In this document: piece after piece, positions 1 to 64,000 of the stretch
Layout of the letters: every line of letters starts with the position of its first letter
Numbering within the stretch: the stretch's first letter is position 1
From: a virus
IMG/VR virus record: IMGVR_UViG_3300030090_007212
Location: 74,503 to 138,502 of that record
Strand: one strand, 5' to 3'
Length of the DNA: 64,000 nucleotides
Made by a program: the position numbers and the translations under genes
The notes under the pieces: model-generated
The model's input: the letters and a program-made list of their open reading frames with translations, nothing else
Databases searched by the model: none
Told to the model about the DNA's origin: nothing

Positions 1-526
1 AATTTTTAATAGTTACTATTTTTCTTAAATTTATTACATATACACCAATACGTTCATGTAATAATTGTAACATATCTCTATCATTAGTGACTATGACTAT
101 TTTTTCATCATCTTTAATTTTGGAACAATAATACGCAATTCCATCATCTGCTTCAATAATTTCATCTTGAAATTGTCGAATAAATAGTTCTTCACAATAT
201 TGGAATACTCTTTCTTTTTGAATATATAATTCGGGTTCCGAAGGTGGTTGTTGAGTATAGAAATCTTTGTCTCTGTTGGATTTATAATCTTTATAGATGT
301 CATACCTTAACCTACCACTAAATATTCCATCCCAGAAGACAAAAACCCTATCATAACGATGTTCATTAATACACTTCCTTAACATAGTTAGGAATTGAAA
401 AATACCGCCTATATGGGTTTCTTTATAGTAAAGATTTTTCGCTCCATGATAGGCGGTTTTTAATAATGAATCACCATCTACTAATAGGGTGGTTGTATAT
501 TTTTTTCTTTTAGTTGGTCTGGACAC
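1..526 (-). CDS. 5'-3' exonuclease / flap endonuclease (T4 RNase H / PolA N-terminal type), runs off the window edge
   Basis: Not in the ORF track. Manual translation from GTG at 526 gives LLVDGDSLLKTAYHG...FVFWDG...RYDIYKDYKSNR...EADDGIA...IVTNDRDMLQL, the acidic motifs of the FEN/5'-3' exonuclease family. The frame is open to base 1. Confidence 0.92.
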   Translation of the reverse strand, partial: MSRPTKRKKYTTTLLVDGDSLLKTAYHGAKNLYYKETHIGGIFQFLTMLRKCINEHRYDRVFVFWDGIFSGRLRYDIYKDYKSNRDKDFYTQQPPSEPELYIQKERVFQYCEELFIRQFQDEIIEADDGIAYYCSKIKDDEKIVIVTNDRDMLQLLHERIGVYVINLRKIVTIKN

Positions 527-558
527 TTCTCATATTGATTCTAAAAATTAAACAATAG

Positions 559-1608
559 TTATTGATCGGCGTATTCCACTGGTGATTCTATAGTATCTCC
601 TTCTTCAATAGAAAAATCTACTTCTTCACCAACACTGTCAAATACTTGTGACCAATATTCTTTATAATCTGATTTATAAGAATCAATAGACTTCTTATCA
701 TCTTCTATGAACCCATGTGTGGTAGCTAATATTCTACAATCAGCATAACCTAATCCGTTCATATGATTTTTATGTATGCCTACCTTAGTCCTTACTGCAA
801 AGTTTACTTTTCTACCTTTGTTAGTCGCATTTAATTTAGATACACCTGAACTTTTCTGATTACCAAATAGAAATACTAACGCACAAGATAAGTAAATTGA
901 TTGTCCTCCTTTAGGTTGGATTCTTGGTTGACTAAAAGGATTATCAGGTAATTCTACCCAAGGTTGGTTAACAAATACCATAGTATTAGTATAAGGAGCA
1001 CTTTCTTTACGAGAAGATGTAATTCTTTGTGCCATACCCATACCCCATTTTTCAGAAATAATACGAGCGGTATGTTGATTACCACCTTTACCTTCAAAAC
1101 TCATTTTACAAGGAATTGTCCCTATAGAGTCCCATAAAAATACAATATCATGAGGTATATCCCCATTTTTTTGTGCATCTAATATTTCAGTAACATAATC
1201 AAATGCTTGTTCTATGTATTCGAATCCCAACCTATATAATAGAAATCCATCCCAAAATGCTTCGATTTCTCCTGTACTTTCATCTACTTCTTCAACATAT
1301 TCAGTTTCTAATCCCATTTGTTTAGCATGTTCAAAACTAAATTTCTGTTCGGTAATAATAAAAACAGGCAGTATTCCTTTCTTTTGTGCATCTACTGCGG
1401 TTTGGATTAAAGCGGTAGTTTTACCAGTATCGGAATGACCCAATAACATATTAATTTGACCCATTGCTGGTCCTGGTATTCCTGTCGCTTTTTGGAAAGA
1501 TTCCCCTAGATCAAAGTATTTTTGTTCTTTATACTTATCACTAGAAGAAAAACGTTTCCGGATACTAGAAAAATCAGTTGATTTCTTTTTTAGAGGTTTT
1601 TTTGCCAT
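559..1608 (-). CDS. recA: RecA/UvsX-like recombinase
   Basis: Walker A GHSDTGKTT, Walker B-like FLWDSIG, VFVNQ and KGG motifs; lies next to SSB and exonuclease genes. Confidence 0.92.
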   Translation of the reverse strand: MAKKPLKKKSTDFSSIRKRFSSSDKYKEQKYFDLGESFQKATGIPGPAMGQINMLLGHSDTGKTTALIQTAVDAQKKGILPVFIITEQKFSFEHAKQMGLETEYVEEVDESTGEIEAFWDGFLLYRLGFEYIEQAFDYVTEILDAQKNGDIPHDIVFLWDSIGTIPCKMSFEGKGGNQHTARIISEKWGMGMAQRITSSRKESAPYTNTMVFVNQPWVELPDNPFSQPRIQPKGGQSIYLSCALVFLFGNQKSSGVSKLNATNKGRKVNFAVRTKVGIHKNHMNGLGYADCRILATTHGFIEDDKKSIDSYKSDYKEYWSQVFDSVGEEVDFSIEEGDTIESPVEYADQ

Positions 1609-1613
1609 AATGC

Positions 1614-2504
1614 TTAAAATGGTAAGTCGTCAGTTTCTTCATTATCAAGTGGAGTTACATCTACACTATCATCTGTAGTGTCTACAGTAGAAGTAGTAGT
1701 AACATCATCCTTCAATAAATTTATTTCATCTTCCAATGAAGCGGTTTCTGATTCTTCTCTTTCTTCTTCCGCAACATACTTACTTTGTTCTGAATCCCAA
1801 ATAGGAGTCATATTTTTTGCAACTATTTCTAAATATTCAGGAGATTTTTTGGCGTAAACATCTCTAAATGTTTCTTCGTTGTTAAACCACTCGTTAGCTT
1901 TGGTGGTATCTTCAGTTAATAGAGTTACATCGTCACACATAATAGAAGTCACAACGCTCCATCCTTTATCATTTCGATTAGTAGTAATAATAATATCTCT
2001 ACCTTCTCTAGCATCAGTGATATCACCTTTTAGTTTAAACAAAGGCATTAACTTATCCATAACACCATCACCAGTGTATTTATGTTTAAATCTCCAAAAT
2101 TTAACACCATGATCTTCATTATCTCTATCTATACCTTTTACTACATAAAATTTACGAGGAGTATATTCTCTCGCCATTTCTTTGGCTTTCTTACTACCCT
2201 CCATTAATAAAGCTTCTTTAGCTTCATACAATGGGCAATATTCGCCATCATTTAATTTACTACAGTAAATTTTTTCATATTTACCATTAACTTGTCTTTC
2301 GTAAAAATATACTTCTTGAAAAGGAGAATTACCATCTTTTCCAGGTAAAATCCTAAAAGTTCTGGTAGCACTTTTAACTCCTTTTTGTAGTTTTTCTGTG
2401 AAATACTTTTTTAATCTGTCCTCGTTGGATATTCTACTTCCTTTTGTACTTTTTTCAGTATTTTTCTCATACTGAGATAGTATTGCGTCTAAAGCTTTAC
2501 TCAT
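1614..2504 (-). CDS. Single-stranded DNA-binding protein, T4 gp32-like
   Basis: FRILP, CPL, GRDIII motifs and acidic tail ending DDLPF; adjacent to recombinase. Confidence 0.8.
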   Translation of the reverse strand: MSKALDAILSQYEKNTEKSTKGSRISNEDRLKKYFTEKLQKGVKSATRTFRILPGKDGNSPFQEVYFYERQVNGKYEKIYCSKLNDGEYCPLYEAKEALLMEGSKKAKEMAREYTPRKFYVVKGIDRDNEDHGVKFWRFKHKYTGDGVMDKLMPLFKLKGDITDAREGRDIIITTNRNDKGWSVVTSIMCDDVTLLTEDTTKANEWFNNEETFRDVYAKKSPEYLEIVAKNMTPIWDSEQSKYVAEEEREESETASLEDEINLLKDDVTTTSTVDTTDDSVDVTPLDNEETDDLPF

Positions 2505-2542
2505 TTTTCTAATTTTTTATGATTAATTAATTTAATTATTTA

Positions 2543-2571
2543 AATATAAGGTACTTTTTTATAAAAGTCAA
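2543..2571 (-). promoter_or_regulatory. Putative host-RNAP promoter for the SSB-recA-exonuclease operon
   Basis: Minus strand reads TTGACT-17 bp-TATATT(TA), about 40 bp upstream of the SSB start. Confidence 0.55.
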
Positions 2572-2574
2572 TAT

Positions 2575-2614
2575 AAAAAAAAACCTATAATGGTTAAATT
2601 TACACATTATAGGT
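2575..2614 (-). terminator. Intrinsic terminator after the 247-aa gene
   Basis: Inverted repeat ACCTATAATG (2583-2592) / CATTATAGGT (2605-2614) followed by a T run on the minus strand. Confidence 0.65.
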
Positions 2615-2640
2615 CAATTAGTCAAATTAAAAAAATAAGT

Positions 2641-3384
2641 TTATTCTGTTTCATCATTTGCGTCATAATCAAATGATTGCTGTACTTCAGTTTTACTATA
2701 ATCGTTTACGTCTTTTTGAGTAATTATATATTCTTCTTTTTCTTCACTACCTACATCATAACCTTCTTGATCTTTCCAAAAATCAGTTAAAGATACACTA
2801 TAAGGGAATGAATCCATTGATCTCATTTCTAATTGTTCTACAGGAGTTGGGTTTCTCTCCTCTATTTCTTTTTCTAACTCATCTATTTTATCAATAACTT
2901 GATCCATTCCAGATACTTGCCCTTCTAAATCATTGAATTTTCCTAATAATTCATCCATTTTTGATGTTAAAGCATTAATTTCATTTCTTGTTTCTTCTGC
3001 TTTATCCACAATATCGGTAACTTCTATTTCTACAGTTTCTTCTCCACCTTCATCTGCAAATTCATCTTCTACTTCTAAACCACCTTCATCAGCAAAAGGA
3101 TCAGTCTCACCTTCTTCATCAGCCATATCAGCAAAAGGATCTTCCCCTTCTTCTCCTTCAACTTCTTCTCCTTCAACCTCCTCATCAGCCATATCAGCAA
3201 AAGGATCTTCTCCTTCTTCCTCTCCCGGAACAGGATCTTGTTCATTTAATTCTTCTGCCGCACCCAATAATAAATTTTCAACTTCATCATTAGGGTTAGT
3301 AATATCATCTTCCATATAGAAAGTATATTCTAACAATTGCATATGCCGTTTAAGCTCCTCTTTTAATAAATTATCGTTTCCCAT
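2641..3384 (-). CDS. Highly acidic coiled-coil protein, possibly head scaffold/core-associated
   Basis: 247-aa ORF, very D/E-rich, DPFADMADEE repeats, coiled-coil segment, N-terminal LLKEELKRHMQLLE motif. Function inferred only. Confidence 0.55.
   Translation of the reverse strand: MGNDNLLKEELKRHMQLLEYTFYMEDDITNPNDEVENLLLGAAEELNEQDPVPGEEEGEDPFADMADEEVEGEEVEGEEGEDPFADMADEEGETDPFADEGGLEVEDEFADEGGEETVEIEVTDIVDKAEETRNEINALTSKMDELLGKFNDLEGQVSGMDQVIDKIDELEKEIEERNPTPVEQLEMRSMDSFPYSVSLTDFWKDQEGYDVGSEEKEEYIITQKDVNDYSKTEVQQSFDYDANDETE
3116..3219. repeat. Intragenic direct repeat, 66-bp period, encoding EGEDPFADMADE
   Basis: tcatcagccatatcagcaaaaggatcttc occurs at 3116 and 3182; partial third copy near 3086. 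Confidence 0.85.
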
Positions 3385-3389
3385 TTTTT

Positions 3390-3572
3390 TTAAATTAATA
3401 ATTGTCTACCATCTGTAGTTTTATAAACTTTAGTAACTCTTTCTACAATTTCTTTTCCATCATTGATAAAGCACTCTTCACCTACACACTCCTTCTCCTT
3501 TTTTTCATTTAAGAAATCATCCAATTTATCTTCTAAATTTTGTTTTTCCTTTTTTTCTTTTTTATTTTCCAT
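3390..3572 (-). CDS. Small hypothetical protein
   Basis: 60-aa ORF with ATG start, preceded by the ATATTTATA motif at 3588-3596, abutting the next gene. Confidence 0.75.
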   Translation of the reverse strand: MENKKEKKEKQNLEDKLDDFLNEKKEKECVGEECFINDGKEIVERVTKVYKTTDGRQLLI

Positions 3573-3600
3573 ATCAATGTCTTTAATTATAAATATTCTA

Positions 3601-4017
3601 TTATTCAGAAAAATTACGATTAATGTCCATTATTACTAAATTTCCATTTTTTACAATTAACATTTTTCCTTGATATTTATCCCAATCTATTTCATGTTCT
3701 TTATAATTAATATTCCCTTTTTCTAAACCTACTTCAGATTCAATTAACTTATTCAAGGCATTAATTGTGTAAAAACATTCTCCTTTTTTATGTACTATAA
3801 TAGTAGTAGGGAAAAAGGATTTTGTATTGATTTTTTTTCCATCTTTTAAATAAACCCTAAATGTTAATATCTGTTTATCCTGTTCTTCTTCTGATGTGTA
3901 GATGAAAATTTTATCTTCGGGGGTTCTAAACCTTTTTTGTAGATATTTTTTGAAACTTTCTACTTTATCATTAAGGACAAACGAAGCTAGGGTTATTATC
4001 TTCACTGCATTCTCCAT
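3601..4017 (-). CDS. Hypothetical phage protein
   Basis: 138-aa ORF that fills the gap and overlaps the upstream gene. Confidence 0.75.
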   Translation of the reverse strand: MENAVKIITLASFVLNDKVESFKKYLQKRFRTPEDKIFIYTSEEEQDKQILTFRVYLKDGKKINTKSFFPTTIIVHKKGECFYTINALNKLIESEVGLEKGNINYKEHEIDWDKYQGKMLIVKNGNLVIMDINRNFSE

Positions 4018-4603
4018 ATCTATAAATGTAAGGTAGTATTTTATTATTTTTGTTAGTTTTTGTTATTATACTCTTACATTTATTAAATACTTGATTTCTG
4101 ATTAAAAGGCTATCAGTTAATTGGTTGATTTTATTAATTATTTTTTGTTTTTTAATACCTATTAATTCCATAATATTTAAATCAACACCAAAAACGATGT
4201 TTTCATTATAAATATATAACATATTATTGTCACTTATATATGAAATTGATTTATTAAAACTATTAATTTTATTAATAATTTTTTTAATTTTACTCTTTTT
4301 ATCATGAATAGGATCAATATATACATAATTTAAATGATTCCCTATATTACTATAACATAGATTTTTAAATATTATAATATCTTCCTCATATTCAACTTTT
4401 CTTTCTTTTGGTGTGAATGTCCAACATAAATTTTCTTTTATTTGTTTATGTAAAATAGACGCTTCGGATATAGTATCCTTAGTAATATCCCACCCTATTA
4501 TTATTGTGGGTAAATTAGGTATAATATCTTCTATAGTAGTAGATACTTTAAATTCTTTTTCGAATTCTATGGGTTGGTGTGTAACTATATTTCCAATAAT
4601 CAT
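3971..4603 (-). CDS. Hypothetical phage protein
   Basis: 210-aa ORF with TATATTTG promoter element just upstream. Confidence 0.75.
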   Translation of the reverse strand: MIIGNIVTHQPIEFEKEFKVSTTIEDIIPNLPTIIIGWDITKDTISEASILHKQIKENLCWTFTPKERKVEYEEDIIIFKNLCYSNIGNHLNYVYIDPIHDKKSKIKKIINKINSFNKSISYISDNNMLYIYNENIVFGVDLNIMELIGIKKQKIINKINQLTDSLLIRNQVFNKCKSIITKTNKNNKILPYIYRYGECSEDNNPSFVCP

Positions 4604-4608
4604 AATTA

Positions 4609-4616
4609 CAAATATA
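4609..4616 (-). promoter_or_regulatory. Bacteroidota-type -7 element (TAnnTTTG)
   Basis: TATATTTG on the minus strand 5 bp before the ATG at 4603. Confidence 0.55.
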
Positions 4617-4642
4617 AGAATTTTTTTTTAAAAAGTTAATAC

Positions 4643-7600
4643 CTATGCCCTATCGTAAGATATTAAAGGTTTACCCTCATACGAAAAATTACTTAAAACG
4701 GACTCAAATTTTTCATAAAATTTATCTTTATCCTTTTTTGTAGGACAACTCATTGCACTAGTCCTTTCAAACGTAGTAGAATTACCATCTTCTTTAGCAT
4801 AATCATTACAAGATTTTTTGTTAGCATCTTTAATATCATTCCATACGTAAATTGCGGCACGTAAAGCAATATTAGGTTGAGTACTTACCGCAAAAGGTGT
4901 TAACTTTTGATCTCCTTTATCAAACTTTTTATACTGTTCTTTACCATTTATATAAAAATATCCTCTTTCTCTATATCTAAAAGAATCCCCTATTTGATCA
5001 TTACCACCAACAATTACACCATCTTGGTCTAACTTTTGTTTATCGTTATAAACATCATACACTTTATTTATTTCTAAACCATTAACTACAAAAGAATCCA
5101 TTTGTGTTGCACTATAATATTTAGTTTGACCCGAAAATGGGGAGGAATCATCAAATTTAACAATAAAGTTTTCTAAAGAAGGTATATCATCTGCAGATTG
5201 TTTTTCAGTTTTAGATAGGTTATCTGAATTTACTAATAAATTAGTTAAGAACATAGTTGCTTGACTATTACTTATAATACCATTTTGAATCATAACATTA
5301 CCTAATTCTGTGGCACTTACTCTTTCATTCACTGGAGTTGTCACCCCTAATTCTTGAGTTAATTTTTCTTCAGTTAGTTGATTATACTCAAAATTTAATT
5401 TTTGTACCTCTTCATCAACACCAATACTATATAAGGGGTCAGTGGTTAAATTATTAGAAAATTCAATAGGAGGTAATTGTAAATCTGCCGTTAAATCTAT
5501 ATTTAAGAAGGCAGTAGGTTTATCCACATAACTAGTAATAAATTTAGATTGTCTTACACCACTAAAATTAGTAGACATACTATTTGGTGTAATATTATGA
5601 TTTACGTTGGTTATAAGATATGCACCATTAAAAAATGGGACATTTTGTAAATCAAAATACATAAGTGGTTGGATATTCATACACCCCATAGCATCTACTT
5701 TACACGTATAAGATCTGGTTTTAAATAACCTTAATAAGTCACTTCCCTGATATGATCTTTGTGTACCACCTTTTTTATCAATAAGATCACTTAATGCTTT
5801 AAAATACTCCGCAGTTTCTCTATGTTCTTGTTGACTTAAAGATACATTTTTAAAAATTGTTTGGTTTTGTGCACCAAACCCAACTTTAAAAGCAACTAAA
5901 CTACTATCGGAATTAAAATCACTAGGAATATTCTTATTACTAAACGAAAACCCATCATTAGGATAAGAATAAGTAGTATTCTCCCCAATATCTAATACTT
6001 CAGAATTACCACCCGCATAAATACAAACATACGCTGGTCCTCTAGACCTATTATTTTCATTAACATTAGTTATTGGTTTAAAAATTTCTGCAACTTCAAC
6101 ATTATCTTTATAATTTATAAAAGTAGGTAATATCTGAAATAGAAAATTACTATCCCTCAATATTTTTGCAATAAAAAAATAGATTGAGGTGTTAAGGTCA
6201 TTAGATAAACCTAGAATACTATCTAAATTGATAACCGCTTTATCTCCTATATCTGCCCAACCTCTGTCAATAAATTTAAAATAATCAAATAATTCATTAT
6301 TCGCACCACATACTTGTTGTTGTTTATTATCATCTGCCACCCATTTATTATTTACATTCTTAAAGTAATTATAAATTTGTAACTTAATAGAGTTTTCTGT
6401 TGAATTGCTGTTAGTGTTTACTTGTTCCGTTTTATTATCACTACCTTTCTCATTAACTGTTTCTTCAAATGCACTTTTAAATCCTGTTAGATAATCATTT
6501 ATATCATTTATGGTGATATTATTGTTTGGTGTGTTAGGGTCAAAAAATGAAGTAGGTGCAGTTAAAACCACTGAACTTAATTTATTCATTTCATTAATGA
6601 TTTGATTACGTGCAGAGATTTGTTGATCTTCGGATATGGTTAAATCACTACTTTTATATGTTTTAACTAAATTTTCAAAATTTAAAAATCCTTTTGCACC
6701 TGAACTTAACCCTACCCAATTTTCAAATTTAAATATTAATTCTTGTTGTGTTTTAAAAGGTAAGTTTAATAATTCATTTTCTATGTTAGGGGTTTTATCT
6801 CCGCTTAACACACCTATTTTATTTATATATTGATTTTTAGGTGAGGAAAGAACATTCCAATTACTTAAAAAGTCATTATTATATCTCGATAATAAACCAC
6901 CAATAAAATATAGATAATAACTTGGTATTTTTATTACTCGTGCGGTTTGATTTTCTTGTTTTAAAACTTCTAATACCTTTTTAAATTTATTGAAAGGTAA
7001 AGTAGATAATAATAATAATGCCCTACCTTTATCATCACTTATATTATTATAAAAATCATTATCTGTTAATAAAGTTTCATATTTTGTTTGATTATTAGGG
7101 GGTAATGTTGGATTTAAAATATTGATGTATTTCCCTTCTGCCTCACTTGGTTCATTACTTATAGTAGTATTAGGTAATGGGTTGGAGTTAGTTATTGTAG
7201 TATTAGGAAGAGGGGACGTAGAAGATACATTGGTGGTAGGGGTAATGTCTTCTGTTGTTATATTTCCCCCATCAATAACTTTTATACTTCTAATATTATA
7301 ATTTTCATTTTTATTATCCGTTGCTATTAATTTATTATTAACCTTATCTAACCAAATATGGTTAAATAAATTGTTAGTAAGATTATTATTATAATAATAA
7401 GTTTTATAAGTCTTAGAATTTACTTCTTTAGCAACAATCTTTTTATAATCTTTATTATCAGTAATATCTCCCCATAAAGATTTACTGTTATTTACTATTG
7501 TGGATACACTATTATCTACTATAATATATTGTGATTCTACAATTGGTTTATTGACAACTTCAAAACCGTTATTGATTTTTTTAACCATATTGGTATCAGT

Positions 7601-9853
7601 TGCAGTGGTAACAATATTTTGGAGAGGATCTAATCTGGTTTGAGGATTTGTTTTTAATATATTATTTTCAATATAATCTCTTATTACTTTTGAGAATATT
7701 GTTAAATTTGCATTTATACCATCTAAAGACCCATATACTGTTAAAGGACTTTTATTATTTATATCTTTATTAAAATTAGAATAATTTTTTATAATATCAA
7801 TTCTTTTAATGAATTGACTCACCATTTCTTCATTAATAGTGTTGGTATCATTTAATATGTTTAACCTTAAAAATGGATTAACATCATAATCTAAAGGATT
7901 CACTGGAAACCAATTGTCAGTATCATTACCCGCAAACCCTGCTGTTGCTTTTGTTATTTCATTTAATTCACTTCTTTTTTTAGTTAAATTTTTAAATACA
8001 TCCTCCACAAATTTAACTTCAGGGAATAAAGAAATATTTGATTTTATTTGTTCATTTTCACCTAAATAAATTTCTATATTACCTTTGTCATCACTAGATT
8101 GATAAACAGTGGGCCACATAAACTCGTTAAATTTTACAGGTAAATCACTATTTTTTTCACCGAACTCTTTAACAATTAAAGCTTTCCTTTGGTCTTGGGT
8201 ATTACTAGAATTAACATTATTTTTTAATTCTTTTAAACATAATAACATTGCATCTGTATTATTACATATAATTCTAAATATATTACGTATAGAGGGGTTC
8301 ATCTTTAAATTACCAATTAAGGTTTCATTTAATTTTTTTTGTACCTCTTCTTGTTGTTTTTTTATATTTTCCCTTAAATTAATTAATGTATTTTCTACTT
8401 GTGATCTAATTTCTCTCAAATCAAAAACAAAAACATTATTAGATAAACTCATGTCTTCTACTCTAGTGTTTTTATTTTGTGGGGTAGAAAAGTATAATGT
8501 CGGTTGGAATTCTGAGTTTATTAATGGATCTTGAGCAGGTAAAGGACCTTCATTTAAAATACCGCCTGGGGTATTAAATTGAGTGAAAACATTTTCTATA
8601 GTAATAGATTTATTACCAACCGACCATAAAAATTTTTCATACGATTCTCCTATTTTAAAAGAATCTAATAAAGATTGTTGGCTTTCTTTTGAAATTCCTC
8701 CTTTGTTTCCTTTAACTTGTGATAATTCTTTATTTTTATTTATGAGAAAATCATTATAATCTTTAGTAATATCTTCTAAAGTTGTGAAATATTCTTTTAT
8801 ATCTGGTAATCTTATTGAGTTAATTAATAAAAAATCTCTTATAGAAAGATAATCGGATCCTAATACTAATGAATTATCAGTAATTTTACTAGTTTCTACC
8901 TGCGTAGAATTATTAGTTTGTTTTAAATATTCTGTTGTAGACTCATTATTAATATCTTTAGTTAAAGGTACCCCTATAAATGTTTGTAACCTTTTTAGTT
9001 TCCCAAAAAGTTCATTTAAAGTTTTTAATACTTCAAATTCATCGTTTTTATCTTTAATGTCCTCAAATTCTAATTGTAATTTAGATATTCTTACGAAAAA
9101 ATCATCTATTTGTCGAATATCCGTTTCAATAGGTGGTAAGTCCGGATCAATAGCTTCTTGATTATCATAAATTTGATTTAATTTATTAACCCCTATTTCC
9201 GTATTTACCGCACCAATTATATTACCTAATACCATATCTGCTAAAAAAGCCTGCTGAAACCCTACAAAGTTAGCAGTTATATTAAAATCTCCTGTTCCAC
9301 CATCAAAATCTGATGTCCAATTAGTCATATGAAGACAATAATCTACTGTTTTACCAAAATATCCTTTTACAGATAATTTAAAAATAGGATAAGGCATTTT
9401 AAAAAATATACTATATGGTGATTTTCTATTATCATTATCAATAACATCAAATAATGATGCACCTCTCACATCCGTAAAAGTTATATCTACCTGTGGTACT
9501 AAACTAGCATCATATTTTATATCAATACTTTTTATACCAAACCCTTCTAATATCCCTCTACTATTTGCATCTACAGTACCCCCTATTTTAGTATAATTGG
9601 TAGTTGCATAAGTTTTTTGTGGTGAAGGATCAATCTCCCCTTTAGCGTTATAATTTACTTCAGTCGCAATAAAATTAATTTCACCTATAGTTTCTACCAA
9701 ATCACTCCTATTTCTTTCATATGCGGAAAATTTAACATATATAAACATATCTTCAGGTGGAATCATATCCATTCCCGGTGGATTAGGGTCAACTAAAAAT
9801 ATATTAGCTGCCACACGTTCAACATTAGATGTATTTGATTGGTTAGTAGGCAT
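4643..9853 (-). CDS. Large baseplate hub / tail-tip protein with degenerate C-terminal GH19 lysozyme-like domain
   Basis: 1736 aa. Hub-like motifs (GFGIKSIDI, FTDVRG, GAYLITNVNHNITP). C-terminal GDSFRYRERGYFYINGKEQY and ALRAAIYVW resemble GH19. Position downstream of tape measure. Confidence 0.7.
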   Translation of the reverse strand: MPTNQSNTSNVERVAANIFLVDPNPPGMDMIPPEDMFIYVKFSAYERNRSDLVETIGEINFIATEVNYNAKGEIDPSPQKTYATTNYTKIGGTVDANSRGILEGFGIKSIDIKYDASLVPQVDITFTDVRGASLFDVIDNDNRKSPYSIFFKMPYPIFKLSVKGYFGKTVDYCLHMTNWTSDFDGGTGDFNITANFVGFQQAFLADMVLGNIIGAVNTEIGVNKLNQIYDNQEAIDPDLPPIETDIRQIDDFFVRISKLQLEFEDIKDKNDEFEVLKTLNELFGKLKRLQTFIGVPLTKDINNESTTEYLKQTNNSTQVETSKITDNSLVLGSDYLSIRDFLLINSIRLPDIKEYFTTLEDITKDYNDFLINKNKELSQVKGNKGGISKESQQSLLDSFKIGESYEKFLWSVGNKSITIENVFTQFNTPGGILNEGPLPAQDPLINSEFQPTLYFSTPQNKNTRVEDMSLSNNVFVFDLREIRSQVENTLINLRENIKKQQEEVQKKLNETLIGNLKMNPSIRNIFRIICNNTDAMLLCLKELKNNVNSSNTQDQRKALIVKEFGEKNSDLPVKFNEFMWPTVYQSSDDKGNIEIYLGENEQIKSNISLFPEVKFVEDVFKNLTKKRSELNEITKATAGFAGNDTDNWFPVNPLDYDVNPFLRLNILNDTNTINEEMVSQFIKRIDIIKNYSNFNKDINNKSPLTVYGSLDGINANLTIFSKVIRDYIENNILKTNPQTRLDPLQNIVTTATDTNMVKKINNGFEVVNKPIVESQYIIVDNSVSTIVNNSKSLWGDITDNKDYKKIVAKEVNSKTYKTYYYNNNLTNNLFNHIWLDKVNNKLIATDNKNENYNIRSIKVIDGGNITTEDITPTTNVSSTSPLPNTTITNSNPLPNTTISNEPSEAEGKYINILNPTLPPNNQTKYETLLTDNDFYNNISDDKGRALLLLSTLPFNKFKKVLEVLKQENQTARVIKIPSYYLYFIGGLLSRYNNDFLSNWNVLSSPKNQYINKIGVLSGDKTPNIENELLNLPFKTQQELIFKFENWVGLSSGAKGFLNFENLVKTYKSSDLTISEDQQISARNQIINEMNKLSSVVLTAPTSFFDPNTPNNNITINDINDYLTGFKSAFEETVNEKGSDNKTEQVNTNSNSTENSIKLQIYNYFKNVNNKWVADDNKQQQVCGANNELFDYFKFIDRGWADIGDKAVINLDSILGLSNDLNTSIYFFIAKILRDSNFLFQILPTFINYKDNVEVAEIFKPITNVNENNRSRGPAYVCIYAGGNSEVLDIGENTTYSYPNDGFSFSNKNIPSDFNSDSSLVAFKVGFGAQNQTIFKNVSLSQQEHRETAEYFKALSDLIDKKGGTQRSYQGSDLLRLFKTRSYTCKVDAMGCMNIQPLMYFDLQNVPFFNGAYLITNVNHNITPNSMSTNFSGVRQSKFITSYVDKPTAFLNIDLTADLQLPPIEFSNNLTTDPLYSIGVDEEVQKLNFEYNQLTEEKLTQELGVTTPVNERVSATELGNVMIQNGIISNSQATMFLTNLLVNSDNLSKTEKQSADDIPSLENFIVKFDDSSPFSGQTKYYSATQMDSFVVNGLEINKVYDVYNDKQKLDQDGVIVGGNDQIGDSFRYRERGYFYINGKEQYKKFDKGDQKLTPFAVSTQPNIALRAAIYVWNDIKDANKKSCNDYAKEDGNSTTFERTSAMSCPTKKDKDKFYEKFESVLSNFSYEGKPLISYDRA

Positions 9854-9861
9854 TAAAACTC

Positions 9862-10188
9862 TTAACTTTCACCATATAACCTTTCATACTCATTTACTGC
9901 TTCAATATATTGTTGTAAACTATCTCTAAAAGGATATGGTATTCTTATTATTTCATTATCAGGAATATTTTCTTCCACACCACCATATTGGGGATTGGCT
10001 AACATAATTAACCACCCATGATAGGGATTATCATAATATTGTTGACTTAATTTATCCATTCTTGTTCTTTGAGAATGGTAAACTACTGTCTTATCACTTT
10101 GTTTTGGTGTTATTTTTATAAAAGGTATCATAGTATAACCACCATCCACTTTAAATCTTTGATATCTATCGTAATATTCCTTTGACAT
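9862..10188 (-). CDS. Baseplate wedge protein (gp53-like / LysM-like)
   Basis: RMDKLSQQYYDNPYHGWLIMLANP...IRIP pattern typical of gp53/tail-X proteins. Confidence 0.75.
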   Translation of the reverse strand: MSKEYYDRYQRFKVDGGYTMIPFIKITPKQSDKTVVYHSQRTRMDKLSQQYYDNPYHGWLIMLANPQYGGVEENIPDNEIIRIPYPFRDSLQQYIEAVNEYERLYGES

Positions 10189-10198
10189 AGTATTTTAT

Positions 10199-13100
10199 TT
10201 AAGTTAACCCATTAGTTGTATAAGTAAATAATTTATTAGTTTCACTTCCTTTATCATCTTCATATATTGCCAATATTTTAACCTGATTAGGTTTAGATTC
10301 TAATTTTTTAATAGTATTCCTATTATTTGTCATCAGTGTATCTATCTCATTTAATCTTTGGATTTCATAAGAAGTATTTAAGGACAAACTATCTCTTTCT
10401 GATTGTAATATCCCATTATCAATTTGTAATTGATTTATTCTATCGTAATTTTGTTGATAATTAGAAATATAGGAAGTTAAATCATATTCTTTTTCTTTTT
10501 TATTTTGGGTTTTATTAAGAACGTCTTTAAAATTATTTGGTGTATCTTGTGTCTGTACTTTTACTTTAATTTTTTTATTATCATCTGGAGTGGCAACCAC
10601 TATTTTATTATTATCTTTTTTATTGATATTAATTGTATTATTAGGTGGTGTACCAGTTTCACTACCAGTCTTTTTGGAGTCTTCCTCTTGTTTTACAATA
10701 CCTTCTTGTTTAAGAGAATCAGTAACTTTTAATAATCCTTCAGGTCCTAAAGCATTTTCTTTCATTTGACCTAATTTTAATCCATCTACTATTGTACCGG
10801 TAGACTTATCTACTGAATCTGCCCTAACATCATACATTTCAGTATTTGCGTAAAAATTAAAAGATAATGCATTTTGTAGTCTATTGATTGGGTTTAATAA
10901 GGAATGTCCCCCTATTAAATCTATAGACATAGTTACATTTGCCATCATAGGTTGTACACCTATACCCGATGGATTCATATCCCATTGTATTCCATTACCT
11001 GCCTCATACGTAATATTAAGACTATTAATAACTATTTTAGTATGAAAGAAATCTCCAATTCTTAGGATACAAATTGGTGGTCTACCAAATGCTAAATTTT
11101 GTGGTTGTACCGTATCTTTATCATCATATATACTAGGTCCTTGTCTCATACATTGTTGTAAGAAAGTTAATCTAGTATTTAACCCTTCCGGTGTCATAGA
11201 GTGAAAACCAGGATGGAAATATTTTATTTTTTCTGATATAGTAGAAAAATAGTTAGGGAAATTAGCATCAACAAATTCAAAATAACCATTTTCATCAATA
11301 ACTAAACTATCAATAAGTTGTACTTCTTCAGGATAAAACGAAAGGTCACCTAAAGATTGATCTTTATGATTAATATCTTTACCTTTTAACGCATCATTTT
11401 GTACCGTAACCATTACTCTTCTATCACTAGGACTACTAGAAGAAGGTTCACCTTTTCCAATAATTTGTTTACTATAATCCGATGAATTAACTCCAGCACT
11501 AGTAAGTCCATTATTAATACTTGACCAAACTGCATTTGCTCTTAAAGTACTAATTTGTTGTGAATCTTGTTCATCATCCGATCCCGCAAATCCCTCAACA
11601 GTAATTTTTACTTTATCTTCACCATTTATAATAGTTTGTATTTTACTTACTACCGAAGCAGTTGAAGAGGGTGTCCATGTATCTGATTCATCAGTATCGA
11701 ATTGGAATTCAAAGGTTTCTTTAATAGAGGTTGTATTACTTACTTTTTCTAATTGTATTTCATTATACTTTTTAGTTATTTCGTCTTTTTGATTTTGACT
11801 AATACTACTATTCTTATCTAAAAATTCTAAAAATTGGGTAGGTGTAATACATCCCGCAAAAAATCTTTCTATTGCATCGGTTCTTTTACCTCTATAACCA
11901 TTAATAACTCTAGGATGATCAACTAATACTTTGAAACTTAATTGACCAGTTCTATTGGTGTTGTTATATGTGAAAACTGGTTCACCTCTTCCAATAAAGT
12001 CTGTTTTATTCCAATTCGCTGCAACACTTTCATCAAATCTTAAATCATAAGGTGGAAACCACATAATTCTTCCTTTATTACCACTTAAAATATCTCCCGG
12101 ACCGATTTCATTAAGAGGTAAATCTGCCAAATTATCTGCCCACGCTAAATTTTCTAACGATAACATAAACTTTTTAAATGTAGTTTTAGAATCATCTTTA
12201 GTAGGATGTGTTTTTACAAATCCATTATCATTCAAAACACTTAAAGATGCTTTTTCATTTGTAACCGAAAATCCAGGTAACGTAGGATCTGGCGAAGAAA
12301 ATAATCCCGTATTTCTTATAGCATTAAGATAATTGTAATTATCATTAACTGTCCATACTCTACAGAAATTACCATTTGCCTCTGCCTCAATTAAACTAAA
12401 TTTACTTATAGCATTTCCTCTACTTATAAGTTTATCTTCTGTTTTGTCTTTAAAATATTTTTTGGTTTGGTTAATCCATACACCATCAGGATGTTCATCT
12501 ACTAATTTTTGTGTTTTATATAATAATGTTTTTTCATTAAAATTAGATTGGTCACCAGTGTTCCAAAAGAATTTTTCATCTACCGTTGTTGTTTTAGTAG
12601 TGTCTGGTGAGTCCAAACCATCTGCCCCATTAAACTCATCACTTTGAAAAACTTGAGTGATTGTTGCCCCTCTATTTGTACTTCTCTCACTACCTATATA
12701 ATATCTACTATTAGTACCTTCTTCTGAAGTTCCTACCATTCTTCTGTCCGTATAATTTGGGACATATAAATTTTGTTGGAAAGATGTTAATAAAAATCCT
12801 ACTTGTTGGGCACTAGTTTTTTCTAACAAACTATTCACTCTCGCCTCAGTTGATAAAGAAGGATTAGTATAATTACCTAATTCTGAATTTACTTTTTGTA
12901 ATTGAGATGCTATTTGATTATCTTTACTGTTGGAGTTATATTCTTGCCAACCTACCGCATCATTAGATAAAGTGTTAAAATATGATTGTGTCCCATTTAT
13001 ACGATTAATATATTCATCTACACCAAATAAACCAGTAGTAATAGAATCAGTTTTATCGGTTTCTACTTGTGCAATTTTATTACTAACAGAAATTTGTAAT

Positions 13101-13630
13101 TCTTCACCACCAACTAACCCTAAAGAAGATTCCTTAGTTAAATTTAAATTCTGATATCTATCTATTACCGTATAAGGGTTAACCACACCTTTTTTATCAC
13201 CTTTATTTATTAAATCAAAATTATCTTCATTATATTGAGTTGGGTAAGGTCCTTTTGGTGGAGTTTCTGTCCATCCCGGTATTGGTGGAATAGGATTTAT
13301 ATAATCACTATAACCAATAACACCATAATTGTCATTAAGTGGTGCAAACTGATTATTGTTTACATTTTTTGTATCCCTATAAAATATACCTAAAGGGAAT
13401 AGTTTTTTATCTTCATCGTAATGTAAAGGGATATTTTCATCTTGTGTTCCCCATATAGGAACATTTACTACTTTACCAATATCTTGTAAATAAGTTGTTA
13501 ATCCTGCCTGTGATAATGTATCACTTACTGGTGGTGGAAGGTTTCTTCCCAATAACATATCCCTATAATCTGAAGTACTATACGGTCCGAATCCCGCTAG
13601 AGTCTTGTTATAATCTAATATTCCTGGCAT
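10199..13630 (-). CDS. Baseplate / tail-tube-initiator-like protein with inserted OmpA-like domain
   Basis: 1143 aa. ANWNKTDFIGRGEPVFTYNNTNRTGQLSF and PPICILRIGD motifs (tube-initiator-like) flank an OmpA-like segment at about 11400-11715. Confidence 0.7.
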   Translation of the reverse strand: MPGILDYNKTLAGFGPYSTSDYRDMLLGRNLPPPVSDTLSQAGLTTYLQDIGKVVNVPIWGTQDENIPLHYDEDKKLFPLGIFYRDTKNVNNNQFAPLNDNYGVIGYSDYINPIPPIPGWTETPPKGPYPTQYNEDNFDLINKGDKKGVVNPYTVIDRYQNLNLTKESSLGLVGGEELQISVSNKIAQVETDKTDSITTGLFGVDEYINRINGTQSYFNTLSNDAVGWQEYNSNSKDNQIASQLQKVNSELGNYTNPSLSTEARVNSLLEKTSAQQVGFLLTSFQQNLYVPNYTDRRMVGTSEEGTNSRYYIGSERSTNRGATITQVFQSDEFNGADGLDSPDTTKTTTVDEKFFWNTGDQSNFNEKTLLYKTQKLVDEHPDGVWINQTKKYFKDKTEDKLISRGNAISKFSLIEAEANGNFCRVWTVNDNYNYLNAIRNTGLFSSPDPTLPGFSVTNEKASLSVLNDNGFVKTHPTKDDSKTTFKKFMLSLENLAWADNLADLPLNEIGPGDILSGNKGRIMWFPPYDLRFDESVAANWNKTDFIGRGEPVFTYNNTNRTGQLSFKVLVDHPRVINGYRGKRTDAIERFFAGCITPTQFLEFLDKNSSISQNQKDEITKKYNEIQLEKVSNTTSIKETFEFQFDTDESDTWTPSSTASVVSKIQTIINGEDKVKITVEGFAGSDDEQDSQQISTLRANAVWSSINNGLTSAGVNSSDYSKQIIGKGEPSSSSPSDRRVMVTVQNDALKGKDINHKDQSLGDLSFYPEEVQLIDSLVIDENGYFEFVDANFPNYFSTISEKIKYFHPGFHSMTPEGLNTRLTFLQQCMRQGPSIYDDKDTVQPQNLAFGRPPICILRIGDFFHTKIVINSLNITYEAGNGIQWDMNPSGIGVQPMMANVTMSIDLIGGHSLLNPINRLQNALSFNFYANTEMYDVRADSVDKSTGTIVDGLKLGQMKENALGPEGLLKVTDSLKQEGIVKQEEDSKKTGSETGTPPNNTININKKDNNKIVVATPDDNKKIKVKVQTQDTPNNFKDVLNKTQNKKEKEYDLTSYISNYQQNYDRINQLQIDNGILQSERDSLSLNTSYEIQRLNEIDTLMTNNRNTIKKLESKPNQVKILAIYEDDKGSETNKLFTYTTNGLT

Positions 13631-13830
13631 ATTTATACTTTATATATAAATATTTAAACAAGAAATTCCAGGAAAATTATTATGAACTTTATTATAACAA
13701 GATAATTTATTATATTTGTTCTTGTTATTTTTTAATATTTTTAAACTGTTTATATTTGGTCCTTATAATAGTACAGAAAATTTTCTTCAAAGTAAAGTGT
13801 TTACACTTAAAAAAATAATTTTTTTTTCAA

Positions 13831-15780
13831 TTAAGAATCGTAAACTTGTTTTGATGTTATAGTACCACCATTTCTATCTTTTTGATTAATAATGTCTACA
13901 ACCATTTTTCTTAATTCTGGTGCTTTAATGGATGCTATTGCACCTGATGCTCCGGTTATTCTTATTTCCCCATTTAAATTAACGTTAGTAGGTGAGGTAT
14001 TGGTAGATGTATTATTAATTGCTTGATTTAATAATTTGTCAATTACACCACCTTTTTTAGCACCTAATACGTCATCTTGAGATGTAAAACTACTATGTCT
14101 ACCATCATTCCTTGATAAAAAATCACTGTCAGTATCCGTTGTATTAGGCATAGGTGAAGTTGTATCTTCTATAGTGGTATTAGGACTAATAACTTTTAAG
14201 TCACCGGTTACTTTATCTATTGTAATAGTCTGAGGATTATTAATATCTATTGCTGACCCGCTTAATAAATCTACTATGTTGTTTATTGATTTAGACATTT
14301 CATCGTCAAATACTGCACCTTGACTAAACATTTTTTCCATTTGTTCTGCCAAAAGGCTTTGATCGAAACTTTCTTTTATTTTTTCTAAACTAGTGGTAAG
14401 AGCAGAATTCAAAGAGGATATAGTTTTAACAGAAGACTCCTCCATTTGTCTATACACATCGATATCTTTAACAAATCCCAATTCAAATGCTTTTTCCATA
14501 TTCTGCAATCTTTGATTTGTAGTCTGTGCTTCATATAACATTGATCCCATATAATCCTCTTCGTTTTGAGGTGCTTTCAATATCATTTCTGCATGACCAC
14601 TTGTTAAATCTTCTAACGCCTTAGTTTGTTTTTCACCATTTTCATCCACAAAATCTACTACCATTTGTCCATCTTGCATTCTCGCCATATTACCAATACC
14701 CTCCATTTCTTCATCAGTAAACATCCCTTTACTTGATAATAATGTTTTAGCATCATTTAATTTGGCTGTTTGACGAGCCATTTCAGTCATTTTTTGAACA
14801 TCAATACCTAATTGATCACCTGCGGATTTTAATTGCATTCTGGCTTCTGCGGGTAATTCATATTCACCTGTTACCTCATTAAATTGTAACATGTTTTCTG
14901 TCATATCCGACAACCTTTTTGCTAATTCTTCTGGTTTATTTCGGGCTAAATACATAGTTTCGAAAGGATCACCAAACGCTTCTGCTATATCTCCCCCTAA
15001 CATTTGTAAATTCGCTGCTGCCTCAATTGCTGCTTCAGGTTGGTAAAATTTATCTGCCATTCCAATAACATCGGCAATATCCAATCTCATTTTAACTGCT
15101 TGTTTTGCCATTTCAGTCATACCTTTAACTCCATTAGCAAAAGAATATGACTGGAGAGAATTCATATTTTTTGATAATTCTTTCATCACTTTAGACGAAT
15201 TTAACCCTATTTTCTGTGACGAAATAACTACATCTTCCATACTTTTACTTGCGGATTCATTAGAAATACCCATCATTTCTAACGTTTCAAATAATTGAGC
15301 ACTTTCTGTACCCATAAGATTAGTTGCTGCACCTAATTTATAGATATTTGCTACCTCTTCTTCACCTAAAATTCTTACTCTACCAGAAGAATCTGCAAAA
15401 TCTTGATAGATAGCTTGCACATCTCCCATATCACCACCAAACTCTTTTATAATTGCAGCAGCACCTTTAAATTGGGTACTTAAATCTGCCGTGCGGTGTA
15501 CAGATAAACCTATACTTATGGAAGTTTCTTTATATTTTTCCGCTAATTGTTCAGCTAACTTATATTGTCTACCGGTGTCGTAGGTAAACTCTTTCATACT
15601 TTTCACCATACTAGACACCGTATCTTTATAGTCTTTTAGAATATTTTTACTCTTACCAATATTAGAACTGAAGTTTTCCGCCTCTCTATTAAGGTTTTTC
15701 ATATCAACCCTTAACTGATCGATTTCGGCTCTTAAAATTTTTATCTGTTCATCAGGTGGTAAAGTATCAAATGCTGCCAT
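13831..15780 (-). CDS. Tape-measure-like protein
   Basis: 649 aa, helical and A/M/Q-rich, located between the tail chaperone and baseplate genes. Confidence 0.7.
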   Translation of the reverse strand: MAAFDTLPPDEQIKILRAEIDQLRVDMKNLNREAENFSSNIGKSKNILKDYKDTVSSMVKSMKEFTYDTGRQYKLAEQLAEKYKETSISIGLSVHRTADLSTQFKGAAAIIKEFGGDMGDVQAIYQDFADSSGRVRILGEEEVANIYKLGAATNLMGTESAQLFETLEMMGISNESASKSMEDVVISSQKIGLNSSKVMKELSKNMNSLQSYSFANGVKGMTEMAKQAVKMRLDIADVIGMADKFYQPEAAIEAAANLQMLGGDIAEAFGDPFETMYLARNKPEELAKRLSDMTENMLQFNEVTGEYELPAEARMQLKSAGDQLGIDVQKMTEMARQTAKLNDAKTLLSSKGMFTDEEMEGIGNMARMQDGQMVVDFVDENGEKQTKALEDLTSGHAEMILKAPQNEEDYMGSMLYEAQTTNQRLQNMEKAFELGFVKDIDVYRQMEESSVKTISSLNSALTTSLEKIKESFDQSLLAEQMEKMFSQGAVFDDEMSKSINNIVDLLSGSAIDINNPQTITIDKVTGDLKVISPNTTIEDTTSPMPNTTDTDSDFLSRNDGRHSSFTSQDDVLGAKKGGVIDKLLNQAINNTSTNTSPTNVNLNGEIRITGASGAIASIKAPELRKMVVDIINQKDRNGGTITSKQVYDS

Positions 15781-15905
15781 TACTTATTTTTTTGTTTTTT
15801 AATATTTTTATCTATTTTTTGATTCTTAACTTTATCTTTTTTTAAGTTTTTTAATATTTTTTCAAATCTTTCTATTTCTTTATTTATAATTGTTGAACCA
15901 AACAT
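15780..15905 (-). CDS. Small lysine-rich protein (41 aa)
   Basis: Manual translation MFGSTIINKEIERFEKILKNLKKDKVKNQKIDKNIKKQKNK. Starts 1 bp after the upstream stop; its TAA overlaps the tape-measure ATG (TAATG). Confidence 0.6.
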   Translation of the reverse strand: MFGSTIINKEIERFEKILKNLKKDKVKNQKIDKNIKKQKNK

Positions 15906-15906
15906 A

Positions 15907-16374
15907 TTACTTTTTTTTTCGTATAGAATAATTAATAGATTCTTCAGGACCTATAAGTTTTTCTCTCCCTCTTCTATATATTAAAAGACCCTTTTCTCTT
16001 TGTTTTTTAAAATCCTTCAAAGTAGAGTAATAAAGTCTAATTACAAATGTTTTAGGCATACTAGATGTGCGCAAGTCCATATAATTATTATTACCATTAA
16101 CCACTTTAAAATACATTAAACCTTTTAATTTTCGGTCAAAATTTTCAATACCATACTTAGGTAATTGTAATTCAAATTCCCCATCAAAATCAATTTCTAT
16201 ATATGAAAACCCTAAAGAGTTCTTATGTAAAGAACGTTTTAATTCTTGCACCTCATCATACATTTTTCGTAATTGTTTAGACTGTGAGGGACTTTCTTTA
16301 AGTAATAAAGTAATATTATTATTAATTTCTTTTATTAATTTATTATAATACTCTATTTTATCATTAGATTTCAT
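15907..16374 (-). CDS. Hypothetical protein
   Basis: 155-aa ORF with ATATTTATA motif at 16388-16396. Confidence 0.75.
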   Translation of the reverse strand: MKSNDKIEYYNKLIKEINNNITLLLKESPSQSKQLRKMYDEVQELKRSLHKNSLGFSYIEIDFDGEFELQLPKYGIENFDRKLKGLMYFKVVNGNNNYMDLRTSSMPKTFVIRLYYSTLKDFKKQREKGLLIYRRGREKLIGPEESINYSIRKKK

Positions 16375-16409
16375 ATATATCTTTATATATAAATATCTAT
16401 TCTCTAAAA

Positions 16410-16562
16410 TTAATCTTCTTTAGGTGTTAAATAATTTATATAATATCTACGGATATGGGTAGACATCATCATAGTGTCAGAATACGAAAATCCTTTATGA
16501 ACTAAAAATAATTGTTCATTTAATAAATTTTGGTAGTAATGTTTAGATTTCAGGATACCAAA
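16410..16562 (-). CDS. gp51-like / chaperone C-terminal extension, probably reached by frameshift from the upstream gene
   Basis: YYQNLLNEQLFLVHKGFSYSDTMMMSTHIRRYYINYL resembles short gp51-like proteins. It overlaps the end of the 256-aa gene in the +1 frame. Confidence 0.55.
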   Translation of the reverse strand, partial: FGILKSKHYYQNLLNEQLFLVHKGFSYSDTMMMSTHIRRYYINYLTPKED

Positions 16563-17313
16563 AATTCCTTCCCAATCTAAGAAAGCAACCAACGGACCCT
16601 CCCCCCTGAGTCCGAGCATTAGTTTCTAAATTTATTCCCGGTTCTATTTCCCCAATATATTTATTAAACTTTCGTATTTCTATAAGGTTTAATGTTTTCA
16701 ATATATGAGATATTTTCATTTTATCTCTTTCCCCATCTATCTCCATAATAGAACGTTCTAATCTTAATGTAGTATTAGTAGAAATACCCCCATTCTTTTC
16801 TTTTTGTTTTTGATCGATATTTTCTATTTCTTTTTCGTCTTTATGAGTTAGTAATCTAAACTTAATTTTTTTATTAGTTTTAGTAAAAATATAATCAAAT
16901 TCCCCTTTTTCATCAGGTTTAACATTTAAATTTTTCATTTTAAGTTCACTTAAATCTATAATTCCTTCTACTAAATTTCTATCTTCATCAAAAACAGTTT
17001 GGTAGTATTCATTACCTAATCCTGTAGTCCTTAAAAATAATAAAATTGCCATTCTATCCCCACTTAATAGTTCATCATGATCAAAACCCAATTCTTTTAC
17101 TTTCCTTTCTATTAAAACATCTAATGCTTTACCATTAGATAAAAGATTAGGGGAAGTTAAAATATTTTCATCATAAGCAGTCATATATTCTACCTTAACT
17201 GACGATTTTTTATTCTTATATAAAAGACCTTGAGAAGGTAAATCTATAACATCAAAAGGGACTTTATATTCTTCCGGAACATAATTCGGATCAACAAACA
17301 TTTTCTTTTCCAT
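16543..17313 (-). CDS. Baseplate hub assembly / tail assembly chaperone (T4 gp26-like)
   Basis: IDLPSQG...YMTAYDENILT...LLSGDR...FRLLTHKDE and C-terminal NFWYP, a gp26-like pattern; upstream of the tape measure. Confidence 0.75.
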   Translation of the reverse strand: MEKKMFVDPNYVPEEYKVPFDVIDLPSQGLLYKNKKSSVKVEYMTAYDENILTSPNLLSNGKALDVLIERKVKELGFDHDELLSGDRMAILLFLRTTGLGNEYYQTVFDEDRNLVEGIIDLSELKMKNLNVKPDEKGEFDYIFTKTNKKIKFRLLTHKDEKEIENIDQKQKEKNGGISTNTTLRLERSIMEIDGERDKMKISHILKTLNLIEIRKFNKYIGEIEPGINLETNARTQGGGSVGCFLRLGRNFWYPEI

Positions 17314-17358
17314 AAAACTAATTTAATATATTATATAAATATAGTAAATAGTAAAATT

Positions 17359-18951
17359 TTACCAATTTCTAGTATTATCTATTACCTCAATGTTAACCTC
17401 TTCTACTTTTTGATTTTTGATACATTCTGCCTTTGCGTTTTCGATTGCACTTTTCCAATTTTCCCCCTGCTCTCCAGACAGACTCATCATACCATCAAAA
17501 ACCTTTTCAGAATCTCTTTTATAACCAGTAATTTGTTCGTCACTGAGACCGGGCGTATTAATTATAATCTGTTGAATTTCTGCTGTCTCTTCCTCAATTA
17601 CCCCCATACTCATTGCTGATAGTATTTGAGAATCAGTTTTATCATTAATATTTTTGCAGTTAATTATGGGATGTTGACCACTAGCAATCTTCTCAAAATT
17701 ACTTATTGTTTTCTTAATTACGTTAGATTTTGCAGTCGCTAAATTATACTTATTATCTGTTGCCCTTTCTAAAGCATCATTAAGACCTTTCATTGCTTCT
17801 TCGGCTACCTCCTTAGCATCGGGCATAAATTTGGCGAAAATATTTGCCCATTCATCAAACACTGCTCTGACAGGATTTTGCCCTTTTCTGGCTGCATCAA
17901 TTCCGATGTATGCTGAATACAAACCTGCCGGAATTACTACAATTCTCATAATATAAAAGGGAAGTAGACCTGCATAATCACTATAAGGATATTTTAAATA
18001 AGCTTTAAAAGGCCCTGTAATAGCACTTTTTGTACCACTCCAGATTTTTTGCAGTCTGGTTTTTTCTTCGATATCTGGCATATCATCTATTTTTTCTTTT
18101 ATTTTATCAACATTTACACCTGTACCCTCTATAGGTCCTTTAGGATTATTCTGTATATTGATGTTCTCAACATGTGCACCCTCTTGAATAATAAAAACAT
18201 TACTCCCCTCACTCTGCACTTTATTGGCTTCATTAGCAATAGCTGTCATATTTTCCTCTGTGGCTACTACAGTTTTACCATCTAATTCATCTAAAGATTT
18301 ACCTTTGGGGTCAACTACCTCATCTACTTTAGGTTTAGTAGGTTCAACCTCCCTCTTCTTAGGATCTACATTTTCAAATTCACCTTTTTCATTTTTCTTG
18401 TATTGATCAACTTTACCAGTTCCATCAGTTTTAGTTATTAATATTTCATCACCTACTTTTTCCACTTCTATTTTGGTAGGATTCATTTCTATTACTTTTG
18501 ACCCACCTAAAGCTTCACTGTATAATTCTACTACAGTTTCTCTCATTCCACCTTCGGTGGGTACATCTTTAAGGGCCGCTATAAAAGCATCTTTATCCAC
18601 ATTTTTTAACTGACCAGTATTTGCCATATAATCTAAACTTTTAATAAAACTATTTACCTTCACTAAATCTACAGCTGCCGGTACAAGTTGTTTCCAAACA
18701 TTAGGAAATTCATCAATATGTTTACTTAAATCGTCAAAAGTACCTATTTTAAAATTTAAATAATCAGTAAGAATTTTAGGATCAATAGTTTTTAGCCCAG
18801 CAGTAAATGCTCTCTTTAATGATTGAAATGGCCTTCTCTGTTCGTGTAACATAGAGGTATTTTTTACTAGATTACCATATAATCTCTCTTCTGAAAATAG
18901 GGATTTCATTCTTGAAATCTCTTCATTTAATGTTTTTATTTTATTTTTCAT
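17359..18951 (-). CDS. Putative virion-packaged protein with shared N-terminal domain and a hydrophobic segment
   Basis: 530 aa. Leader LNEEISRMKSLF...LHEQ, then about 135 aa paralogous to 23403..24719, then hydrophobic LLPFYIMRIVVIPAGLYSAYIGI. Confidence 0.7.
   Translation of the reverse strand: MKNKIKTLNEEISRMKSLFSEERLYGNLVKNTSMLHEQRRPFQSLKRAFTAGLKTIDPKILTDYLNFKIGTFDDLSKHIDEFPNVWKQLVPAAVDLVKVNSFIKSLDYMANTGQLKNVDKDAFIAALKDVPTEGGMRETVVELYSEALGGSKVIEMNPTKIEVEKVGDEILITKTDGTGKVDQYKKNEKGEFENVDPKKREVEPTKPKVDEVVDPKGKSLDELDGKTVVATEENMTAIANEANKVQSEGSNVFIIQEGAHVENINIQNNPKGPIEGTGVNVDKIKEKIDDMPDIEEKTRLQKIWSGTKSAITGPFKAYLKYPYSDYAGLLPFYIMRIVVIPAGLYSAYIGIDAARKGQNPVRAVFDEWANIFAKFMPDAKEVAEEAMKGLNDALERATDNKYNLATAKSNVIKKTISNFEKIASGQHPIINCKNINDKTDSQILSAMSMGVIEEETAEIQQIIINTPGLSDEQITGYKRDSEKVFDGMMSLSGEQGENWKSAIENAKAECIKNQKVEEVNIEVIDNTRNW
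18440..18843. repeat. Approximately 400-bp duplication, copy A
   Basis: Aligns by eye to 24250-24653 at an offset of about 5810 bp, with long identical runs such as cccagcagtaaatgctctctttaatgattg. Confidence 0.9.
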
Positions 18952-18960
18952 CTTTTTTTT

Positions 18961-19602
18961 TTAATATCCTAAATCTGCTTTAGTTAACACGTGGTTAGTA
19001 TTTCTTAACTCAGAAATTTTAACTAAAGGGTTACCTGAATTATCTAAAATCATAAAATCATCTCCTAATGTTTTAGTATCTATTCTTTTAGGGTTGTCGG
19101 TAGAATATACACCAGAATAAGTGAGATTTTTATAATTCAATATTATATTTGAGGGGTCACTATCATCACATTCAAATTTACCATCATATTGGACTTGAGC
19201 AAATTCTTTAGTACCATTTACTGCTTTTTGTAAAACACTTAAGGTATCAATATAAGTCATTCTCCCATTATCCCAAAAAGTGTAATTCATATCAGGATAA
19301 TTTCTTCCCTTATGTGTAATGTTACCAACAGAATGCATTAAATAACAATTTCCTACACCAGAATGTTTTTTAATAGTTATATTATTACTATCAATACCCT
19401 GTTGTGTCATCCATTTCTTAACGCATTGTAAAAAAGGTTTATTTTCACATCCTGCACTCGATGTTCTTTGTTCACTTTTATTATAAACTACATAACCCGC
19501 CTTCTCTAATTGTTTCTCACAATCCGCATGAGATTGTTCATTTAGACCCATTAAATGTCTTATCTGATTTATTTCGGTTATAATATTTTTTTTATTCTTC
19601 AT
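18961..19602 (-). CDS. Hypothetical protein with N-terminal leader
   Basis: 213 aa; begins MKNKKNIITEINQIRHLMGLNEQ. Confidence 0.75.
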   Translation of the reverse strand: MKNKKNIITEINQIRHLMGLNEQSHADCEKQLEKAGYVVYNKSEQRTSSAGCENKPFLQCVKKWMTQQGIDSNNITIKKHSGVGNCYLMHSVGNITHKGRNYPDMNYTFWDNGRMTYIDTLSVLQKAVNGTKEFAQVQYDGKFECDDSDPSNIILNYKNLTYSGVYSTDNPKRIDTKTLGDDFMILDNSGNPLVKISELRNTNHVLTKADLGY

Positions 19603-19753
19603 CTTTTTCTATAATGTTTAAAATCCTTTCAAATTCCTTAATATCCTCATTAATAAATATATCTTGTTCTGAATTAAAACCATATTCTATAATATAATTC
19701 TTATATTTATCCAGTTTTTCTTTTATTTCAATTAGAGTTATGTTATTTTCCAT
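19592..19753 (-). CDS. Small acidic protein (53 aa)
   Basis: Manual translation MENNITLIEIKEKLDKYKNYIIEYGFNSEQDIFINEDIKEFERILNIIEKDEE. Fills the gap and overlaps the next start. Confidence 0.65.
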   Translation of the reverse strand: MENNITLIEIKEKLDKYKNYIIEYGFNSEQDIFINEDIKEFERILNIIEKDEE

Positions 19754-19757
19754 TATG

Positions 19758-21935
19758 TTAAGGTACTTTATATTTTTCCAAAAAATTATCTATACCCTCT
19801 TCACCTGGTGGATTAGGAGCATTCATTACTTCTACATCAATATTGTCAGGAATATAAACTACTCTTTTACCATCTTCTTTTTCATCAGTGGATTTTTCAT
19901 CACTTTTATGTTTATAAATCGTATCTTTTTTATAATCAGATTTTAGCTCATATCTTTTTTTATAGGTGTCTGTTTGAAATTCTGCAGGTACTTTATTAAA
20001 ATCATTCATTGTAGGTTGTTGTTTATTTTGTATGAACTTTTTATCATAAGGTCTCCACCCACTTTTCCACGCTTTAGTTAATAAAATATTATCATCACGA
20101 GACTTTTCCATAGTAAAATTAGGGTCAGTATTTAAAATAGAACCAAAAATTTGTTTAGTTTGGTTCCAATCGTAACCCTCAACCTCAACGCGATTTTTAA
20201 TAGAAGGATGTAATTTATATTTACCTTCTCTATATATTAAACCCACCCATTCTTGAACTTCAGGTAATTGTAAAATTTCTTGTACCCCCACAAATGCACC
20301 TATTTGAATTAAAAATTCCTTATATAATGGTCTCTTTAGATATTTATTGAGTGTAACTAATACATCACCATTGTTTGCCTTTAATGCGTCTTGCCAATCC
20401 TTATTTTTAAATATTTCTTGTAAAGAAAATGAATGTTTTTTCCTAACTGTGTTTTCTGCTTTTTCTAAATATTTAGTATAAGTTTTTAATAAATCCGGTT
20501 CAATCTTATTAAAAGTTTTTATTAAATCATGAGCCATTAAAATTTCACTATCTGTCATTTTAAATTTATTGGCTGCATCAGCATAAATTTTTGTCAATTT
20601 ATTTTTATCTTTTATACTTTTTAGGTTTTTAACCGCCCCAAATTCTTTCTTTGTTTTATCTACTACTTCCCCCATATACTTATAAATCTTAGGATTGGCA
20701 CTTGCTTTTCTAATATTATTCATACTTTTCATACCACCACCAGCCATACCCCCACCTAATGTTAATATACCAGCAAATATTGCAGCAGTGCGTTCTGCAC
20801 CTGTTTCTGCATTAAAAGCTTCTACACCATAAGCAGTGGCATTAATTGCATCTAACCCAAAACTTATTGCGACCCCATAGACAGGGATTGCTAATGCCGC
20901 AATAGATAATAAATCTAATACACAATGATAATCTTCCGTACATTTACCTAAATAATCTACCACTCCCTCAAAAAATCCTGGGGCATTTTCTTTTTTATAG
21001 TCTTTAAATTGTTTTGTCCACCCTAATAAATCTTGTTTACTAAAATTTCCATGTTGGGTTAAATATCCATCGTTATGACTTGTTTCGTTTATGCACCCAC
21101 ACATATGTCCTGCCTGTGTATTATAAACAAATACTCCCTTTTCTGTTGGATTCCCACAAAATGTCCAAGGACTTTCACTTATATCTTGATAATATACGTG
21201 ATACCAACCCCTGGATGTATATCTATTATCTTTAGGTTTCCCATAATATACTTTGTTTTGGGGTCCGGGGGAACCAATTTTTGCTTGTTGTTGACGTGCT
21301 CGTTTTGCCCCCTCATTATCACTACCATAATACTGTATTATCCATTGTTTATCAGAAGTTTTCGTACAATATTGAGATATAAGGTTTTTTTGATCTCTAA
21401 TAGTTCGATTCCAGTCTTGCGCCATTATATAATTCTTCCACAATTCCTGTTGATTCATATTATAATCAGATTGTGACAGTTGTTTATAATAGTTATTTTG
21501 TTTTATATACGTACTTAATCCGCCTGTTTCAGTATCTACCGGAATAGAGGGATTATAATCTGCGATTGGGAAGTCATCCACCTCATTATCGTAATTATAA
21601 GGATGATCTTCTAAAGATTGACCGGGAGGTATTAATTTCTCAAGAATTTCATCGGGTATTAAATTATGACCTGTTTTAGAATTTGGTGCACCCCATAATG
21701 CCCATTGTCCTTGTGCTCGTTTATATGCACCTTCTGGTGTTGAGTATGCCAATTGTTGGGTAAGACGATTAAATTCCTGTGCCTTATATCGGTCATATGA
21801 ATCCTTATCAAAACCAGATTGATTTTTTTTATAATTATCTACATTATGTGCACCATAAAATGTACCATCCTCAGCAGTATATTGTTCAGTTAAAAAAATA
21901 CGTTTATATTGATTTTCAGTAATACGAAGCTTCAT
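19758..21935 (-). CDS. Putative virion-packaged protein with pre-toxin (PT-TG-like) hydrophobic domain
   Basis: Start moved to ATG 21935 (MKLRITENQYKRIFLTEQ) because the longer start overlaps a terminator and the promoter motif. Contains HCVLDLLSIAALAIPVYG...LDAINATAYGVEA. Confidence 0.7.
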   Translation of the reverse strand: MKLRITENQYKRIFLTEQYTAEDGTFYGAHNVDNYKKNQSGFDKDSYDRYKAQEFNRLTQQLAYSTPEGAYKRAQGQWALWGAPNSKTGHNLIPDEILEKLIPPGQSLEDHPYNYDNEVDDFPIADYNPSIPVDTETGGLSTYIKQNNYYKQLSQSDYNMNQQELWKNYIMAQDWNRTIRDQKNLISQYCTKTSDKQWIIQYYGSDNEGAKRARQQQAKIGSPGPQNKVYYGKPKDNRYTSRGWYHVYYQDISESPWTFCGNPTEKGVFVYNTQAGHMCGCINETSHNDGYLTQHGNFSKQDLLGWTKQFKDYKKENAPGFFEGVVDYLGKCTEDYHCVLDLLSIAALAIPVYGVAISFGLDAINATAYGVEAFNAETGAERTAAIFAGILTLGGGMAGGGMKSMNNIRKASANPKIYKYMGEVVDKTKKEFGAVKNLKSIKDKNKLTKIYADAANKFKMTDSEILMAHDLIKTFNKIEPDLLKTYTKYLEKAENTVRKKHSFSLQEIFKNKDWQDALKANNGDVLVTLNKYLKRPLYKEFLIQIGAFVGVQEILQLPEVQEWVGLIYREGKYKLHPSIKNRVEVEGYDWNQTKQIFGSILNTDPNFTMEKSRDDNILLTKAWKSGWRPYDKKFIQNKQQPTMNDFNKVPAEFQTDTYKKRYELKSDYKKDTIYKHKSDEKSTDEKEDGKRVVYIPDNIDVEVMNAPNPPGEEGIDNFLEKYKVP

Positions 21936-21973
21936 AATTAAATTTATATATAAATAAATATCTATAGGCATAG

Positions 21974-21996
21974 AAAAAGCCACTACAAAGTGGCTT
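21974..21996 (-). terminator. Intrinsic terminator after the tail tube gene
   Basis: AAGCCACT-4 nt-AGTGGCTT hairpin followed by T run on the minus strand. Confidence 0.75.
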
Positions 21997-22028
21997 AATC
22001 AATATCTTTATATGGAGATTTAAATCTC

Positions 22029-22517
22029 TTAGAATACGTTGATTGCTCTATCGAACCTCAATGTACATGTGATATCCGCCAAGTCACTAGAAGAATAATC
22101 CAACCCACCGAAATCTGCGTCGTTAAGTTGAGTTCCTTGAAGAATCCATTTTTGTACTACAACACCTGTAGGATCTAACATTTCTAATTCAACGTCTTTT
22201 TTGTATCCTGCTGCGTAACCTTGTCTACCTGTTACTGATTCAGAGTGAAGTCTTACCCACTCCATTAATGCTTGTGTTGCCGAAGGACCGATTGGATCTC
22301 TAAAGGTAACTGAAATAGTTTCCCATCTAAATCTACCAATAACAAAAGTCTCCGTATTTAAGAAAGGTATTGATACCTCATCACTTGTATATTTTGGTCG
22401 ACTTGCTGTAGAAATCCACCATTCTTGAATACCTAATTCATCAGGAAATCTAAGAATCCATCTATTCTTTCTTAATGGTTCGTAAGGAACCGGCATTCTC
22501 ATTAATAAATCTGCCAT
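22029..22517 (-). CDS. Tail tube protein (T4 gp19-like)
   Basis: YEPLRKNRW, WETISVTFRDPI, YKKDVELEMLDPTGVVVQKWILQG, LRFD; 162 aa, near the sheath gene. Confidence 0.88.
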   Translation of the reverse strand: MADLLMRMPVPYEPLRKNRWILRFPDELGIQEWWISTASRPKYTSDEVSIPFLNTETFVIGRFRWETISVTFRDPIGPSATQALMEWVRLHSESVTGRQGYAAGYKKDVELEMLDPTGVVVQKWILQGTQLNDADFGGLDYSSSDLADITCTLRFDRAINVF

Positions 22518-22580
22518 TGTTTTATTTTTTTAATATTGTTTTATTCTTTAATTATAAATATTCGACTTTTAAAAAAAAGT

Positions 22581-23399
22581 TTACTTTTTAACGATAATTC
22601 TTTTTTTCTTAGGGTTTTCAGGATCAGAAGTATCATATACTAAAAATCTAACATCAGGATATAAACCTTTTAAGGTTTCTTGTATATATCTTTCTGCAGT
22701 TTCCACATTACCTAAATCATCATCACTAAATCCTATACTAATACCCGTATATTCAGGATCGTCTTTTATTTTATCTACTGCCTTTACTACTCTATCTACA
22801 AAACTCTTTAACGCTAATGTTTTTGCAATTTCAGGTTCGGTAGAAGTAGACTCTATCCCAAACTTTTCCATAAATTCATCAGAAGATACAGGATAATAAT
22901 CTTGTAAATTAAGATATTGATCAATTGATACCCCATGAAGGTTGGCAATCATTTGTCCTCTCTCCTCTTCTGTTAAAATGGTATCTATTATTATCTTTAT
23001 TGCGTCTTTTATTGCCTTTGGAGGATTTCCCCTTGCCGTTATAATAGAGAAATCACTTCCATAGGATAATGCTTCCTTAAATTTATCAAAACTAGGGCCA
23101 AACGCTTGTTTTCTTAATGCTTCATTAGTATCTTTTATAAAAGAATCGTAAGATCTAAAATCTTTAAAAGATTTCATAGGGTCATTATCTACATATCTAT
23201 ATAATTTTCCCATTTCTTTACGTACTTCCCTAAATTCTTCTGTAGATACGGAAATAGGTACCCACCCTTTACCCACTCTTTTCTCCAAATATATCTGAGT
23301 AGGCATAAATAAAATATTATCATCCCAATCAAAAGAATATGCTCTTTTTTGGAATTCTAAAAGAAGTTTTTGTTGATATTTTGTTAATCTCAGTTTCAT
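22581..23399 (-). CDS. HAD-superfamily phosphatase
   Basis: Motif I FDWDDNI, motif II IITARG, Lys in AKT, motif IV FSDDD; short leader ending LLE. Confidence 0.78.
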   Translation of the reverse strand: MKLRLTKYQQKLLLEFQKRAYSFDWDDNILFMPTQIYLEKRVGKGWVPISVSTEEFREVRKEMGKLYRYVDNDPMKSFKDFRSYDSFIKDTNEALRKQAFGPSFDKFKEALSYGSDFSIITARGNPPKAIKDAIKIIIDTILTEEERGQMIANLHGVSIDQYLNLQDYYPVSSDEFMEKFGIESTSTEPEIAKTLALKSFVDRVVKAVDKIKDDPEYTGISIGFSDDDLGNVETAERYIQETLKGLYPDVRFLVYDTSDPENPKKKRIIVKK

Positions 23400-23402
23400 T
23401 TT

Positions 23403-24719
23403 TTAATGGTTATTTTTCAAATATTCTCTAAAATTATAGATACCATAATTCTCAAAACCTCCTCTGGAAATCATATTATAATTATTACTTTTAATCGCAT
23501 CATTAATAAAAATATCATATTCCTCTACACTTTTAGCGTTTACTATTTTACTCCAATCAATTTCACTTGTATCCCCAAATTTAGTAGAAAGGTAATTTAT
23601 AGGTATAGTTTTAGTTACTTTATTATTACTAAATAAATCCTCAACATCGTTTGGTTTATATGATCCACCAGAATTTTTATTATAATATTGATTATAATGT
23701 TCCCAATCTCTGAATCCACCGTTAGGGGGTGCACCAATTAACTCGTTTCTATAATGAATTTGAGGTGTAATCATTTTATCTCCCATTATATTACCACCTT
23801 TATTATTATATCCTTGAATTGCAGACTTAATATCTGATAACATCGCACCCTGTTGGTTTTTATCAATTACCGACTTAGGTATATAAATGGTGGCCCCTTG
23901 TTTACCATGTTGAGGTGTGCCGGGTTTCATCTTAACATGATTGACTTGTTCTAACCCACCTACTTTTCCATGTGCACCATATTTTTTAGATACCGGAGTT
24001 AACCTCTCTATTAAAAAGGCAGAATCTTCTAAAGTAGAACCAAATATATGAAATTTCCACCCACTATGGTTAGGCCACTCCACTTTAGATCCAAATTCTA
24101 TCCAACCTCTTTCATTTGGATTACCATATTTATAAAGTATGTTAAGAGAATCTTCAATAACACTATTATCAAGTTCTTTTGTTATTGGTAAAAAATTAGT
24201 ATTTTTATGTTTTTTATATTGTTTAACCTCATTACCTTTAATTGTGGTAATAATTACTTCATCACCTACCTTTTCCACTTCTATTTTGTAAGGTTTTATT
24301 TCCCTTACTTTTCCTAGTCGCGATTCATCAAATAGTTCTACTACAGTTTCTCTCATTCCACCTTCTGTTGGAATATCCACCAAAGCCTTAATAAAGTCTT
24401 CAATTTCCACATTTTTTAACTTACCCCTCTTTGCCATATAATCTAAACTTTTAATGAAACTATTTACCTTAACTAAATCTACACTTGCCGGTATAAGTTG
24501 CTTCCAAACCCCTGCGAATTCATCAATATGTTTACTTAAATCATTAAAATTAGTGATTTTAAAATTTAAATAATTAGTAAGAATTTTAGGGTCAATAGTT
24601 TTTAACCCAGCAGTAAATGCTCTCTTTAATGATTGTAATGGTCTTCTTTGTTCCGTTAGAATTCCACCACCATTTTCACATAAAAAATTAAATTGACTTT
24701 CACTAATTATTATCTTCAT
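23403..24719 (-). CDS. Leader + shared domain + phosphothreonine-lyase-like (OspF/SpvC, LanKC/LanL lyase) domain protein
   Basis: GWKFHIFG...HGKVG...GKQGATIYIP...GD...IHYRNE in the order seen in the lyase fold. N-terminal part paralogous to 17359..18951. Confidence 0.68.
   Translation of the reverse strand: MKIIISESQFNFLCENGGGILTEQRRPLQSLKRAFTAGLKTIDPKILTNYLNFKITNFNDLSKHIDEFAGVWKQLIPASVDLVKVNSFIKSLDYMAKRGKLKNVEIEDFIKALVDIPTEGGMRETVVELFDESRLGKVREIKPYKIEVEKVGDEVIITTIKGNEVKQYKKHKNTNFLPITKELDNSVIEDSLNILYKYGNPNERGWIEFGSKVEWPNHSGWKFHIFGSTLEDSAFLIERLTPVSKKYGAHGKVGGLEQVNHVKMKPGTPQHGKQGATIYIPKSVIDKNQQGAMLSDIKSAIQGYNNKGGNIMGDKMITPQIHYRNELIGAPPNGGFRDWEHYNQYYNKNSGGSYKPNDVEDLFSNNKVTKTIPINYLSTKFGDTSEIDWSKIVNAKSVEEYDIFINDAIKSNNYNMISRGGFENYGIYNFREYLKNNH
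24250..24653. repeat. Approximately 400-bp duplication, copy B
   Basis: Aligns to 18440-18843. Confidence 0.9.
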
Positions 24720-24742
24720 ATATAATAAATATTATTGGGTAT

Positions 24743-24766
24743 AAAAAAACCCACATAAGTGGGTTT
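24743..24766 (-). terminator. Intrinsic terminator
   Basis: AAACCCAC-4 nt-GTGGGTTT hairpin with T run on the minus strand. Confidence 0.75.
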
Positions 24767-24789
24767 AGGTAATACTTAGTTTTATGAAA

Positions 24790-25113
24790 TTAATAATTAG
24801 GTATTTTTTCATCCATAGGATATCTACCACTACTTGGCATACATTTTGCCCCACATTCTAATAATTTAGGTCCAATTATAAATGCATCTGTCATATCTAC
24901 ACCTTCTAATAATGCTGCAATATCACTCATAGAAGGAGCTTCCATTTCCATTAACATTGCCGCTATTTTCATTGCTTTTGCACTATATTTAGGCCCTAAT
25001 GCGTCTTCCACACAAGAAACACATACTGGAGATGGTTCAATACTTTGCTCTACCAATACTCTTTTAACGATTTTTTGTAAATCCGATTCTTTTAATTTAA
25101 TTACTTTTTTCAT
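24790..25113 (-). CDS. Small protein with N-terminal leader
   Basis: 107 aa; MKKVIKLKESDLQKIVKRVLVEQ followed by a four-Cys helical domain. Confidence 0.78.
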   Translation of the reverse strand: MKKVIKLKESDLQKIVKRVLVEQSIEPSPVCVSCVEDALGPKYSAKAMKIAAMLMEMEAPSMSDIAALLEGVDMTDAFIIGPKLLECGAKCMPSSGRYPMDEKIPNY

Positions 25114-25125
25114 TTTTTATATTTT

Positions 25126-25154
25126 AAAAAAGGGGGAGATTTTACCACTCCCCC
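25126..25154 (-). terminator. Intrinsic terminator after the sheath gene
   Basis: GGGGGAG...CTCCCCC hairpin followed by TTTTTT on the minus strand. Confidence 0.78.
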
Positions 25155-25163
25155 ATTATATTA

Positions 25164-27983
25164 TTAAATATCATCAAAAGATGCACCAGTATTAGTAATA
25201 TTGAATTCTATGCTGATGTATTCTAATGTTCTAGTTGGTTTAATAAAGATTCTACCATTCAACTCATTTCTATCAATTGATTCTGGTGTATCATCTAATA
25301 CCACTCTAAAGTCAGTTAAACCTCTTTCTTTACGGATATTATCCAAAATTGGGTTAACTAATGAAAGGAATTGATTTCTTACAACCTCATCATTTTGTTC
25401 AAATAACAATCTGATAGAAACTGCAGATATAAGTTTTCTTGCTTGAAGTAAAAGTCTTCTAACATTAATTCTATTAAGTGCTGTTTCTTTTTGTTGTAAT
25501 GTTTTATTACCCCAAATTACTACTCCCACATCTGAGAATGTTGCCATTGGGTTAATCATACCTTCATAAAGAGTATCTCTTTGGTCTAAAGTCAATTTTA
25601 ATCTCGCTTTAATTGCGTTTGTTGTACCTCTATTTAAACCTGCTGCTGCAAACCAAGGAAATGCAACGTTATCTGTTAATGCAATGTTTCTAACAACCTC
25701 TAATGTTGGTGGTAACCATACATATTGGTTATTTTCTGTATCATTCATCTGTAACCACGGCCAGTAAGTGGCAGAATAGTTACTGTCGATTCCTGCATCT
25801 GCGATTAAATCAACCGCTTCTTCTGGATCAATTGCTTGTCCATCACTATCAGTATCCGGTGTAGTTAGGATATAAAGTGAATCCGCTCTATCAACTTCTA
25901 CAACATCAATTGCATTTTCAATCAATCCTGTTTGATCTCTTACATCCAACCCTGGAGTTGCGAATACATTTATATTAACCGCTTCAGGATTATTGAATGT
26001 GTATAAACCATCTAAGAATGCGTAATAATCAGAAGTGATTCCTTCATCTCCTTCACTTGTTACAAATGTTTGGAAAGTTCCTGCCAATAATCCTGCCGCA
26101 CCATTAGTTCCAGCTTTTGTATAAGAATCTCCGTTAGTTCTTTCGGTTCTATATTCATCCCATCCATCATAACCACCAAATGGTGCAAATGTGAATTTTC
26201 TTGCCGCTAATTTTTCATAAGGACCACTAGTTACTGAAGCGTTACTCGTAAATGCCGATACACCTACTTGAAGTGCTGGGAAGTAACTATCAGCACCTGC
26301 CGATATTTCTGCTCCTTCTGCATTTACATCCATATGGAAACCATCTGTTCTTCCAGTATAAACACCATCATTAACTGCGTTTCTACCTTTATAATCGAAG
26401 TAATCTTGATCTACCCCTATAGAACTATTTAAACCTAAGTAAGTTTTTCTAAGTCTTGCAGTAGTTAATTGTCCGTATGCCGTCTTATATTCAATTTGTG
26501 GTGGTAAAGAAGTTCTTGTACCAATGTATTCCCTATTTAATACTCCCTCAAATCCTGCAGGGAAAGCATTGTGTGGGAAATCATCTGCCAATTCTACCAT
26601 CACATATTCACTACGTAATGGATATTCACCATCCGTAGTACCAATTTTTCTACCAATAAATCCATTATCTGTTGGATCCATTGTAATTTTTGAAAATTTC
26701 TCTACAGTTTGAATATTAGAATCTGTATCATTGAATTTTCTTACCAATAAATCAAATGTTCTTTCATCAGGTTTAATATTAACAATAGAGAATTTAATGT
26801 CTTCATTCGCTGCGTTACCATCAGATATTGTAACGAATCTAAATAATCTTTGTAATACATTACCTCGTAGTTCTGATAATACATAAGGAGATGATGCAGA
26901 TTTCCATTGTTCTTCATAATCATCTAAATTATTAGTGTCAGTAGATAATATTTCATTGAAAGTAATATCTAAACCTCTTACTTTACCTGCACTATTTAAA
27001 TCATCTAATGTATTATAGTATAATTCCTCTACCCATAATTCAGTTTCTTTATCCTGTGTCTTACTACCGAATAAACCTGCAATATAGTTAGTTTTTGTTT
27101 TATCTAAAGATGTATCATAACTAAATGTGTTACCCGCTGCCGTTGTACCTGTAATTGTAAACGATGCGAATGGATTAGTAACGATATCATCAGTATTTGT
27201 CATTTCAGTTGCAGTAACCGTATAATCTAAGATTTGGTCACCACCATAGTCACCTCTAGATCTTAATGTTGCAACAACACTACCATCAATACTTGAATCA
27301 CAAGTTGCACTATATGTAACCACCGTACCTGATGTTACACCAGTAATTCCACCTGCAACACTTGATCCGATGGAAATAACCTCCATATCAAATGTTCTAC
27401 CTGTAAAATCACACCCTACTTTAATATACGCTGGATCATCTATTGAGAAATCATCACCTACAGTTGCATTACCAATATTAGTAAATGTAGAAGATATCTC
27501 CCCATCATCATATAAGTCTTGTAAACCACTACTAGCGTCAAATGTCATAGTAACTGGTGTACCACCTGTGGTTGCACTAAACGTTAATAACGGATCATAA
27601 GAAGTAGTATCTGTTATACTTACTGTATCCGCATCAGGATTAGAGTCTAATGTAATACTCCACGCACTACCTGCCTTATAACCTGAATACCCCAATACTC
27701 TACTTACATATAATTGGTTAGTTTGTGTAAGAAATGATTTTGCAATGTAATTTAATTCATATTTGTGAAAACCAGAACCTTTAAATTTCTCAGAATTCAA
27801 ACCACCAAAATAATTCATGAATTCATTATAGTTTGAAATAAAGACTGGTTCAAATGCTGGCCCTTTCGGAGTTTCACCTACTAATCCTAATGTAGTGACT
27901 CCTACTTGTCTTGTTACAAATGTTAAATCCTTTTCTGAGGTGAATACCCCCGGACTAACAAAAATTCTATCTGTCGATGCCAT
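25164..27983 (-). CDS. Contractile tail sheath protein (T4 gp18-like)
   Basis: FVSPGVFTSEKD, GETPKGPAFEP, PWFAAAGLNRG, WGNKTLQ, RINVRRLL, IKPTRTLEYI. Confidence 0.95.
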   Translation of the reverse strand: MASTDRIFVSPGVFTSEKDLTFVTRQVGVTTLGLVGETPKGPAFEPVFISNYNEFMNYFGGLNSEKFKGSGFHKYELNYIAKSFLTQTNQLYVSRVLGYSGYKAGSAWSITLDSNPDADTVSITDTTSYDPLLTFSATTGGTPVTMTFDASSGLQDLYDDGEISSTFTNIGNATVGDDFSIDDPAYIKVGCDFTGRTFDMEVISIGSSVAGGITGVTSGTVVTYSATCDSSIDGSVVATLRSRGDYGGDQILDYTVTATEMTNTDDIVTNPFASFTITGTTAAGNTFSYDTSLDKTKTNYIAGLFGSKTQDKETELWVEELYYNTLDDLNSAGKVRGLDITFNEILSTDTNNLDDYEEQWKSASSPYVLSELRGNVLQRLFRFVTISDGNAANEDIKFSIVNIKPDERTFDLLVRKFNDTDSNIQTVEKFSKITMDPTDNGFIGRKIGTTDGEYPLRSEYVMVELADDFPHNAFPAGFEGVLNREYIGTRTSLPPQIEYKTAYGQLTTARLRKTYLGLNSSIGVDQDYFDYKGRNAVNDGVYTGRTDGFHMDVNAEGAEISAGADSYFPALQVGVSAFTSNASVTSGPYEKLAARKFTFAPFGGYDGWDEYRTERTNGDSYTKAGTNGAAGLLAGTFQTFVTSEGDEGITSDYYAFLDGLYTFNNPEAVNINVFATPGLDVRDQTGLIENAIDVVEVDRADSLYILTTPDTDSDGQAIDPEEAVDLIADAGIDSNYSATYWPWLQMNDTENNQYVWLPPTLEVVRNIALTDNVAFPWFAAAGLNRGTTNAIKARLKLTLDQRDTLYEGMINPMATFSDVGVVIWGNKTLQQKETALNRINVRRLLLQARKLISAVSIRLLFEQNDEVVRNQFLSLVNPILDNIRKERGLTDFRVVLDDTPESIDRNELNGRIFIKPTRTLEYISIEFNITNTGASFDDI

Positions 27984-28070
27984 TTATTTAATTTTTTAAA
28001 ATTTATATTATTTTATCTTTATATTATAAATATGCTGGTTTTTATGAAAGTATTTTAATGTTTTAAAATT

Positions 28071-28101
28071 AGTATGACAATTTTCATACTTTTATCATAC
28101 T
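28071..28101. promoter_or_regulatory. Candidate operator (AGTATGA / TCATACT boxes)
   Basis: AGTATGA 28071-28077 and TCATACT 28084-28090 form an inverted repeat; a further TCATACT lies at 28095-28101, just before the RHH gene. Confidence 0.5.
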
Positions 28102-28116
28102 TATATAAAAAAACCT

Positions 28117-28275
28117 ATGAAAAGGACTAAAAATCTAAAGATTACACCTAAAACTCATGAATTACTTAAATCATATTGTGAAGATAATGGGTTAAAAATG
28201 TTCGCCTTTGTAGAAAAAATAATAAGGGAAAAATGTATACCTAAAAAAGATATATATGGTGATGTAGTAAAATAA
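28117..28275 (+). CDS. Ribbon-helix-helix DNA-binding protein (52 aa)
   Basis: Manual translation MKRTKNLKITPKTHELLKSYCEDNGLKMFAFVEKIIREKCIPKKDIYGDVVK. Strand-helix-G-helix pattern of CopG/Arc-type proteins; a terminator follows directly. Confidence 0.75.
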   Translation: MKRTKNLKITPKTHELLKSYCEDNGLKMFAFVEKIIREKCIPKKDIYGDVVK

Positions 28276-28305
28276 AAAAAGAGGGAGATTTCTCCCCCTC
28301 TTTTT
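28276..28305. terminator. Bidirectional intrinsic terminator
   Basis: AAAAAGAGGG...CCCTCTTTTT between convergent genes. Confidence 0.8.
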
Positions 28306-28346
28306 AAAGTGTTTATAAAACTTAATAGATTTACCTTAATAAACTA

Positions 28347-31274
28347 TTATTTTTTAACTTTAGCTTGTAGTGGTGTATAAACAATATCTACATAAGACCC
28401 TTCAGCTTTTATAGCTTTTATAGTCTCATTTAACTCAGCGTGTACCTGCTCGTAGTTGGCTGCCATTGAGCCTGACCATATAGCTGGCATACTTGCTGTG
28501 TTGTAATTATCCCCTGGTCTCCCAGCGAATGTATTATTATCGTTCATTGCACTTGCAAGATATTGAGATAATCCTGGAGCGTTTGGATCCCAATTCATTG
28601 CTTCCTCTAACATGCTGTGATAAGTATCAAAGTCACCACCAGCGGCAACTCCTTCTCTAACATGGTTATAGAAATTAATCATTGGACCATACTCTCTAAC
28701 TAAGTTTTCCAATCCTTTACGACCATTCACATATGATATAAACATTTGGAAAGGGTCAGGACCTAAACCAATACTACCTTCAAAAGTTAACCAAAATTCT
28801 CTTTTGATTTCTCCTTCAGATTTAGGTTCTTCAACTGGTGCATCTATAGGTTCTTCCACTTCACCTTCTTCTTTAATAGAATCTAGTTCCGCTTCCGCTT
28901 CTTTTAATGCCTTGGCAGCTTCCTCACCTTCAACAGCGGCCTGTTTATGCATATCCCTTACAGTTGCAACTTCTGCTTCTGCTTGAGATACCCATTCCTT
29001 ATTATCTTCAGATGGGTCAGCATCATAAGCTTCTTTAGCAGCTTTAAGTTCCGCCTCTACTTTCTCTAACGTTTTACTAACAGAGTCATATTCTTTGTTA
29101 GCTTTGTCAGAAGCAGCTTGCGCCTCTTTAACTTCAGTTTCAGCCTTTTGGATTGCCTCTTTTCTAGCTTCTTCTTCAGCTTTCTTCTTAGCTTCTTCTT
29201 CAGCTTTCTTAGCATCTTCTTCAGCTTTCTTCTTAGCTTCTTCTTCAGCTTTCTTAGCTTCTTCTTCAGCTTTCTTAGCTTCTTCTTCAGCTTTCTCAAT
29301 CAAAGATTTGATATCTTTAATCTGACCTTCCAAAGTTTTCAATGAAGCATCTGCAATTGGAAGAAAAACTCCACCATTATCGACATATTCAGAAATTTCC
29401 TTTCTCTGACCTTCATATTGATTTAAAATAATAAGTAAGTCTTCAACATCCAACTCACCATTATGTTGAGGTGTGACTTCTAAGAACGCAGGAACAGGTT
29501 CAGGAGCCGGAAGTTCAACTCCACTCTCTAACTCTTTAATCTCCTCTTTTAAAGAAGATATTTTTTCCTGAAGTTCAGCATTTTCCTCATCCAATTGCGA
29601 AATTTCGTCCTCAAGAGTTACAATACTTTCTTTACTAGAAGATATGCTATCTTTAAGTTCATCAATTTCAGCTTTTGATTTAGAAATACTTTCATCATAC
29701 TCAACTATAGATTTAATAGTCTCCGCTAAAGATTTTTGTGATTCATGAAGTTCTTTGGAATCTTCCTTTATCATATCCTCTAACTGAGCGAGTTTTGTTT
29801 CCATTTCTAAAAATTCAGGAGTATCTGGAGTTAAATCCTCTTCCATATGTTGTATCATCTTAGCTTTCTTTTCCTGCCTTTGAGCGAGTTCTTGAGTTTT
29901 CATGTCTATAGAATCTTCTATATCCACTTTTTGGTCATTTAAATCTCTTAAATCACTTTCACTCATTGCCAACTCAGTTTCTTTGGCATCTAAATCAGCT
30001 TCTCCATGCTCAACATCGTCTTTAGTTGCTGTAAGCTCATCTTGCTTTGCAGTAAGTTCAGTTTCTACCTCTTCTCTCTTAGTTTCATTCTCTTCTAAAC
30101 TTCCTTTAGCCTTAGCTAAAGCTATTAGGTTTAGTTTCCCATCAACTGGTTGGAAGGGTCCTTCCTGTTCTTTCTTCTTAGCTTCTTCTGCAGCTTTCTC
30201 CCTAGCTTCTTCTTCAGCTTTCTTCTTAGCTTCTTCTTCAGCTTTCTTCTTAGCTTCTCTTTCCGCTTCAACAGCTTCTTTTTCCGCTTTATACATAAGA
30301 ATAGAGTTTTCATAACTTACAGCTTCTTTTTCAGCTTGTTTAACTATATACGACTCTCTCTCCTCATCCTGCATTTTTTCTAAAAGTTTCTCGAATTGTT
30401 CTTCAGACATACCCTCTTCTTTAGCTATAACTATAGCCTCTTCAATAATAGCGTCAGAAAAACCTTCTCGTGCTTCATCCTCAATATCAGATATTCTTTT
30501 TAGAAGAGTTGGTATTTCACCTTCTCCTTCTACTTGCATATCTGCATCAACAATTTTTTGTACTCGAAGTTGTATTTCTTGACTAACTATTCTTTTACGA
30601 GAGCTTTCTATTGATCTACCAACAAATTCTTTAGAAGCCTCTAATGATTCTTCAATTACTTCGTCAATAGACATTTCTGCACCTTTAGATTTAACAGAAA
30701 TTCTTAGTTTTTGCATTGTTTTTGTTCTTATAGCTTCTAACCCTTCTTCAATACCTTCATTTTCTACATCTGCTCTCACAGCTGCAACCAATGATTTTTG
30801 AAGATTATTCACTGCATTAAATGCGGCAAATAAAGTTGAAGATACGTCATCATTTTGGGATAAACGTTTAGACGCAGAAACACCAAAAAGGTCTTCCTTC
30901 TCTAAATTAACCCCACAAGCTTTAACTAAGTTAACTGTTGCAGTTTTTGCATCTTCTACAGAATCTCCATCATCCATGAAACCTTTAACCATTGTAGTTA
31001 CTGGGGAAATATTCAGTGATATCTCAGTGTGACCTTTAAATACCTCTTTATTTTCCTCACCAGTCCAAACATTGGATCCACCTGATGCTTTGAATGATCC
31101 ACTATACCCTGCAGGTATTGCAAATTCACCCATTGAATTAGTGGTAGTTGTTTCACCAGTTTCAAATTCTATATCTGCACCCTCAATAGGAGCATCCTCT
31201 AATGTTCCTGTATCTCCGGTGTCGTCATCATCGCCACCGTCACCTTCTTGTTCGGCTTCAGTGTTTCCTATGAA
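28347..31274 (-). CDS. Long coiled-coil / charged-helix protein, probably the -1 frameshift extension of 31268..32548
   Basis: The 928-aa ORF frame stays open upstream of Met 31133 to a TGA at 31311-31313, passing through the slippery heptamer at 31274-31280. Contains EEEAKKKA repeats and long heptads. Confidence 0.75.
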   Translation of the reverse strand, partial: FIGNTEAEQEGDGGDDDDTGDTGTLEDAPIEGADIEFETGETTTTNSMGEFAIPAGYSGSFKASGGSNVWTGEENKEVFKGHTEISLNISPVTTMVKGFMDDGDSVEDAKTATVNLVKACGVNLEKEDLFGVSASKRLSQNDDVSSTLFAAFNAVNNLQKSLVAAVRADVENEGIEEGLEAIRTKTMQKLRISVKSKGAEMSIDEVIEESLEASKEFVGRSIESSRKRIVSQEIQLRVQKIVDADMQVEGEGEIPTLLKRISDIEDEAREGFSDAIIEEAIVIAKEEGMSEEQFEKLLEKMQDEERESYIVKQAEKEAVSYENSILMYKAEKEAVEAEREAKKKAEEEAKKKAEEEAREKAAEEAKKKEQEGPFQPVDGKLNLIALAKAKGSLEENETKREEVETELTAKQDELTATKDDVEHGEADLDAKETELAMSESDLRDLNDQKVDIEDSIDMKTQELAQRQEKKAKMIQHMEEDLTPDTPEFLEMETKLAQLEDMIKEDSKELHESQKSLAETIKSIVEYDESISKSKAEIDELKDSISSSKESIVTLEDEISQLDEENAELQEKISSLKEEIKELESGVELPAPEPVPAFLEVTPQHNGELDVEDLLIILNQYEGQRKEISEYVDNGGVFLPIADASLKTLEGQIKDIKSLIEKAEEEAKKAEEEAKKAEEEAKKKAEEDAKKAEEEAKKKAEEEARKEAIQKAETEVKEAQAASDKANKEYDSVSKTLEKVEAELKAAKEAYDADPSEDNKEWVSQAEAEVATVRDMHKQAAVEGEEAAKALKEAEAELDSIKEEGEVEEPIDAPVEEPKSEGEIKREFWLTFEGSIGLGPDPFQMFISYVNGRKGLENLVREYGPMINFYNHVREGVAAGGDFDTYHSMLEEAMNWDPNAPGLSQYLASAMNDNNTFAGRPGDNYNTASMPAIWSGSMAANYEQVHAELNETIKAIKAEGSYVDIVYTPLQAKVKK
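29161..29295. repeat. 21/24-bp tandem repeats encoding (K)KAEEEAK
   Basis: About six units of agcttcttcttcagctttctt(ctt); a second block lies at about 30171-30260. Confidence 0.9.
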
Positions 31275-32548
31275 AAATTTACACCAAAAAGTGTATAAAC
31301 TGCTCCTGAGTCAGTAGCTACTGGAGTAAATGATACTACAGTTTCACCACCTTCTTCGTCATAGTTACATGCATCAACATTTGTTTGAATACCATTAACA
31401 AATAATATTGCAGTTGAAGTCTCAACTTTTCCTTCTACAGAGAAAGAGTATGCTTCACCCTCAACAGCTTCAAACTCACCAGTTGAATGTCTGTAATCAG
31501 TGTTTTGTACACCTGCTCCAGCATTTGCTTCAACTGTATCAGTTAAGTCAGATATAGATCCTTCTAAGTCAGCTTTTGCGTCAGCTAATGCTTGTGCAGC
31601 TTCTTCAGCGTTTGCTTTGATTATAGCATCTTGTGAGTCTTGCTCTTCATCTACTTCAACTTTGAATGCTTTTATAGTATCATTGACTTCATCATGATTT
31701 GCAGAAACAGTATCCGATAGATCAGATATAGCTGAATCTAATTCTTCTCTGTTTTGTGCATCTGCAGCTTCTAACTCATCTTTAGCATCTTTTAATGATT
31801 GAGCAGCTTCTTCGGCGTTTGCTTTGATTGCTTTGTCTTGATCTGCTTGTCCATCTGCTGTTTCATCCATGAATGCTTTTAATGAATCATTGATTGCATC
31901 ATGATTTTCACTAACTTTAGTATCTAAAGAAGTAATAGAGTCAATAATCTCAGTATCCGCTAAGTTATAGGCATCATTTAATTCCTTAAGTGTATCCCAG
32001 TCAACTTCAGCACCATCAAGAATTGCACTAACTCTATCATCTACAGCTTTAACTGAAGCATCTAATTCAGATCTGTTTTGTGCATCTTTAGTTTCTAACT
32101 CAGCTTTAGCATCTTCTAATGCTTTAGCAGCATCTTCAGCGTTTGCTTTGATTGTAGAATCTAATTCTTCTGTTGCGTCAGCTAATGCTTTAGCAGCTTC
32201 TTCAGCGTTTGCTTTGATTGTAGCTTCTTGTGATGTGAAATCTTCATCTACTTCAACTTGGAATGCTTTTAATGAATCATTGATTGCATCATGATTTTCA
32301 CTAACTGTTGCAGTTAATTCAGCATGTTCTTGCTTTCTTTCTGCAGTGTCAGCTTTAGCAGCTTCTTCAACTGCTTCAATCGCCTCTTTTCTTCCTTTAA
32401 TCTCTTCAGAAAGCTCAGCGATTTCATTTTCACCTAATACTATATCAAAATTAAAGTCGAATTTTCCATCTTCATTAAGTTGGATCTCTTTAATTTGACC
32501 AATACCAGGACCTCTTCTTAGAGGATTTGGGTCTTGCATCATCATCAT
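31268..32548 (-). CDS. Acidic coiled-coil fibre/whisker-like virion protein
   Basis: 426 aa. Three repeats of VSENHDAINDSLKAF...IKANAEEAA, ILDGAEVDWDTLKEL motif seen in phage fibres, small C-terminal beta domain (LFVNG). Confidence 0.75.
   Translation of the reverse strand: MMMMQDPNPLRRGPGIGQIKEIQLNEDGKFDFNFDIVLGENEIAELSEEIKGRKEAIEAVEEAAKADTAERKQEHAELTATVSENHDAINDSLKAFQVEVDEDFTSQEATIKANAEEAAKALADATEELDSTIKANAEDAAKALEDAKAELETKDAQNRSELDASVKAVDDRVSAILDGAEVDWDTLKELNDAYNLADTEIIDSITSLDTKVSENHDAINDSLKAFMDETADGQADQDKAIKANAEEAAQSLKDAKDELEAADAQNREELDSAISDLSDTVSANHDEVNDTIKAFKVEVDEEQDSQDAIIKANAEEAAQALADAKADLEGSISDLTDTVEANAGAGVQNTDYRHSTGEFEAVEGEAYSFSVEGKVETSTAILFVNGIQTNVDACNYDEEGGETVVSFTPVATDSGAVYTLFGVNFS
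31274..31280 (-). other. Candidate -1 programmed ribosomal frameshift site A AAU UUU
   Basis: mRNA GUA AAU UUU UCA UAG: in-phase X XXY YYZ heptamer one sense codon before the stop, with a -1 frame open for 975 codons. Confidence 0.72.
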
Positions 32549-32711
32549 AATAATTGTTTTTTATGTTTGATTGTTATTAGTAAGAATTGTGTGATTTTTA
32601 TGCGCATATTTTTATACAATTCACTTAATAAATACCATGAATTATATAAAAGAACTACCTAGAAAAGTTAAATTAAAATTAATTTACAAAAGTGTGACTT
32701 TATGGTGACTT

Positions 32712-32999
32712 TTACCTATAAACAAAGACTAAAACGTCATCAATTTGAAGGGAATAATCTCCTATCCATTTAATAGTGTGGAGATTTATTATATTATAAT
32801 CTTGTCCATAATTATAACGTATACCATTAATATATAATTCTGTTTTATTATATTCACTAACAGTAAGAGGGACAATACCCTCAAATAAAACTTGAGCATC
32901 TATAGTGGGACTAAAAGTAACTGTTTCATATTTCCCTCCCCCTATAACAGTAATGTCACTAGGGTTTCTTACAATATAATTTTTTATAATTTTTTTCAT
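32712..32999 (-). CDS. Small beta-rich virion protein
   Basis: 95 aa with LYINGI...DY...I.W pattern; overlaps the upstream gene's stop. Confidence 0.7.
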   Translation of the reverse strand: MKKIIKNYIVRNPSDITVIGGGKYETVTFSPTIDAQVLFEGIVPLTVSEYNKTELYINGIRYNYGQDYNIINLHTIKWIGDYSLQIDDVLVFVYR

Positions 33000-34027
33000 T
33001 TCAATTTACCTTTTAAAGTCATATAGGCACTATTAGTAACTATAGTTTTATTTATAGTAATTGTTAAAACATCTCCATATTTTACATCATAAGGTAATGT
33101 AACAGGAACCCCATTTAATTGAACAATGTAGGTATTAATATTTTCAACTTCTATTTCTTCGTATGTTGCATCAATATCTACAGTTAAATTGAACATGTTA
33201 ACACCAGGATCAAATTGTATATTTAATTCAATTAACCCTTCTTTTTCTTGTTTGGTTATTTGATATGGTGCAAGATTTATATTTTCACTAACTTCATAAA
33301 ATTGTATTCCTCTACTAATTGCAGGTTTAACTTTAAATTCATTTTCATCTAATAGATAACCTAACATTTTAATAGAATATAATTGAACATAATATCTCTT
33401 TTCATCAATATTATTAATCACACTTTCATCCCCAATACTATCTAATAATAAAGGTATGGGGTGACCATTTATACGCAAATATTTTTCACCTGCAGAAAAA
33501 GATTCTAACATCTTTTTATTAAAAATATTTAGATCTCTCATTTTATTACAAAATAACCTCACTTCATAGTTCATATCAATAGAAACTGGTTGAGGTATTT
33601 GGTATACGTCATAACTTTTTATATTTCCATCCCATGTTGGTATTTTCATATAGGTGAATGTAGGTTTACCCGGTATATTGAATGCGCCAGCATAATTTGT
33701 CCCTACTTGTGCGTCAGGTTTTCTTACAATAGTTATAAAAGGAATTTTTATATTTTTATTTTCATCAGAAAATTTCCAAGTTTTTGCAAATTCTGCCCAT
33801 CTTTGAATACTTAAAAATATTACAGGAACTTCTTTACCACCTAAACTTAGATTAATAGAATTTTTCACATATTCAATAAAATCTCTATCCATATCTTCAT
33901 GAAGAATACTTTTAGGTAGATATGTACCATTATTAGCAATATTATCTAATATTTGTTGTCTCGCCGCAAATCCTGTTTTAGGAGGATTTATATTTAAATT
34001 TTTTCTATAATTTTTAGGTAGTCCCAT
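32996..34027 (-). CDS. Tail terminator / sheath stabiliser (gp15-like)
   Basis: VPVIF...QRW...IKIPFITIVR...IPQPVSIDMNYEV pattern; between neck and sheath genes. Confidence 0.65.
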   Translation of the reverse strand: MGLPKNYRKNLNINPPKTGFAARQQILDNIANNGTYLPKSILHEDMDRDFIEYVKNSINLSLGGKEVPVIFLSIQRWAEFAKTWKFSDENKNIKIPFITIVRKPDAQVGTNYAGAFNIPGKPTFTYMKIPTWDGNIKSYDVYQIPQPVSIDMNYEVRLFCNKMRDLNIFNKKMLESFSAGEKYLRINGHPIPLLLDSIGDESVINNIDEKRYYVQLYSIKMLGYLLDENEFKVKPAISRGIQFYEVSENINLAPYQITKQEKEGLIELNIQFDPGVNMFNLTVDIDATYEEIEVENINTYIVQLNGVPVTLPYDVKYGDVLTITINKTIVTNSAYMTLKGKLK

Positions 34028-34032
34028 CTTAA

Positions 34033-34554
34033 TTAAATACCTTTAAATTCATCTTCATCTACGGGTACACATGTCACAGTTCTGTAAAATCCTTTAAAAC
34101 CACCTATAGTATGTGTATTATCCGAGTTTATAATACCATTATTCGAAACGGTATAGTATTGGATTCTATCTTCTGTTTCTGAATAACCAATGTAATCCCC
34201 ATAATTTATTTCTGCACCCAATTCTTGTAATTGTGCATCATATACACCAAAAACTAAATTACCATGTTCTAAATGTCTTAAAGAGCCATTAGGATTATAT
34301 GATTCATTAATAGGTGTATTATTATTTAAAACAACAGTTAACTCTACAGGTTCTTTAAATCTTATTTCATTTCTTCCTGCCTCCCCATATATATCATCTG
34401 TAAGGGATTCTCCTTGTAACACTTGGAATAATATTACTTTAATATTTATATCACCTTCTAACCATTCTCTACCAAATTCTATCTGTAAATCAAAATCATC
34501 TTGTGAAAAAAACTTATTTAACCTGGTTATAGGGATTTTTCTATTGTTTTTCAT
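34033..34554 (-). CDS. Head closure / neck protein (gp14-like)
   Basis: DDIYGEA...F.EPVEL and GDYI motifs; neighbours gp13-like and gp15-like genes. Confidence 0.65.
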   Translation of the reverse strand: MKNNRKIPITRLNKFFSQDDFDLQIEFGREWLEGDINIKVILFQVLQGESLTDDIYGEAGRNEIRFKEPVELTVVLNNNTPINESYNPNGSLRHLEHGNLVFGVYDAQLQELGAEINYGDYIGYSETEDRIQYYTVSNNGIINSDNTHTIGGFKGFYRTVTCVPVDEDEFKGI

Positions 34555-34565
34555 CTATCTTTTCT

Positions 34566-34581
34566 CTATAAATATTTATAG
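34566..34581. promoter_or_regulatory. Palindromic double copy of the late-type motif between divergent genes
   Basis: Perfect 16-bp palindrome CTATAAATATTTATAG. Confidence 0.6.
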
Positions 34582-34592
34582 TTAATAAAAAA

Positions 34593-36413
34593 ATGAGTAT
34601 AATTGTAAATATGTTAGATATAAAAGATATTAAAGGATTAGGAGGGGAAGAACTATTAAAATCTTATGAAGGTAGAAATCCCTACATAAATTATATGAAA
34701 AAAAAGTATCTTACTGAGAAATCTTATTTTCTCACAACCAATCAAAGTAAGTATGTCAAAAAGTTTTTTAATTTTGAGCCTCGTTCAATGAATAAAGTAA
34801 TTGAATTAACTAATTATTTTGCGGAACAATTAAAGGAAGAATATAAATTAAAAGTACCCATTAAGAAAATTTTAATAGAAACTTTATTAGCAGAATCCGA
34901 TAAAGCATTACATGTAATCTGTAAATTTTATAAAAATCAAAAAGATGTAAAATTATTATGGATACCTAAAACTCAATTAATTGAAGATATTCATTATGAA
35001 GAAATCGAGGTAGAAGTAGATTATAAGAAGTATGAAGAATTAGATAAAAGAGGGTGGAAGGCATTTGGGCATCAAGAAGAAGGTATAGAATTTCTTTTAA
35101 AAAATCCTAAATGTATTTTAGCGGATGATATGGGATTAGGGAAAACATACCAATCTATTGTTGCCGCCTTAGAATGTGATGCAGAGAGAATATTAATAGT
35201 TTGTCCAGCCTCCCTAAAAATAAATTGGATGAGAGAAGTACAAAATTTTTGTGATGATGTATCAATAATAAAAGGAAAACATTGGGATCCCTCTAGGTTT
35301 ACTATAATTAATTATGATATATTGAAAAATTTTCATACTATTGAAGAGAGAGGGAAAAAATATGAGGAGTGGGAATTAAGAAGAGAGATTGTGGAATTTA
35401 ATCCTGATTTAATAATTTTAGATGAAGCTCATTTTGTAAAAAATCATAAAAGTATTAGGGGTAAAATATTAAAAGATTTAGCCACTAGATTTACCCCTGA
35501 AAGAATATGGTTATTAACTGGTACCCCTATTGCAAATCGACCTATGGACTATTATAATTTACTATCCATTATAGATTCTCCTGTTGCCCGTAATTGGGTT
35601 CATTACGCTAGAACATATTGTGAAGGTATAAGATTTAGAAAAGGTAGAAGATATATATGGGTAACAAAGGGTGCATCCAACCTAGAAGAATTAAACGATA
35701 AAACTAAAAGAACAATTTTAAGAAGAAAAAAAGAAGAGGTTTTAGATTTACCAGATAAATTGATAACACCAGTTTATTTAGAACTCCAAAATGTAGAAGG
35801 TTATAAAAATGTATGGGAAGAATATTTAACACAAAGAAAATTAGATGGTAAAAAAGGTAATCCTGCAAGAGATTTAGTAGAGATGACATTATTAAGAACT
35901 TTTATTGCCCTAGAAACTGTCCCTTATACTATAGAAAAAACTGATGAAGCCTTGGAATTAGGTAAAAAAACTATAATATTTTGTAATTTTAATGATGAAA
36001 TGGATGCATTTATGAGATATTATGGAGAAAAAGCGGTATGTATTAGAGGTGGTATGTCAGATAAACAAAAACAACATGCAGTAGATAGATTTCAAGAAGA
36101 CGATAGTTGTAAAGTTTTTATTGGACAAATTAAGGCGGCAGGGGTAGGTTTAACTCTAACTGCGGCAGAAATTGTTATTATGAATTCATTAGATTGGGTT
36201 CCTGGAAATCACGAACAAGCAGAAGATAGAGCATATAGAATAGGACAAAATAAAACTGTAAATATTTATTATATGTTAATAGACGATACAATAGATACAT
36301 TAGTATGGGATATTTTAAATGAAAAAAAGAAAGTTATCGGAACAATAATGGGTGAAGATGACATAATAATAGAATTTATTAAACAAATTGAAAATGGAAG
36401 TAATAGTATTTAG
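34593..36413 (+). CDS. SNF2-family helicase/ATPase
   Basis: ADDMGLGKT, VCPASL, DEAH, LTGTP, GVGLTLT, QAEDRAYRIGQ. The start may instead be 34611. Confidence 0.95.
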   Translation: MSIIVNMLDIKDIKGLGGEELLKSYEGRNPYINYMKKKYLTEKSYFLTTNQSKYVKKFFNFEPRSMNKVIELTNYFAEQLKEEYKLKVPIKKILIETLLAESDKALHVICKFYKNQKDVKLLWIPKTQLIEDIHYEEIEVEVDYKKYEELDKRGWKAFGHQEEGIEFLLKNPKCILADDMGLGKTYQSIVAALECDAERILIVCPASLKINWMREVQNFCDDVSIIKGKHWDPSRFTIINYDILKNFHTIEERGKKYEEWELRREIVEFNPDLIILDEAHFVKNHKSIRGKILKDLATRFTPERIWLLTGTPIANRPMDYYNLLSIIDSPVARNWVHYARTYCEGIRFRKGRRYIWVTKGASNLEELNDKTKRTILRRKKEEVLDLPDKLITPVYLELQNVEGYKNVWEEYLTQRKLDGKKGNPARDLVEMTLLRTFIALETVPYTIEKTDEALELGKKTIIFCNFNDEMDAFMRYYGEKAVCIRGGMSDKQKQHAVDRFQEDDSCKVFIGQIKAAGVGLTLTAAEIVIMNSLDWVPGNHEQAEDRAYRIGQNKTVNIYYMLIDDTIDTLVWDILNEKKKVIGTIMGEDDIIIEFIKQIENGSNSI

Positions 36414-36675
36414 TATGGAAGGTTGTCCTCATTGTGATAACCTTAAAAATCAATTAGTAGAAAAAAATATTAACTTTACGGAAAAAGATGTAGATAAACA
36501 TGAAATTTTATATGAGTCTTTTTCTAAAAAAGTAGATAGTGAATTTTTACCTGCAATTTTAATTGGAAAAAAAGCATTTATTCCGGATAGATCTTTTAAA
36601 ACTATTGATCAAGCAGTAAAAATTATTGAAAATCACCTGTCGGAGCTGTCTCGTCATGGTCGCCACTTAGGTTAA
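36394..36675 (+). CDS. Glutaredoxin / NrdH-like redoxin
   Basis: VFSMEGCPHC active site and LP cis-Pro motif; ATG at 36394. Confidence 0.88.
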   Translation: MEVIVFSMEGCPHCDNLKNQLVEKNINFTEKDVDKHEILYESFSKKVDSEFLPAILIGKKAFIPDRSFKTIDQAVKIIENHLSELSRHGRHLG

Positions 36676-37036
36676 AATTATCATAACTTTGACTATATTC
36701 ATCAATTAATTCCCCTAATTGGTTAATTAAATTATCGTGTCCCTCATCACCATCCCAACCAGCACCACTACCACTACTATGTAATAATGATTTTCTTATA
36801 TCTTCTAATGCTAGAATTAGATCTTCATTATTAGTATCTGCTTCGTATGCAAATTGTATTGCAGCTTCAATATCTCTAAGGGCAGATGCTAAATGATTCA
36901 TTGCTTTATGCATAAATCCTACCGCAATATCAGTAGAAGTTTTAGTAGTTGTTTCAGTATAAGGAAATAAATTTTCCTCTACTTCATATTCCACTTCTTC
37001 CCTTAAAATTTTTTTTATTAGATTTCTTTCCATCAT
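36623..37036 (-). CDS. Hypothetical acidic protein
   Basis: 137 aa; leader-like LIKKILREE; promoter motif at 37039-37047. Confidence 0.7.
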   Translation of the reverse strand: MMERNLIKKILREEVEYEVEENLFPYTETTTKTSTDIAVGFMHKAMNHLASALRDIEAAIQFAYEADTNNEDLILALEDIRKSLLHSSGSGAGWDGDEGHDNLINQLGELIDEYSQSYDNFNLSGDHDETAPTGDFQ

Positions 37037-37076
37037 TTAATAAATATCTTAATATTTATAAATAAATACTATTAAT

Positions 37077-38231
37077 ATGGCAAATGAGTTAAATGATCAA
37101 TTAAAAGAAGAATTATTTACCCTGATAAAGCATAGATTAGGTGCACCTATTAGAAAAATAGAGTTAGATTGGGATCAAGAATGTTCTTTATTAGAAACCG
37201 CAATTGAAGATTATGCACAAAGAGTACAAGATTGGTTAATAGAAAATCAATGGGCATCCTTATTAGGAAATGATGTAGATAATTTAGATATTGCATTTGC
37301 ATTAACCACACGTTCTTTGGATTTTGAATCTAGATTTTCTTATGCGTATTCTAAACAAGTTGGATTACAAGATAGAGGTCCGTGGGAATTAAAAAAGGAT
37401 TATGTAACTATAGAATCGGGTAAACAAGTCTATCAAATACCTGGAGGACGAGAAGTAAACGAAATATTATGGATAACACCTAACAGTACCGATCACGCAC
37501 TTTATTCATTTGCAGGTTTTGGTGATTATGGTTTTGGTGGTGGATTCGGTCAAGTTCCTTATGCAGGATGGGGACAAGGTGGTGGATTAGGTAATGGTGG
37601 TTTTTATGTTGCTCCCGCATTCGATGTTTTATTAAGAGCTGCGGATTTTAGTTTAAAATCTAAATTATTAAGAAGTCAATTAACTTATAAAGTTACTGCA
37701 GGACCAAATGGAACCAGATTATTACATCTTATGCCTATCCCTGGTAGTAGATTATCTTTCAGTGCTGCTGGTTTAGTAGGAAGTCAAATTGGTTTGGCAG
37801 GAACTAAAGTATGGTATTATTATTATGATACTGGGGGGATGACACCTGAAGAGGTAAATAATTGTTTAAATGAAAATAAAGATATTATTGCATTACCTAA
37901 TGAAGTTCCTTTATCTAAATTAAAATATTCCGATTTAAACGAACCAACTAGAGTGTGGGTGAGAAGATATCTAACTGCGTTATTTAAAGAAGCTTTAGGT
38001 CGTGTAAGAGGAAAATTCAGTGGGGCATTAAAAGTTCCGGATGCAGAATTAACTATGGATTACGATAGTTTGTTAAGTGAAGGAAAAGAAGAACAGGCAA
38101 AACTTTTAGAAGATTTAGATGCTCGTTTAGAAAGACTAAGTAACGCTAAACAACTCGAATTAAAAGCAAGTGAAGCAGAGAATTTAAATAAATCACTACA
38201 ATACAGACCTCTCGGTTTGTTTGTTATCTAA
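37077..38231 (+). CDS. Neck / head-tail adaptor protein (T4 gp13-like)
   Basis: LGAPIRKIELD, WVRRYLTALFKEALGRVRGKF, LLSEGKEE, terminal PLGLFV. Confidence 0.85.
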   Translation: MANELNDQLKEELFTLIKHRLGAPIRKIELDWDQECSLLETAIEDYAQRVQDWLIENQWASLLGNDVDNLDIAFALTTRSLDFESRFSYAYSKQVGLQDRGPWELKKDYVTIESGKQVYQIPGGREVNEILWITPNSTDHALYSFAGFGDYGFGGGFGQVPYAGWGQGGGLGNGGFYVAPAFDVLLRAADFSLKSKLLRSQLTYKVTAGPNGTRLLHLMPIPGSRLSFSAAGLVGSQIGLAGTKVWYYYYDTGGMTPEEVNNCLNENKDIIALPNEVPLSKLKYSDLNEPTRVWVRRYLTALFKEALGRVRGKFSGALKVPDAELTMDYDSLLSEGKEEQAKLLEDLDARLERLSNAKQLELKASEAENLNKSLQYRPLGLFVI

Positions 38232-40964
38232 AGAAAATTTATCTAAAATCCCATAATCCTCAAACATATATGTAGGGGATACCCCAATACTTTCCCAGAA
38301 ATCTAATTCTTCTGGTGTTATGGTTAATAAATCTTCAATAGTATCTTGATCACCATCCCCAAAGGGTTGTCCTGAAGTTAATTCTAATTGTTTTCTAGTA
38401 AAGTATTGTCTATGTAAAGGTGAAGTAATTAAAATATCATCTCTAACCTCCGGACTAAAACATACTAAAAGAGGTTTAATTCTTTTATTAAATGCGTCTA
38501 TATATCTTTCTATGTTATATACTCCCGTAGTTTCAGGATGATTTTCTATAATATCTTGAGAAATATATTGACAATTAATATGAACAGTTTTTTCTTTTGT
38601 TTTCTTATCGGTTTTAGTTTGAATGTCCCCATGGGATTTACGAGTGCCGGTATTAACATAATAAATGGTATCTCCTAAGTCTACGGTAAGATTTTCTTTA
38701 ATAATTAATTCCATATGTGCCTGTTTAGGAAGAGGATTACCTGCCTTATTTAATTGTTGTGCTCTTTTTTCATAATCTTTTACCGACATTCTTACCCTAG
38801 ATTTGTTTGCAATTTTAGAAAGGGGGATTTCTTGATTATAAATTCTTTCTATAGTGTCATAATAATCACTAATAAAATCATACCCATTACCATGTAATAA
38901 AAGATCTAAACCTCTATCTATAAATTCTGCAATATAAGTAGGTAATTTTTTAGATTTGATTGTATTACCCACTAATTTTACTTTCCCATCTATTAAATCT
39001 GCATAATTTTTACGGGCAATATTAATAGTTGCCTCACATATTTCGTCTACATCTAATCCCATCACACCTTTCATATATACATCATTATATTCCGCAACGA
39101 CCGCATCCATACCTTTATATGTTTTTCCTTTCTCATTGAATCTGTGTTTACCAGAAGAGGTATAGACATATTTATCTACATCTGAAGGGATTGAAAAGTT
39201 AAAACCATCAGTATCTCCTACTAAAGGTTTAAATCCTTTCTCATTAAAAAATCTAATCATATGACGTAAGTATTGTCTCCCTGTACATGTAATTTTTTCC
39301 CCCATATTAGTATCTCCCCATGGAAATACATTAGGTGCAGATATCGATCCAAACATACCATTATTTAATATTTTTAATGGTAATTGTTTTTTATCGTAAT
39401 AATCCGATTTTTCTTTTTCCCCTAATTTTGCGTGTTTAGATTTTAATTCTTTATATAAATTACGATAGTCATAATTATATTGTAGTAATCCTCTCATTGC
39501 ACCAGTGACATCGGATTCAGTAAACACATCATGAGTTAATTGTATAGAGGGGTATAGTGAGGCAAAATCGAATTTAACAACATTTTGACTATATCCTACT
39601 TCTAATAACCTAGAAAGTCCACCAGTAAATCCTTTAGTGGGCATTGTATGGGGAATACCTAAACCGTTTTTATATGCCCATCCTAACATAAGTAATTTCC
39701 ATGTGGCAGCAGTACCCATAGTAGAAGATCTCATAAAAGAAGTAGGTAATATTTTTGCCAATAAAAATGTTGCCTGATTAAATATATTATCTACCTTTTC
39801 TGTTTCCCATAAATCATCTATAAGATATCTTTCTACAATATATTGTCCGTTTACTACTTGACAACCATCAGGTATTTTACTTTCTAAAACACCCCAACTT
39901 CCATCTTCTTCGTTAAACCAATATTTATTATCTTCATCACTCCATACCTTATTAATTTTATCACCCGGAATATATACACGATTAGGTTTTGCGGCGTTAG
40001 AATATTTTGTAATATATTTAAGACTTGCCTGTTTTATTGAGGAATTAATTGCCTGTGCTCTTCTAACTGCATGATATACATCCATAATATTATATCCCCA
40101 CATTACGGTTTGTTCATAATATTCCATCTCTGGACCCATTTTTAAACTTTGTTTTTTTCTATAAAATGGGATTGGACCTAAAGTCTTTGCAATTTTACCC
40201 ATTTCTATACCTAATTGGTTTGCCCTTTCTACTATAAAATGCCAGTCAAAATTTTCTGAATTATATCCTGCGATAATGGCAGGTTTTAAATGGTGAATTA
40301 TTTTAAAAAAAGTAATAATTGCTTGGGATTCTCTCATCCTTAATTCTCTACGAGTTTCACCTTCGATAGATAAAACATGTTGGAATCCTCTATTATCTTT
40401 TATACCTATTTGAAATATACTACATTGTTTAGGGTCTAAACCAGTAGTCTCAATATCAAAAGATAATCTATGAACATCATCATATTCATCCATACCTTTA
40501 AATAAACGTTTACCAGATTGTATTAGAAATTGTTCAGTAGGGCTGATTGCTAAAAATTTATCCCTATGTTCTTCAGAATAAACTTCCATTTTACCTTGTT
40601 TGAAAAAGTTTAGTAAATCTCCGTAGGTTCCCCTACATGTAACTAAAAATTTATAACCATCTATTAATCTTGGGATTTCGTCTCCATTTTCATTTTTTAT
40701 GTCTAAAGGGATGAACTTTATACCAAATTCCCTCATTTTCTTTTTTATTTCTCTCCGATTACCTTCATAAAAAATAGACATATCTGGACTTTTCATCCAT
40801 AAAAAGGGTCTTAGTTTATGTTTTTCTATACGTTTACCTTTTTCTGGGTCATGTATTATTAAACTAATTTTATTTTCCCTATAAGACGATTCTACTCCTA
40901 CGATATATTTTTGATCATCGTAGCCTTCTAAATACTCTTTAATTTCTTCTACGGTTGCAGGCAT
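38196..40964 (-). CDS. DNA polymerase family B
   Basis: Exonuclease FDIET, GYNSENFD, Y...D; polymerase DFASLYPS, KILNNGMFG, GDTDG, KNYA. Confidence 0.96.
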   Translation of the reverse strand: MPATVEEIKEYLEGYDDQKYIVGVESSYRENKISLIIHDPEKGKRIEKHKLRPFLWMKSPDMSIFYEGNRREIKKKMREFGIKFIPLDIKNENGDEIPRLIDGYKFLVTCRGTYGDLLNFFKQGKMEVYSEEHRDKFLAISPTEQFLIQSGKRLFKGMDEYDDVHRLSFDIETTGLDPKQCSIFQIGIKDNRGFQHVLSIEGETRRELRMRESQAIITFFKIIHHLKPAIIAGYNSENFDWHFIVERANQLGIEMGKIAKTLGPIPFYRKKQSLKMGPEMEYYEQTVMWGYNIMDVYHAVRRAQAINSSIKQASLKYITKYSNAAKPNRVYIPGDKINKVWSDEDNKYWFNEEDGSWGVLESKIPDGCQVVNGQYIVERYLIDDLWETEKVDNIFNQATFLLAKILPTSFMRSSTMGTAATWKLLMLGWAYKNGLGIPHTMPTKGFTGGLSRLLEVGYSQNVVKFDFASLYPSIQLTHDVFTESDVTGAMRGLLQYNYDYRNLYKELKSKHAKLGEKEKSDYYDKKQLPLKILNNGMFGSISAPNVFPWGDTNMGEKITCTGRQYLRHMIRFFNEKGFKPLVGDTDGFNFSIPSDVDKYVYTSSGKHRFNEKGKTYKGMDAVVAEYNDVYMKGVMGLDVDEICEATINIARKNYADLIDGKVKLVGNTIKSKKLPTYIAEFIDRGLDLLLHGNGYDFISDYYDTIERIYNQEIPLSKIANKSRVRMSVKDYEKRAQQLNKAGNPLPKQAHMELIIKENLTVDLGDTIYYVNTGTRKSHGDIQTKTDKKTKEKTVHINCQYISQDIIENHPETTGVYNIERYIDAFNKRIKPLLVCFSPEVRDDILITSPLHRQYFTRKQLELTSGQPFGDGDQDTIEDLLTITPEELDFWESIGVSPTYMFEDYGILDKFSLDNKQTERSVL

Positions 40965-40982
40965 ACTTATAATGTTTAATTA

Positions 40983-40990
40983 CAAATATA
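40983..40990 (-). promoter_or_regulatory. Bacteroidota-type -7 element upstream of the polymerase
   Basis: TATATTTG 18 bp before the ATG. Confidence 0.6.
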
Positions 40991-41008
40991 CGAAAATTTT
41001 TTTAATTT

Positions 41009-41377
41009 TCAACTATCGAGGACGTTAATAAATAATTTATCTCTAATTGGTGCGATTAATGTTCCTGTCCCATCTAAAAATTCTATAACAAATTCTCCAT
41101 TGTATTTTCCCGGTTTTTTTGTATCTCTATCACTCCAATTATAGACAATATAATATTCGGGAGAATCTCCACCAATATCACAATCTTCACATTTTAATTC
41201 TATACTTGCAGGGGAGTTGGCGATTCTTTTAACATTGTTTTTAACATCCCACATATTAAATTTAATAGTAGCATTTTGTATTTTTTCGAAAAACATTCTA
41301 AAATCATTCCTACCATCATTAATAAGTTCCATTTTTAATGGGGGTAAATTACTATCTTTATTTATAAAAAATTCCAT
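41009..41377 (-). CDS. BppU-like baseplate/fibre attachment protein
   Basis: FFINKDSNLPPL...YNWSDRDT..PGKYNGEF.I.F...T...P...L.INV pattern. Confidence 0.65.
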   Translation of the reverse strand: MEFFINKDSNLPPLKMELINDGRNDFRMFFEKIQNATIKFNMWDVKNNVKRIANSPASIELKCEDCDIGGDSPEYYIVYNWSDRDTKKPGKYNGEFVIEFLDGTGTLIAPIRDKLFINVLDS

Positions 41378-41389
41378 ATCTTTATTTTT

Positions 41390-43681
41390 TTATACAATTG
41401 GCCAAGGCTCAACACTACCATCACCAATATCTACCGAACTTACATAATTAGAGATAAAAGGTTCCTCTGAACTACATGGAGGTTCCACCACCCCTAAAAT
41501 ACAGTTAACAGTACCTACCAGTAATTCTAATCCACCAGTTTCTGGACCAGCCACTAAGAAATTATCATATGGCTCGCCTTCTGCCTCATATTGGGACGAC
41601 ACTTCTTTTACCCCAAAATAATTAATCATCGCTTGACCCCATATTTCTACCACATCTAATACATTAAGTATAGAATCCGGCGCATAGTCATTAACAGTAC
41701 CTTCCCATCCAATATTATTAGTAGTAGTAGTATACCTAATAGTGGAAATTGGATTATCAATTAATACACTTCCATTATCTTCACTAATACTTAATGTACA
41801 TAATAAAGTAGATTCTTCACTAGTACCTAGAGTGGCACCTGCAAACGACCACATCGCTACTTTAGAAGTAGTTATTTCACTACCTTCTTCTAATGGTATT
41901 TCCGAAGTAGATTGAACCATAAATCCTGCATCTCCGGCTTCTCCCCCTTCTCCGGTGGCGGATATCACAGTAAATCCTGGTCTAAATTGTATGTTAACTC
42001 CACTTAATTCCGTATTACTGGTATAATACACCTCTACTATCCCTTCTTCTTCACCAGGTTGAAAAGAGAATGAGACTCCGGCTGGTGGTGCTGGTATACA
42101 CGATTCACCTTCACAACATTCAGAATCTTCCAATACTTCAAAATTAGTTATTCCTTCAGTAGGTTCTTCTTCAGGTACACATAACATAAAATTATAACAC
42201 TTCCATGTTTCCCCATCATCTGTACTCATTCTTACACAAGATGGTGGTGCGTAGATTCCTAATGGTCCTAGAGTAGTATTTTCCCATACTACTTGATCTT
42301 CTTCATCATCACATGCACTATATTTCCATTTTGGGTTTTGACCACAACAATCACAACCTTCTTCTTCAGTATAAATGGCTTGTGGTTCAAATACATCATG
42401 AGTTGATTCCCCTAATTCTTCGGTTACATAAAAACAAGTCTCTGCTAGTCCAGGAAGAGTTTCCGCGTTTATATAATTTCCTACATACTCACTCAAATCA
42501 GTATCCGTAAAAAACTCTGTTAAACCATCACAACCCATTAATTTATATGTAGTAGGTGGTTCACCCCCACATTCTATAGTTAGACAATCTACCACTATAA
42601 TATTTTCTAATGCCCCCACATTTGCGGGTTGTTTTATTTTATCCGCAGTAAAACACCCATCAGTGGTGGAAGAACTAAATGCAACACCTGGTGCCCATAA
42701 TTCGCTTTGTGTGGTAGTGATACCAACAATTTCTCCTAGACAATTAGTTAATTGCCAGTTATCTAAACACTCTTCACAACCTTCTAAATATACTGAATAA
42801 TTAATAGGTATTGTAGGTTCACAATCTTCAATACACTCAACCACGGTATAACAAATTCCTGTTTCCTTTTCTTTAATTGAGTGTCCTGTGTCAACATAAT
42901 CACTTAAATCAGTATCAGTATTAATGGGGATACCCTCCCATCCATCACATGGTACTAAAGTATATGTTGTAGCGGTACAAGCATTACATGTCTCATATTC
43001 ATTGGCAACTGGAACTTTTCCATCTAATGTCCATTCATCACATGTTTCCGTTACATTAAAACATCCCTCTACCTCTAATATCTTAATAATTTTACCTACA
43101 TAAGATGCTCCACCCCATGCTTCATAATTAACAACTTCCCATACTTCACCGGTTACGCAATTCGAAATTTTATAATTAGCGAAACAACAGTCTTCTATGG
43201 ATGTTACCTCTAAAGTTGGTTGTAAGGTGACTTCCCATCTAGTGGGTCCTTCACTGGCCAGTGTTACTACCTGACCCACATACTCACTAAGATTCTGAAG
43301 TGTTACAATATCATTTTTATTACCTTTACAATCCTTTAAAATATAGGTAGGTATAGAAACACTATTAGCGTTATCAAAATCAATATCTGTTTCAGTATCA
43401 GGAGATAAATTTACACTTCCTTTAAACGTGGTTTCACCATTAACTACTATCTCACCCATTTGAATTGGTGAACATCCTGATATACTGTGTACCCATAATT
43501 GATTGATACAAGTTGCTAAAGTATTACCTGTAAAAGTACTACTACCCCCACTTACTATAGCAGCAATTGCACCTAATGTAGTTTGGGAAGTAACATCATT
43601 CTCATTAACTAATACAAAAATATCAGTATTTTTTAAACTACCAGCATTAGGTAAATCACTTATTCTTTTTGGAAATCCCAT
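41390..43681 (-). CDS. Cys-rich repeat virion protein with C-terminal cohesin/dockerin-like segment
   Basis: 763 aa. N-terminal KRISDLP motif, about five Y.L..C...C..V...C..C repeats, C-terminal GGEAGDAGF..S and ILNVLDVV. Confidence 0.65.
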   Translation of the reverse strand: MGFPKRISDLPNAGSLKNTDIFVLVNENDVTSQTTLGAIAAIVSGGSSTFTGNTLATCINQLWVHSISGCSPIQMGEIVVNGETTFKGSVNLSPDTETDIDFDNANSVSIPTYILKDCKGNKNDIVTLQNLSEYVGQVVTLASEGPTRWEVTLQPTLEVTSIEDCCFANYKISNCVTGEVWEVVNYEAWGGASYVGKIIKILEVEGCFNVTETCDEWTLDGKVPVANEYETCNACTATTYTLVPCDGWEGIPINTDTDLSDYVDTGHSIKEKETGICYTVVECIEDCEPTIPINYSVYLEGCEECLDNWQLTNCLGEIVGITTTQSELWAPGVAFSSSTTDGCFTADKIKQPANVGALENIIVVDCLTIECGGEPPTTYKLMGCDGLTEFFTDTDLSEYVGNYINAETLPGLAETCFYVTEELGESTHDVFEPQAIYTEEEGCDCCGQNPKWKYSACDDEEDQVVWENTTLGPLGIYAPPSCVRMSTDDGETWKCYNFMLCVPEEEPTEGITNFEVLEDSECCEGESCIPAPPAGVSFSFQPGEEEGIVEVYYTSNTELSGVNIQFRPGFTVISATGEGGEAGDAGFMVQSTSEIPLEEGSEITTSKVAMWSFAGATLGTSEESTLLCTLSISEDNGSVLIDNPISTIRYTTTTNNIGWEGTVNDYAPDSILNVLDVVEIWGQAMINYFGVKEVSSQYEAEGEPYDNFLVAGPETGGLELLVGTVNCILGVVEPPCSSEEPFISNYVSSVDIGDGSVEPWPIV

Positions 43682-43722
43682 TTTAATTTTCTATTTCTAT
43701 ATAAATATGTTAATATTCTTTA

Positions 43723-45789
43723 TTATTCGTCGCACCAAGTTATAAAATCTTCACCGTCTTCACTAGATAAGGGACTACCGTCCTCCGTTTCTAAAAAACA
43801 ATCTAGGGGTAACGGACATATACCATAATTCGCACATAATTCATTAAATCTATATCTAATACTAGTAATATCTAAACAACATTCATATAATCTAAATTTA
43901 GATATATCACCAAAGAAAGTTCCTGCAAAGAACTTTTGCATATATAGATTTTCATCTAAAGGGTCTGGTCCACCAATAGTATTAGTCTCTAATAATCCTT
44001 GAGTCCCCCCACCTAAACTATAATTAAATGGAACCCCTTCTTGTTTTTCTCTATATTCTATTAAATCTCTAAAAATAAACTCATCAAAATCTTCTACACT
44101 ATATTTAAGATAACCATTTACGTAAAAATCTAATCTTCCTTTTCTTCTAGGTACATTAGAAATCTCATCTAATGGATAACCTTCATATGCACAGAACCTA
44201 ATGGCTAGTTGAATCCATTCATCTTCAGGTACTATTCCTTTTTTGGAGTAAGATTCATTTACAGTTACTCCAGTTATATATTTTTCTGTTACGGTAAGGG
44301 CAGTTATACTTCCTTTACAATTACAACTATTAGGTTCACCACATTCTTTACACCAAGGACCACATCCTCCAGTTCCATTATCTAAAGGAGTATTACATAC
44401 TTGACAATTACATCCAGAATTACAATCTCCGCATTGACATTGTTCTTTACAATCTGATATAGTAGTGGCGGTTACTGCGGAGCATACTCCACTTACCCCT
44501 AATGACCTATACCCTACACTACCATCATTTTTTATCCTAAATCCTAATGCATTATTAATTATATCTGCATTTTTATCTCTTTCATGTGTAGTTTCAGTAA
44601 TAATTCCTGGGAAACAACAACATCCTGTGGGTTGATAAACTAAAAATGGGTTATCTGTTAAAACTTCTTTTTTAACTAGAGGTGGTGGTAATGGATATCC
44701 TGATGTTGTAGTATATCCTGTTTCACCACTAAATACATCCCAAAATTTATTTTCTGCCCTTGTACCCATATAATAGAAAAATCCTTCGTTATTGGGATAT
44801 AAAGCGTTTAAAGTATTTCCTGTATTTATACATACTTTACTATTTTTTCTCATCCAAAACTCTGCAGTCCATCCTTGTTCGTAGCGTGTAGGTAATATTT
44901 GATAATCCCATGGTTTTGGTGCTTTATCATTATAACATTTAAATGCTTTACGTGGGTCAGGACAACATCCCCCTTTACCATCTCCTTTTCCTCCACAATT
45001 TGCGCACCAAGGACCACATCCTCCAGTTCCATTATCTAAAGGAGTATTACATACCTGACAATTACTATTACCACATCCATTACACGCACCTGTACTTCCA
45101 GGAATGAATAAAGGATTTGAGTCCCCACAACCACATCCTGAATTACATTGTCCACAACATGTGGAACCAGTAGTACCCGTAGAGGCACTTACAGGAGGAC
45201 AATCAGGTGGGCACGTAAACCAACTAATAGGCCATACAAACATATTGTCAGGCATTTCCTTATAAAAGGTTCTATCTGATAATTTAAAAAATCCTTGATA
45301 AAATCCCCCACATAATTCTACATATCTACCAACAGTGTTTGCAGAAGTGATAAATCTAGATGAATAATCATAGGTACATCCAGTTACTTTAGTAAAACAA
45401 AAATTAGTATCTCCTGATCCTATAGTGTAAGTAGACCCAGTGTAAGTATCTATAAAGGTTGTACTAGTTGTAGAAGCGTTACAATCATACTTTATAAACC
45501 CATTATCAATACCTGTTAATCCAATATCGTATAAAGTTAATCCTGTTGTTGGAACCGATAAACTTTCAAAACAAGAATCCCCTGACCAACTAACTAAACT
45601 ACACAAAGTATCACCACTAGCACATTTATCCACATCCACATCTATATCAATTATTAAACACGCTTCGAGAATTGATTCATGATCTAATCCACAACCACAA
45701 TCTGTACATAAAAAAAGATCCCAATAATCTGAATTACTTAAACGTAAATTAAAACAGTTATTGAAATTATTTTGGTTAATATTACTCAT
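43723..45789 (-). CDS. LamG/ConA-like virion protein with Cys-rich insertions
   Basis: GWTAEFW, WIQLAI, FYVNG, FFGDISKFRLY; two Cys/Gly clusters. Confidence 0.7.
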   Translation of the reverse strand: MSNINQNNFNNCFNLRLSNSDYWDLFLCTDCGCGLDHESILEACLIIDIDVDVDKCASGDTLCSLVSWSGDSCFESLSVPTTGLTLYDIGLTGIDNGFIKYDCNASTTSTTFIDTYTGSTYTIGSGDTNFCFTKVTGCTYDYSSRFITSANTVGRYVELCGGFYQGFFKLSDRTFYKEMPDNMFVWPISWFTCPPDCPPVSASTGTTGSTCCGQCNSGCGCGDSNPLFIPGSTGACNGCGNSNCQVCNTPLDNGTGGCGPWCANCGGKGDGKGGCCPDPRKAFKCYNDKAPKPWDYQILPTRYEQGWTAEFWMRKNSKVCINTGNTLNALYPNNEGFFYYMGTRAENKFWDVFSGETGYTTTSGYPLPPPLVKKEVLTDNPFLVYQPTGCCCFPGIITETTHERDKNADIINNALGFRIKNDGSVGYRSLGVSGVCSAVTATTISDCKEQCQCGDCNSGCNCQVCNTPLDNGTGGCGPWCKECGEPNSCNCKGSITALTVTEKYITGVTVNESYSKKGIVPEDEWIQLAIRFCAYEGYPLDEISNVPRRKGRLDFYVNGYLKYSVEDFDEFIFRDLIEYREKQEGVPFNYSLGGGTQGLLETNTIGGPDPLDENLYMQKFFAGTFFGDISKFRLYECCLDITSIRYRFNELCANYGICPLPLDCFLETEDGSPLSSEDGEDFITWCDE
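44351..45065. repeat. 61-bp direct repeat pair (44351-44411 and 45005-45065), one mismatch
   Basis: caccaaggaccacatcctccagttccattatctaaaggagtattacatac occurs twice; encodes NCQVCNTPLDNGTGGCGPWC. Confidence 0.9.
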
Positions 45790-45851
45790 TAATATAGTTT
45801 ATTAATAAATATTAAGAAATACTAATTAAAATCAATAAGATTTAATTATAG

Positions 45852-48800
45852 TTACACACCAGCGTAAATGATATAATTTAATACAATGTACGGTTGTAAA
45901 TTATTGTGTGGTGAACCATTACTATTAGAAGAAGCCGCACCAACATCCATAGTATGGGTATGTTCCCCATCAGGATTTAATTTACCATTATTCATAGCCC
46001 AATTAGAATCTTTTTCATCTACATCACCATTAGGGTAATATTGGTGACCACCTGTAAATACGCTGTTCTTATATCCCGCATCTAACCCACCTAAATTTCT
46101 TTGTGCATTTAATCGTTTAGAGTGGTGTAAATTTATTACATTAGTGGCTTGTTCTCTATCATTTGTATTAGTTTGATAAGTGGCTTGACCATCATGTACC
46201 CAACTAATTTCATGATGATGTTTACTACCACTATCATCATTAATTGTGTGAGTGTGTTCTTTATATGGTACTTCTGTATGACTTAATGTTACCGTTTTTT
46301 CACCACCCATATCACCTAAACTATTAAAATCACTATCACCATTATCTTTACCCACAGGTATTTTACCACTTAATAAGGGTACTCTAAAGTTATTTCCTCC
46401 ATCTAATGACGAGTCATCACCTTTATTACCAGGATTGAATGAGGGTTCTACTTGCCCATAAGTAAAACCAATTACATTAAATAAAAGAAAATAGTCATTA
46501 GGTTCATACGCTGCACCATCACACATTAACCAACCTGGAGGAGGAGTGTCACCAGCAAATTGTATTATACTACCTACAGGTACATTACTACCACCATTAG
46601 AAGAAGGCGTTTGCCAACTCGCCAATCCGTTAGCGTCTGATGTTAAAACTTTGTTATTACCTTGTGACCCATCTACTATTTTAATTTGTCCATTAATATG
46701 TAAATCTACATCAGGTGAACTTTGATTAATACCTACCTTATCATTTGCAATGTCTATTGTCATTGTTTCTCTACTATCAGAAGGCCAAGATATGGAATGA
46801 CTTTGGAATGTTATTTTAGAATCAGATTGTAAAGATAATATAGCGGTATTGTCCCTATTAGTTGCACCTAATATGTTTATTTTGTTAATACCAGAATTCA
46901 TTGCTACTGCGTTATAATCAATATTTTCACCATTATTGGTAAAATATGTAGTTAACTCTATCGCAATTTCTCCTTCTGGTTTTTCTGTAGTATTTGCCGC
47001 CCTAGTTTGCCAACTTGATGAACTATTCGCACCACCGCTCTGGGGTCTATGTTGAAGGATAACATTATTTGTTTTATTACCAACACCGGAAACACCACCA
47101 AATGAAAATATACTATCATTACTAGTCATAGTTAAAACATCATTTCTATTAGTTTCTTTTAAGTGAGTAGTACCTTCCACAGATAATGAATGAGCACCTA
47201 ATGGTCCAATACCACCTATACCAACTTGACCATTTTGTGCAGATAACGCCATAGTGCCGGGACTATTTATTAAATTAATAGCACCATTTGATTCTGTATT
47301 CCAAATATAGAAATCCTCAGTTTTATCGCTAATAAAACCAACTTTTGCCTTTGTTCCTGCAGAGTCAGTATAATCAATAAAATTACCACCTGCATTAGCT
47401 ATAGTTTCTAATGTTAGAATTGCATTATTATCTTTTACATGTAATTTACTTTGTGGGGTATCTTTACCAATCCCCACATTACCTGTTGGTTCGGAATACA
47501 TATCATTACCAGAAATTTTCCAATCCGCATCCGAACTATTACCTCCACCTGCCAATGAAGATAAATCGACATTATAATCTGTACCGGTGTTTAACCCTAA
47601 TTGTAATATATTTCCCGCTAAGCTCGCACTGGCAAGATAAGTATCTGCACCCCCACCTGCCAATGATGATAAATCAATAGTTTGTTGTGGTGCTTCTCCA
47701 CAACCATCTGGTGTGGAATGAACCAAAGTTAAAATGTTTGTGGCATCATCAAAAAGTAAATTAGAAACGTAATTATCTCTTATCAATTGACTAACATCGA
47801 TGTCTATTTCACTCGCATCTGACATTATTAATTTTAAAATTTTAGTATTACACCTACCATTAGGGGTACCATCTAATAATCCTCCACTAACCAAATATTT
47901 ATCCTCACCTAAATCTACATTTTGTAACAAGGTAGATAAATCTTCCCACGATGCTAATCCACTCGCATCCGAAGTTAATACTTTTTCAACCCCTTCACTC
48001 CCATCTACAATTTTAACTTGACCATCTACATGTAACTTACTATCTGGGGTTGAAGTTCCAATACCTACATTACCAATTGATCTATAAATGTTGTTTCCAC
48101 TAGGTTTAGGTGACCATAAATTAGTATCATCTAATAAATCTGAAAGATCTATTGATGAAACTGATGATCCATCACTTAATAATAAATCTAAATTAGTGCC
48201 ATTTAATTGCCCCGAACTTACATATGTATTAGTATCGGCAACCATACCTCCTACTAACTCACTTAAATTTACTGTATTGCCGTTTGAAATAGTTAAATCA
48301 TAAGTACTCCCATTCCAAGTTAATTGTTGAAAATCTAAATCTCTATGGGTAATAGTAGATACTACTCTACCTTCACTATCAAGTAAGGATATTTCTGCTG
48401 TCTTACTATTATAAGATAATGTATAAGAATTATCTCGTATATCTTCCCATGTGGCTAAACCATCTGCGTCTGATGTTAAAACTTTATTGTTACCTTGTGT
48501 CCCATCTACTATTTTAATTTGTCCATTAAGTTGTGCGTAATTTTTTTCTCTATCGTTAGAATCTTTCCAAAGTAAAAATACTCTATCCCAATCAATATCA
48601 TCCCCTTCTACAAAACCGTCTTTTTGGTTACTAATATTAAACACATATCGTCCTCCACCATTTCCATAAAACGCCAATAACCCTGCATGTGCCTGATTAC
48701 TAGTAGGGTTATGTGAAAAAGGATAAGTAGTGTGACCAGACAATTCTAAATTCCCCTCAAAACTACCAGGTTCTTTAACTGCATTAAAAAGTAAACCATG

Positions 48801-49007
48801 TGACCCCGACCAACTGTCTTGCACTAATTCAAAATACGTATTCCATGCCCCATCAGCAGCATTAAACGATAAAACATCATCCTGTTTAGATTTACGAGCA
48901 CCTTTACCAAAATGTGCGCCGCCATATACTAGTAAGGTAGATTCTCCCGCATCATAAGTTCCCACACTTACTTTATTATTTACATTTAAGTTACCTATTA
49001 GTTTCAT
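45852..49007 (-). CDS. Tail fibre protein with collar domain
   Basis: PVGSIIQFAG..PPGWLMCDG, HTH motifs, HNNLQPYIVLNYII; repeated GNVGIG and GQIKIVDG.QG..KVLTSDA.GLA.W units. Confidence 0.85.
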   Translation of the reverse strand: MKLIGNLNVNNKVSVGTYDAGESTLLVYGGAHFGKGARKSKQDDVLSFNAADGAWNTYFELVQDSWSGSHGLLFNAVKEPGSFEGNLELSGHTTYPFSHNPTSNQAHAGLLAFYGNGGGRYVFNISNQKDGFVEGDDIDWDRVFLLWKDSNDREKNYAQLNGQIKIVDGTQGNNKVLTSDADGLATWEDIRDNSYTLSYNSKTAEISLLDSEGRVVSTITHRDLDFQQLTWNGSTYDLTISNGNTVNLSELVGGMVADTNTYVSSGQLNGTNLDLLLSDGSSVSSIDLSDLLDDTNLWSPKPSGNNIYRSIGNVGIGTSTPDSKLHVDGQVKIVDGSEGVEKVLTSDASGLASWEDLSTLLQNVDLGEDKYLVSGGLLDGTPNGRCNTKILKLIMSDASEIDIDVSQLIRDNYVSNLLFDDATNILTLVHSTPDGCGEAPQQTIDLSSLAGGGADTYLASASLAGNILQLGLNTGTDYNVDLSSLAGGGNSSDADWKISGNDMYSEPTGNVGIGKDTPQSKLHVKDNNAILTLETIANAGGNFIDYTDSAGTKAKVGFISDKTEDFYIWNTESNGAINLINSPGTMALSAQNGQVGIGGIGPLGAHSLSVEGTTHLKETNRNDVLTMTSNDSIFSFGGVSGVGNKTNNVILQHRPQSGGANSSSSWQTRAANTTEKPEGEIAIELTTYFTNNGENIDYNAVAMNSGINKINILGATNRDNTAILSLQSDSKITFQSHSISWPSDSRETMTIDIANDKVGINQSSPDVDLHINGQIKIVDGSQGNNKVLTSDANGLASWQTPSSNGGSNVPVGSIIQFAGDTPPPGWLMCDGAAYEPNDYFLLFNVIGFTYGQVEPSFNPGNKGDDSSLDGGNNFRVPLLSGKIPVGKDNGDSDFNSLGDMGGEKTVTLSHTEVPYKEHTHTINDDSGSKHHHEISWVHDGQATYQTNTNDREQATNVINLHHSKRLNAQRNLGGLDAGYKNSVFTGGHQYYPNGDVDEKDSNWAMNNGKLNPDGEHTHTMDVGAASSNSNGSPHNNLQPYIVLNYIIYAGV

Positions 49008-49030
49008 TGTGTTTTATTTATAAATATATG

Positions 49031-52000
49031 TTAAGTTGTTGTTATACTCCAATTATATGTAGAGTTAGTTAAAATATTAATTGCCCCTAATCCATCATAC
49101 CCACCAGAAGTATTATCTGGGGCATCATTATTACCATTAATAATTAAAGTAATATTATTCCATCTAGGGGAATTATTAATTGTAATTGTTTTTAAATCAT
49201 CTAATATATGATTAACTTCTGAGGCGCTCATATTATTATCTTCCAAATGTATAGTACTATATTTAGGTGGAGATGATGTTTCATGATTAAGTGTTGCCCC
49301 AGCTAATGGTGAAAAATCTATATACCCTAAATTACAATTATTCAGTTGGAAAGCGTGATTAGAAATTACTGAACTTGAATCCAAAAATATTTGGGTTGAG
49401 GTAGGAAATATTATATTAGTTAAATTAGGATTATGTTCTAATCTTATTTTAAACCTTAAATTAATAAGTCCTGAAATATCGTGAGTACCTGTTAAATCAT
49501 TATGATTTAAAGAATAATTATTTATTCTCCTACTAAAATTTCCATGAAGAACTTCTGTTAGTGAATTATTATACATTATATTAAAACCTTGATCCATTGT
49601 ATATGAACCACTTACTACAGAACTTTCCCATTTTGTGCCGTTAAAGTCTGTAGGTTCTGGACAACCAACATCTAACATAGTTAAATCTAATTCTTTTACT
49701 CCAGTATAACTACATTCATATTTACGAATATAGGTTGGGCTAGCACTATGAGTTACACTAGTTAAATTAATATTACCACTAATGTTTAAATAGCCCCAAA
49801 AATATTGATTGGTATGTGCATTTCCCACACCAATAGAATAATTAGATAAATCTAAATGTGGTTTTATATCACAATTACCTACATTAAAATTATAGATTAG
49901 ATTAGTGGTCGGGGGATGAGAAATGGTTGTTAAGTTAGGATTATGACTCACATCAAATATTCCACCCGCGTTAGTAAAAGTTGCACCTAAAGGGTCACCT
50001 ATCCCTAAAGAATCTAACATAGAAATATCTAATATATCCTGTAAATCACAATAACTTAAATTTATTCTTTCTATATCTTCTACCGAAGATGTAAATGAAA
50101 CCGATTTTAATTTAGTATTGTGGTTAGCAATTAAATATTTTAATCCACCGCAAGGTGTTAAATCTAAGTTTGGTTGTATATCAGCAGCATCTGCCGTGAT
50201 ATACATAGGATTAGTAGAAGTGGGTAGTGTTAAACCAGATAATTGAGTATTATATCTTACATCTAAACTTGTTAATCCACTAATATGTGATACGTCTAAT
50301 GTCCCCCAAGATTTTAAAGGTGTAGTAGGGGTATTATGTCCTGTTTTATAATGTGCAACAATAGTTAAAGGATATTTATGATTATCTTGTATGGTAATTC
50401 CTGAAAGATTTACATTATGACTTACATTTAAATAAGTCATTCCGGACATCATAGACACATCTAGGTTATTTTGTAAGTTACATTTAGCCGCATTGATGGA
50501 TATAGGGCGGTTATTACTTGGGAATTTAATATTCTGTAAGTTACCATAAAAATTAGTAAACCCACTATAATTGTGACTTACATTAAAATCACCACCTAAT
50601 CCTTTTAACATACTAACATCTAATTCACCTTCTAGCGCACAATAATAGGCATGGTATTTATTAAAATTTTTATCACTTTCTCCATGAGTAATTTTTCTTA
50701 AACCAATTTTTCTATAGTTTGGCCAAGGAGGTATATTATCATAGTAATCTCCTTTATTATATTCTACCCTAAAATCTCCACCTAGAGAAGTTAAACCAGT
50801 TAAAACAAGTTCATCAGATAAAGAAGACTGATACCCATGAAAATGAGTAAATAATTCTGAAGTATTAGTAAATGTTAAACCTGTAAGGTTGTAGCATCTC
50901 CACGCATACAATTGTCCCCCCAATTTAGGAAAATGAGACATATCGTGATTACCCTCAATCGCAGTATTAGAAATATTATAATAAGTTAATGGGAATGTAG
51001 AAGTGCATGCAGTATGAGTTAATTTTTTTAATTTACCAGAACTAGCAGCAGTGAAATAACCACATAAATTAGGTATCATCGTCATATCATGTTCTACTAA
51101 CTCATCACAACTATTAATCCAATAATTTCTTAAATATAAATTTGTATAAGTATGGGTAATACCTGTTAAATATTTACATGCATTTGCTTGAAATGATCCA
51201 TCATATGCCCCACTAAATAATTTATGTTCCGGTGTACCTAATCTTAACATACTTAAATCTAAAGACCTAACCCCTGTGTTCCCACACCAGTATGTATTAA
51301 TATTACTAGTGTTTGGGGAGTGAGTTATACCAGTTAATTCATAACTATATTTTATAGGCCACCCTTTACCCCCTTGATTTCTTACATCAAACATACCTGT
51401 ATGATTTCCATATAATGGAGAAGGAGTATAGTCATCTTCTACTGGATTACCAATATCAATACCTGAAAGATCTAAATTCCCTTTTAAATTACAATTAGGT
51501 AATAATACTATATTAAATCTATTATGGGAATTGGGAAATTTAATATTTTTTAAATAAGGATGGTTAGACATATCAAAGTAACCACCTAAACCAGATAACA
51601 TAGATACATCATGAACACCAGTAATACCGGAATACCCATAACCTTCAGGAATAGGATGTTCCCAATTAGTGGTGGAATATAACCCTGCCGATATGGAGTA
51701 AATATAAAATTTTTCATCTGAAGAACCGTGTTTAACCTTATTCAAAAAAGGATTATTAAATAATCTAAACCAACCCTGAGTAGTGTCCGTATATCCTGAA
51801 CCACCCCCTAATTTAACCCCTGTTAAATCTAGTTCACCTTTTAAACCTGTACCCCCCTTATCCCAATTATTTTCTATGTTTTTGATAGGGTGGGTACCTA
51901 TCTGAACATTACTTAATGTTCTATCATTTCTATAAGAAGACGTAAAAGTAATACCAGTTAAAAATTCTGTTCCCCCATCATATAATTCTAAACTTTCTAA

Positions 52001-52411
52001 TCCAGAAAATTTACTTAAATCTAAATGACCATAAGGATTTTGCCACCTCATGTTAATAAATTTTATATCATTTAATCTATTAGTCCTAATAGTAATATTG
52101 GTTGGTTCATTAATGGCAGGATAATAAGTAGGGGTTTCCATTGTTATACCCCATTTTAAATTACCACAATAACCACCAGTGGGGTTAGCGTATCGAGGAT
52201 CACTATTATTAAATGTATTAACTATTCCATAATCCCATGATATTCTTTTTTTTGGGTTTCCCCCATATGTACCTGGTTGACTAGGTAATTTCATATTACC
52301 CCCCTCAAATGCAATAACACCTGTCCATGTTTTTCCTGTCCATGTCAGTACTTTAAAAGACCAAGTTTCACCAACTTTATTATGTGATCTAAAAACGCCT
52401 ACTCTACTCAT
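49031..52411 (-). CDS. Leucine-rich-repeat (beta-solenoid) protein in the fibre cluster
   Basis: 1126 aa with many two-part repeats L.G.LD(L/V)S...L / F.VSHN..LT.I. Confidence 0.75.
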   Translation of the reverse strand: MSRVGVFRSHNKVGETWSFKVLTWTGKTWTGVIAFEGGNMKLPSQPGTYGGNPKKRISWDYGIVNTFNNSDPRYANPTGGYCGNLKWGITMETPTYYPAINEPTNITIRTNRLNDIKFINMRWQNPYGHLDLSKFSGLESLELYDGGTEFLTGITFTSSYRNDRTLSNVQIGTHPIKNIENNWDKGGTGLKGELDLTGVKLGGGSGYTDTTQGWFRLFNNPFLNKVKHGSSDEKFYIYSISAGLYSTTNWEHPIPEGYGYSGITGVHDVSMLSGLGGYFDMSNHPYLKNIKFPNSHNRFNIVLLPNCNLKGNLDLSGIDIGNPVEDDYTPSPLYGNHTGMFDVRNQGGKGWPIKYSYELTGITHSPNTSNINTYWCGNTGVRSLDLSMLRLGTPEHKLFSGAYDGSFQANACKYLTGITHTYTNLYLRNYWINSCDELVEHDMTMIPNLCGYFTAASSGKLKKLTHTACTSTFPLTYYNISNTAIEGNHDMSHFPKLGGQLYAWRCYNLTGLTFTNTSELFTHFHGYQSSLSDELVLTGLTSLGGDFRVEYNKGDYYDNIPPWPNYRKIGLRKITHGESDKNFNKYHAYYCALEGELDVSMLKGLGGDFNVSHNYSGFTNFYGNLQNIKFPSNNRPISINAAKCNLQNNLDVSMMSGMTYLNVSHNVNLSGITIQDNHKYPLTIVAHYKTGHNTPTTPLKSWGTLDVSHISGLTSLDVRYNTQLSGLTLPTSTNPMYITADAADIQPNLDLTPCGGLKYLIANHNTKLKSVSFTSSVEDIERINLSYCDLQDILDISMLDSLGIGDPLGATFTNAGGIFDVSHNPNLTTISHPPTTNLIYNFNVGNCDIKPHLDLSNYSIGVGNAHTNQYFWGYLNISGNINLTSVTHSASPTYIRKYECSYTGVKELDLTMLDVGCPEPTDFNGTKWESSVVSGSYTMDQGFNIMYNNSLTEVLHGNFSRRINNYSLNHNDLTGTHDISGLINLRFKIRLEHNPNLTNIIFPTSTQIFLDSSSVISNHAFQLNNCNLGYIDFSPLAGATLNHETSSPPKYSTIHLEDNNMSASEVNHILDDLKTITINNSPRWNNITLIINGNNDAPDNTSGGYDGLGAINILTNSTYNWSITTT

Positions 52412-52421
52412 AATCGTTGGT

Positions 52422-55400
52422 TTATGTATAATCGTTACCTACTGTCCAATAAAGATTTTTTCCATTATATGTAAAAGATATTATATCTATAGCATTAGGG
52501 TTAGTGGTTAATACTAATTCTCCTCCGCCACCATTTACTACTTTGTGTGACCCTGCATTTCCATTAACTGTCCCTAAAGTTAATGTACGACTTCCGATAT
52601 TATCTTGAGTTATTATCATAGTACCGTATTGTCCACTTTTTAATCCTTCTAAATTAAGAATTGCATCATCATCTAAAGTTACCTCAAATTGGGTACTAAT
52701 ACTGGTATCCCATTCAATAACTCCCACAGCATTAACGGTAGTTGCACAATATTTATCTGCCTCTGCACTTATAGTTACATCTACACTATCATTTGTTTGA
52801 TTATCTTCTATATGTAAAGAGATATTTGGTCCTTCAATTAAATTTAAATTATGACGAACCTCAGTATTAATGGTTATTCCATTATTAGTTATACCGGTAA
52901 ATCCATCTGTACCACCTCCTACTATAGTAGATTGAGTTGATCCGGTACTATTACCATTACTTAAGCCGCCTGTAATTATTACGGTATATGTACCACTTAC
53001 CGAAACAGTAACATAAATTTCGTTATTATTATACTTATCTACTAAATGTGGGATAATTAATTCATTTGTTCCATTATCTTTGACTTGAACCATTACATCC
53101 TCATCATTAAGATTATGGGTTATTAATTTAGGTGTATTTCCTATAAAAGTATCAGTTATTACTTTTTTACCGATACCACTTCCACCACCACCATCTATAT
53201 TAAGGATATTATGATTAAGTTGTTTAATACCTTCAATCATAAAAGGAATTAAATCTTCATAATTCATTTTATCTACATGTTCAGGTTGTGAATTTGTACC
53301 AAACATAAATTTACGTTTAGTTCTTCTCACCATAGATTTCGCTGTATCATTAACTTGTTGTTGTTTTAATGAATGGGTTTGTCCTGCGCTAATTAAATTA
53401 TCCCTAAAATCATCTACTTTAAATCCATAATGGAATTTAGTAGGATCACCAATTCTACTTTCTGGTCTCCATTGGAATTGGTAACCTTTTACGTTATTAA
53501 GGAATTCTAAAGGATCTACTACTAGGTGTAGATCTGTTATATTTCTTTTAACTCTACTATCAGAAGGTATGTCAATAACTCTACCATCTACATCTGTACC
53601 TAAATTTGCACCGGAAACATCTGGGATATCTTCTATGATAATAGTTTTACTATTTCCTGATTTAATTACTACATTACCATCTTCGGTTTCTAAATCCCCT
53701 TCCCTAACTACTGTTCTAACCTTTTCAACATCTAATATATCGTCACCTTCTACTTTTATTTTTACTTTACCTCCTGCTTCATCTTCCCCAATAATTAATT
53801 CTTTTTGGGACTCAATATATCTAATAAAACTTTCTTCACCTAAATACATTCCTGGCTCATTAGGTGTTGTAATATCTACCGTCACTAAAGGTGCACCACC
53901 CATTTGTTCCCCAAAGAAAATATTTCCTTGATTTTGGGTGTTAATGTGTAAAGGAGAACAAGATTCTACATTAGTAACCCATAATTCAGTTATGCAATCT
54001 CCTGATGTATTACCGTTAGTTACATTAGGGTCAGACCATGTAAACCCATCTACTACATTACCATCTGCGTCTACACTTAAATTATTTTGTGGTGTTCCAT
54101 CACTTAATTCATTTATGTTTAATAATGGTGTATATACTGTATTGGTAGTAGAAGCGGTTAAACCGTTACCACCCAATACTACTGCATTTTCTACACCACC
54201 AGCAATTTTAGAATTTAACCCCCCTATGATAACACCATTTAATATACCACTTTCATTAATAGTATGTAATGTCCCCCCTAAAATTGCTGAACGTTGTACT
54301 CTACCACTAATTTCATTAGAGAAACCATTAATTATGGTATTATTATTAAACCCGTTTAATGTTGCTATTTCATTTTGTCTACCACCTATAATAATATTAT
54401 TATCACTGGTATCACTTGCAGCTGCACCTGTTATGGTATTTTCCTTACCACCAACAATTACTGAATTATCACTTCCATTAACATTACCATCAATAGAGTT
54501 ACTAGTACCCCCCACAATTACACTACTCAATACTCTACTATTAGTCATCTGATTGTATTGACCACCAATAATACTATTATATGAGCTGGTAGTTAATCCC
54601 GTAAGAGTATTGTGAAAACCACCAACTATAGCGTTATAATTAGTAGCGGCAGTTCCCTCTATTTCATTAAACGCACCAGCAAAAATTCCTGAATTACCAA
54701 CAGAATCTATATTATTATAAACACCACCTACTATTGCACAATAGATACCATCACTACCAATTTGTTGATCCAAACCACCTAAAATTGCAGAAGAAGACCC
54801 TAATACCCCCATAGATGAGGCGACTTCACCTAATGTGAAATGTGCGAAAGATCCTGAACCAGTTGCTAAAACTTTAATAGTGTCATTCACCCCTAATCCA
54901 CCAGCATAGGATCCTTGCCCACCAGCCACAGTATAACTACCTTGTGCGTGAGCAGTATCTCCACTAGCAATAGTTTCCTTACCAAACGCTTGTGAATGAT
55001 CACCACTAGCTATCGTCCCATCTCCATATGCTAATGAATGGGTACCACTAGCTGTAGATCCATCCGATTGAATACTACTACCTATTGTTACTGGAGAACA
55101 ACCTGATATAGTATGTACCCATAATTCAGTGATACATGTTGCAGATGTATTACCGGTAAATGAACTACTACCCAGTTGGTCAGCATTAATATATTTTACT
55201 TCGGCAGCATCATTATCATATATAAGTAATTTATCATTTGCACCATCTACTGTTATGCCGGTTCCATTAGTTGCTGCCATTATAACGGAATCAAGACCAG
55301 AATAATCTACTGCAATTAATACTCTATCCGTAGCGGCTACCCCTACATCTATACCTGTAGAACCCTCAAAAGTAAGTGTATCCCCAGAAGTTATAGTAAA

Positions 55401-58400
55401 AGGGGTTCCATTGTCCCCATCCACAGTAAATGACATTGCACCTGCACCACCTGTGGGAGGTTCCCATCTAGCATTACCACTGGCATCGGAAGTTAATACA
55501 TATCCATTAGTTGCCCCACTTGTCATGGTGAAATTTTCCGTAGTGGTTCGTTTCTTTACATCTACATTACCAAAATTATCTACTACAAATATATTACTAG
55601 TGTATGCTGTCCAAGGTGCCCCAGTATTTTCAAAACCATCAATTCTTAACATATTATCACTAAAAGTTGGCCATAAATTTCCAGATACTGGATGCGAACT
55701 AGGGCTTATATGAACTTTACCATCTTCACCATCATAAAAACTGTTACCTACTTTAAGCATTCCATATTCCCATGTAGGGGCAAAACGAAATCTTGAATCT
55801 GAACCTACAGTCCCTATATTGTTAGTATCGCTAGATGCTAAGGAAAGAACATTTAAAGTAGCCCCACTACCTGATTGTGATCCATATACTGTTAATGCTC
55901 CAGCCCCGGTAATGGGTGACCCATTATAATAACCACTATTAATAGTGACCGTACCGTCACTTGTTGTACCATTACCATTTTTTGCAATTAATATATTTTT
56001 ATTTGTACTATTTACTACTCTTAATGAGATATTATTAGGATCGTCAAAACCTGTGGTAGTACTACTATCCCCTTTAATAAATAAAGAAGATTCACCACTC
56101 ATTGCAATATCATGTGGGTCAACTCCTATTGCTAACGCACCTTCATCATTTGCCCCCATTACTACATTCCCTGCACTATCTTCTAATAAAAATATATTAT
56201 CTTCTATAGGTGGGGTTATACCTTTAATATGTAAATTAGCTTGAGGATCAGAAGTACCAATACCTAATTTAGCCTCTCTTGTAAGAGTCATTACTGTATC
56301 CGAACCAAATGTGGTTCCAGTTGCCCATTTAAATTTTTCATCATCTCCACCATGTGCACCTACAATCCATCTGTCACCACTACCATCTTCATAGTCAATA
56401 TAAGAATTGGTTCCATTTGAAGAACTTAGTGTTAAAAATGCGTTATTGGTGGAAGATTCTATTTTAACTTCTACTTGGTTAGTGGAAACTACATGAAGAG
56501 GGAAATCTGGGTCATCTGTCCCAATACCTATACGGGAATTACTAACATCTATTGTTACCCCACTTGTACTACCATAATATACGTTACCTTCATCTCCCGG
56601 ATTTATATTTAATGGGGAACATGAATGAATATTACTTACCCATAAATCACTTATACAATCTCCTGATGTATTACCCGTAAATGAACCACCACCTGTGGAA
56701 GGTTGCCAACTACCAACACCATTGGCGTTAGAAGTTAATACATACCCATTTTGTTCTGTACCATCAACAATTTTTATACTACCTTCTATATGTAATTTTT
56801 CAGTAGGGGAATTAGTGTTAATACCCACATTACCTTGAGTGGCACCTGTACCTAATATAATCATAGATGGGGTACTAGTGGCGTTGGTACCCGCAAAAAA
56901 TCTAATATAATCTTCGGTACCTGTACCATTAGAAGAAATAATGTTTAATCCATTTTGTGCCGCACTAGAATATAAAAACCCATCTCCTTGTTTACCATAT
57001 CCTGGATATGTAATTTCTGTTTCACCTCTACTACCAATACTTATTGCTTTAGCGGTAGGGGTTATAACTCTAAACTCTACCAATTCTGCGGTATTACCAC
57101 TTACATTTACTGTTGGTCCACTACTATTATCTAAATTAGTAAAAAATAAACCTTCTTTATCAACAATTAATTCTCCACTTATTGTGGTTTCTCCATCAGG
57201 TAAAATTTCAATTCTTTTAAATAATGTTTCTCCAGATGCGTTCCATATTTCTAAACTTGTACTTTTTTCTCCGGTATCCCATGAAGGTAAACGTTTAGAT
57301 GTAATTAAACCTCCAGGATCTTCTCCTGTTCCATGATCAAATCTAAATGCAGCACTATTAGGGTTAGTACTACCACTATAACCATTACTTGTATTATTAA
57401 TAACAATATTGGTTTCATCAGGATATTTAGTTTGATTTGCCACGGATCCTGCTTTAGCAATTTGAAACGTTCCATCAGGTACTGTAGTACCAACACCTAC
57501 CCTAGCACTTGAAGAACTAGTGTAAAAAGTCATAAGATTTGTACTACTACTACCTTTAATATGAACTGGGTTAGAAGTGCTGGCAAAATCAGTTTCAAAA
57601 AAGAAACGTCTAGTTCCTGTTTCTGTAAATGCTAGTGGTATCTGATCATTAATACTATCATTGTGTACTTCTATACCTGTACCATCATTAGTTGCCCAAC
57701 TAAAAGGTGTGTTAGTACCAATACCGATTTGTCCTTTAGAATTTATATATAAAGATGGTGAAGTAGTACTACCAGTAGAATCAAAATAAATATCTTGACC
57801 TGGTTGTACACCTATATGTAAATCTTGTCCTGTACATCCACTTATATTACTTACCCATAATTGATTTATACAGTCACCTGATGTATTTCCACTAAATACT
57901 AGAGAAGATAAATCAACACTTATTAAAGGTTTGGATTGGTTTCTACCTATTTCTAAAATATCACCATTTAGGGTGGCACCAGTTACAAAGGTATCTGCAC
58001 TAATAGTTAAAAACCCACACACATCAAATGTTGTCGCACTATTAGTTTCAAAGGTAACACATCCTGTATCAGGATTATATGTTCCTCCTGTTACTGATAA
58101 ATCACTAAAAAGATATTCTCCACCAACTACATTAAATGTACCACCACTAGAGTTATAAAAAGTTAAGGTTTGTGTGGCAGGAAAGGCAGTACCACCAGTT
58201 ATAGGTGCACCTCCACCTCCTGAGAAAAATATTTCTTCCCAGTCAGTTAAATCATAATCCCATGGATTTTTATCTTTAAGTTTAAAATATCTACTTCCAC
58301 TATCTATCCCCACAATCATACCAGCTCTACGACGCAATTCGGTTATCGTAGTACCAGATAATACTTCTATTGTATCTCCCGAATAATTTCTTAGACCATC

Positions 58401-58502
58401 AATACCTAATGTGGTATCGATTACTGCGTATGAATCAGTGGTATCCCCTGGGGATATAAATCCTGCTATTTTAACTCCACCTAATGGTCCGTAATCTGCC
58501 AT
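52422..58502 (-). CDS. Long tail fibre with internal peptidase S74 intramolecular chaperone
   Basis: 2026 aa. VGIGT repeats, YadA-like ASG.HS.A.G repeats, IIGG..N.I repeats, SDSRVKRNI...YEDLIPFMIEGIKQL. Confidence 0.85.
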   Translation of the reverse strand: MADYGPLGGVKIAGFISPGDTTDSYAVIDTTLGIDGLRNYSGDTIEVLSGTTITELRRRAGMIVGIDSGSRYFKLKDKNPWDYDLTDWEEIFFSGGGGAPITGGTAFPATQTLTFYNSSGGTFNVVGGEYLFSDLSVTGGTYNPDTGCVTFETNSATTFDVCGFLTISADTFVTGATLNGDILEIGRNQSKPLISVDLSSLVFSGNTSGDCINQLWVSNISGCTGQDLHIGVQPGQDIYFDSTGSTTSPSLYINSKGQIGIGTNTPFSWATNDGTGIEVHNDSINDQIPLAFTETGTRRFFFETDFASTSNPVHIKGSSSTNLMTFYTSSSSARVGVGTTVPDGTFQIAKAGSVANQTKYPDETNIVINNTSNGYSGSTNPNSAAFRFDHGTGEDPGGLITSKRLPSWDTGEKSTSLEIWNASGETLFKRIEILPDGETTISGELIVDKEGLFFTNLDNSSGPTVNVSGNTAELVEFRVITPTAKAISIGSRGETEITYPGYGKQGDGFLYSSAAQNGLNIISSNGTGTEDYIRFFAGTNATSTPSMIILGTGATQGNVGINTNSPTEKLHIEGSIKIVDGTEQNGYVLTSNANGVGSWQPSTGGGSFTGNTSGDCISDLWVSNIHSCSPLNINPGDEGNVYYGSTSGVTIDVSNSRIGIGTDDPDFPLHVVSTNQVEVKIESSTNNAFLTLSSSNGTNSYIDYEDGSGDRWIVGAHGGDDEKFKWATGTTFGSDTVMTLTREAKLGIGTSDPQANLHIKGITPPIEDNIFLLEDSAGNVVMGANDEGALAIGVDPHDIAMSGESSLFIKGDSSTTTGFDDPNNISLRVVNSTNKNILIAKNGNGTTSDGTVTINSGYYNGSPITGAGALTVYGSQSGSGATLNVLSLASSDTNNIGTVGSDSRFRFAPTWEYGMLKVGNSFYDGEDGKVHISPSSHPVSGNLWPTFSDNMLRIDGFENTGAPWTAYTSNIFVVDNFGNVDVKKRTTTENFTMTSGATNGYVLTSDASGNARWEPPTGGAGAMSFTVDGDNGTPFTITSGDTLTFEGSTGIDVGVAATDRVLIAVDYSGLDSVIMAATNGTGITVDGANDKLLIYDNDAAEVKYINADQLGSSSFTGNTSATCITELWVHTISGCSPVTIGSSIQSDGSTASGTHSLAYGDGTIASGDHSQAFGKETIASGDTAHAQGSYTVAGGQGSYAGGLGVNDTIKVLATGSGSFAHFTLGEVASSMGVLGSSSAILGGLDQQIGSDGIYCAIVGGVYNNIDSVGNSGIFAGAFNEIEGTAATNYNAIVGGFHNTLTGLTTSSYNSIIGGQYNQMTNSRVLSSVIVGGTSNSIDGNVNGSDNSVIVGGKENTITGAAASDTSDNNIIIGGRQNEIATLNGFNNNTIINGFSNEISGRVQRSAILGGTLHTINESGILNGVIIGGLNSKIAGGVENAVVLGGNGLTASTTNTVYTPLLNINELSDGTPQNNLSVDADGNVVDGFTWSDPNVTNGNTSGDCITELWVTNVESCSPLHINTQNQGNIFFGEQMGGAPLVTVDITTPNEPGMYLGEESFIRYIESQKELIIGEDEAGGKVKIKVEGDDILDVEKVRTVVREGDLETEDGNVVIKSGNSKTIIIEDIPDVSGANLGTDVDGRVIDIPSDSRVKRNITDLHLVVDPLEFLNNVKGYQFQWRPESRIGDPTKFHYGFKVDDFRDNLISAGQTHSLKQQQVNDTAKSMVRRTKRKFMFGTNSQPEHVDKMNYEDLIPFMIEGIKQLNHNILNIDGGGGSGIGKKVITDTFIGNTPKLITHNLNDEDVMVQVKDNGTNELIIPHLVDKYNNNEIYVTVSVSGTYTVIITGGLSNGNSTGSTQSTIVGGGTDGFTGITNNGITINTEVRHNLNLIEGPNISLHIEDNQTNDSVDVTISAEADKYCATTVNAVGVIEWDTSISTQFEVTLDDDAILNLEGLKSGQYGTMIITQDNIGSRTLTLGTVNGNAGSHKVVNGGGGELVLTTNPNAIDIISFTYNGKNLYWTVGNDYT

Positions 58503-58531
58503 ATTATATATTTATTTTCTTTTTCATTTTA

Positions 58532-60043
58532 TTAACTACATAACCAAGTCGTAAAGGATGCACTCGTTTGCACCACAGAACGATAAATTTTATAATTTAC
58601 TGCAACCCCATAGTCGTTAGTTATAGGTATGTCCGCTAAGGTGGTATAAGGAATATTTGTTCCAAAACATCCTGCTACGGAATCTCTTATATCAGTAGGT
58701 TGAGAGAGTATGTCTGGTATACACCAATACATATATTCCGCCCCACCACTTGCAGGTTGGGTAACATACCCATTTACTACGTTAGTAACTAGATCACTTC
58801 CAGTTAGTCCACTCATTTGTGCACCTGTAATAGATGCATTTACATTTTTACCATAATACCACATTACTTTCCATGTTCTTGATATAGATGTGCTTATTGA
58901 ATCCCCTAAAGTATTTAAAGCATAAATATTATATAAAGTTTTAGAACCTAAAGTATTTTGAGACATTGCATTAATAAGAATAATGGCTTCTGTACCATCA
59001 TTAGTTAATGAATCCGCAATATCTGTCACAGGATCCGCTTCTACTATTTTTATACTATTAGGTATCCCATCATCTACATTTGTACCATTAGAAATACCCC
59101 AAGTAAAAGTTTGTGCCCCAACACTAATTGCTTCCCCTAACTCATATTCAGAGGATAATCCAGTACGAGCAAATGAAGTAAACGCAGGATACTGATAAGG
59201 ATATAATAATAGATCCCACATTTGTTGCATTGTATAACCAGGTGATGGAAAACTACTACCTGCCACAATACCACCTATAGTTGTAGGTGTCGCCGCACTA
59301 TTAACATATAACGTAGTAAGTCCACTCGTAACCGCCGAAGTAGGCGCCCATACTGCATTTCCTTCAGCATCATCTTGTAATAGAACATAACCAATAGTAC
59401 TTGCAGACGCTCCTCCAGTTACCTGTAGTTTTTTAGTGGTTAATTTATTATCAATCGTAGCATCTTCTCTACTTTGTAGATAATCTAAAGGACCTTTATA
59501 ATCTAAAGTTCCTGCAGAATACATTATTTCTTGAGCTGTAGTAAAACCAGTAAATAATGAAGATCCTGTAAATGAAGTGTCTTCTATATTAAAAAATGAA
59601 TATTGTATACTATATCCCGTATATGAAGTACCAATTATATGATCCCCTGTCATACCCGTCTGAGTCAATGTCCAAAATGGTCCGACTGTTTGAGTTTGAG
59701 CACTTAAAATAGTAATTGGTAAATTTAAACTAGATGTATTACCTGAAAACAAAGGATTCGTCCAAGTACTACCACTATAAGGGTTAAAAATTGGATTATA
59801 ATTAGTAGAAGCGCTATTGGATACATCAAATACTGTAGTGCCTGTATTCCCACTAAAAACCGCATCTTCTTGTGATATAACCCCTAAATTTATAACGGTA
59901 GATAAGTCTACACCTGTGGGATAACCACTAAAAGGAATTCCTGCAGCAATTTTACCATCAAAGCACGCAGTATTACCACTAATGATTTTCGCTTGTCTGG
60001 CTAAGTCTAATAATGTGGTATATTTGTTTTCGCATCTTGGCAT
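58532..60043 (-). CDS. Ser/Thr/Gly-rich virion structural protein
   Basis: 503 aa; GYVLLQDDAEGNAVW unit shared with the fibres; first gene after a promoter motif. Confidence 0.7.
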   Translation of the reverse strand: MPRCENKYTTLLDLARQAKIISGNTACFDGKIAAGIPFSGYPTGVDLSTVINLGVISQEDAVFSGNTGTTVFDVSNSASTNYNPIFNPYSGSTWTNPLFSGNTSSLNLPITILSAQTQTVGPFWTLTQTGMTGDHIIGTSYTGYSIQYSFFNIEDTSFTGSSLFTGFTTAQEIMYSAGTLDYKGPLDYLQSREDATIDNKLTTKKLQVTGGASASTIGYVLLQDDAEGNAVWAPTSAVTSGLTTLYVNSAATPTTIGGIVAGSSFPSPGYTMQQMWDLLLYPYQYPAFTSFARTGLSSEYELGEAISVGAQTFTWGISNGTNVDDGIPNSIKIVEADPVTDIADSLTNDGTEAIILINAMSQNTLGSKTLYNIYALNTLGDSISTSISRTWKVMWYYGKNVNASITGAQMSGLTGSDLVTNVVNGYVTQPASGGAEYMYWCIPDILSQPTDIRDSVAGCFGTNIPYTTLADIPITNDYGVAVNYKIYRSVVQTSASFTTWLCS

Positions 60044-60103
60044 ATTTTTCTTTTTATAATAAATATTTGGTTTTCTGTTATATTTATATAAAAAACTTTC
60101 AAC

Positions 60104-60940
60104 ATGATTAAAACATATAAAAAGTCAGATATTGATAAATATATTAAGGAAAATAAAAATCCTAACGTGAGAGAAGAAGACGAAATAAATGAATTAGTTG
60201 ATAGCAGTGGTGCGATGATTGATAAGAATGATAATTTTAGAGCAACTCCTAGTATAATTCGTTCTAAAAAAACTAGTGATGATTTTGTTAGATCTGCGAC
60301 ACAAGGACCGGAAGCATATTTTATATATGGTGGACCATATTACGGAGTAAATTATAATTATGTAGTTAATGAAGAAGAAACTTTAGAAGAAGAAATTTCG
60401 CCTGAAACCTTACAAGATTTAGATGCGTTTCATGGAAAAAAGAAAAAATATAGTAGAGATCCTAAAGAAAGGGCAAGAAAATATGCAGTTAAAGATATTA
60501 AAAAACATTTTTATAAACCAGCGGCCCCTGGCTACGAAGTTGATCCTGTAGATAAATGGGCACAACACAGTTTACCTTATGATACGACTTTTGATTTGGA
60601 TTTATATGCCGAAGGGGAAATGAGAGATTTGGTAGATGAAATGTTTTTAAAGAAGAAAGATGAAAAAGGAATTGTTAAAAAAACTAATGAACAAGATATA
60701 TTAGCAGATAAAATATCTATTCCTGATGTTAGTGAATTAAAAAAGACGTATGAAAAACCTATGGTATTAAGAAAACTTAACCATTTGTTAGACCTTATTT
60801 CTAAAGAAGAAATTAGAGGAGATGAGTTAGCAATCATTGTAAATCATTTATTAGATAATATAGATATAAATTCTTTAGATGATTCAGTTAAAGAAATTTT
60901 AGGAGATAAAATTAAATATAACGATGAAGGAAACGAATAA
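60104..60940 (+). CDS. Hypothetical protein
   Basis: 278-aa ORF with ATATTTATA at 60080-60088. Confidence 0.78.
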   Translation: MIKTYKKSDIDKYIKENKNPNVREEDEINELVDSSGAMIDKNDNFRATPSIIRSKKTSDDFVRSATQGPEAYFIYGGPYYGVNYNYVVNEEETLEEEISPETLQDLDAFHGKKKKYSRDPKERARKYAVKDIKKHFYKPAAPGYEVDPVDKWAQHSLPYDTTFDLDLYAEGEMRDLVDEMFLKKKDEKGIVKKTNEQDILADKISIPDVSELKKTYEKPMVLRKLNHLLDLISKEEIRGDELAIIVNHLLDNIDINSLDDSVKEILGDKIKYNDEGNE

Positions 60941-61454
60941 AGGAGGTAATAAAGATTTACATGGTAAATATTGGTCGTGTCCTGATTATGTAATCAATTG
61001 TATCAATAATGCAGTAAAAACTTATGAATCTATTAATAAAAATAAAGAAACTACTGAAGGTTATAAAAGAGCTAAAGGATTACTAGAAAATAATATGCTT
61101 GAATATAATCATATGAAAAGAATTAAAAATTGGTTCGACACTTTTGAGGGTAACCATAATGATATGGAATATAGATTAAATGGGGGTAAAACCATGCATA
61201 ATTGGATAAATTCTACATTGAATAAGGAAACTGAAGCATTAAAAGGACCGAAGAAAATAAAAATGGAAACAGGGTTATCCAACCAATTCATAAAAGATCA
61301 TGAGAAAGATAATAGTAAAATAAATAAACATACCTTAAAAGTCAAATTACCTAAACTCCATAAAGATGTAAGTGGTCAAACATGGAGAGGTAAGCCGGTT
61401 TATGAGGAAATTGAAAGAATTCAATCATTAATAATATACGAATCAAAAATATAA
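60924..61454 (+). CDS. Hypothetical protein
   Basis: 176 aa, coupled to the upstream gene; C-terminal EEIERIQSLI motif. Confidence 0.75.
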   Translation: MKETNKGGNKDLHGKYWSCPDYVINCINNAVKTYESINKNKETTEGYKRAKGLLENNMLEYNHMKRIKNWFDTFEGNHNDMEYRLNGGKTMHNWINSTLNKETEALKGPKKIKMETGLSNQFIKDHEKDNSKINKHTLKVKLPKLHKDVSGQTWRGKPVYEEIERIQSLIIYESKI

Positions 61455-61458
61455 AATT

Positions 61459-61797
61459 ATGCCAACAAAATTAGAAGAATTAGGAGATAAATTTAGAGTA
61501 GATAATATTCGAAGAAACGAATACCAAAATTCAGATGGTAAAGAATATGGGGCTAACCACCCTAATGCTATAGGTGATGGAGATGATAAAGGAAAAGGAA
61601 TGGGTGGTAATAGTGACCAAATTAATACTACACAAGGAGGAAGTGATGTAGATATTAACGGTAACCCTTCTGAACCGGGAACTGGAAGAAATGCACTAAT
61701 AGCACGTAATGAATCTAAATACGGATCAACAACAGGACCAAATGGATACGGACCATCTAAACCATATTACCCAGATTATATAGCAAAAGATCAATAA
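61459..61797 (+). CDS. Gly/Asn-rich hypothetical protein
   Basis: 112-aa ORF within the operon. Confidence 0.75.
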   Translation: MPTKLEELGDKFRVDNIRRNEYQNSDGKEYGANHPNAIGDGDDKGKGMGGNSDQINTTQGGSDVDINGNPSEPGTGRNALIARNESKYGSTTGPNGYGPSKPYYPDYIAKDQ

Positions 61798-61809
61798 ATC
61801 TAAGTTATT

Positions 61810-62184
61810 ATGACACTTTACAATATTGCAGAAAGTCTTATATTAGAAGTTGCTAGTAGAAATGATCTCATGCATGCTTTACAAAATCATCGTATCGTAG
61901 AATTAAGTTATGATGATGAAGAAGATCCAGGAGGAAAAGGAAGACGATGGGTACAAATGTATTGTTATGGAGTGTCTAAAGCAGGTAATGATGTGGTCAG
62001 AGTATATCAAGTAGGTGGGGATACCAAAACAATCCAACCAGGATGGAAATTATTTAGAGTAGATAGAATGAATAATTTGCGTGTTTTAGGTGGGGATTTT
62101 GATGAACCTAAACCATTATTTAACCCAAATGGGGATAAAGATATGATTAAAATATATTATATAGCACAATTTGAGGCAGTATAA
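61810..62184 (+). CDS. Stand-alone WYL-domain protein
   Basis: A....RIVELSY...GRRWVQ.YCYG...WKLFRVDRM..L pattern. Confidence 0.75.
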   Translation: MTLYNIAESLILEVASRNDLMHALQNHRIVELSYDDEEDPGGKGRRWVQMYCYGVSKAGNDVVRVYQVGGDTKTIQPGWKLFRVDRMNNLRVLGGDFDEPKPLFNPNGDKDMIKIYYIAQFEAV

Positions 62185-62212
62185 TAATAAAAAAAAAATA
62201 AAATAATTAATT

Positions 62213-62785
62213 ATGAGTAATGCAAGTAGATTAGCGGAAATTTTAAATAAATCTAAAGCGGTGATGCATAAAGCAGAAGAAAATCATGGGAGCACCAATA
62301 TGAACGGAGGTGGTGGAAATATGTTCTCAAGTCAAGAAAAAGAAATTCCTAATTTAACCGAAAACTTTATAAATCAAAATAGTAAAGGTGCAACTAGGTC
62401 AGTAGCGCCTAAAGGTGGGAATTATAGAAATTTATCTACTACTAAGATGCCTAAACATATTGTAGACGCAATGGTAAACAACCCAATAGAGATACCAGAA
62501 TCACCTAATCATACATTTGAATTACAAGACTTACAAGGATTAGTAAATGAAAGTACACCATCACCCCAACCTAATTATACTTCATCTAATGAAGGACATA
62601 TCTCTACTAACGCACAAAGTATTAGAGAAATTGTAAGAGAAGAGATCGGAGATGTGGTTAGAGAGGTGGTAGAAGAATATTTAGATAAATCTTTGGTAAC
62701 TGAAGATATTAAAATAAAAATAGGGGATACCATATTCGGTGGAAAACTTAAACCAATCCCTACCAAAAAGAAAAAAAGAGTATAA
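62213..62785 (+). CDS. Hypothetical protein
   Basis: 190-aa ORF, last of the operon, followed by a terminator. Confidence 0.75.
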   Translation: MSNASRLAEILNKSKAVMHKAEENHGSTNMNGGGGNMFSSQEKEIPNLTENFINQNSKGATRSVAPKGGNYRNLSTTKMPKHIVDAMVNNPIEIPESPNHTFELQDLQGLVNESTPSPQPNYTSSNEGHISTNAQSIREIVREEIGDVVREVVEEYLDKSLVTEDIKIKIGDTIFGGKLKPIPTKKKKRV

Positions 62786-62789
62786 AAAG

Positions 62790-62812
62790 AAACCCTCCTA
62801 AGAGGGTTTTTT
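62790..62812 (+). terminator. Intrinsic terminator, probably bidirectional
   Basis: AAACCCTC-CTAA-GAGGGTTT followed by T run, between convergent genes. Confidence 0.8.
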
Positions 62813-62816
62813 AATT

Positions 62817-63389
62817 TTATTTAATTGAATTTTCTAATTCTTCCTTCCCTTCCACAATTTGTGATTTAGCTAACCAAAAAGTTAAATCTCCAATTTTATC
62901 AATTTTCAATTTAAGTAATTTTTTATAAACCATCACATCTTCTTCTTTCTTTACATAAGGAATACCTAATGATTTTGAACAAACTGGTCCGACACCAGTT
63001 GCTTGAGATCTCCAATCAGTTAAATCTCTACCACAAACTCTACAAGATGAAACGTCAGATACAGTTAATTTACCTATTACTTGATATGCTTTATCAGTTT
63101 CTTTTAAAACTTTACTAATAGTCATTAAAAAAGGTCTGAATTCTAAATTATTGTCTTCAGCCACTCTTTTAGCAATAAATTTAGTAATTTTAATATCTAC
63201 GTTAACTTCTTTGACTTGTGGTTTAACCTCAGTTTTATAAACTAATTGTTTAGTAAAGAATTTACCTGCAGCTAATAATTGTCTCTCTGTTAAAGATCCA
63301 TATTTATTTAATCCACTTTGTAAGGAATTGATGAATCCGTTATTCCCTTTGTAATTTCTAACATTTGTAGTGATTTCTAATGTGCTCAT
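62817..63389 (-). CDS. Zn-ribbon (DUF6011-like) protein paralogous to the SNF2 helicase N-terminal domain
   Basis: CRVCGRDLTD..S...GVGPVC. Start moved to ATG 63389 (MSTLEITT) because the longer start overlaps the promoter. Confidence 0.75.
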   Translation of the reverse strand: MSTLEITTNVRNYKGNNGFINSLQSGLNKYGSLTERQLLAAGKFFTKQLVYKTEVKPQVKEVNVDIKITKFIAKRVAEDNNLEFRPFLMTISKVLKETDKAYQVIGKLTVSDVSSCRVCGRDLTDWRSQATGVGPVCSKSLGIPYVKKEEDVMVYKKLLKLKIDKIGDLTFWLAKSQIVEGKEELENSIK

Positions 63390-63420
63390 AATAGTTGTTT
63401 TTAATGGTTGTTGGTTATAA

Positions 63421-63452
63421 CAAATATACAACAATTATTTTAAACTGCCAAA
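63421..63452 (-). promoter_or_regulatory. Complete Bacteroidota-type promoter (-33 TTTG / -7 TAnnTTTG)
   Basis: Minus strand reads TTTG-20 bp-TATATTTG. Confidence 0.75.
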
Positions 63453-63478
63453 TTTTTTCTTAATTATTTTTTTGATGT

Positions 63479-64000
63479 TTAAGCCGCCACCTCTTCGGTA
63501 GCGACATTATTCATTTTGTATGGATAGTCTGCATGAGTTTTAGACCCCATTCTCTTCCATAGATCGAAATCAACCATCTTTTTCCAAGCGTGGTGCATAT
63601 TACTTACTGTAAGATTGAGTAGAAAACTCTTATCAATAGAGTAGAATTTTTTTCCTTTAGTACATAAAACGTTTAACCAAATACCCTTATGGTCTTCTGT
63701 TGGGTTTTCAGGTTCACTCCATACTTGTACATTATCTAAAAAACCGTAAGTTTGTTGGATAAACTCCTGTGGCGTCTGTTCGTAACGGGTTTCACTAATA
63801 GTAAGGAAACCTGCTCTACATTTTGCGGTGTAACGAAACTTATACTTTTTATTTTCATCTAAATGATTAGTAACACTAAATGTAAAGTATTTACCAGTGT
63901 TATCATACTGAGATACTTTCCCATAATAGAATTTATTATCTATCTCTGGATGGTTACTTGTTGAAGATTCGTTTTTTCGGATTGCATTTGAATTATTCAT
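63479..64000 (-). CDS. Hypothetical protein (start may lie beyond the window)
   Basis: 173-aa ORF whose ATG is at the last bases of the window. Confidence 0.65.
   Translation of the reverse strand: MNNSNAIRKNESSTSNHPEIDNKFYYGKVSQYDNTGKYFTFSVTNHLDENKKYKFRYTAKCRAGFLTISETRYEQTPQEFIQQTYGFLDNVQVWSEPENPTEDHKGIWLNVLCTKGKKFYSIDKSFLLNLTVSNMHHAWKKMVDFDLWKRMGSKTHADYPYKMNNVATEEVAA

Follow-up and report, generated by a model that had tools for sequence, protein, structure and literature searches.

A phage-encoded phospho-Ser/Thr lyase-fold domain related to class III lanthipeptide synthetases, on a leader-bearing candidate virion protein

Gene content and organization of the locus

The window analyzed here is a stretch of 64,000 nucleotides from a large uncultured phage (IMG/VR record IMGVR_UViG_3300030090_007212, positions 74,503 to 138,502 of that record), and it contains, on the minus strand, an ORF for a 438-amino-acid protein with a lyase-fold domain. 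This ORF, its parts and the features that surround it are as follows:

17359..18951, minus strand: paralog of 530 aa, with another leader, the same N module and a hydrophobic segment that replaces the lyase domain (sequence comparison)
22581..23399, minus strand: downstream neighbour of 272 aa, leader-bearing and highly conserved (727 homologs), starting 4 nt past the lyase stop codon
23403..24719, minus strand: lyase ORF of 438 aa, comprising leader, N module, lyase domain and C-terminal helical domain (ORF translation and full-length model)
23409..23597, minus strand: C-terminal helical domain of about 63 residues, residues 375-437 (many matches confined to 375-437)
23619..24119, minus strand: phospho-Ser/Thr lyase-fold domain, residues 201-367, with K222, H224, K252, K273, Y279, D314 and R324 (homology, fold and residue map)
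24186..24650, minus strand: N module, residues 24-178, helical bundle and beta meander (similarity to the paralog at 17359..18951)
24651..24719, minus strand: N-terminal leader, residues 1-23, a putative targeting/cleavage peptide (paralog junction and motif enrichment)
24725..24732, minus strand: promoter-like motif ATATTTAT, ending 5 nt before the lyase start codon (motif count and placement)
24747..24766, minus strand: terminator-like hairpin and T run between the 107-aa gene and the lyase gene (8 pairs, 4 of them G-C, loop of 4, T-rich tail)
24790..25113, minus strand: upstream neighbour of 107 aa, a leader and a small Cys-rich body (ORF, synteny)

The lyase gene is located between the genes for the sheath (phrog_23, 1.9e-63) and the tube (phrog_4542, 4.8e-23), not within a head module, and six leader-bearing genes are grouped around the gene for the tube, as far as the one for the baseplate hub. 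The upstream 107-aa protein contains four Cys and occupies the same position in three related loci (L001-L003), with 5-6 Cys in its syntenic relatives. The downstream 272-aa protein was considered as a HAD-type phosphatase, for which the motifs were found by eye only; a profile of 13 sequences gave a best E-value of 0.16 against PDB (GtgE), Pfam was unsupportive, and this assignment was set aside.

The earlier note on this DNA had placed the lyase gene under a late-type promoter, which fits the presence, immediately before the gene, of a promoter-like motif that is common to the sheath, tube and hub genes. There are 37 matches to ATATTTAT versus 24.0 +/- 4.6 expected, and 15 of the 19 minus-strand copies precede the start of an ORF on the minus strand by no more than 70 nt; the ORFs concerned include the sheath, tube, hub and lyase genes. 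The lyase gene is thus probably expressed together with the structural genes, as judged from these sequence signals.

The full-length model of the 438-aa protein (pLDDT 78.9) contains two low-confidence linkers, residues 180-186 and 366-371, that represent domain boundaries, and the leader region is likewise modelled with low confidence. Residues ~2-190 are matched independently by other proteins, with the N module being common in proteins of 600-770 aa, and the C-terminal helical domain, modelled at pLDDT 88-90, is found also alone, in tandem (duplicated in P0007) and on other proteins. Searches of the ESM Atlas with residues 25-195 and 366-438 yielded no feature matches. The Atlas structural neighbours of the N module and the C-terminal domain (TM 0.27-0.60) have unrelated annotations and the Atlas model is poor (pLDDT 0.51), so they were set aside; for residues 366-438, the neighbours were short, non-specific stretches only. 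The best explanation of this layout is a modular phage protein that consists of a leader of ~23 residues, an adaptor module of ~155 residues, a phospholyase domain and a small helical C-terminus.

The lyase domain and its predicted active site

All the motifs that the earlier note reported are found in the 438-aa translation in the order given there: GWKFHIFG (residues 220-227, positions 24039-24062), HGKVGG (with K252), GKQGATIYIP (with K273 and Y279), GD (with D314) and IHYRNE, in which YRNE (Y323-E326) corresponds to positions 23742-23753. This motif set is beyond chance. The span of 23620-24110 proposed for the domain agrees with the computed envelope, residues 201-367, and the LanKC motifs quoted for comparison (GWKIHV.., GKFITIYP and YRYG) can be read in the alignment of the family profile to ThurKC.

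Homology of the lyase domain is detectable with profiles only: single-sequence searches with the 438-aa protein produced no matches in Pfam (E<=1), PHROGs (E<=0.1) or PDB (E<=10). A profile of 26 family members, searched against PDB, matched 10 distinct sequences in their LanKC lyase domain, with a best E-value of 1.8e-10, and 15 of these 26 members match the Pfam family RamC_N (PF25816; best E-value 9.1e-07). Three relatives (L067, L074 and L061) pass the 27-bit gathering cut-off of RamC_N, whereas the 438-aa protein itself has no match at E<=1; its predicted membership in this family is therefore transitive only. The same profile that found LanKC detected no SpvC, OspF or VirA chain in PDB at E<=10, and the relation to SpvC/OspF is one of fold alone. 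By homology and fold comparison, the domain has the compact alpha/beta lyase fold, which bears out the fold proposed earlier, with homology to the LanKC lyase domains and a fold shared with SpvC/OspF. The domain is almost certainly a lyase-fold homolog and is best explained as a stand-alone domain related to RamC_N, the lyase domain at the N-terminus of class III lanthipeptide synthetases, with the SpvC/OspF fold.

The active-site residues were mapped by combining the alignment of the family profile to ThurKC with the ThurKC paper (PMC10604976). ThurKC K65, H67, K94, K117, D152 and R163 correspond to SpvC K104, H106, K136, R148, D201 and R213, respectively; K104/K65 is the phosphate-binding Lys and H106/H67 the acid His, both in the G-x-K-x-H strand, and K136/K94 is the catalytic base. 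In the alignment, the respective residues of the phage protein are K222 (K65), H224 (H67), K252 (K94), K273 (K117), D314 (D152) and R324 (R163). Among 140 distinct relatives, the residues are conserved in 138 (K222), 136 (H224), 139 (K252), 137 (K273), 132 (D314) and 138 (R324) sequences, and K252 is the sole invariant column in the family alignment A2.

It is extremely improbable that the domain is degenerate and has a structural or phospho-binding role without catalysis. Of the seven reference residues, one could not be mapped, namely the second phosphate-binding Arg (SpvC R220/ThurKC R191), which lies beyond the HMMER alignment; there is no conserved Arg after R324, and at K355 the 140 relatives have K in 77 cases and N in 53. 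Furthermore, eight of the 140 relatives have lost one or more of the six residues that were mapped. However, all six are retained in the other 132, at identity down to ~30%, and in the 438-aa protein itself. By these six residues, the predicted active site is conserved and the domain is predicted to be catalytically intact; enzymatic activity, with beta-elimination of phosphate, is likely.

The N-terminal leader

The leader of the lyase ORF carries (I/L)xE motifs, ISE-7 and LTE-23, and also LCE-15. The fusion of the lyase domain to a leader, already proposed in the earlier note, holds: the motif is strictly N-terminal and is enriched both in the phage record and in related low-GC loci. In the record of this phage, from which the leader patterns were first derived, they are N-terminal in 7 of the 129 ORFs versus two internal matches in 41,072 residues; when then applied to other low-GC loci, chosen for containing a leader-bearing lyase gene, they were found in 84 of the 530 ORFs (~16%) versus seven internal matches in 105,552 residues, and in none of the 78 ORFs of control loci. 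The strict pattern is present on 24 of the 45 distinct lyase-domain ORFs.

Comparison with the paralog delineates the leader. The two proteins show 66% identity over 178 aligned positions (residues 1-176 of the lyase ORF), and the similarity begins right after the leader, at EQRRP, so that the leader is swapped exactly at the E|Q junction. The leaders of these phages are ~15-40 residues long, fall into several classes and precede unrelated bodies of up to 700-1000 aa. The N-terminal leader is real and widespread in these phages; its cleavage is inferred from the motif and the junction.

Kinases, cyclases and the question of lanthipeptide synthesis

A Pkinase domain is absent from the lyase protein, the phage's own record and five related records, all of them fragments (the positive control matched 11-12 of 14 genomes). 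Neither LanC (PF05147; a weak control, with matches in 2 of 14 genomes, none over the cut-off) nor APH kinases were found in the five records, again all fragments. Within the scope of these fragment records, six for Pkinase and five for LanC, the searches uphold the claim that kinase and cyclase are missing. Among eight neighbours of stand-alone or bacterial-type relatives (L027, L061, L068 and L074), no kinase was identified, the only assignments being a GNAT acetyltransferase and weak DUF11/CARDB. A precursor-like candidate does lie nearby, the leader-bearing 107-aa ORF with four Cys directly upstream of the lyase gene.

Because no kinase, LanC or APH is present in the records searched, the lyase protein is not a lanthipeptide synthetase. 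With no phage kinase or cyclase alongside, the phospho-substrates therefore most likely come from kinases of the host.

The lyase might alternatively belong to a lanthipeptide-like or protein-dehydrating system whose two halves are dispersed. In such a system, the leader-bearing phage proteins would receive phosphate from a kinase of the host, or from a phage kinase that escaped detection, and the dehydroamino acids then made by the lyase would react with Cys or Lys to form cross-links. This is highly improbable considering the search results for Pkinase, APH and LanC in five or six fragment records and next to the bacterial-type relatives, the presence of leaders on large proteins with unrelated bodies, and the fact that the lyase protein lacks the kinase lobe that forms the leader-binding groove of LanKC (PMC10604976). 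In a more far-reaching version, the lyase and the leader family would together be an analogue of lanthipeptide biosynthesis at the scale of whole proteins. Host kinases would phosphorylate phage proteins that bear a leader, among them the Cys-rich neighbour of 107 aa, and the phage lyase would dehydrate them, with Dha/Dhb giving rise to covalent thioether or lysinoalanine cross-links, or to reactive warheads, in particle or ejected proteins; we consider such an analogue very improbable indeed.

Packaging and delivery

Two of the five related lyase-bearing records encode a T4-type S77 prohead protease, over the cut-off, within a T4-like head module. A Pfam search of the phage's own 138.5-kb record for the S77 protease and the gp23-type capsid protein was negative, which says little because the record is ~42% complete and the control genomes are silent for both families.

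If the leader acts like the T4 capsid-targeting sequence, the lyase protein would be drawn into the assembling particle, where a T4-type prohead protease would remove the leader after Glu. The mature lyase would then enter the next host along with the DNA and strip phosphate irreversibly from host phosphoproteins, converting pSer/pThr to dehydroalanine/dehydrobutyrine, which would block re-phosphorylation. The statement as a whole, that this is an active phage phospholyase carried or delivered as leader-tagged cargo, strikes us as evenly balanced. Carriage in the virion, with packaging, cleavage and injection, we propose tentatively, as slightly less than an even case; action on host kinase signalling or kinase-based defence is doubtful as the specific target. 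The interpretation given in the earlier note is thus supported in part. The position of the lyase gene between sheath and tube, outside a head module, tells against the proposal, as do its location in other relatives, among leader-bearing ORFs distant from any structural gene, and the large share of ORFs with leaders.

It is unlikely, if by no means negligible, that the lyase remains unpackaged and acts late in infection within the cell that produces it, and nowhere else, for example, removing phosphate placed by host kinases on structural proteins of the phage or silencing host signalling during assembly, with the leader serving for assembly-site targeting, oligomerisation or translation. The late-type motif and the position among structural genes fit such a role equally well, the share of ORFs with leaders in the related loci is a lot for packaged cargo and above what cargo alone would lead one to expect, and the phage's own, incomplete record yielded no protease in a search with silent controls. 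Against it, the N-terminal (I/L)xE leader, the E|Q junction and the T4-type proteases in relatives favour packaging and cleavage, and an enzyme that is made late is most useful to the next infection when carried along.

Leader-dependent payload loading occurs in contractile injection systems, and the lyase protein could, by the same token, reside in the tail, in the tube lumen or baseplate, with the leader as a tail-loading signal. The location of the lyase gene between the sheath and tube genes and the six leader-bearing genes around the latter are compatible with this arrangement, all the more so as no such inserts interrupt the corresponding region of Flavobacterium phage immuto, where the genes for sheath, tube, hub and tape measure directly adjoin one another. 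However, in L004-L011 the lyase gene has no adjoining tail genes, the (I/L)xE motifs match head-protease sites and, to our knowledge, no tail-loading system is known for phages; tail cargo is thus improbable.

Leaderless, stand-alone relatives of the lyase also exist, so the lyase domain is not inherently a virion effector. One of these is encoded among cellular genes of a Pacearchaeota MAG, the single locus retrieved in the contig search with profile A3; profile A1 retrieved no relative. No counterpart was detected by tblastn in 50,697 GenBank phage records or in BFVD, and the literature search turned up no paper that describes such a lyase in a phage.

Comparison with known systems and implications

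Phospho-Ser/Thr lyases are known in two settings: as part of lanthipeptide synthetases, and as type III effectors whose action shuts down eukaryotic MAP kinases permanently. The lyase domain of LanKC (ThurKC 8SAO/8SAM, CuvL, SalKC and PneKC; PF25816 RamC_N) is homologous to that of the phage, but the phage lyase comes without a fused kinase or LanC, or one nearby in the records searched, and is instead fused to a leader, an unrelated N module and a small C-terminal domain. Both the central Ser/Thr kinase and the C-terminal LanC that define LanKC/LanL are missing, and the C-terminus is a 63-residue helical domain. SpvC, OspF and VirA differ in showing no sequence-level match, with no counterpart of R220 identified in the alignment, and in being type III secreted, whereas the route of the phage lyase would be the particle and its targets would be bacterial. 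LxmY, which is the lyase, a protein of its own, in the class V lexapeptide dehydratase LxmKY (9DK1-3), and a Pseudomonas effector (4rsw/4rsx) have the same fold at 8-13% identity; LxmY acts in complex with the kinase LxmK, whereas no APH-type kinase is found in the five phage records.

The closest parallel for the leader is provided by phage T4. Alt is described as an injected host-modifying enzyme (PMC5694885, PMC3012670) that is cut at ITE-6 and LTE-619 by a type of protease that cleaves after Glu (PMC5694885), and the internal proteins as diverse anti-defence cargo with the targeting sequence as the sole common part (PMC3012670). IPI-III and Alt resemble the lyase phage proteins in combining unrelated bodies, late genes and a short common N-terminal (I/L)xE peptide, the phage sites being ISE-7 and LTE-23, and relatives of the lyase phage (2 of 5 records) encode the S77 protease. 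The phage leaders, whose roles in packaging and cleavage are putative, differ in being longer, in comprising several classes and in occurring on far more genes, and the T4 internal proteins have no sequence relation to those of the lyase phage.

If true, a conserved, apparently active phage lyase that lacks kinase and cyclase and is attached to a cargo-type leader would represent a third setting for such lyases. It would also be a weapon of a kind new among phages, since an enzyme that irreversibly erases bacterial protein phosphorylation could blunt stress signalling and kinase-based defences, of which Stk2 and the KKP module are examples. Disarming of kinase-based immunity by a virion-delivered phospholyase would mirror the T7 kinase strategy in reverse. 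The lyase domain is small and confidently modelled and has obvious residues for knockout, which makes it directly testable, and the leader-tagged proteins, which form a large family in uncultured phages of low GC content, may define a particle cargo set.

A lyase domain of the LanKC type

The gene under study is a single predicted ORF:

23403..24719, minus strand: lyase ORF, 438 aa (ORF call and translation)

The translated ORF carries the motifs from which the earlier note had proposed a phosphothreonine-lyase-like domain, at the positions and in the order claimed: GWKFHIFG (residues 220-227; 24039-24062) is followed by HGKVGG (K252), GKQGATIYIP (K273, Y279), GD (D314) and IHYRNE (Y323-E326 at 23742-23753). 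The clustered protein collection holds 39 relatives of the protein, and 155 cluster representatives match it at E<=0.001, 28 of these at <=1e-30. These matches split the protein into three independent modules (residues ~2-190, ~200-365 and ~375-437); in a 25-sequence alignment, the conserved module is the middle one, with invariant columns that include G220, W221, K222, F223, H224, K252, G272, K273, Y279, G313, D314, Y323 and R324.

The single 438-aa sequence has no match in Pfam (E<=1), PHROGs or PDB sequences. A profile of the middle module and 25 relatives, mostly short and some partial (A2, 26 members), matched in the PDB the N-terminal lyase domains of class III lanthipeptide synthetases (LanKC), with E values of 1.8e-10 to 3.1e-10 for ThurKC (8sao/8sap/8sam); the rows comprise ten distinct LanKC-type sequences and, as the sole remaining one, PilX (E 0.15), and the profile reached none of the type III effectors SpvC, OspF and VirA there. 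The Pfam family RamC_N is matched by 15 of the 26 A2 members (best 9.1e-07), and its 27-bit cut-off is passed by distant metagenome relatives (L067, 37.1; L074, 28.5; L061, 27.7). As judged by sequence profiles, the domain is thus nearer to LanKC lyase domains than to type III effectors.

An AlphaFold2 model of residues 198-368 (pLDDT 91.8, pTM 0.88) was compared with the PDB using Foldseek: down to E 6.5e-3, the matches listed are all LanKC lyase domains, SpvC/VirA, OspF, LxmKY or the 4rsw/4rsx effector, followed by ribosomal proteins at low probability. A fold unrelated to the lyases can therefore be set aside. The A2 profile, the RamC_N matches and the fold agree, and the assignment as a lyase is correct, with good support by now; we regard common fold and homology as close to certain.

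Excerpts of PMC10604976 give the equivalent SpvC/ThurKC residues as K104/K65, H106/H67, K136/K94, R148/K117, D201/D152, R213/R163 and R220/R191. Counted along the HMMER alignment (chain index equal to native number minus 3), ThurKC K65, H67, K94, K117, D152 and R163 stand opposite K222, H224, K252, K273, D314 and R324. All six are present in 132 of 140 distinct domain-covering family sequences, drawn from protein matches and fetched loci, with eight exceptions; the seventh (R220/R191) lies outside the alignment, and no Arg is conserved after R324 among the 140. That the six-residue pattern is retained at ~30% identity speaks for a functional enzyme, and the domain is probably active; that it is a non-catalytic module, a reading to which the eight exceptions and the seventh position might be referred, is extremely improbable.

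Distribution of the relatives

Relatives were found on 12 distinct IMG/VR contigs and at 50 metagenome loci. Among GenBank phages (50,697 records), tblastn yielded no match for the whole protein or for two stand-alone relatives, and in BFVD the model had no Foldseek match at E<=0.001 (best 0.015, a Tupanvirus orphan). The representative genomes of 185,579 prokaryote species contain one relative locus only, in a Pacearchaeota MAG. Relatives of other architecture are:

L015 7968-8441: stand-alone lyase-domain protein, 157 aa, SGWKIH motif; Pacearchaeota MAG (DPANN archaeon bin)
L074 2440-8046: lyase domain inside a 1868-aa protein; contig of 44% G+C
L061 1617-3473 and L067 2240-3565: lyase domain at the N-terminus of 441-618 aa proteins; contigs of 56-58% G+C

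The neighbors of the L015 gene, identified by eye, are apparently cellular (LysRS-like, RNase H-like and acylphosphatase-like). Near-identical copies of the L015 protein occur on three metagenome contigs (L034-L036).

No kinase domain is present in the L074, L061 or L067 proteins, all of which pass the RamC_N cut-off, and Pfam detects none in the lyase protein, which resembles LanKC in the lyase domain and differs from it in this respect. The earlier note had seen no kinase or cyclase nearby, and the wider searches agree: Pkinase is missing from the phage's own record and five related viral records, and LanC (with a weak control) and APH-type kinases from five records, all of these being fragments, 17-64% complete. 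The protein is not a lanthipeptide synthetase.

Gene neighborhood and expression

The window, AT-rich (G+C 26-37% per 2-kb bin) and mostly minus-strand coding, closes a 138.5-kb IMG/VR record as its final 64 kb; the record bears the label provirus and has an estimated completeness of 42%. The clustered protein collection places the same protein on a contig of 297 kb, and what the 'provirus' trimming removed may have been part of a very large phage genome and not host flank. The features around the lyase gene are:

16543..17313, minus strand: baseplate hub (weak match)
17359-18951, minus strand: 530-aa paralog with an N module in common with the lyase protein
19758-21983, minus strand: 741-aa ORF, leader (MKLRITENQY...) from an internal Met at ~21935
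22029..22517, minus strand: tail tube (phrog_4542, 4.8e-23)
22581-23399, minus strand: 272-aa leader-bearing gene directly downstream of the lyase gene
24732-24725, minus strand: promoter-like motif ATATTTAT ahead of the lyase gene
24766-24747, minus strand: terminator-like hairpin (8 pairs, T tail) between the lyase gene and the 107-aa ORF
24790-25113, minus strand: small leader-bearing ORF (107 aa, 4 Cys) directly upstream of the lyase gene
25164..27983, minus strand: tail sheath (phrog_23, 1.9e-63)

Sheaths of T4-like phages, among them those of Flavobacterium, Rhodothermus, Microcystis and Pelagibacter, are only distant relatives of this one, which aligns to them along part of its length at 27-37% identity. 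In Flavobacterium phage immuto, nothing separates the genes for sheath, tube, hub and tape measure; here, three leader-bearing genes (107 aa, lyase, 272 aa) intervene between sheath and tube, and a further three (741, 213 and 530 aa) between tube and hub. The order sheath-107aa-lyase-272aa-tube is retained in three related contigs (L001-L003), and in eight other viral loci the lyase gene lies amid other leader-bearing ORFs, apart from tail genes. Carriage of the protein in the tail instead of the head would suit the former arrangement better than the latter and is distinctly unlikely.

Syntenic counterparts of the 107-aa ORF, with 5-6 Cys, are:

L001 8651-8995
L002 1806-2117

The two compared relatives are similar in body; the 107-aa ORF itself shows 40% identity over 70 residues to the L001 copy and only the leader in common with L002/L003. 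The 272-aa gene is far more conserved than the lyase gene, with 727 homologs and 54-97% identity among the best 120 of the 727. HAD-phosphatase-like motifs are visible by eye (invariant D24-W-D-D-N28, S-I-I-T-A-R 118-123, G-x-S-D-D-D 223-228); Pfam and a PDB profile search do not support a HAD-type phosphatase. The 741-aa ORF, with a Gly/Ala-rich hydrophobic stretch and no family match in Pfam or PHROGs, lies between tube and hub, where one might look for a tape-measure or ejection protein.

The window contains 37 copies of ATATTTAT, and shuffled sequence 24.0 +/- 4.6; of the 19 copies on the minus strand, 15 lie no more than 70 nt ahead of a minus-strand ORF start, with sheath, tube, hub and the lyase gene among the genes so preceded, a placement that fits co-expression of the lyase with structural genes. 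We infer that this expression would be late. Late action inside the infected cell, with no packaging, would agree with such expression and would give the leader some other purpose; we consider it unlikely. Elements of the TATATTTG type precede minus-strand ORF starts at 4603, 40964 and 63389, which belong to non-structural genes, ATATTTAT going with structural ones. The Bacteroidota -7 promoter box is TAnnTTTG, which we take these elements to resemble; together with signal peptides of related loci, several of which terminate in ...SQ, they hint at a Bacteroidota host.

The leader peptide and packaging

The protein begins with a 23-residue leader containing ISE-7, LCE-15 and LTE-23. The paralog at 17359..18951 has a different, longer leader, is 66% identical to the lyase protein from the E|Q junction to residue ~176, and then runs into a hydrophobic stretch, probably membrane-inserting, where the other protein has its lyase domain. 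The architecture looks polymorphic and cassette-like.

Three degenerate patterns for the leader classes, written from the window's genome, match inside residues 1-22 in 7 of 129 ORFs of the phage's record; past residue 30 they match twice in 41,072 residues. In other low-GC loci, chosen for holding a lyase gene, the matches are N-terminal in 84 of 530 distinct ORFs against 7 internal ones in 105,552 residues; six control loci gave 0 of 78 ORFs. The leader-tagged genes far outnumber those of the window's cassette. The strict patterns pick out 24 lyase-domain ORFs from a set of 45 distinct ones (metagenome loci plus L015 and L022); six more are leader-like by eye, two are leader-bearing forms truncated by the ATG call, and the rest are stand-alone, high-GC or fragmentary. 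In the 187-kb contig L005 (G002), many small ORFs (90-350 aa) form arrays at 155-2629 and 11384-15746, each ORF opening with a leader from one of the classes. Lanthipeptide-like dehydration of leader-bearing phage proteins by a dispersed system is highly improbable, given that no kinase or cyclase turned up in the five or six records searched.

In T4, as outlined in PMC3012670, unrelated internal proteins serve as anti-defense cargo and have only a capsid-targeting sequence in common; excerpts of PMC5694885 describe a prohead protease that strips N-terminal propeptides from Alt and internal proteins and cuts after Glu, the Alt sites being ITE-6 and LTE-619. A Peptidase_S77 protease scores above the Pfam cut-off in two of five related lyase-bearing records (E 1.5e-23 and 2.3e-23), in both within a head gene cluster whose order resembles that of T4, with terminase, portal, scaffold and capsid assigned by position and size only; none was detected in the phage's own record, a fragment in which the control was silent. 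By analogy with T4 capsid targeting, and with S77 proteases in relatives, it is therefore reasonable to infer that the leader directs packaging and is cut off after Glu. Whether the lyase protein is carried in the virion is nearly an even question, leaning slightly to the negative.

Proposed role

In the reading that we prefer, an active phospholyase would be made alongside structural proteins, loaded by its leader into the phage particle, trimmed after Glu and delivered into the next host, whose pSer/pThr residues it would turn into dehydroamino acids. Delivery and target, as the earlier note interpreted them, are plausible; action against kinase signaling or kinase-based defense in particular is tentative and somewhat unlikely. 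If the 272-aa protein is a phosphatase, two phosphate-removing enzymes would be adjacent. Titles and abstract openings in the literature yielded no paper on a phage-encoded lyase like this one; what is new is the setting, the kind of enzyme itself being already known.

Follow-up and report, generated by a model that had tools for sequence, protein, structure and literature searches.

Gene arrangement and provenance of the locus

The window analyzed here is a stretch of 64,000 nucleotides (positions 74,503 to 138,502 of the IMG/VR virus record IMGVR_UViG_3300030090_007212), in which two consecutive open reading frames, ORF1 and ORF2, are located directly upstream of a tail sheath gene on the same strand (Table 1). 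Given the adjoining sheath gene, the pair can be placed in the virion structural module of a myophage, and the label of phage that the first-pass annotation gave to this DNA is correct. The source of the pair is an uncultured marine jumbo (giant) myophage, and a common one, given that the stretch is present in 20 runs from 11 studies. Judging by the sheath protein, the nearest cultured phage is Mel-JY01 (30% identity), in which a pair of the ORF1/ORF2 type is absent before the sheath gene; in the same comparison, the 343-aa product of a neighboring gene was weakly homologous to a protein of Mel-JY01 (E 2e-5) and the other two neighbors produced no convincing match.

ORF1 begins with a short N-terminal segment, continues as a repeated coiled coil and ends in a beta-sandwich, and its only profile match is a sub-threshold one to an apolipoprotein-like helical repeat. 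In the AF2 model of its last 111 residues (pLDDT 81), a helix (residues 2-28) is followed by strands, the final one of which (98-110) reaches into the candidate slip site described below. In ORF2, the remainder of another beta-sandwich and a helical domain are followed by a long coiled coil of low complexity and, at the C-terminus, a globular domain; its profile matches are weak and of the coiled-coil type only, and a comparison of its C-terminal 177 aa with the ESM Atlas gave no usable match.

Table 1. Features of the ORF1/ORF2 locus (coordinates of the window)
Feature	Position	Strand	Basis or remark
ORF1, 426 aa, candidate short product	31268..32548	-	Open reading frame and translation
ORF1 stop codon UAG	31268..31270	-	Sequence
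Candidate slippery heptamer A_AAU_UUU	31274..31280	-	In phase with ORF1, one codon before its stop
Start of the -1 reading	31134..31274	-	Acidic linker and first three beta-sandwich strands; no start codon
ORF2, 928 aa, with the gene-caller start ATG 31133	28347..31133	-	Translation
Tail sheath gene	25164..27983	-	Next gene downstream of the pair; phrog_23, E 1.9e-63; Phage_sheath_1 and Phage_sheath_1C above cut-off

Anatomy of the junction

ORF1 ends with GGT GTA AAT TTT TCA TAG, in which the third base of GTA together with AAT and TTT makes up the heptamer A_AAU_UUU, in the phase of an X_XXY_YYZ site. Motifs of the form H_HH.U_UU.Y are listed among the most efficient -1 motifs in Escherichia coli (Sharma et al., 2014; PMC4066793). 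In the -1 frame, the sequence that follows the TGA at 31313-31311 reads LRSSLYTFWCKFFIGNTEAEQEGDGG... and stays open from 31310 to 28347, that is, for 987 codons, of which the first ATG, GTG or TTG is codon 59, the ATG at 31133. By coordinates, a product fused at the heptamer would comprise 425 + 975 = 1,400 aa, the 975 residues being encoded by the start of the -1 reading and ORF2 together. The first-pass annotation had noted this 3' end of ORF1 with the heptamer in phase, the stop-free -1 frame, the lack of start codons between the TGA and 31133 and a fusion of about 1,400 aa, and all of these are borne out; the gap that it put at 135 bp exists as well, and measures 134 nt from stop to ATG (31267-31134).

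The heptamer should be weighed against the composition of the phage genome. Within the 40 ORFs of the window, canonical heptamers are found in phase at 182 of 19,782 codon positions (0.92%) and those with high efficiency in E. coli at 44 (0.22%), so that about 0.13 and 0.03 such heptamers, respectively, are expected by chance in the 14-codon overlap. Accordingly, the heptamer alone, being not rare in an AT-rich genome, is only modest evidence, and more weight attaches to the open frame. A second candidate slip site, CUU UUU GGU (31291-31283), is inseparable from A_AAU_UUU by sequence alone. A search of the junction for a promoter-like site, a terminator-like site or a copy of the recurrent intergenic motif found none.

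The gap is coding sequence

The 134-nt gap codes in the -1 frame. The -1 product starts with an acidic, Gly/Asp-rich linker that is predicted to be disordered (residues 1-18 with pLDDT below 50), and an AF2 model of 240 aa, built from a 19-row alignment (pLDDT 87.3, pTM 0.83), contains a beta-sandwich of which three strands (21-26, 29-37, 42-44) precede Met48, the residue encoded by ATG 31133, and three (50-53, 60-68, 78-82) follow it. Homology extends over the same segment: 12 of the 22 phmmer matches of the -1 product start at query residues 10-42, upstream of Met48, and the BLASTP alignments with P0025 (E 8e-12) and P0008 begin at residues 27 and 22. Over 27 codons of the gap compared with the related locus L003, 20 amino acids are identical and the nucleotide differences are distributed over the three codon positions as 4/5/13. 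It is from these strands, this homology and this third-position bias that we conclude that the gap is coding.

The same observations bear on the simplest alternative, namely that ATG 31133 is the real start of a separate 928-aa gene and the open frame upstream of it is a relic. This is the first canonical start and the one that gene callers chose in P0002-P0006. A protein initiated there would lose half of a confidently predicted beta-sandwich, as the first-pass annotation had anticipated when it stated that this methionine would cut a domain, and the relic would have to retain third-position-biased substitutions and homology to bacterial and phage proteins. Furthermore, the position of this methionine is occupied by leucine in L003-L006, and relatives have their starts called at four separate positions within the domain. 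Of the 40 ORF starts compared, ATG 31133 resembles a genuine start least: the open stretch ahead of it runs to 59 codons, against mostly 0-9 and at most 27 for the other 39 ORFs, and its upstream 30 nt have the highest GC content (0.37). We regard initiation at this codon as extremely improbable.

With respect to the identity of the domain, the -1 product of the window yields a match to the Pfam family CarboxypepD_reg (PF13620) that covers residues 26-55 and scores 16.6 bits; the match in L004 reaches 15.3 bits, and both are below the gathering threshold of 32.3. Foldseek returned weak transthyretin-like, CnaB and pilin matches for the sandwich (probability 0.66-0.77, E above 0.1), and no match at E <= 0.001 for the N-terminal domain model against the PDB. 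The transthyretin/CarboxypepD_reg-like character of the predicted fold is thus a resemblance rather than family membership. The same domain is found in bacterial adhesin-like proteins (P0021, P0022, P0026-P0029; 34-42% identity over ~90-130 residues, for example 39% over 89 columns in the BLASTP alignment with P0027), all of which have weak CarboxypepD_reg-type matches and carry the domain internally in Big_5, SWM_repeat or BapA-prefix proteins, in keeping with the previously suggested link to bacterial surface proteins. P0025 and P0030 have their own N-terminal segment of ~60 aa and a Gly-rich linker ahead of the domain, which suggests that it normally stands behind an N-terminal anchor. In the AF2 models, the candidate slip falls at a domain boundary, between the last strand of ORF1 (98-110 of 111) and the disordered linker.

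Assembly check and relatives

The break between the two frames lies in a T5 homopolymer, a place where indels and slippage occur, and the locus could accordingly be a single gene that was recently broken by an indel or an assembly error, or one in which RNA polymerase restores the frame by slipping on the T-run. In X2, X5 and X9, which belong to three other studies and include one RNA library, contigs span 31268-31282 with 0 gaps and the same T5, so that the indel suspected at this site was not found, with the proviso that Logan contigs drop rare variants and a minority indel population could escape; two of these contigs carry SNPs and hence represent other strains. A further run, X4, has no coverage of 31267-31368 and has no bearing on the junction. 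The -1 arrangement is also seen where the run is T6 or T4, in a lineage that shares only 28% identity with the window in ORF1. Efficient transcriptional slippage is known from T-runs longer than 4-6 T. No fused single-ORF form was found among the 22 phmmer matches from 1.84 billion representatives, nor did a search for proteins longer than ORF1 that contain its C-terminal domain detect any, the latter being weak evidence. Taken together, these data make a broken or transcriptionally repaired gene very unlikely.

Seven relative loci were fetched (L001, L003-L006, L009, L010), of which four (L003-L006) include the junction. At the DNA level, these four represent two lineages only, L003 being close to L006 and L004 to L005, with ~95% identity between the two pairs. 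Synteny is the same in the related loci, and in all four junctions ORF2 is in the -1 frame with an overlap of 19 nt, the -1 frame being free of ATG, GTG and TTG for 129, 129, 85 and 129 codons. ORF1 is homologous to the ORF1-like genes of L003-L005 as far as a common FGV end, and P0032, a variant ORF1, has its C-terminal end at the same residue. The relatives share the N-terminal domain of ORF2 and differ in the C-terminal modules; in L004 the extension reaches ~1,400 aa. Searches for further relatives added little: the IMG/VR scans with the -1 product, P0008 and alignment A2 detected only L001, L009 and L010, all cut before the junction, those with P0020 and ORF1 detected nothing, the GTDB genome scan detected only L011, a weak bacterial domain match, and tblastn against GenBank phages gave no match with either the -1 product or ORF1.

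The proposal that relatives be inspected for the two-ORF structure and its heptamer thus had a divided outcome, in that the -1 arrangement is kept in 4/4 junctions whereas the canonical heptamer is not conserved: the slip sequence is U_UUU_UUG in two of the four and U_UUU_GGG (UCU UUU GGG) in L004 and L005, to which the U_UUU_G of the second possible site in the window corresponds. The only feature common to the window and the four related junctions is the U_UUU tetramer (31277-31274 in the window), which is in phase in 5/5. L003 and L004 differ at 20 sites in 387 nt, 2 of them inside the heptamer, and the dN/dS of 0.58 in the gap, derived from only 20 differences, is uninformative.

No conserved stimulatory structure was detected by RNAalifold in the window and the relatives (0 covarying pairs), and an Rfam search of the junction returned nothing. 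The window has a weak hairpin (-12.7 kcal/mol) that starts ~10 nt downstream, and L003/L004 have one of -28 kcal/mol that starts 15 nt downstream, in a segment absent from the window.

The non-canonical slip site of L004/L005 and the lack of a detected stimulator would pose no problem if ORF2 were translated independently, by reinitiation or from a non-AUG start near the ORF1 stop, to give a protein of ~975 aa that begins with the acidic linker and is not fused to ORF1. Such initiation would explain the coding gap equally well, and a candidate codon is at hand, given that an AUA in the -1 frame overlaps the stop (AUAG in the window, AUAA in L003-L006) with the geometry of the classic AUGA overlap. 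However, AUA is a very poor initiator, and an A before UAA or UAG is expected about one-third of the time, so that its presence may be due to chance. The ORF1 stops of the two lineages are at non-homologous alignment positions, the in-phase U_UUU is kept in all five junctions, and the resulting protein would have a disordered acidic N-terminus with no evident anchor, at variance with P0025 and P0030, in which a segment precedes the linker. On balance, independent initiation appears unlikely, if less so than the two alternatives considered above.

Proposed mechanism and product

Programmed -1 frameshifting is the probable explanation of the locus: ORF1 and ORF2 would form one translational unit that yields a short form of 426 aa and a long form of ~1,400 aa. 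Under this scenario, most ribosomes would translate ORF1 and stop at its UAG, releasing a coiled coil with a small beta-sandwich, and some would shift back by one base as the last sandwich strand ends, at A_AAU_UUU or at the very least at the U_UUU core within it. The slipped ribosomes would read the acidic flexible linker, then the transthyretin/CarboxypepD_reg-like beta-sandwich with its helical domain, and continue through the long coiled coil to the distal globular domain, so that the long form would share the N-terminus of the short one. The ribosomal nature of the shift and its efficiency, like the function of the product, are what we infer. With a sheath gene as neighbor, coiled coils, an adhesin-type domain and swapped distal modules in the relatives, the product would most plausibly function as a modular virion fiber, of which a single attachment module serves both a short and a long version.

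A bolder and more tentative reading, about which we are somewhat more doubtful than confident, is that a conserved frameshift joint is the basis of the fibers in a lineage of uncultured marine jumbo phages with a global distribution. Translation of one coiled-coil gene, whose product is anchored in the virion, would end at the stop to give a short fiber or whisker, or would pass by a -1 slip into an exchangeable adhesin-like arm of 1,000-1,400 residues. This arm might exceed every other frameshift-added extension known among phage structural proteins; the conserved core would consist of the ORF1 C-terminal and ORF2 N-terminal domains, with the distal parts shuffled, and in some strains the bare U_UUU might suffice, no canonical heptamer being needed.

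Gene callers split this locus in two and start the second gene at the first methionine, and each such call truncates a folded domain. A real frameshift would mean that recoding in phage structural genes is not confined to decorations of the capsid and tail tube and to tail chaperones but includes a very long fiber-like protein, and the locus would offer a natural means of fixing the proportion of short and long fibers. With the sites A_AAU_UUU, U_UUU_UUG and U_UUU_GGG as a natural allelic series, one could gauge what share of the heptamer a slip requires in hosts with genes devoid of obvious Shine-Dalgarno leaders.

Comparison with known systems

Among the frameshift-extended phage structural proteins covered by Atkins et al. 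(2016; PMC5009743) are the T7/T3 capsid proteins 10A/10B, the head and tail proteins of Lactobacillus phage A2 and those of the Listeria phages A118, A500 and PSA. As described there, these systems resemble the present locus in that the slip occurs near the 3' end of a virion gene and gives rise to a C-terminally extended form with a common N-terminus, in which the added part begins with a small beta-sandwich. The slip in those phages, however, affects the gene for the major capsid or the major tail protein and adds a short tail or one Ig-like domain, whereas here a coiled-coil, fiber-like protein is extended by a stretch (975 aa in the window, ~1,400 aa in L004) that exceeds the upstream protein in length. 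The extension is unusually large for a phage structural gene, as the first-pass annotation had remarked; neither 'tail fiber' nor 'fibritin' is named in the part of this review used here.

The tail assembly chaperones G/GT of lambda and the majority of tailed phages also have a conserved -1 shift, which takes place where a small upstream ORF ends and sets a fixed ratio of two products, with the position rather than the sequence being conserved. They differ in being encoded between the tail tube and tape measure genes, in having parts of ~100-150 aa each and in not being in the virion. Identity of the pair with G/GT was considered and rejected, given its position directly upstream of the sheath gene, its sizes (426 + 975 aa) and its different domains.

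The bacterial adhesin-like proteins share the beta-sandwich and helical domain with the phage extension, but there the domain is internal to one ORF, following Big_5, SWM_repeat or BapA-prefix regions, and no frameshift is involved. Orsay virus (PMC5344674) is a nematode RNA virus in which the anchor is the capsid protein, with no sequence relationship to the phage pair; its frameshift product CP-delta, proposed to be the cell-attachment fiber, is similar in plan, in that a protein anchored in the virion acquires, through a ribosomal frameshift, a long fiber with a helical bundle and a head at the distal end.

The phage and the genomic setting of the gene pair

Next downstream of the ORF1/ORF2 pair lies the gene for a tail sheath protein of 939 aa, which matches phrog_23 (E 1.9e-63) and scores above the cut-off for both Pfam sheath domains; a DNA polymerase of family B and a protein resembling tail fibres are encoded further along the window. 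The minus strand of the window is rich in very large ORFs, the GC content is about 31%, and no tRNA genes were found in the window. The closest GenBank sheath, that of Microcystis phage Mel-JY01, is 30% identical, and the polymerase shares 25% identity with those of Salinibacter phages; given this distance, the source is an uncultured jumbo myophage. The IMG/VR record is 138.5 kb long and estimated to be 42% complete; its 'provirus' label may be a classification artefact because all content of the 64-kb window looks like that of a lytic-type jumbo myophage. The stretch is present in 20 listed sequencing runs, which belong to 11 studies and are nearly all of marine origin.

The pair is flanked by genes resembling those of the neck region on one side and by the sheath gene on the other. 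No such pair is found at the corresponding place by the sheath gene of Mel-JY01, and among the neighbours only a 343-aa protein shows weak homology to a protein of this phage. From the stop of ORF2 to the sheath start (27984-28346), 363 nt contain no listed ORF of at least 60 aa, a long gap for a genome so densely packed; one copy of the motif ATATTTATA lies there. This candidate phage promoter or regulatory motif occurs at 16 sites in the window (e.g., 28025-28033, 34567-34580, and 49019-49027) versus 8.4 expected, 16 being attained in 1 of 100 shuffles; most copies are intergenic and lie just 5' of genes. The junction contains no copy of it and no promoter-like or terminator-like site, so ORF1 and ORF2 are probably co-transcribed.

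Anatomy of the junction

ORF1 encodes a coiled-coil protein, and ORF2 is called from ATG 31133. The first-pass annotation had proposed a -1 frameshift between them; its sequence statements (the stop, the heptamer phase, the open -1 frame, and the start-free gap) were all correct on re-inspection, although the gap, claimed to be 135 bp, measures 134 nt. The first ATG, GTG or TTG of the -1 open frame is codon 59, at position 31133, and a slip would yield a product of 425 + 975 = 1,400 residues. Given that canonical heptamers occur in phase at 182 of the 19,782 codon positions in the 40 ORFs of the window (AAATTTT itself is found 13 times), the heptamer alone is only modest evidence. The true anomaly of the locus is the open frame ahead of ATG 31133: 59 open codons precede the called start of ORF2, compared to at most 27, and usually 0-9, in the other 39 ORFs.

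Features of the junction, of the predicted -1 product (AlphaFold2) and of the related loci
Feature	Position	Strand	Description
ORF1	32548..31268	-	426 aa; 3' end GGT GTA AAT TTT TCA TAG
Candidate slippery heptamer A_AAT_TTT	31280-31274	-	in X_XXY_YYZ phase
-1 frame (translation)	TGA at 31313-31311, open to 28347	-	987 open codons
Disordered linker, predicted	residues 1-18		-1 product
Beta-sandwich strands ahead of Met48, predicted	residues 21-26, 29-37, 42-44		-1 product
Beta-sandwich strands past Met48, predicted	residues 50-53, 60-68, 78-82		-1 product
Helical domain, predicted	after the beta-sandwich		-1 product
Slip site, window			A_AAU_UUU
Slip site, L003 and L006			U_UUU_UUG
Slip site, L004 and L005			UCU UUU GGG; re-pairing possible for Phe-tRNA only
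Hairpin in Gly/Ser/Asp linker coding region	L003 1432-1475; L004 3933-3976		9-bp stem, further 6-7 bp closing

Elsewhere in the window, a 155-aa ORF (16374..15907, minus strand) ends CGA AAA AAA AAG TAA, with a nine-A run at 15919-15911. The -1 frame there shuts after about 11 codons; the +1 frame has 56 open codons, an ATG at 15905 and a stop that overlaps the start codon (ATG, 15780) of the following gene. The region 15780-15950 could harbor a short gene of its own or be prone to slippage.

Coding nature of the gap

One alternative is that ATG 31133 (Met48 of the -1 product) is the true start of ORF2, as it is called in the close relatives P0002 and P0003. This is contradicted by several lines of evidence in addition to the open codons upstream. 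The 30 nt ahead of this ATG have a GC content of 0.37, the highest among the 40 starts, most of which have leaders with 0-20% GC. When the N-terminal 240 residues of the -1 product were scored against 1.84 billion representative proteins, 22 matches were obtained. The alignment with P0008 starts at query residue 10, and those with more distant, phage-like proteins (P0017-P0020, P0025, and P0030) and with bacterial adhesin-like proteins (P0021, P0022, and P0026-P0029) start within residues 13-42, upstream of Met48; in BLASTP, alignments start at residue 27 for P0025 (E 8e-12), 22 for P0008 and 42 for P0027. In the bacterial proteins the shared domain is internal, behind Big_5, SWM_repeat or BapA-prefix modules, in agreement with the motif series of bacterial surface proteins to which the first-pass annotation had pointed. 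In Pfam, only sub-threshold CarboxypepD_reg matches, straddling Met48, were obtained for the -1 product.

The AlphaFold2 model of the N-terminus of the -1 product, a confident one (19-row alignment; pLDDT 87.3, pTM 0.83), predicts a beta-sandwich with three strands on either side of Met48, so initiation at 31133 would remove half of the sandwich, which bears out, at the level of the model, the earlier claim that this Met cuts the domain. Compared with the related locus L003, the 27 codons ahead of the Met differ at 4, 5 and 13 sites in codon positions 1, 2 and 3, respectively, with 20 of 27 residues identical; the 27 codons past the Met show the same pattern. Taken together, the comparisons and the model indicate that the gap is translated in the -1 frame.

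Integrity of the assembly

Under another scenario, the split would reflect a broken gene or transcriptional slippage. Logan contigs from three studies, X2 and X5 (DNA) and X9 (RNA library), bridge 31268-31282 with no gaps, and no insertion or deletion is listed (X4 does not cover the site). The indel over the T-run that had been considered is thus lacking in these contigs, which, as opposed to raw reads, drop rare variants, such that minority indels could escape. X5 and X9 represent other strains, as indicated by 6 and 3 substitutions, respectively. Furthermore, the ORF1 variant P0032, whose coiled coil is different, terminates at the same residue as ORF1. The split arrangement is not an artefact, and a broken gene or slippage is contradicted by these contigs, by the -1 arrangement in relatives and by its occurrence with an ORF1 at 28% identity (see below).

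Within the coiled-coil repeats of ORF1 (31560-31700), the contigs break or 'go back' 66 or 139 bases in each of the four runs, and depth climbs to as much as about 270; these breaks are due to internal repeats and strain variants.

Conservation in related loci

Of the seven related loci, L001, L009 and L010 end before the junction, whereas L003-L006 include it; at the DNA level, the junction comparison covers two lineages only. In all four, the ORF1-like gene ends ...FGVKSF(L/G)TE*, ORF2 lies in the -1 frame, and this frame opens only 19 nt ahead of the ORF1 stop, followed by a stretch of 129, 129, 85 and 129 codons free of ATG, GTG and TTG. The first ATG of L003, L004 and L006 is far inside the conserved domain, and relatives in protein databases have called starts at four different places in it. 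The two-ORF arrangement expected in relatives is therefore kept in 4/4 junction-bearing loci but the heptamer is not. L004 has the gene order of the window (345 aa, 94 aa, an ORF1-like gene of 760 aa and an ORF2-like gene with 1,402 open codons), and its fused form would be about 2,150 aa. No fused single-ORF form was found among the matches to the -1 product or in the search for ORF1 relatives.

Between the window and L003, ORF1 is only 28% identical (E 4e-4), and the alignment extends to the FGV motif that both share at their C-terminal end. For the final 111 residues of ORF1, AlphaFold2 (pLDDT 81) models a helix and then a beta-sandwich, the final strand of which (residues 98-110) reaches the slip site, so that the shift would fall exactly on a domain boundary with the disordered linker next. 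In the stand-alone relatives P0025 and P0030, the domain is preceded by a conserved N-terminal segment of their own, about 60 aa long, and by a Gly-rich linker, consistent with a need of the domain for an N-terminal anchor, here supplied by ORF1.

The ORF2 relatives P0006, P0010, P0011, P0019 and P0020 have in common a C-terminal module that combines Asp-rich repeats resembling calcium-binding ones (DTDGDG..D.ID..PNDP) with a ...GGKK tail; the C-terminal domain of ORF2 in the window is unrelated to it. This looks like distal-module swapping.

Slip site and stimulator

The common element of the junctions is a U_UUU tetramer; of the 20 differences in 387 nt between L003 and L004, 2 are inside the heptamer. 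According to the part of Sharma et al. (2014; PMC4066793) used here, H_HH.U_UU.Y heptamers are among the most efficient in E. coli, a rule from which, rather than from per-heptamer values, the class of A_AAU_UUU is taken; U_UU.U is among the tetramers that shift with a pseudoknot downstream (0.26-5.6% for six tetramers). No stimulator common to the window and its relatives was found by hairpin comparison, RNAalifold (0 covarying pairs) or Rfam (no match). The window hairpin near the slip site is weak (-12.7 kcal/mol). The L003-type hairpin is strong and GC-rich (-28 kcal/mol), begins 15 nt downstream and sits in a linker segment absent from the shorter linker of the window; in L004, one pair is kept as G-U.

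A rival explanation is that ribosomes reinitiate at a non-AUG codon that overlaps the stop of ORF1 (AUAG in the window and AUAA in relatives). It would account for the coding gap equally well, but the ORF1 stops are not at homologous positions and the resulting protein would begin with a disordered acidic linker lacking an anchor. Programmed -1 frameshifting is, in our view, the best and a likely explanation of the arrangement.

Possible function and comparison with known systems

Coiled coils, a domain of adhesin type, C-terminal modules that differ among proteins with the same N-domain (P0006 has 84% identity in this domain and a different distal half) and a mosaic ORF1 lead us to infer a virion fibre that exists in two forms, short and long, both built from one attachment module. 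Reading ORF1 to its stop would give the short form and a -1 slip the long form, the attachment module being common to both.

The mechanism proposed here is the same as in the phage -1 frameshifts of G/GT, T3/T7 10A/10B, A2 and A118/A500 (Atkins et al., 2016; PMC5009743, in the part used here, where 'tail fiber' and 'fibritin' do not appear). The ORF1/ORF2 pair fails to match G/GT in position and size and, compared with the decoration cases of capsid and tail, involves another kind of gene and a different extension length. No description of such a frameshift, whether for jumbo phages, tail fibers or coiled-coil genes, was found in the open-access papers searched. A functional analogue is CP-delta of Orsay virus, where, according to the portion of the source used (PMC5344674), a long fibre is joined to the virion via a frameshift.
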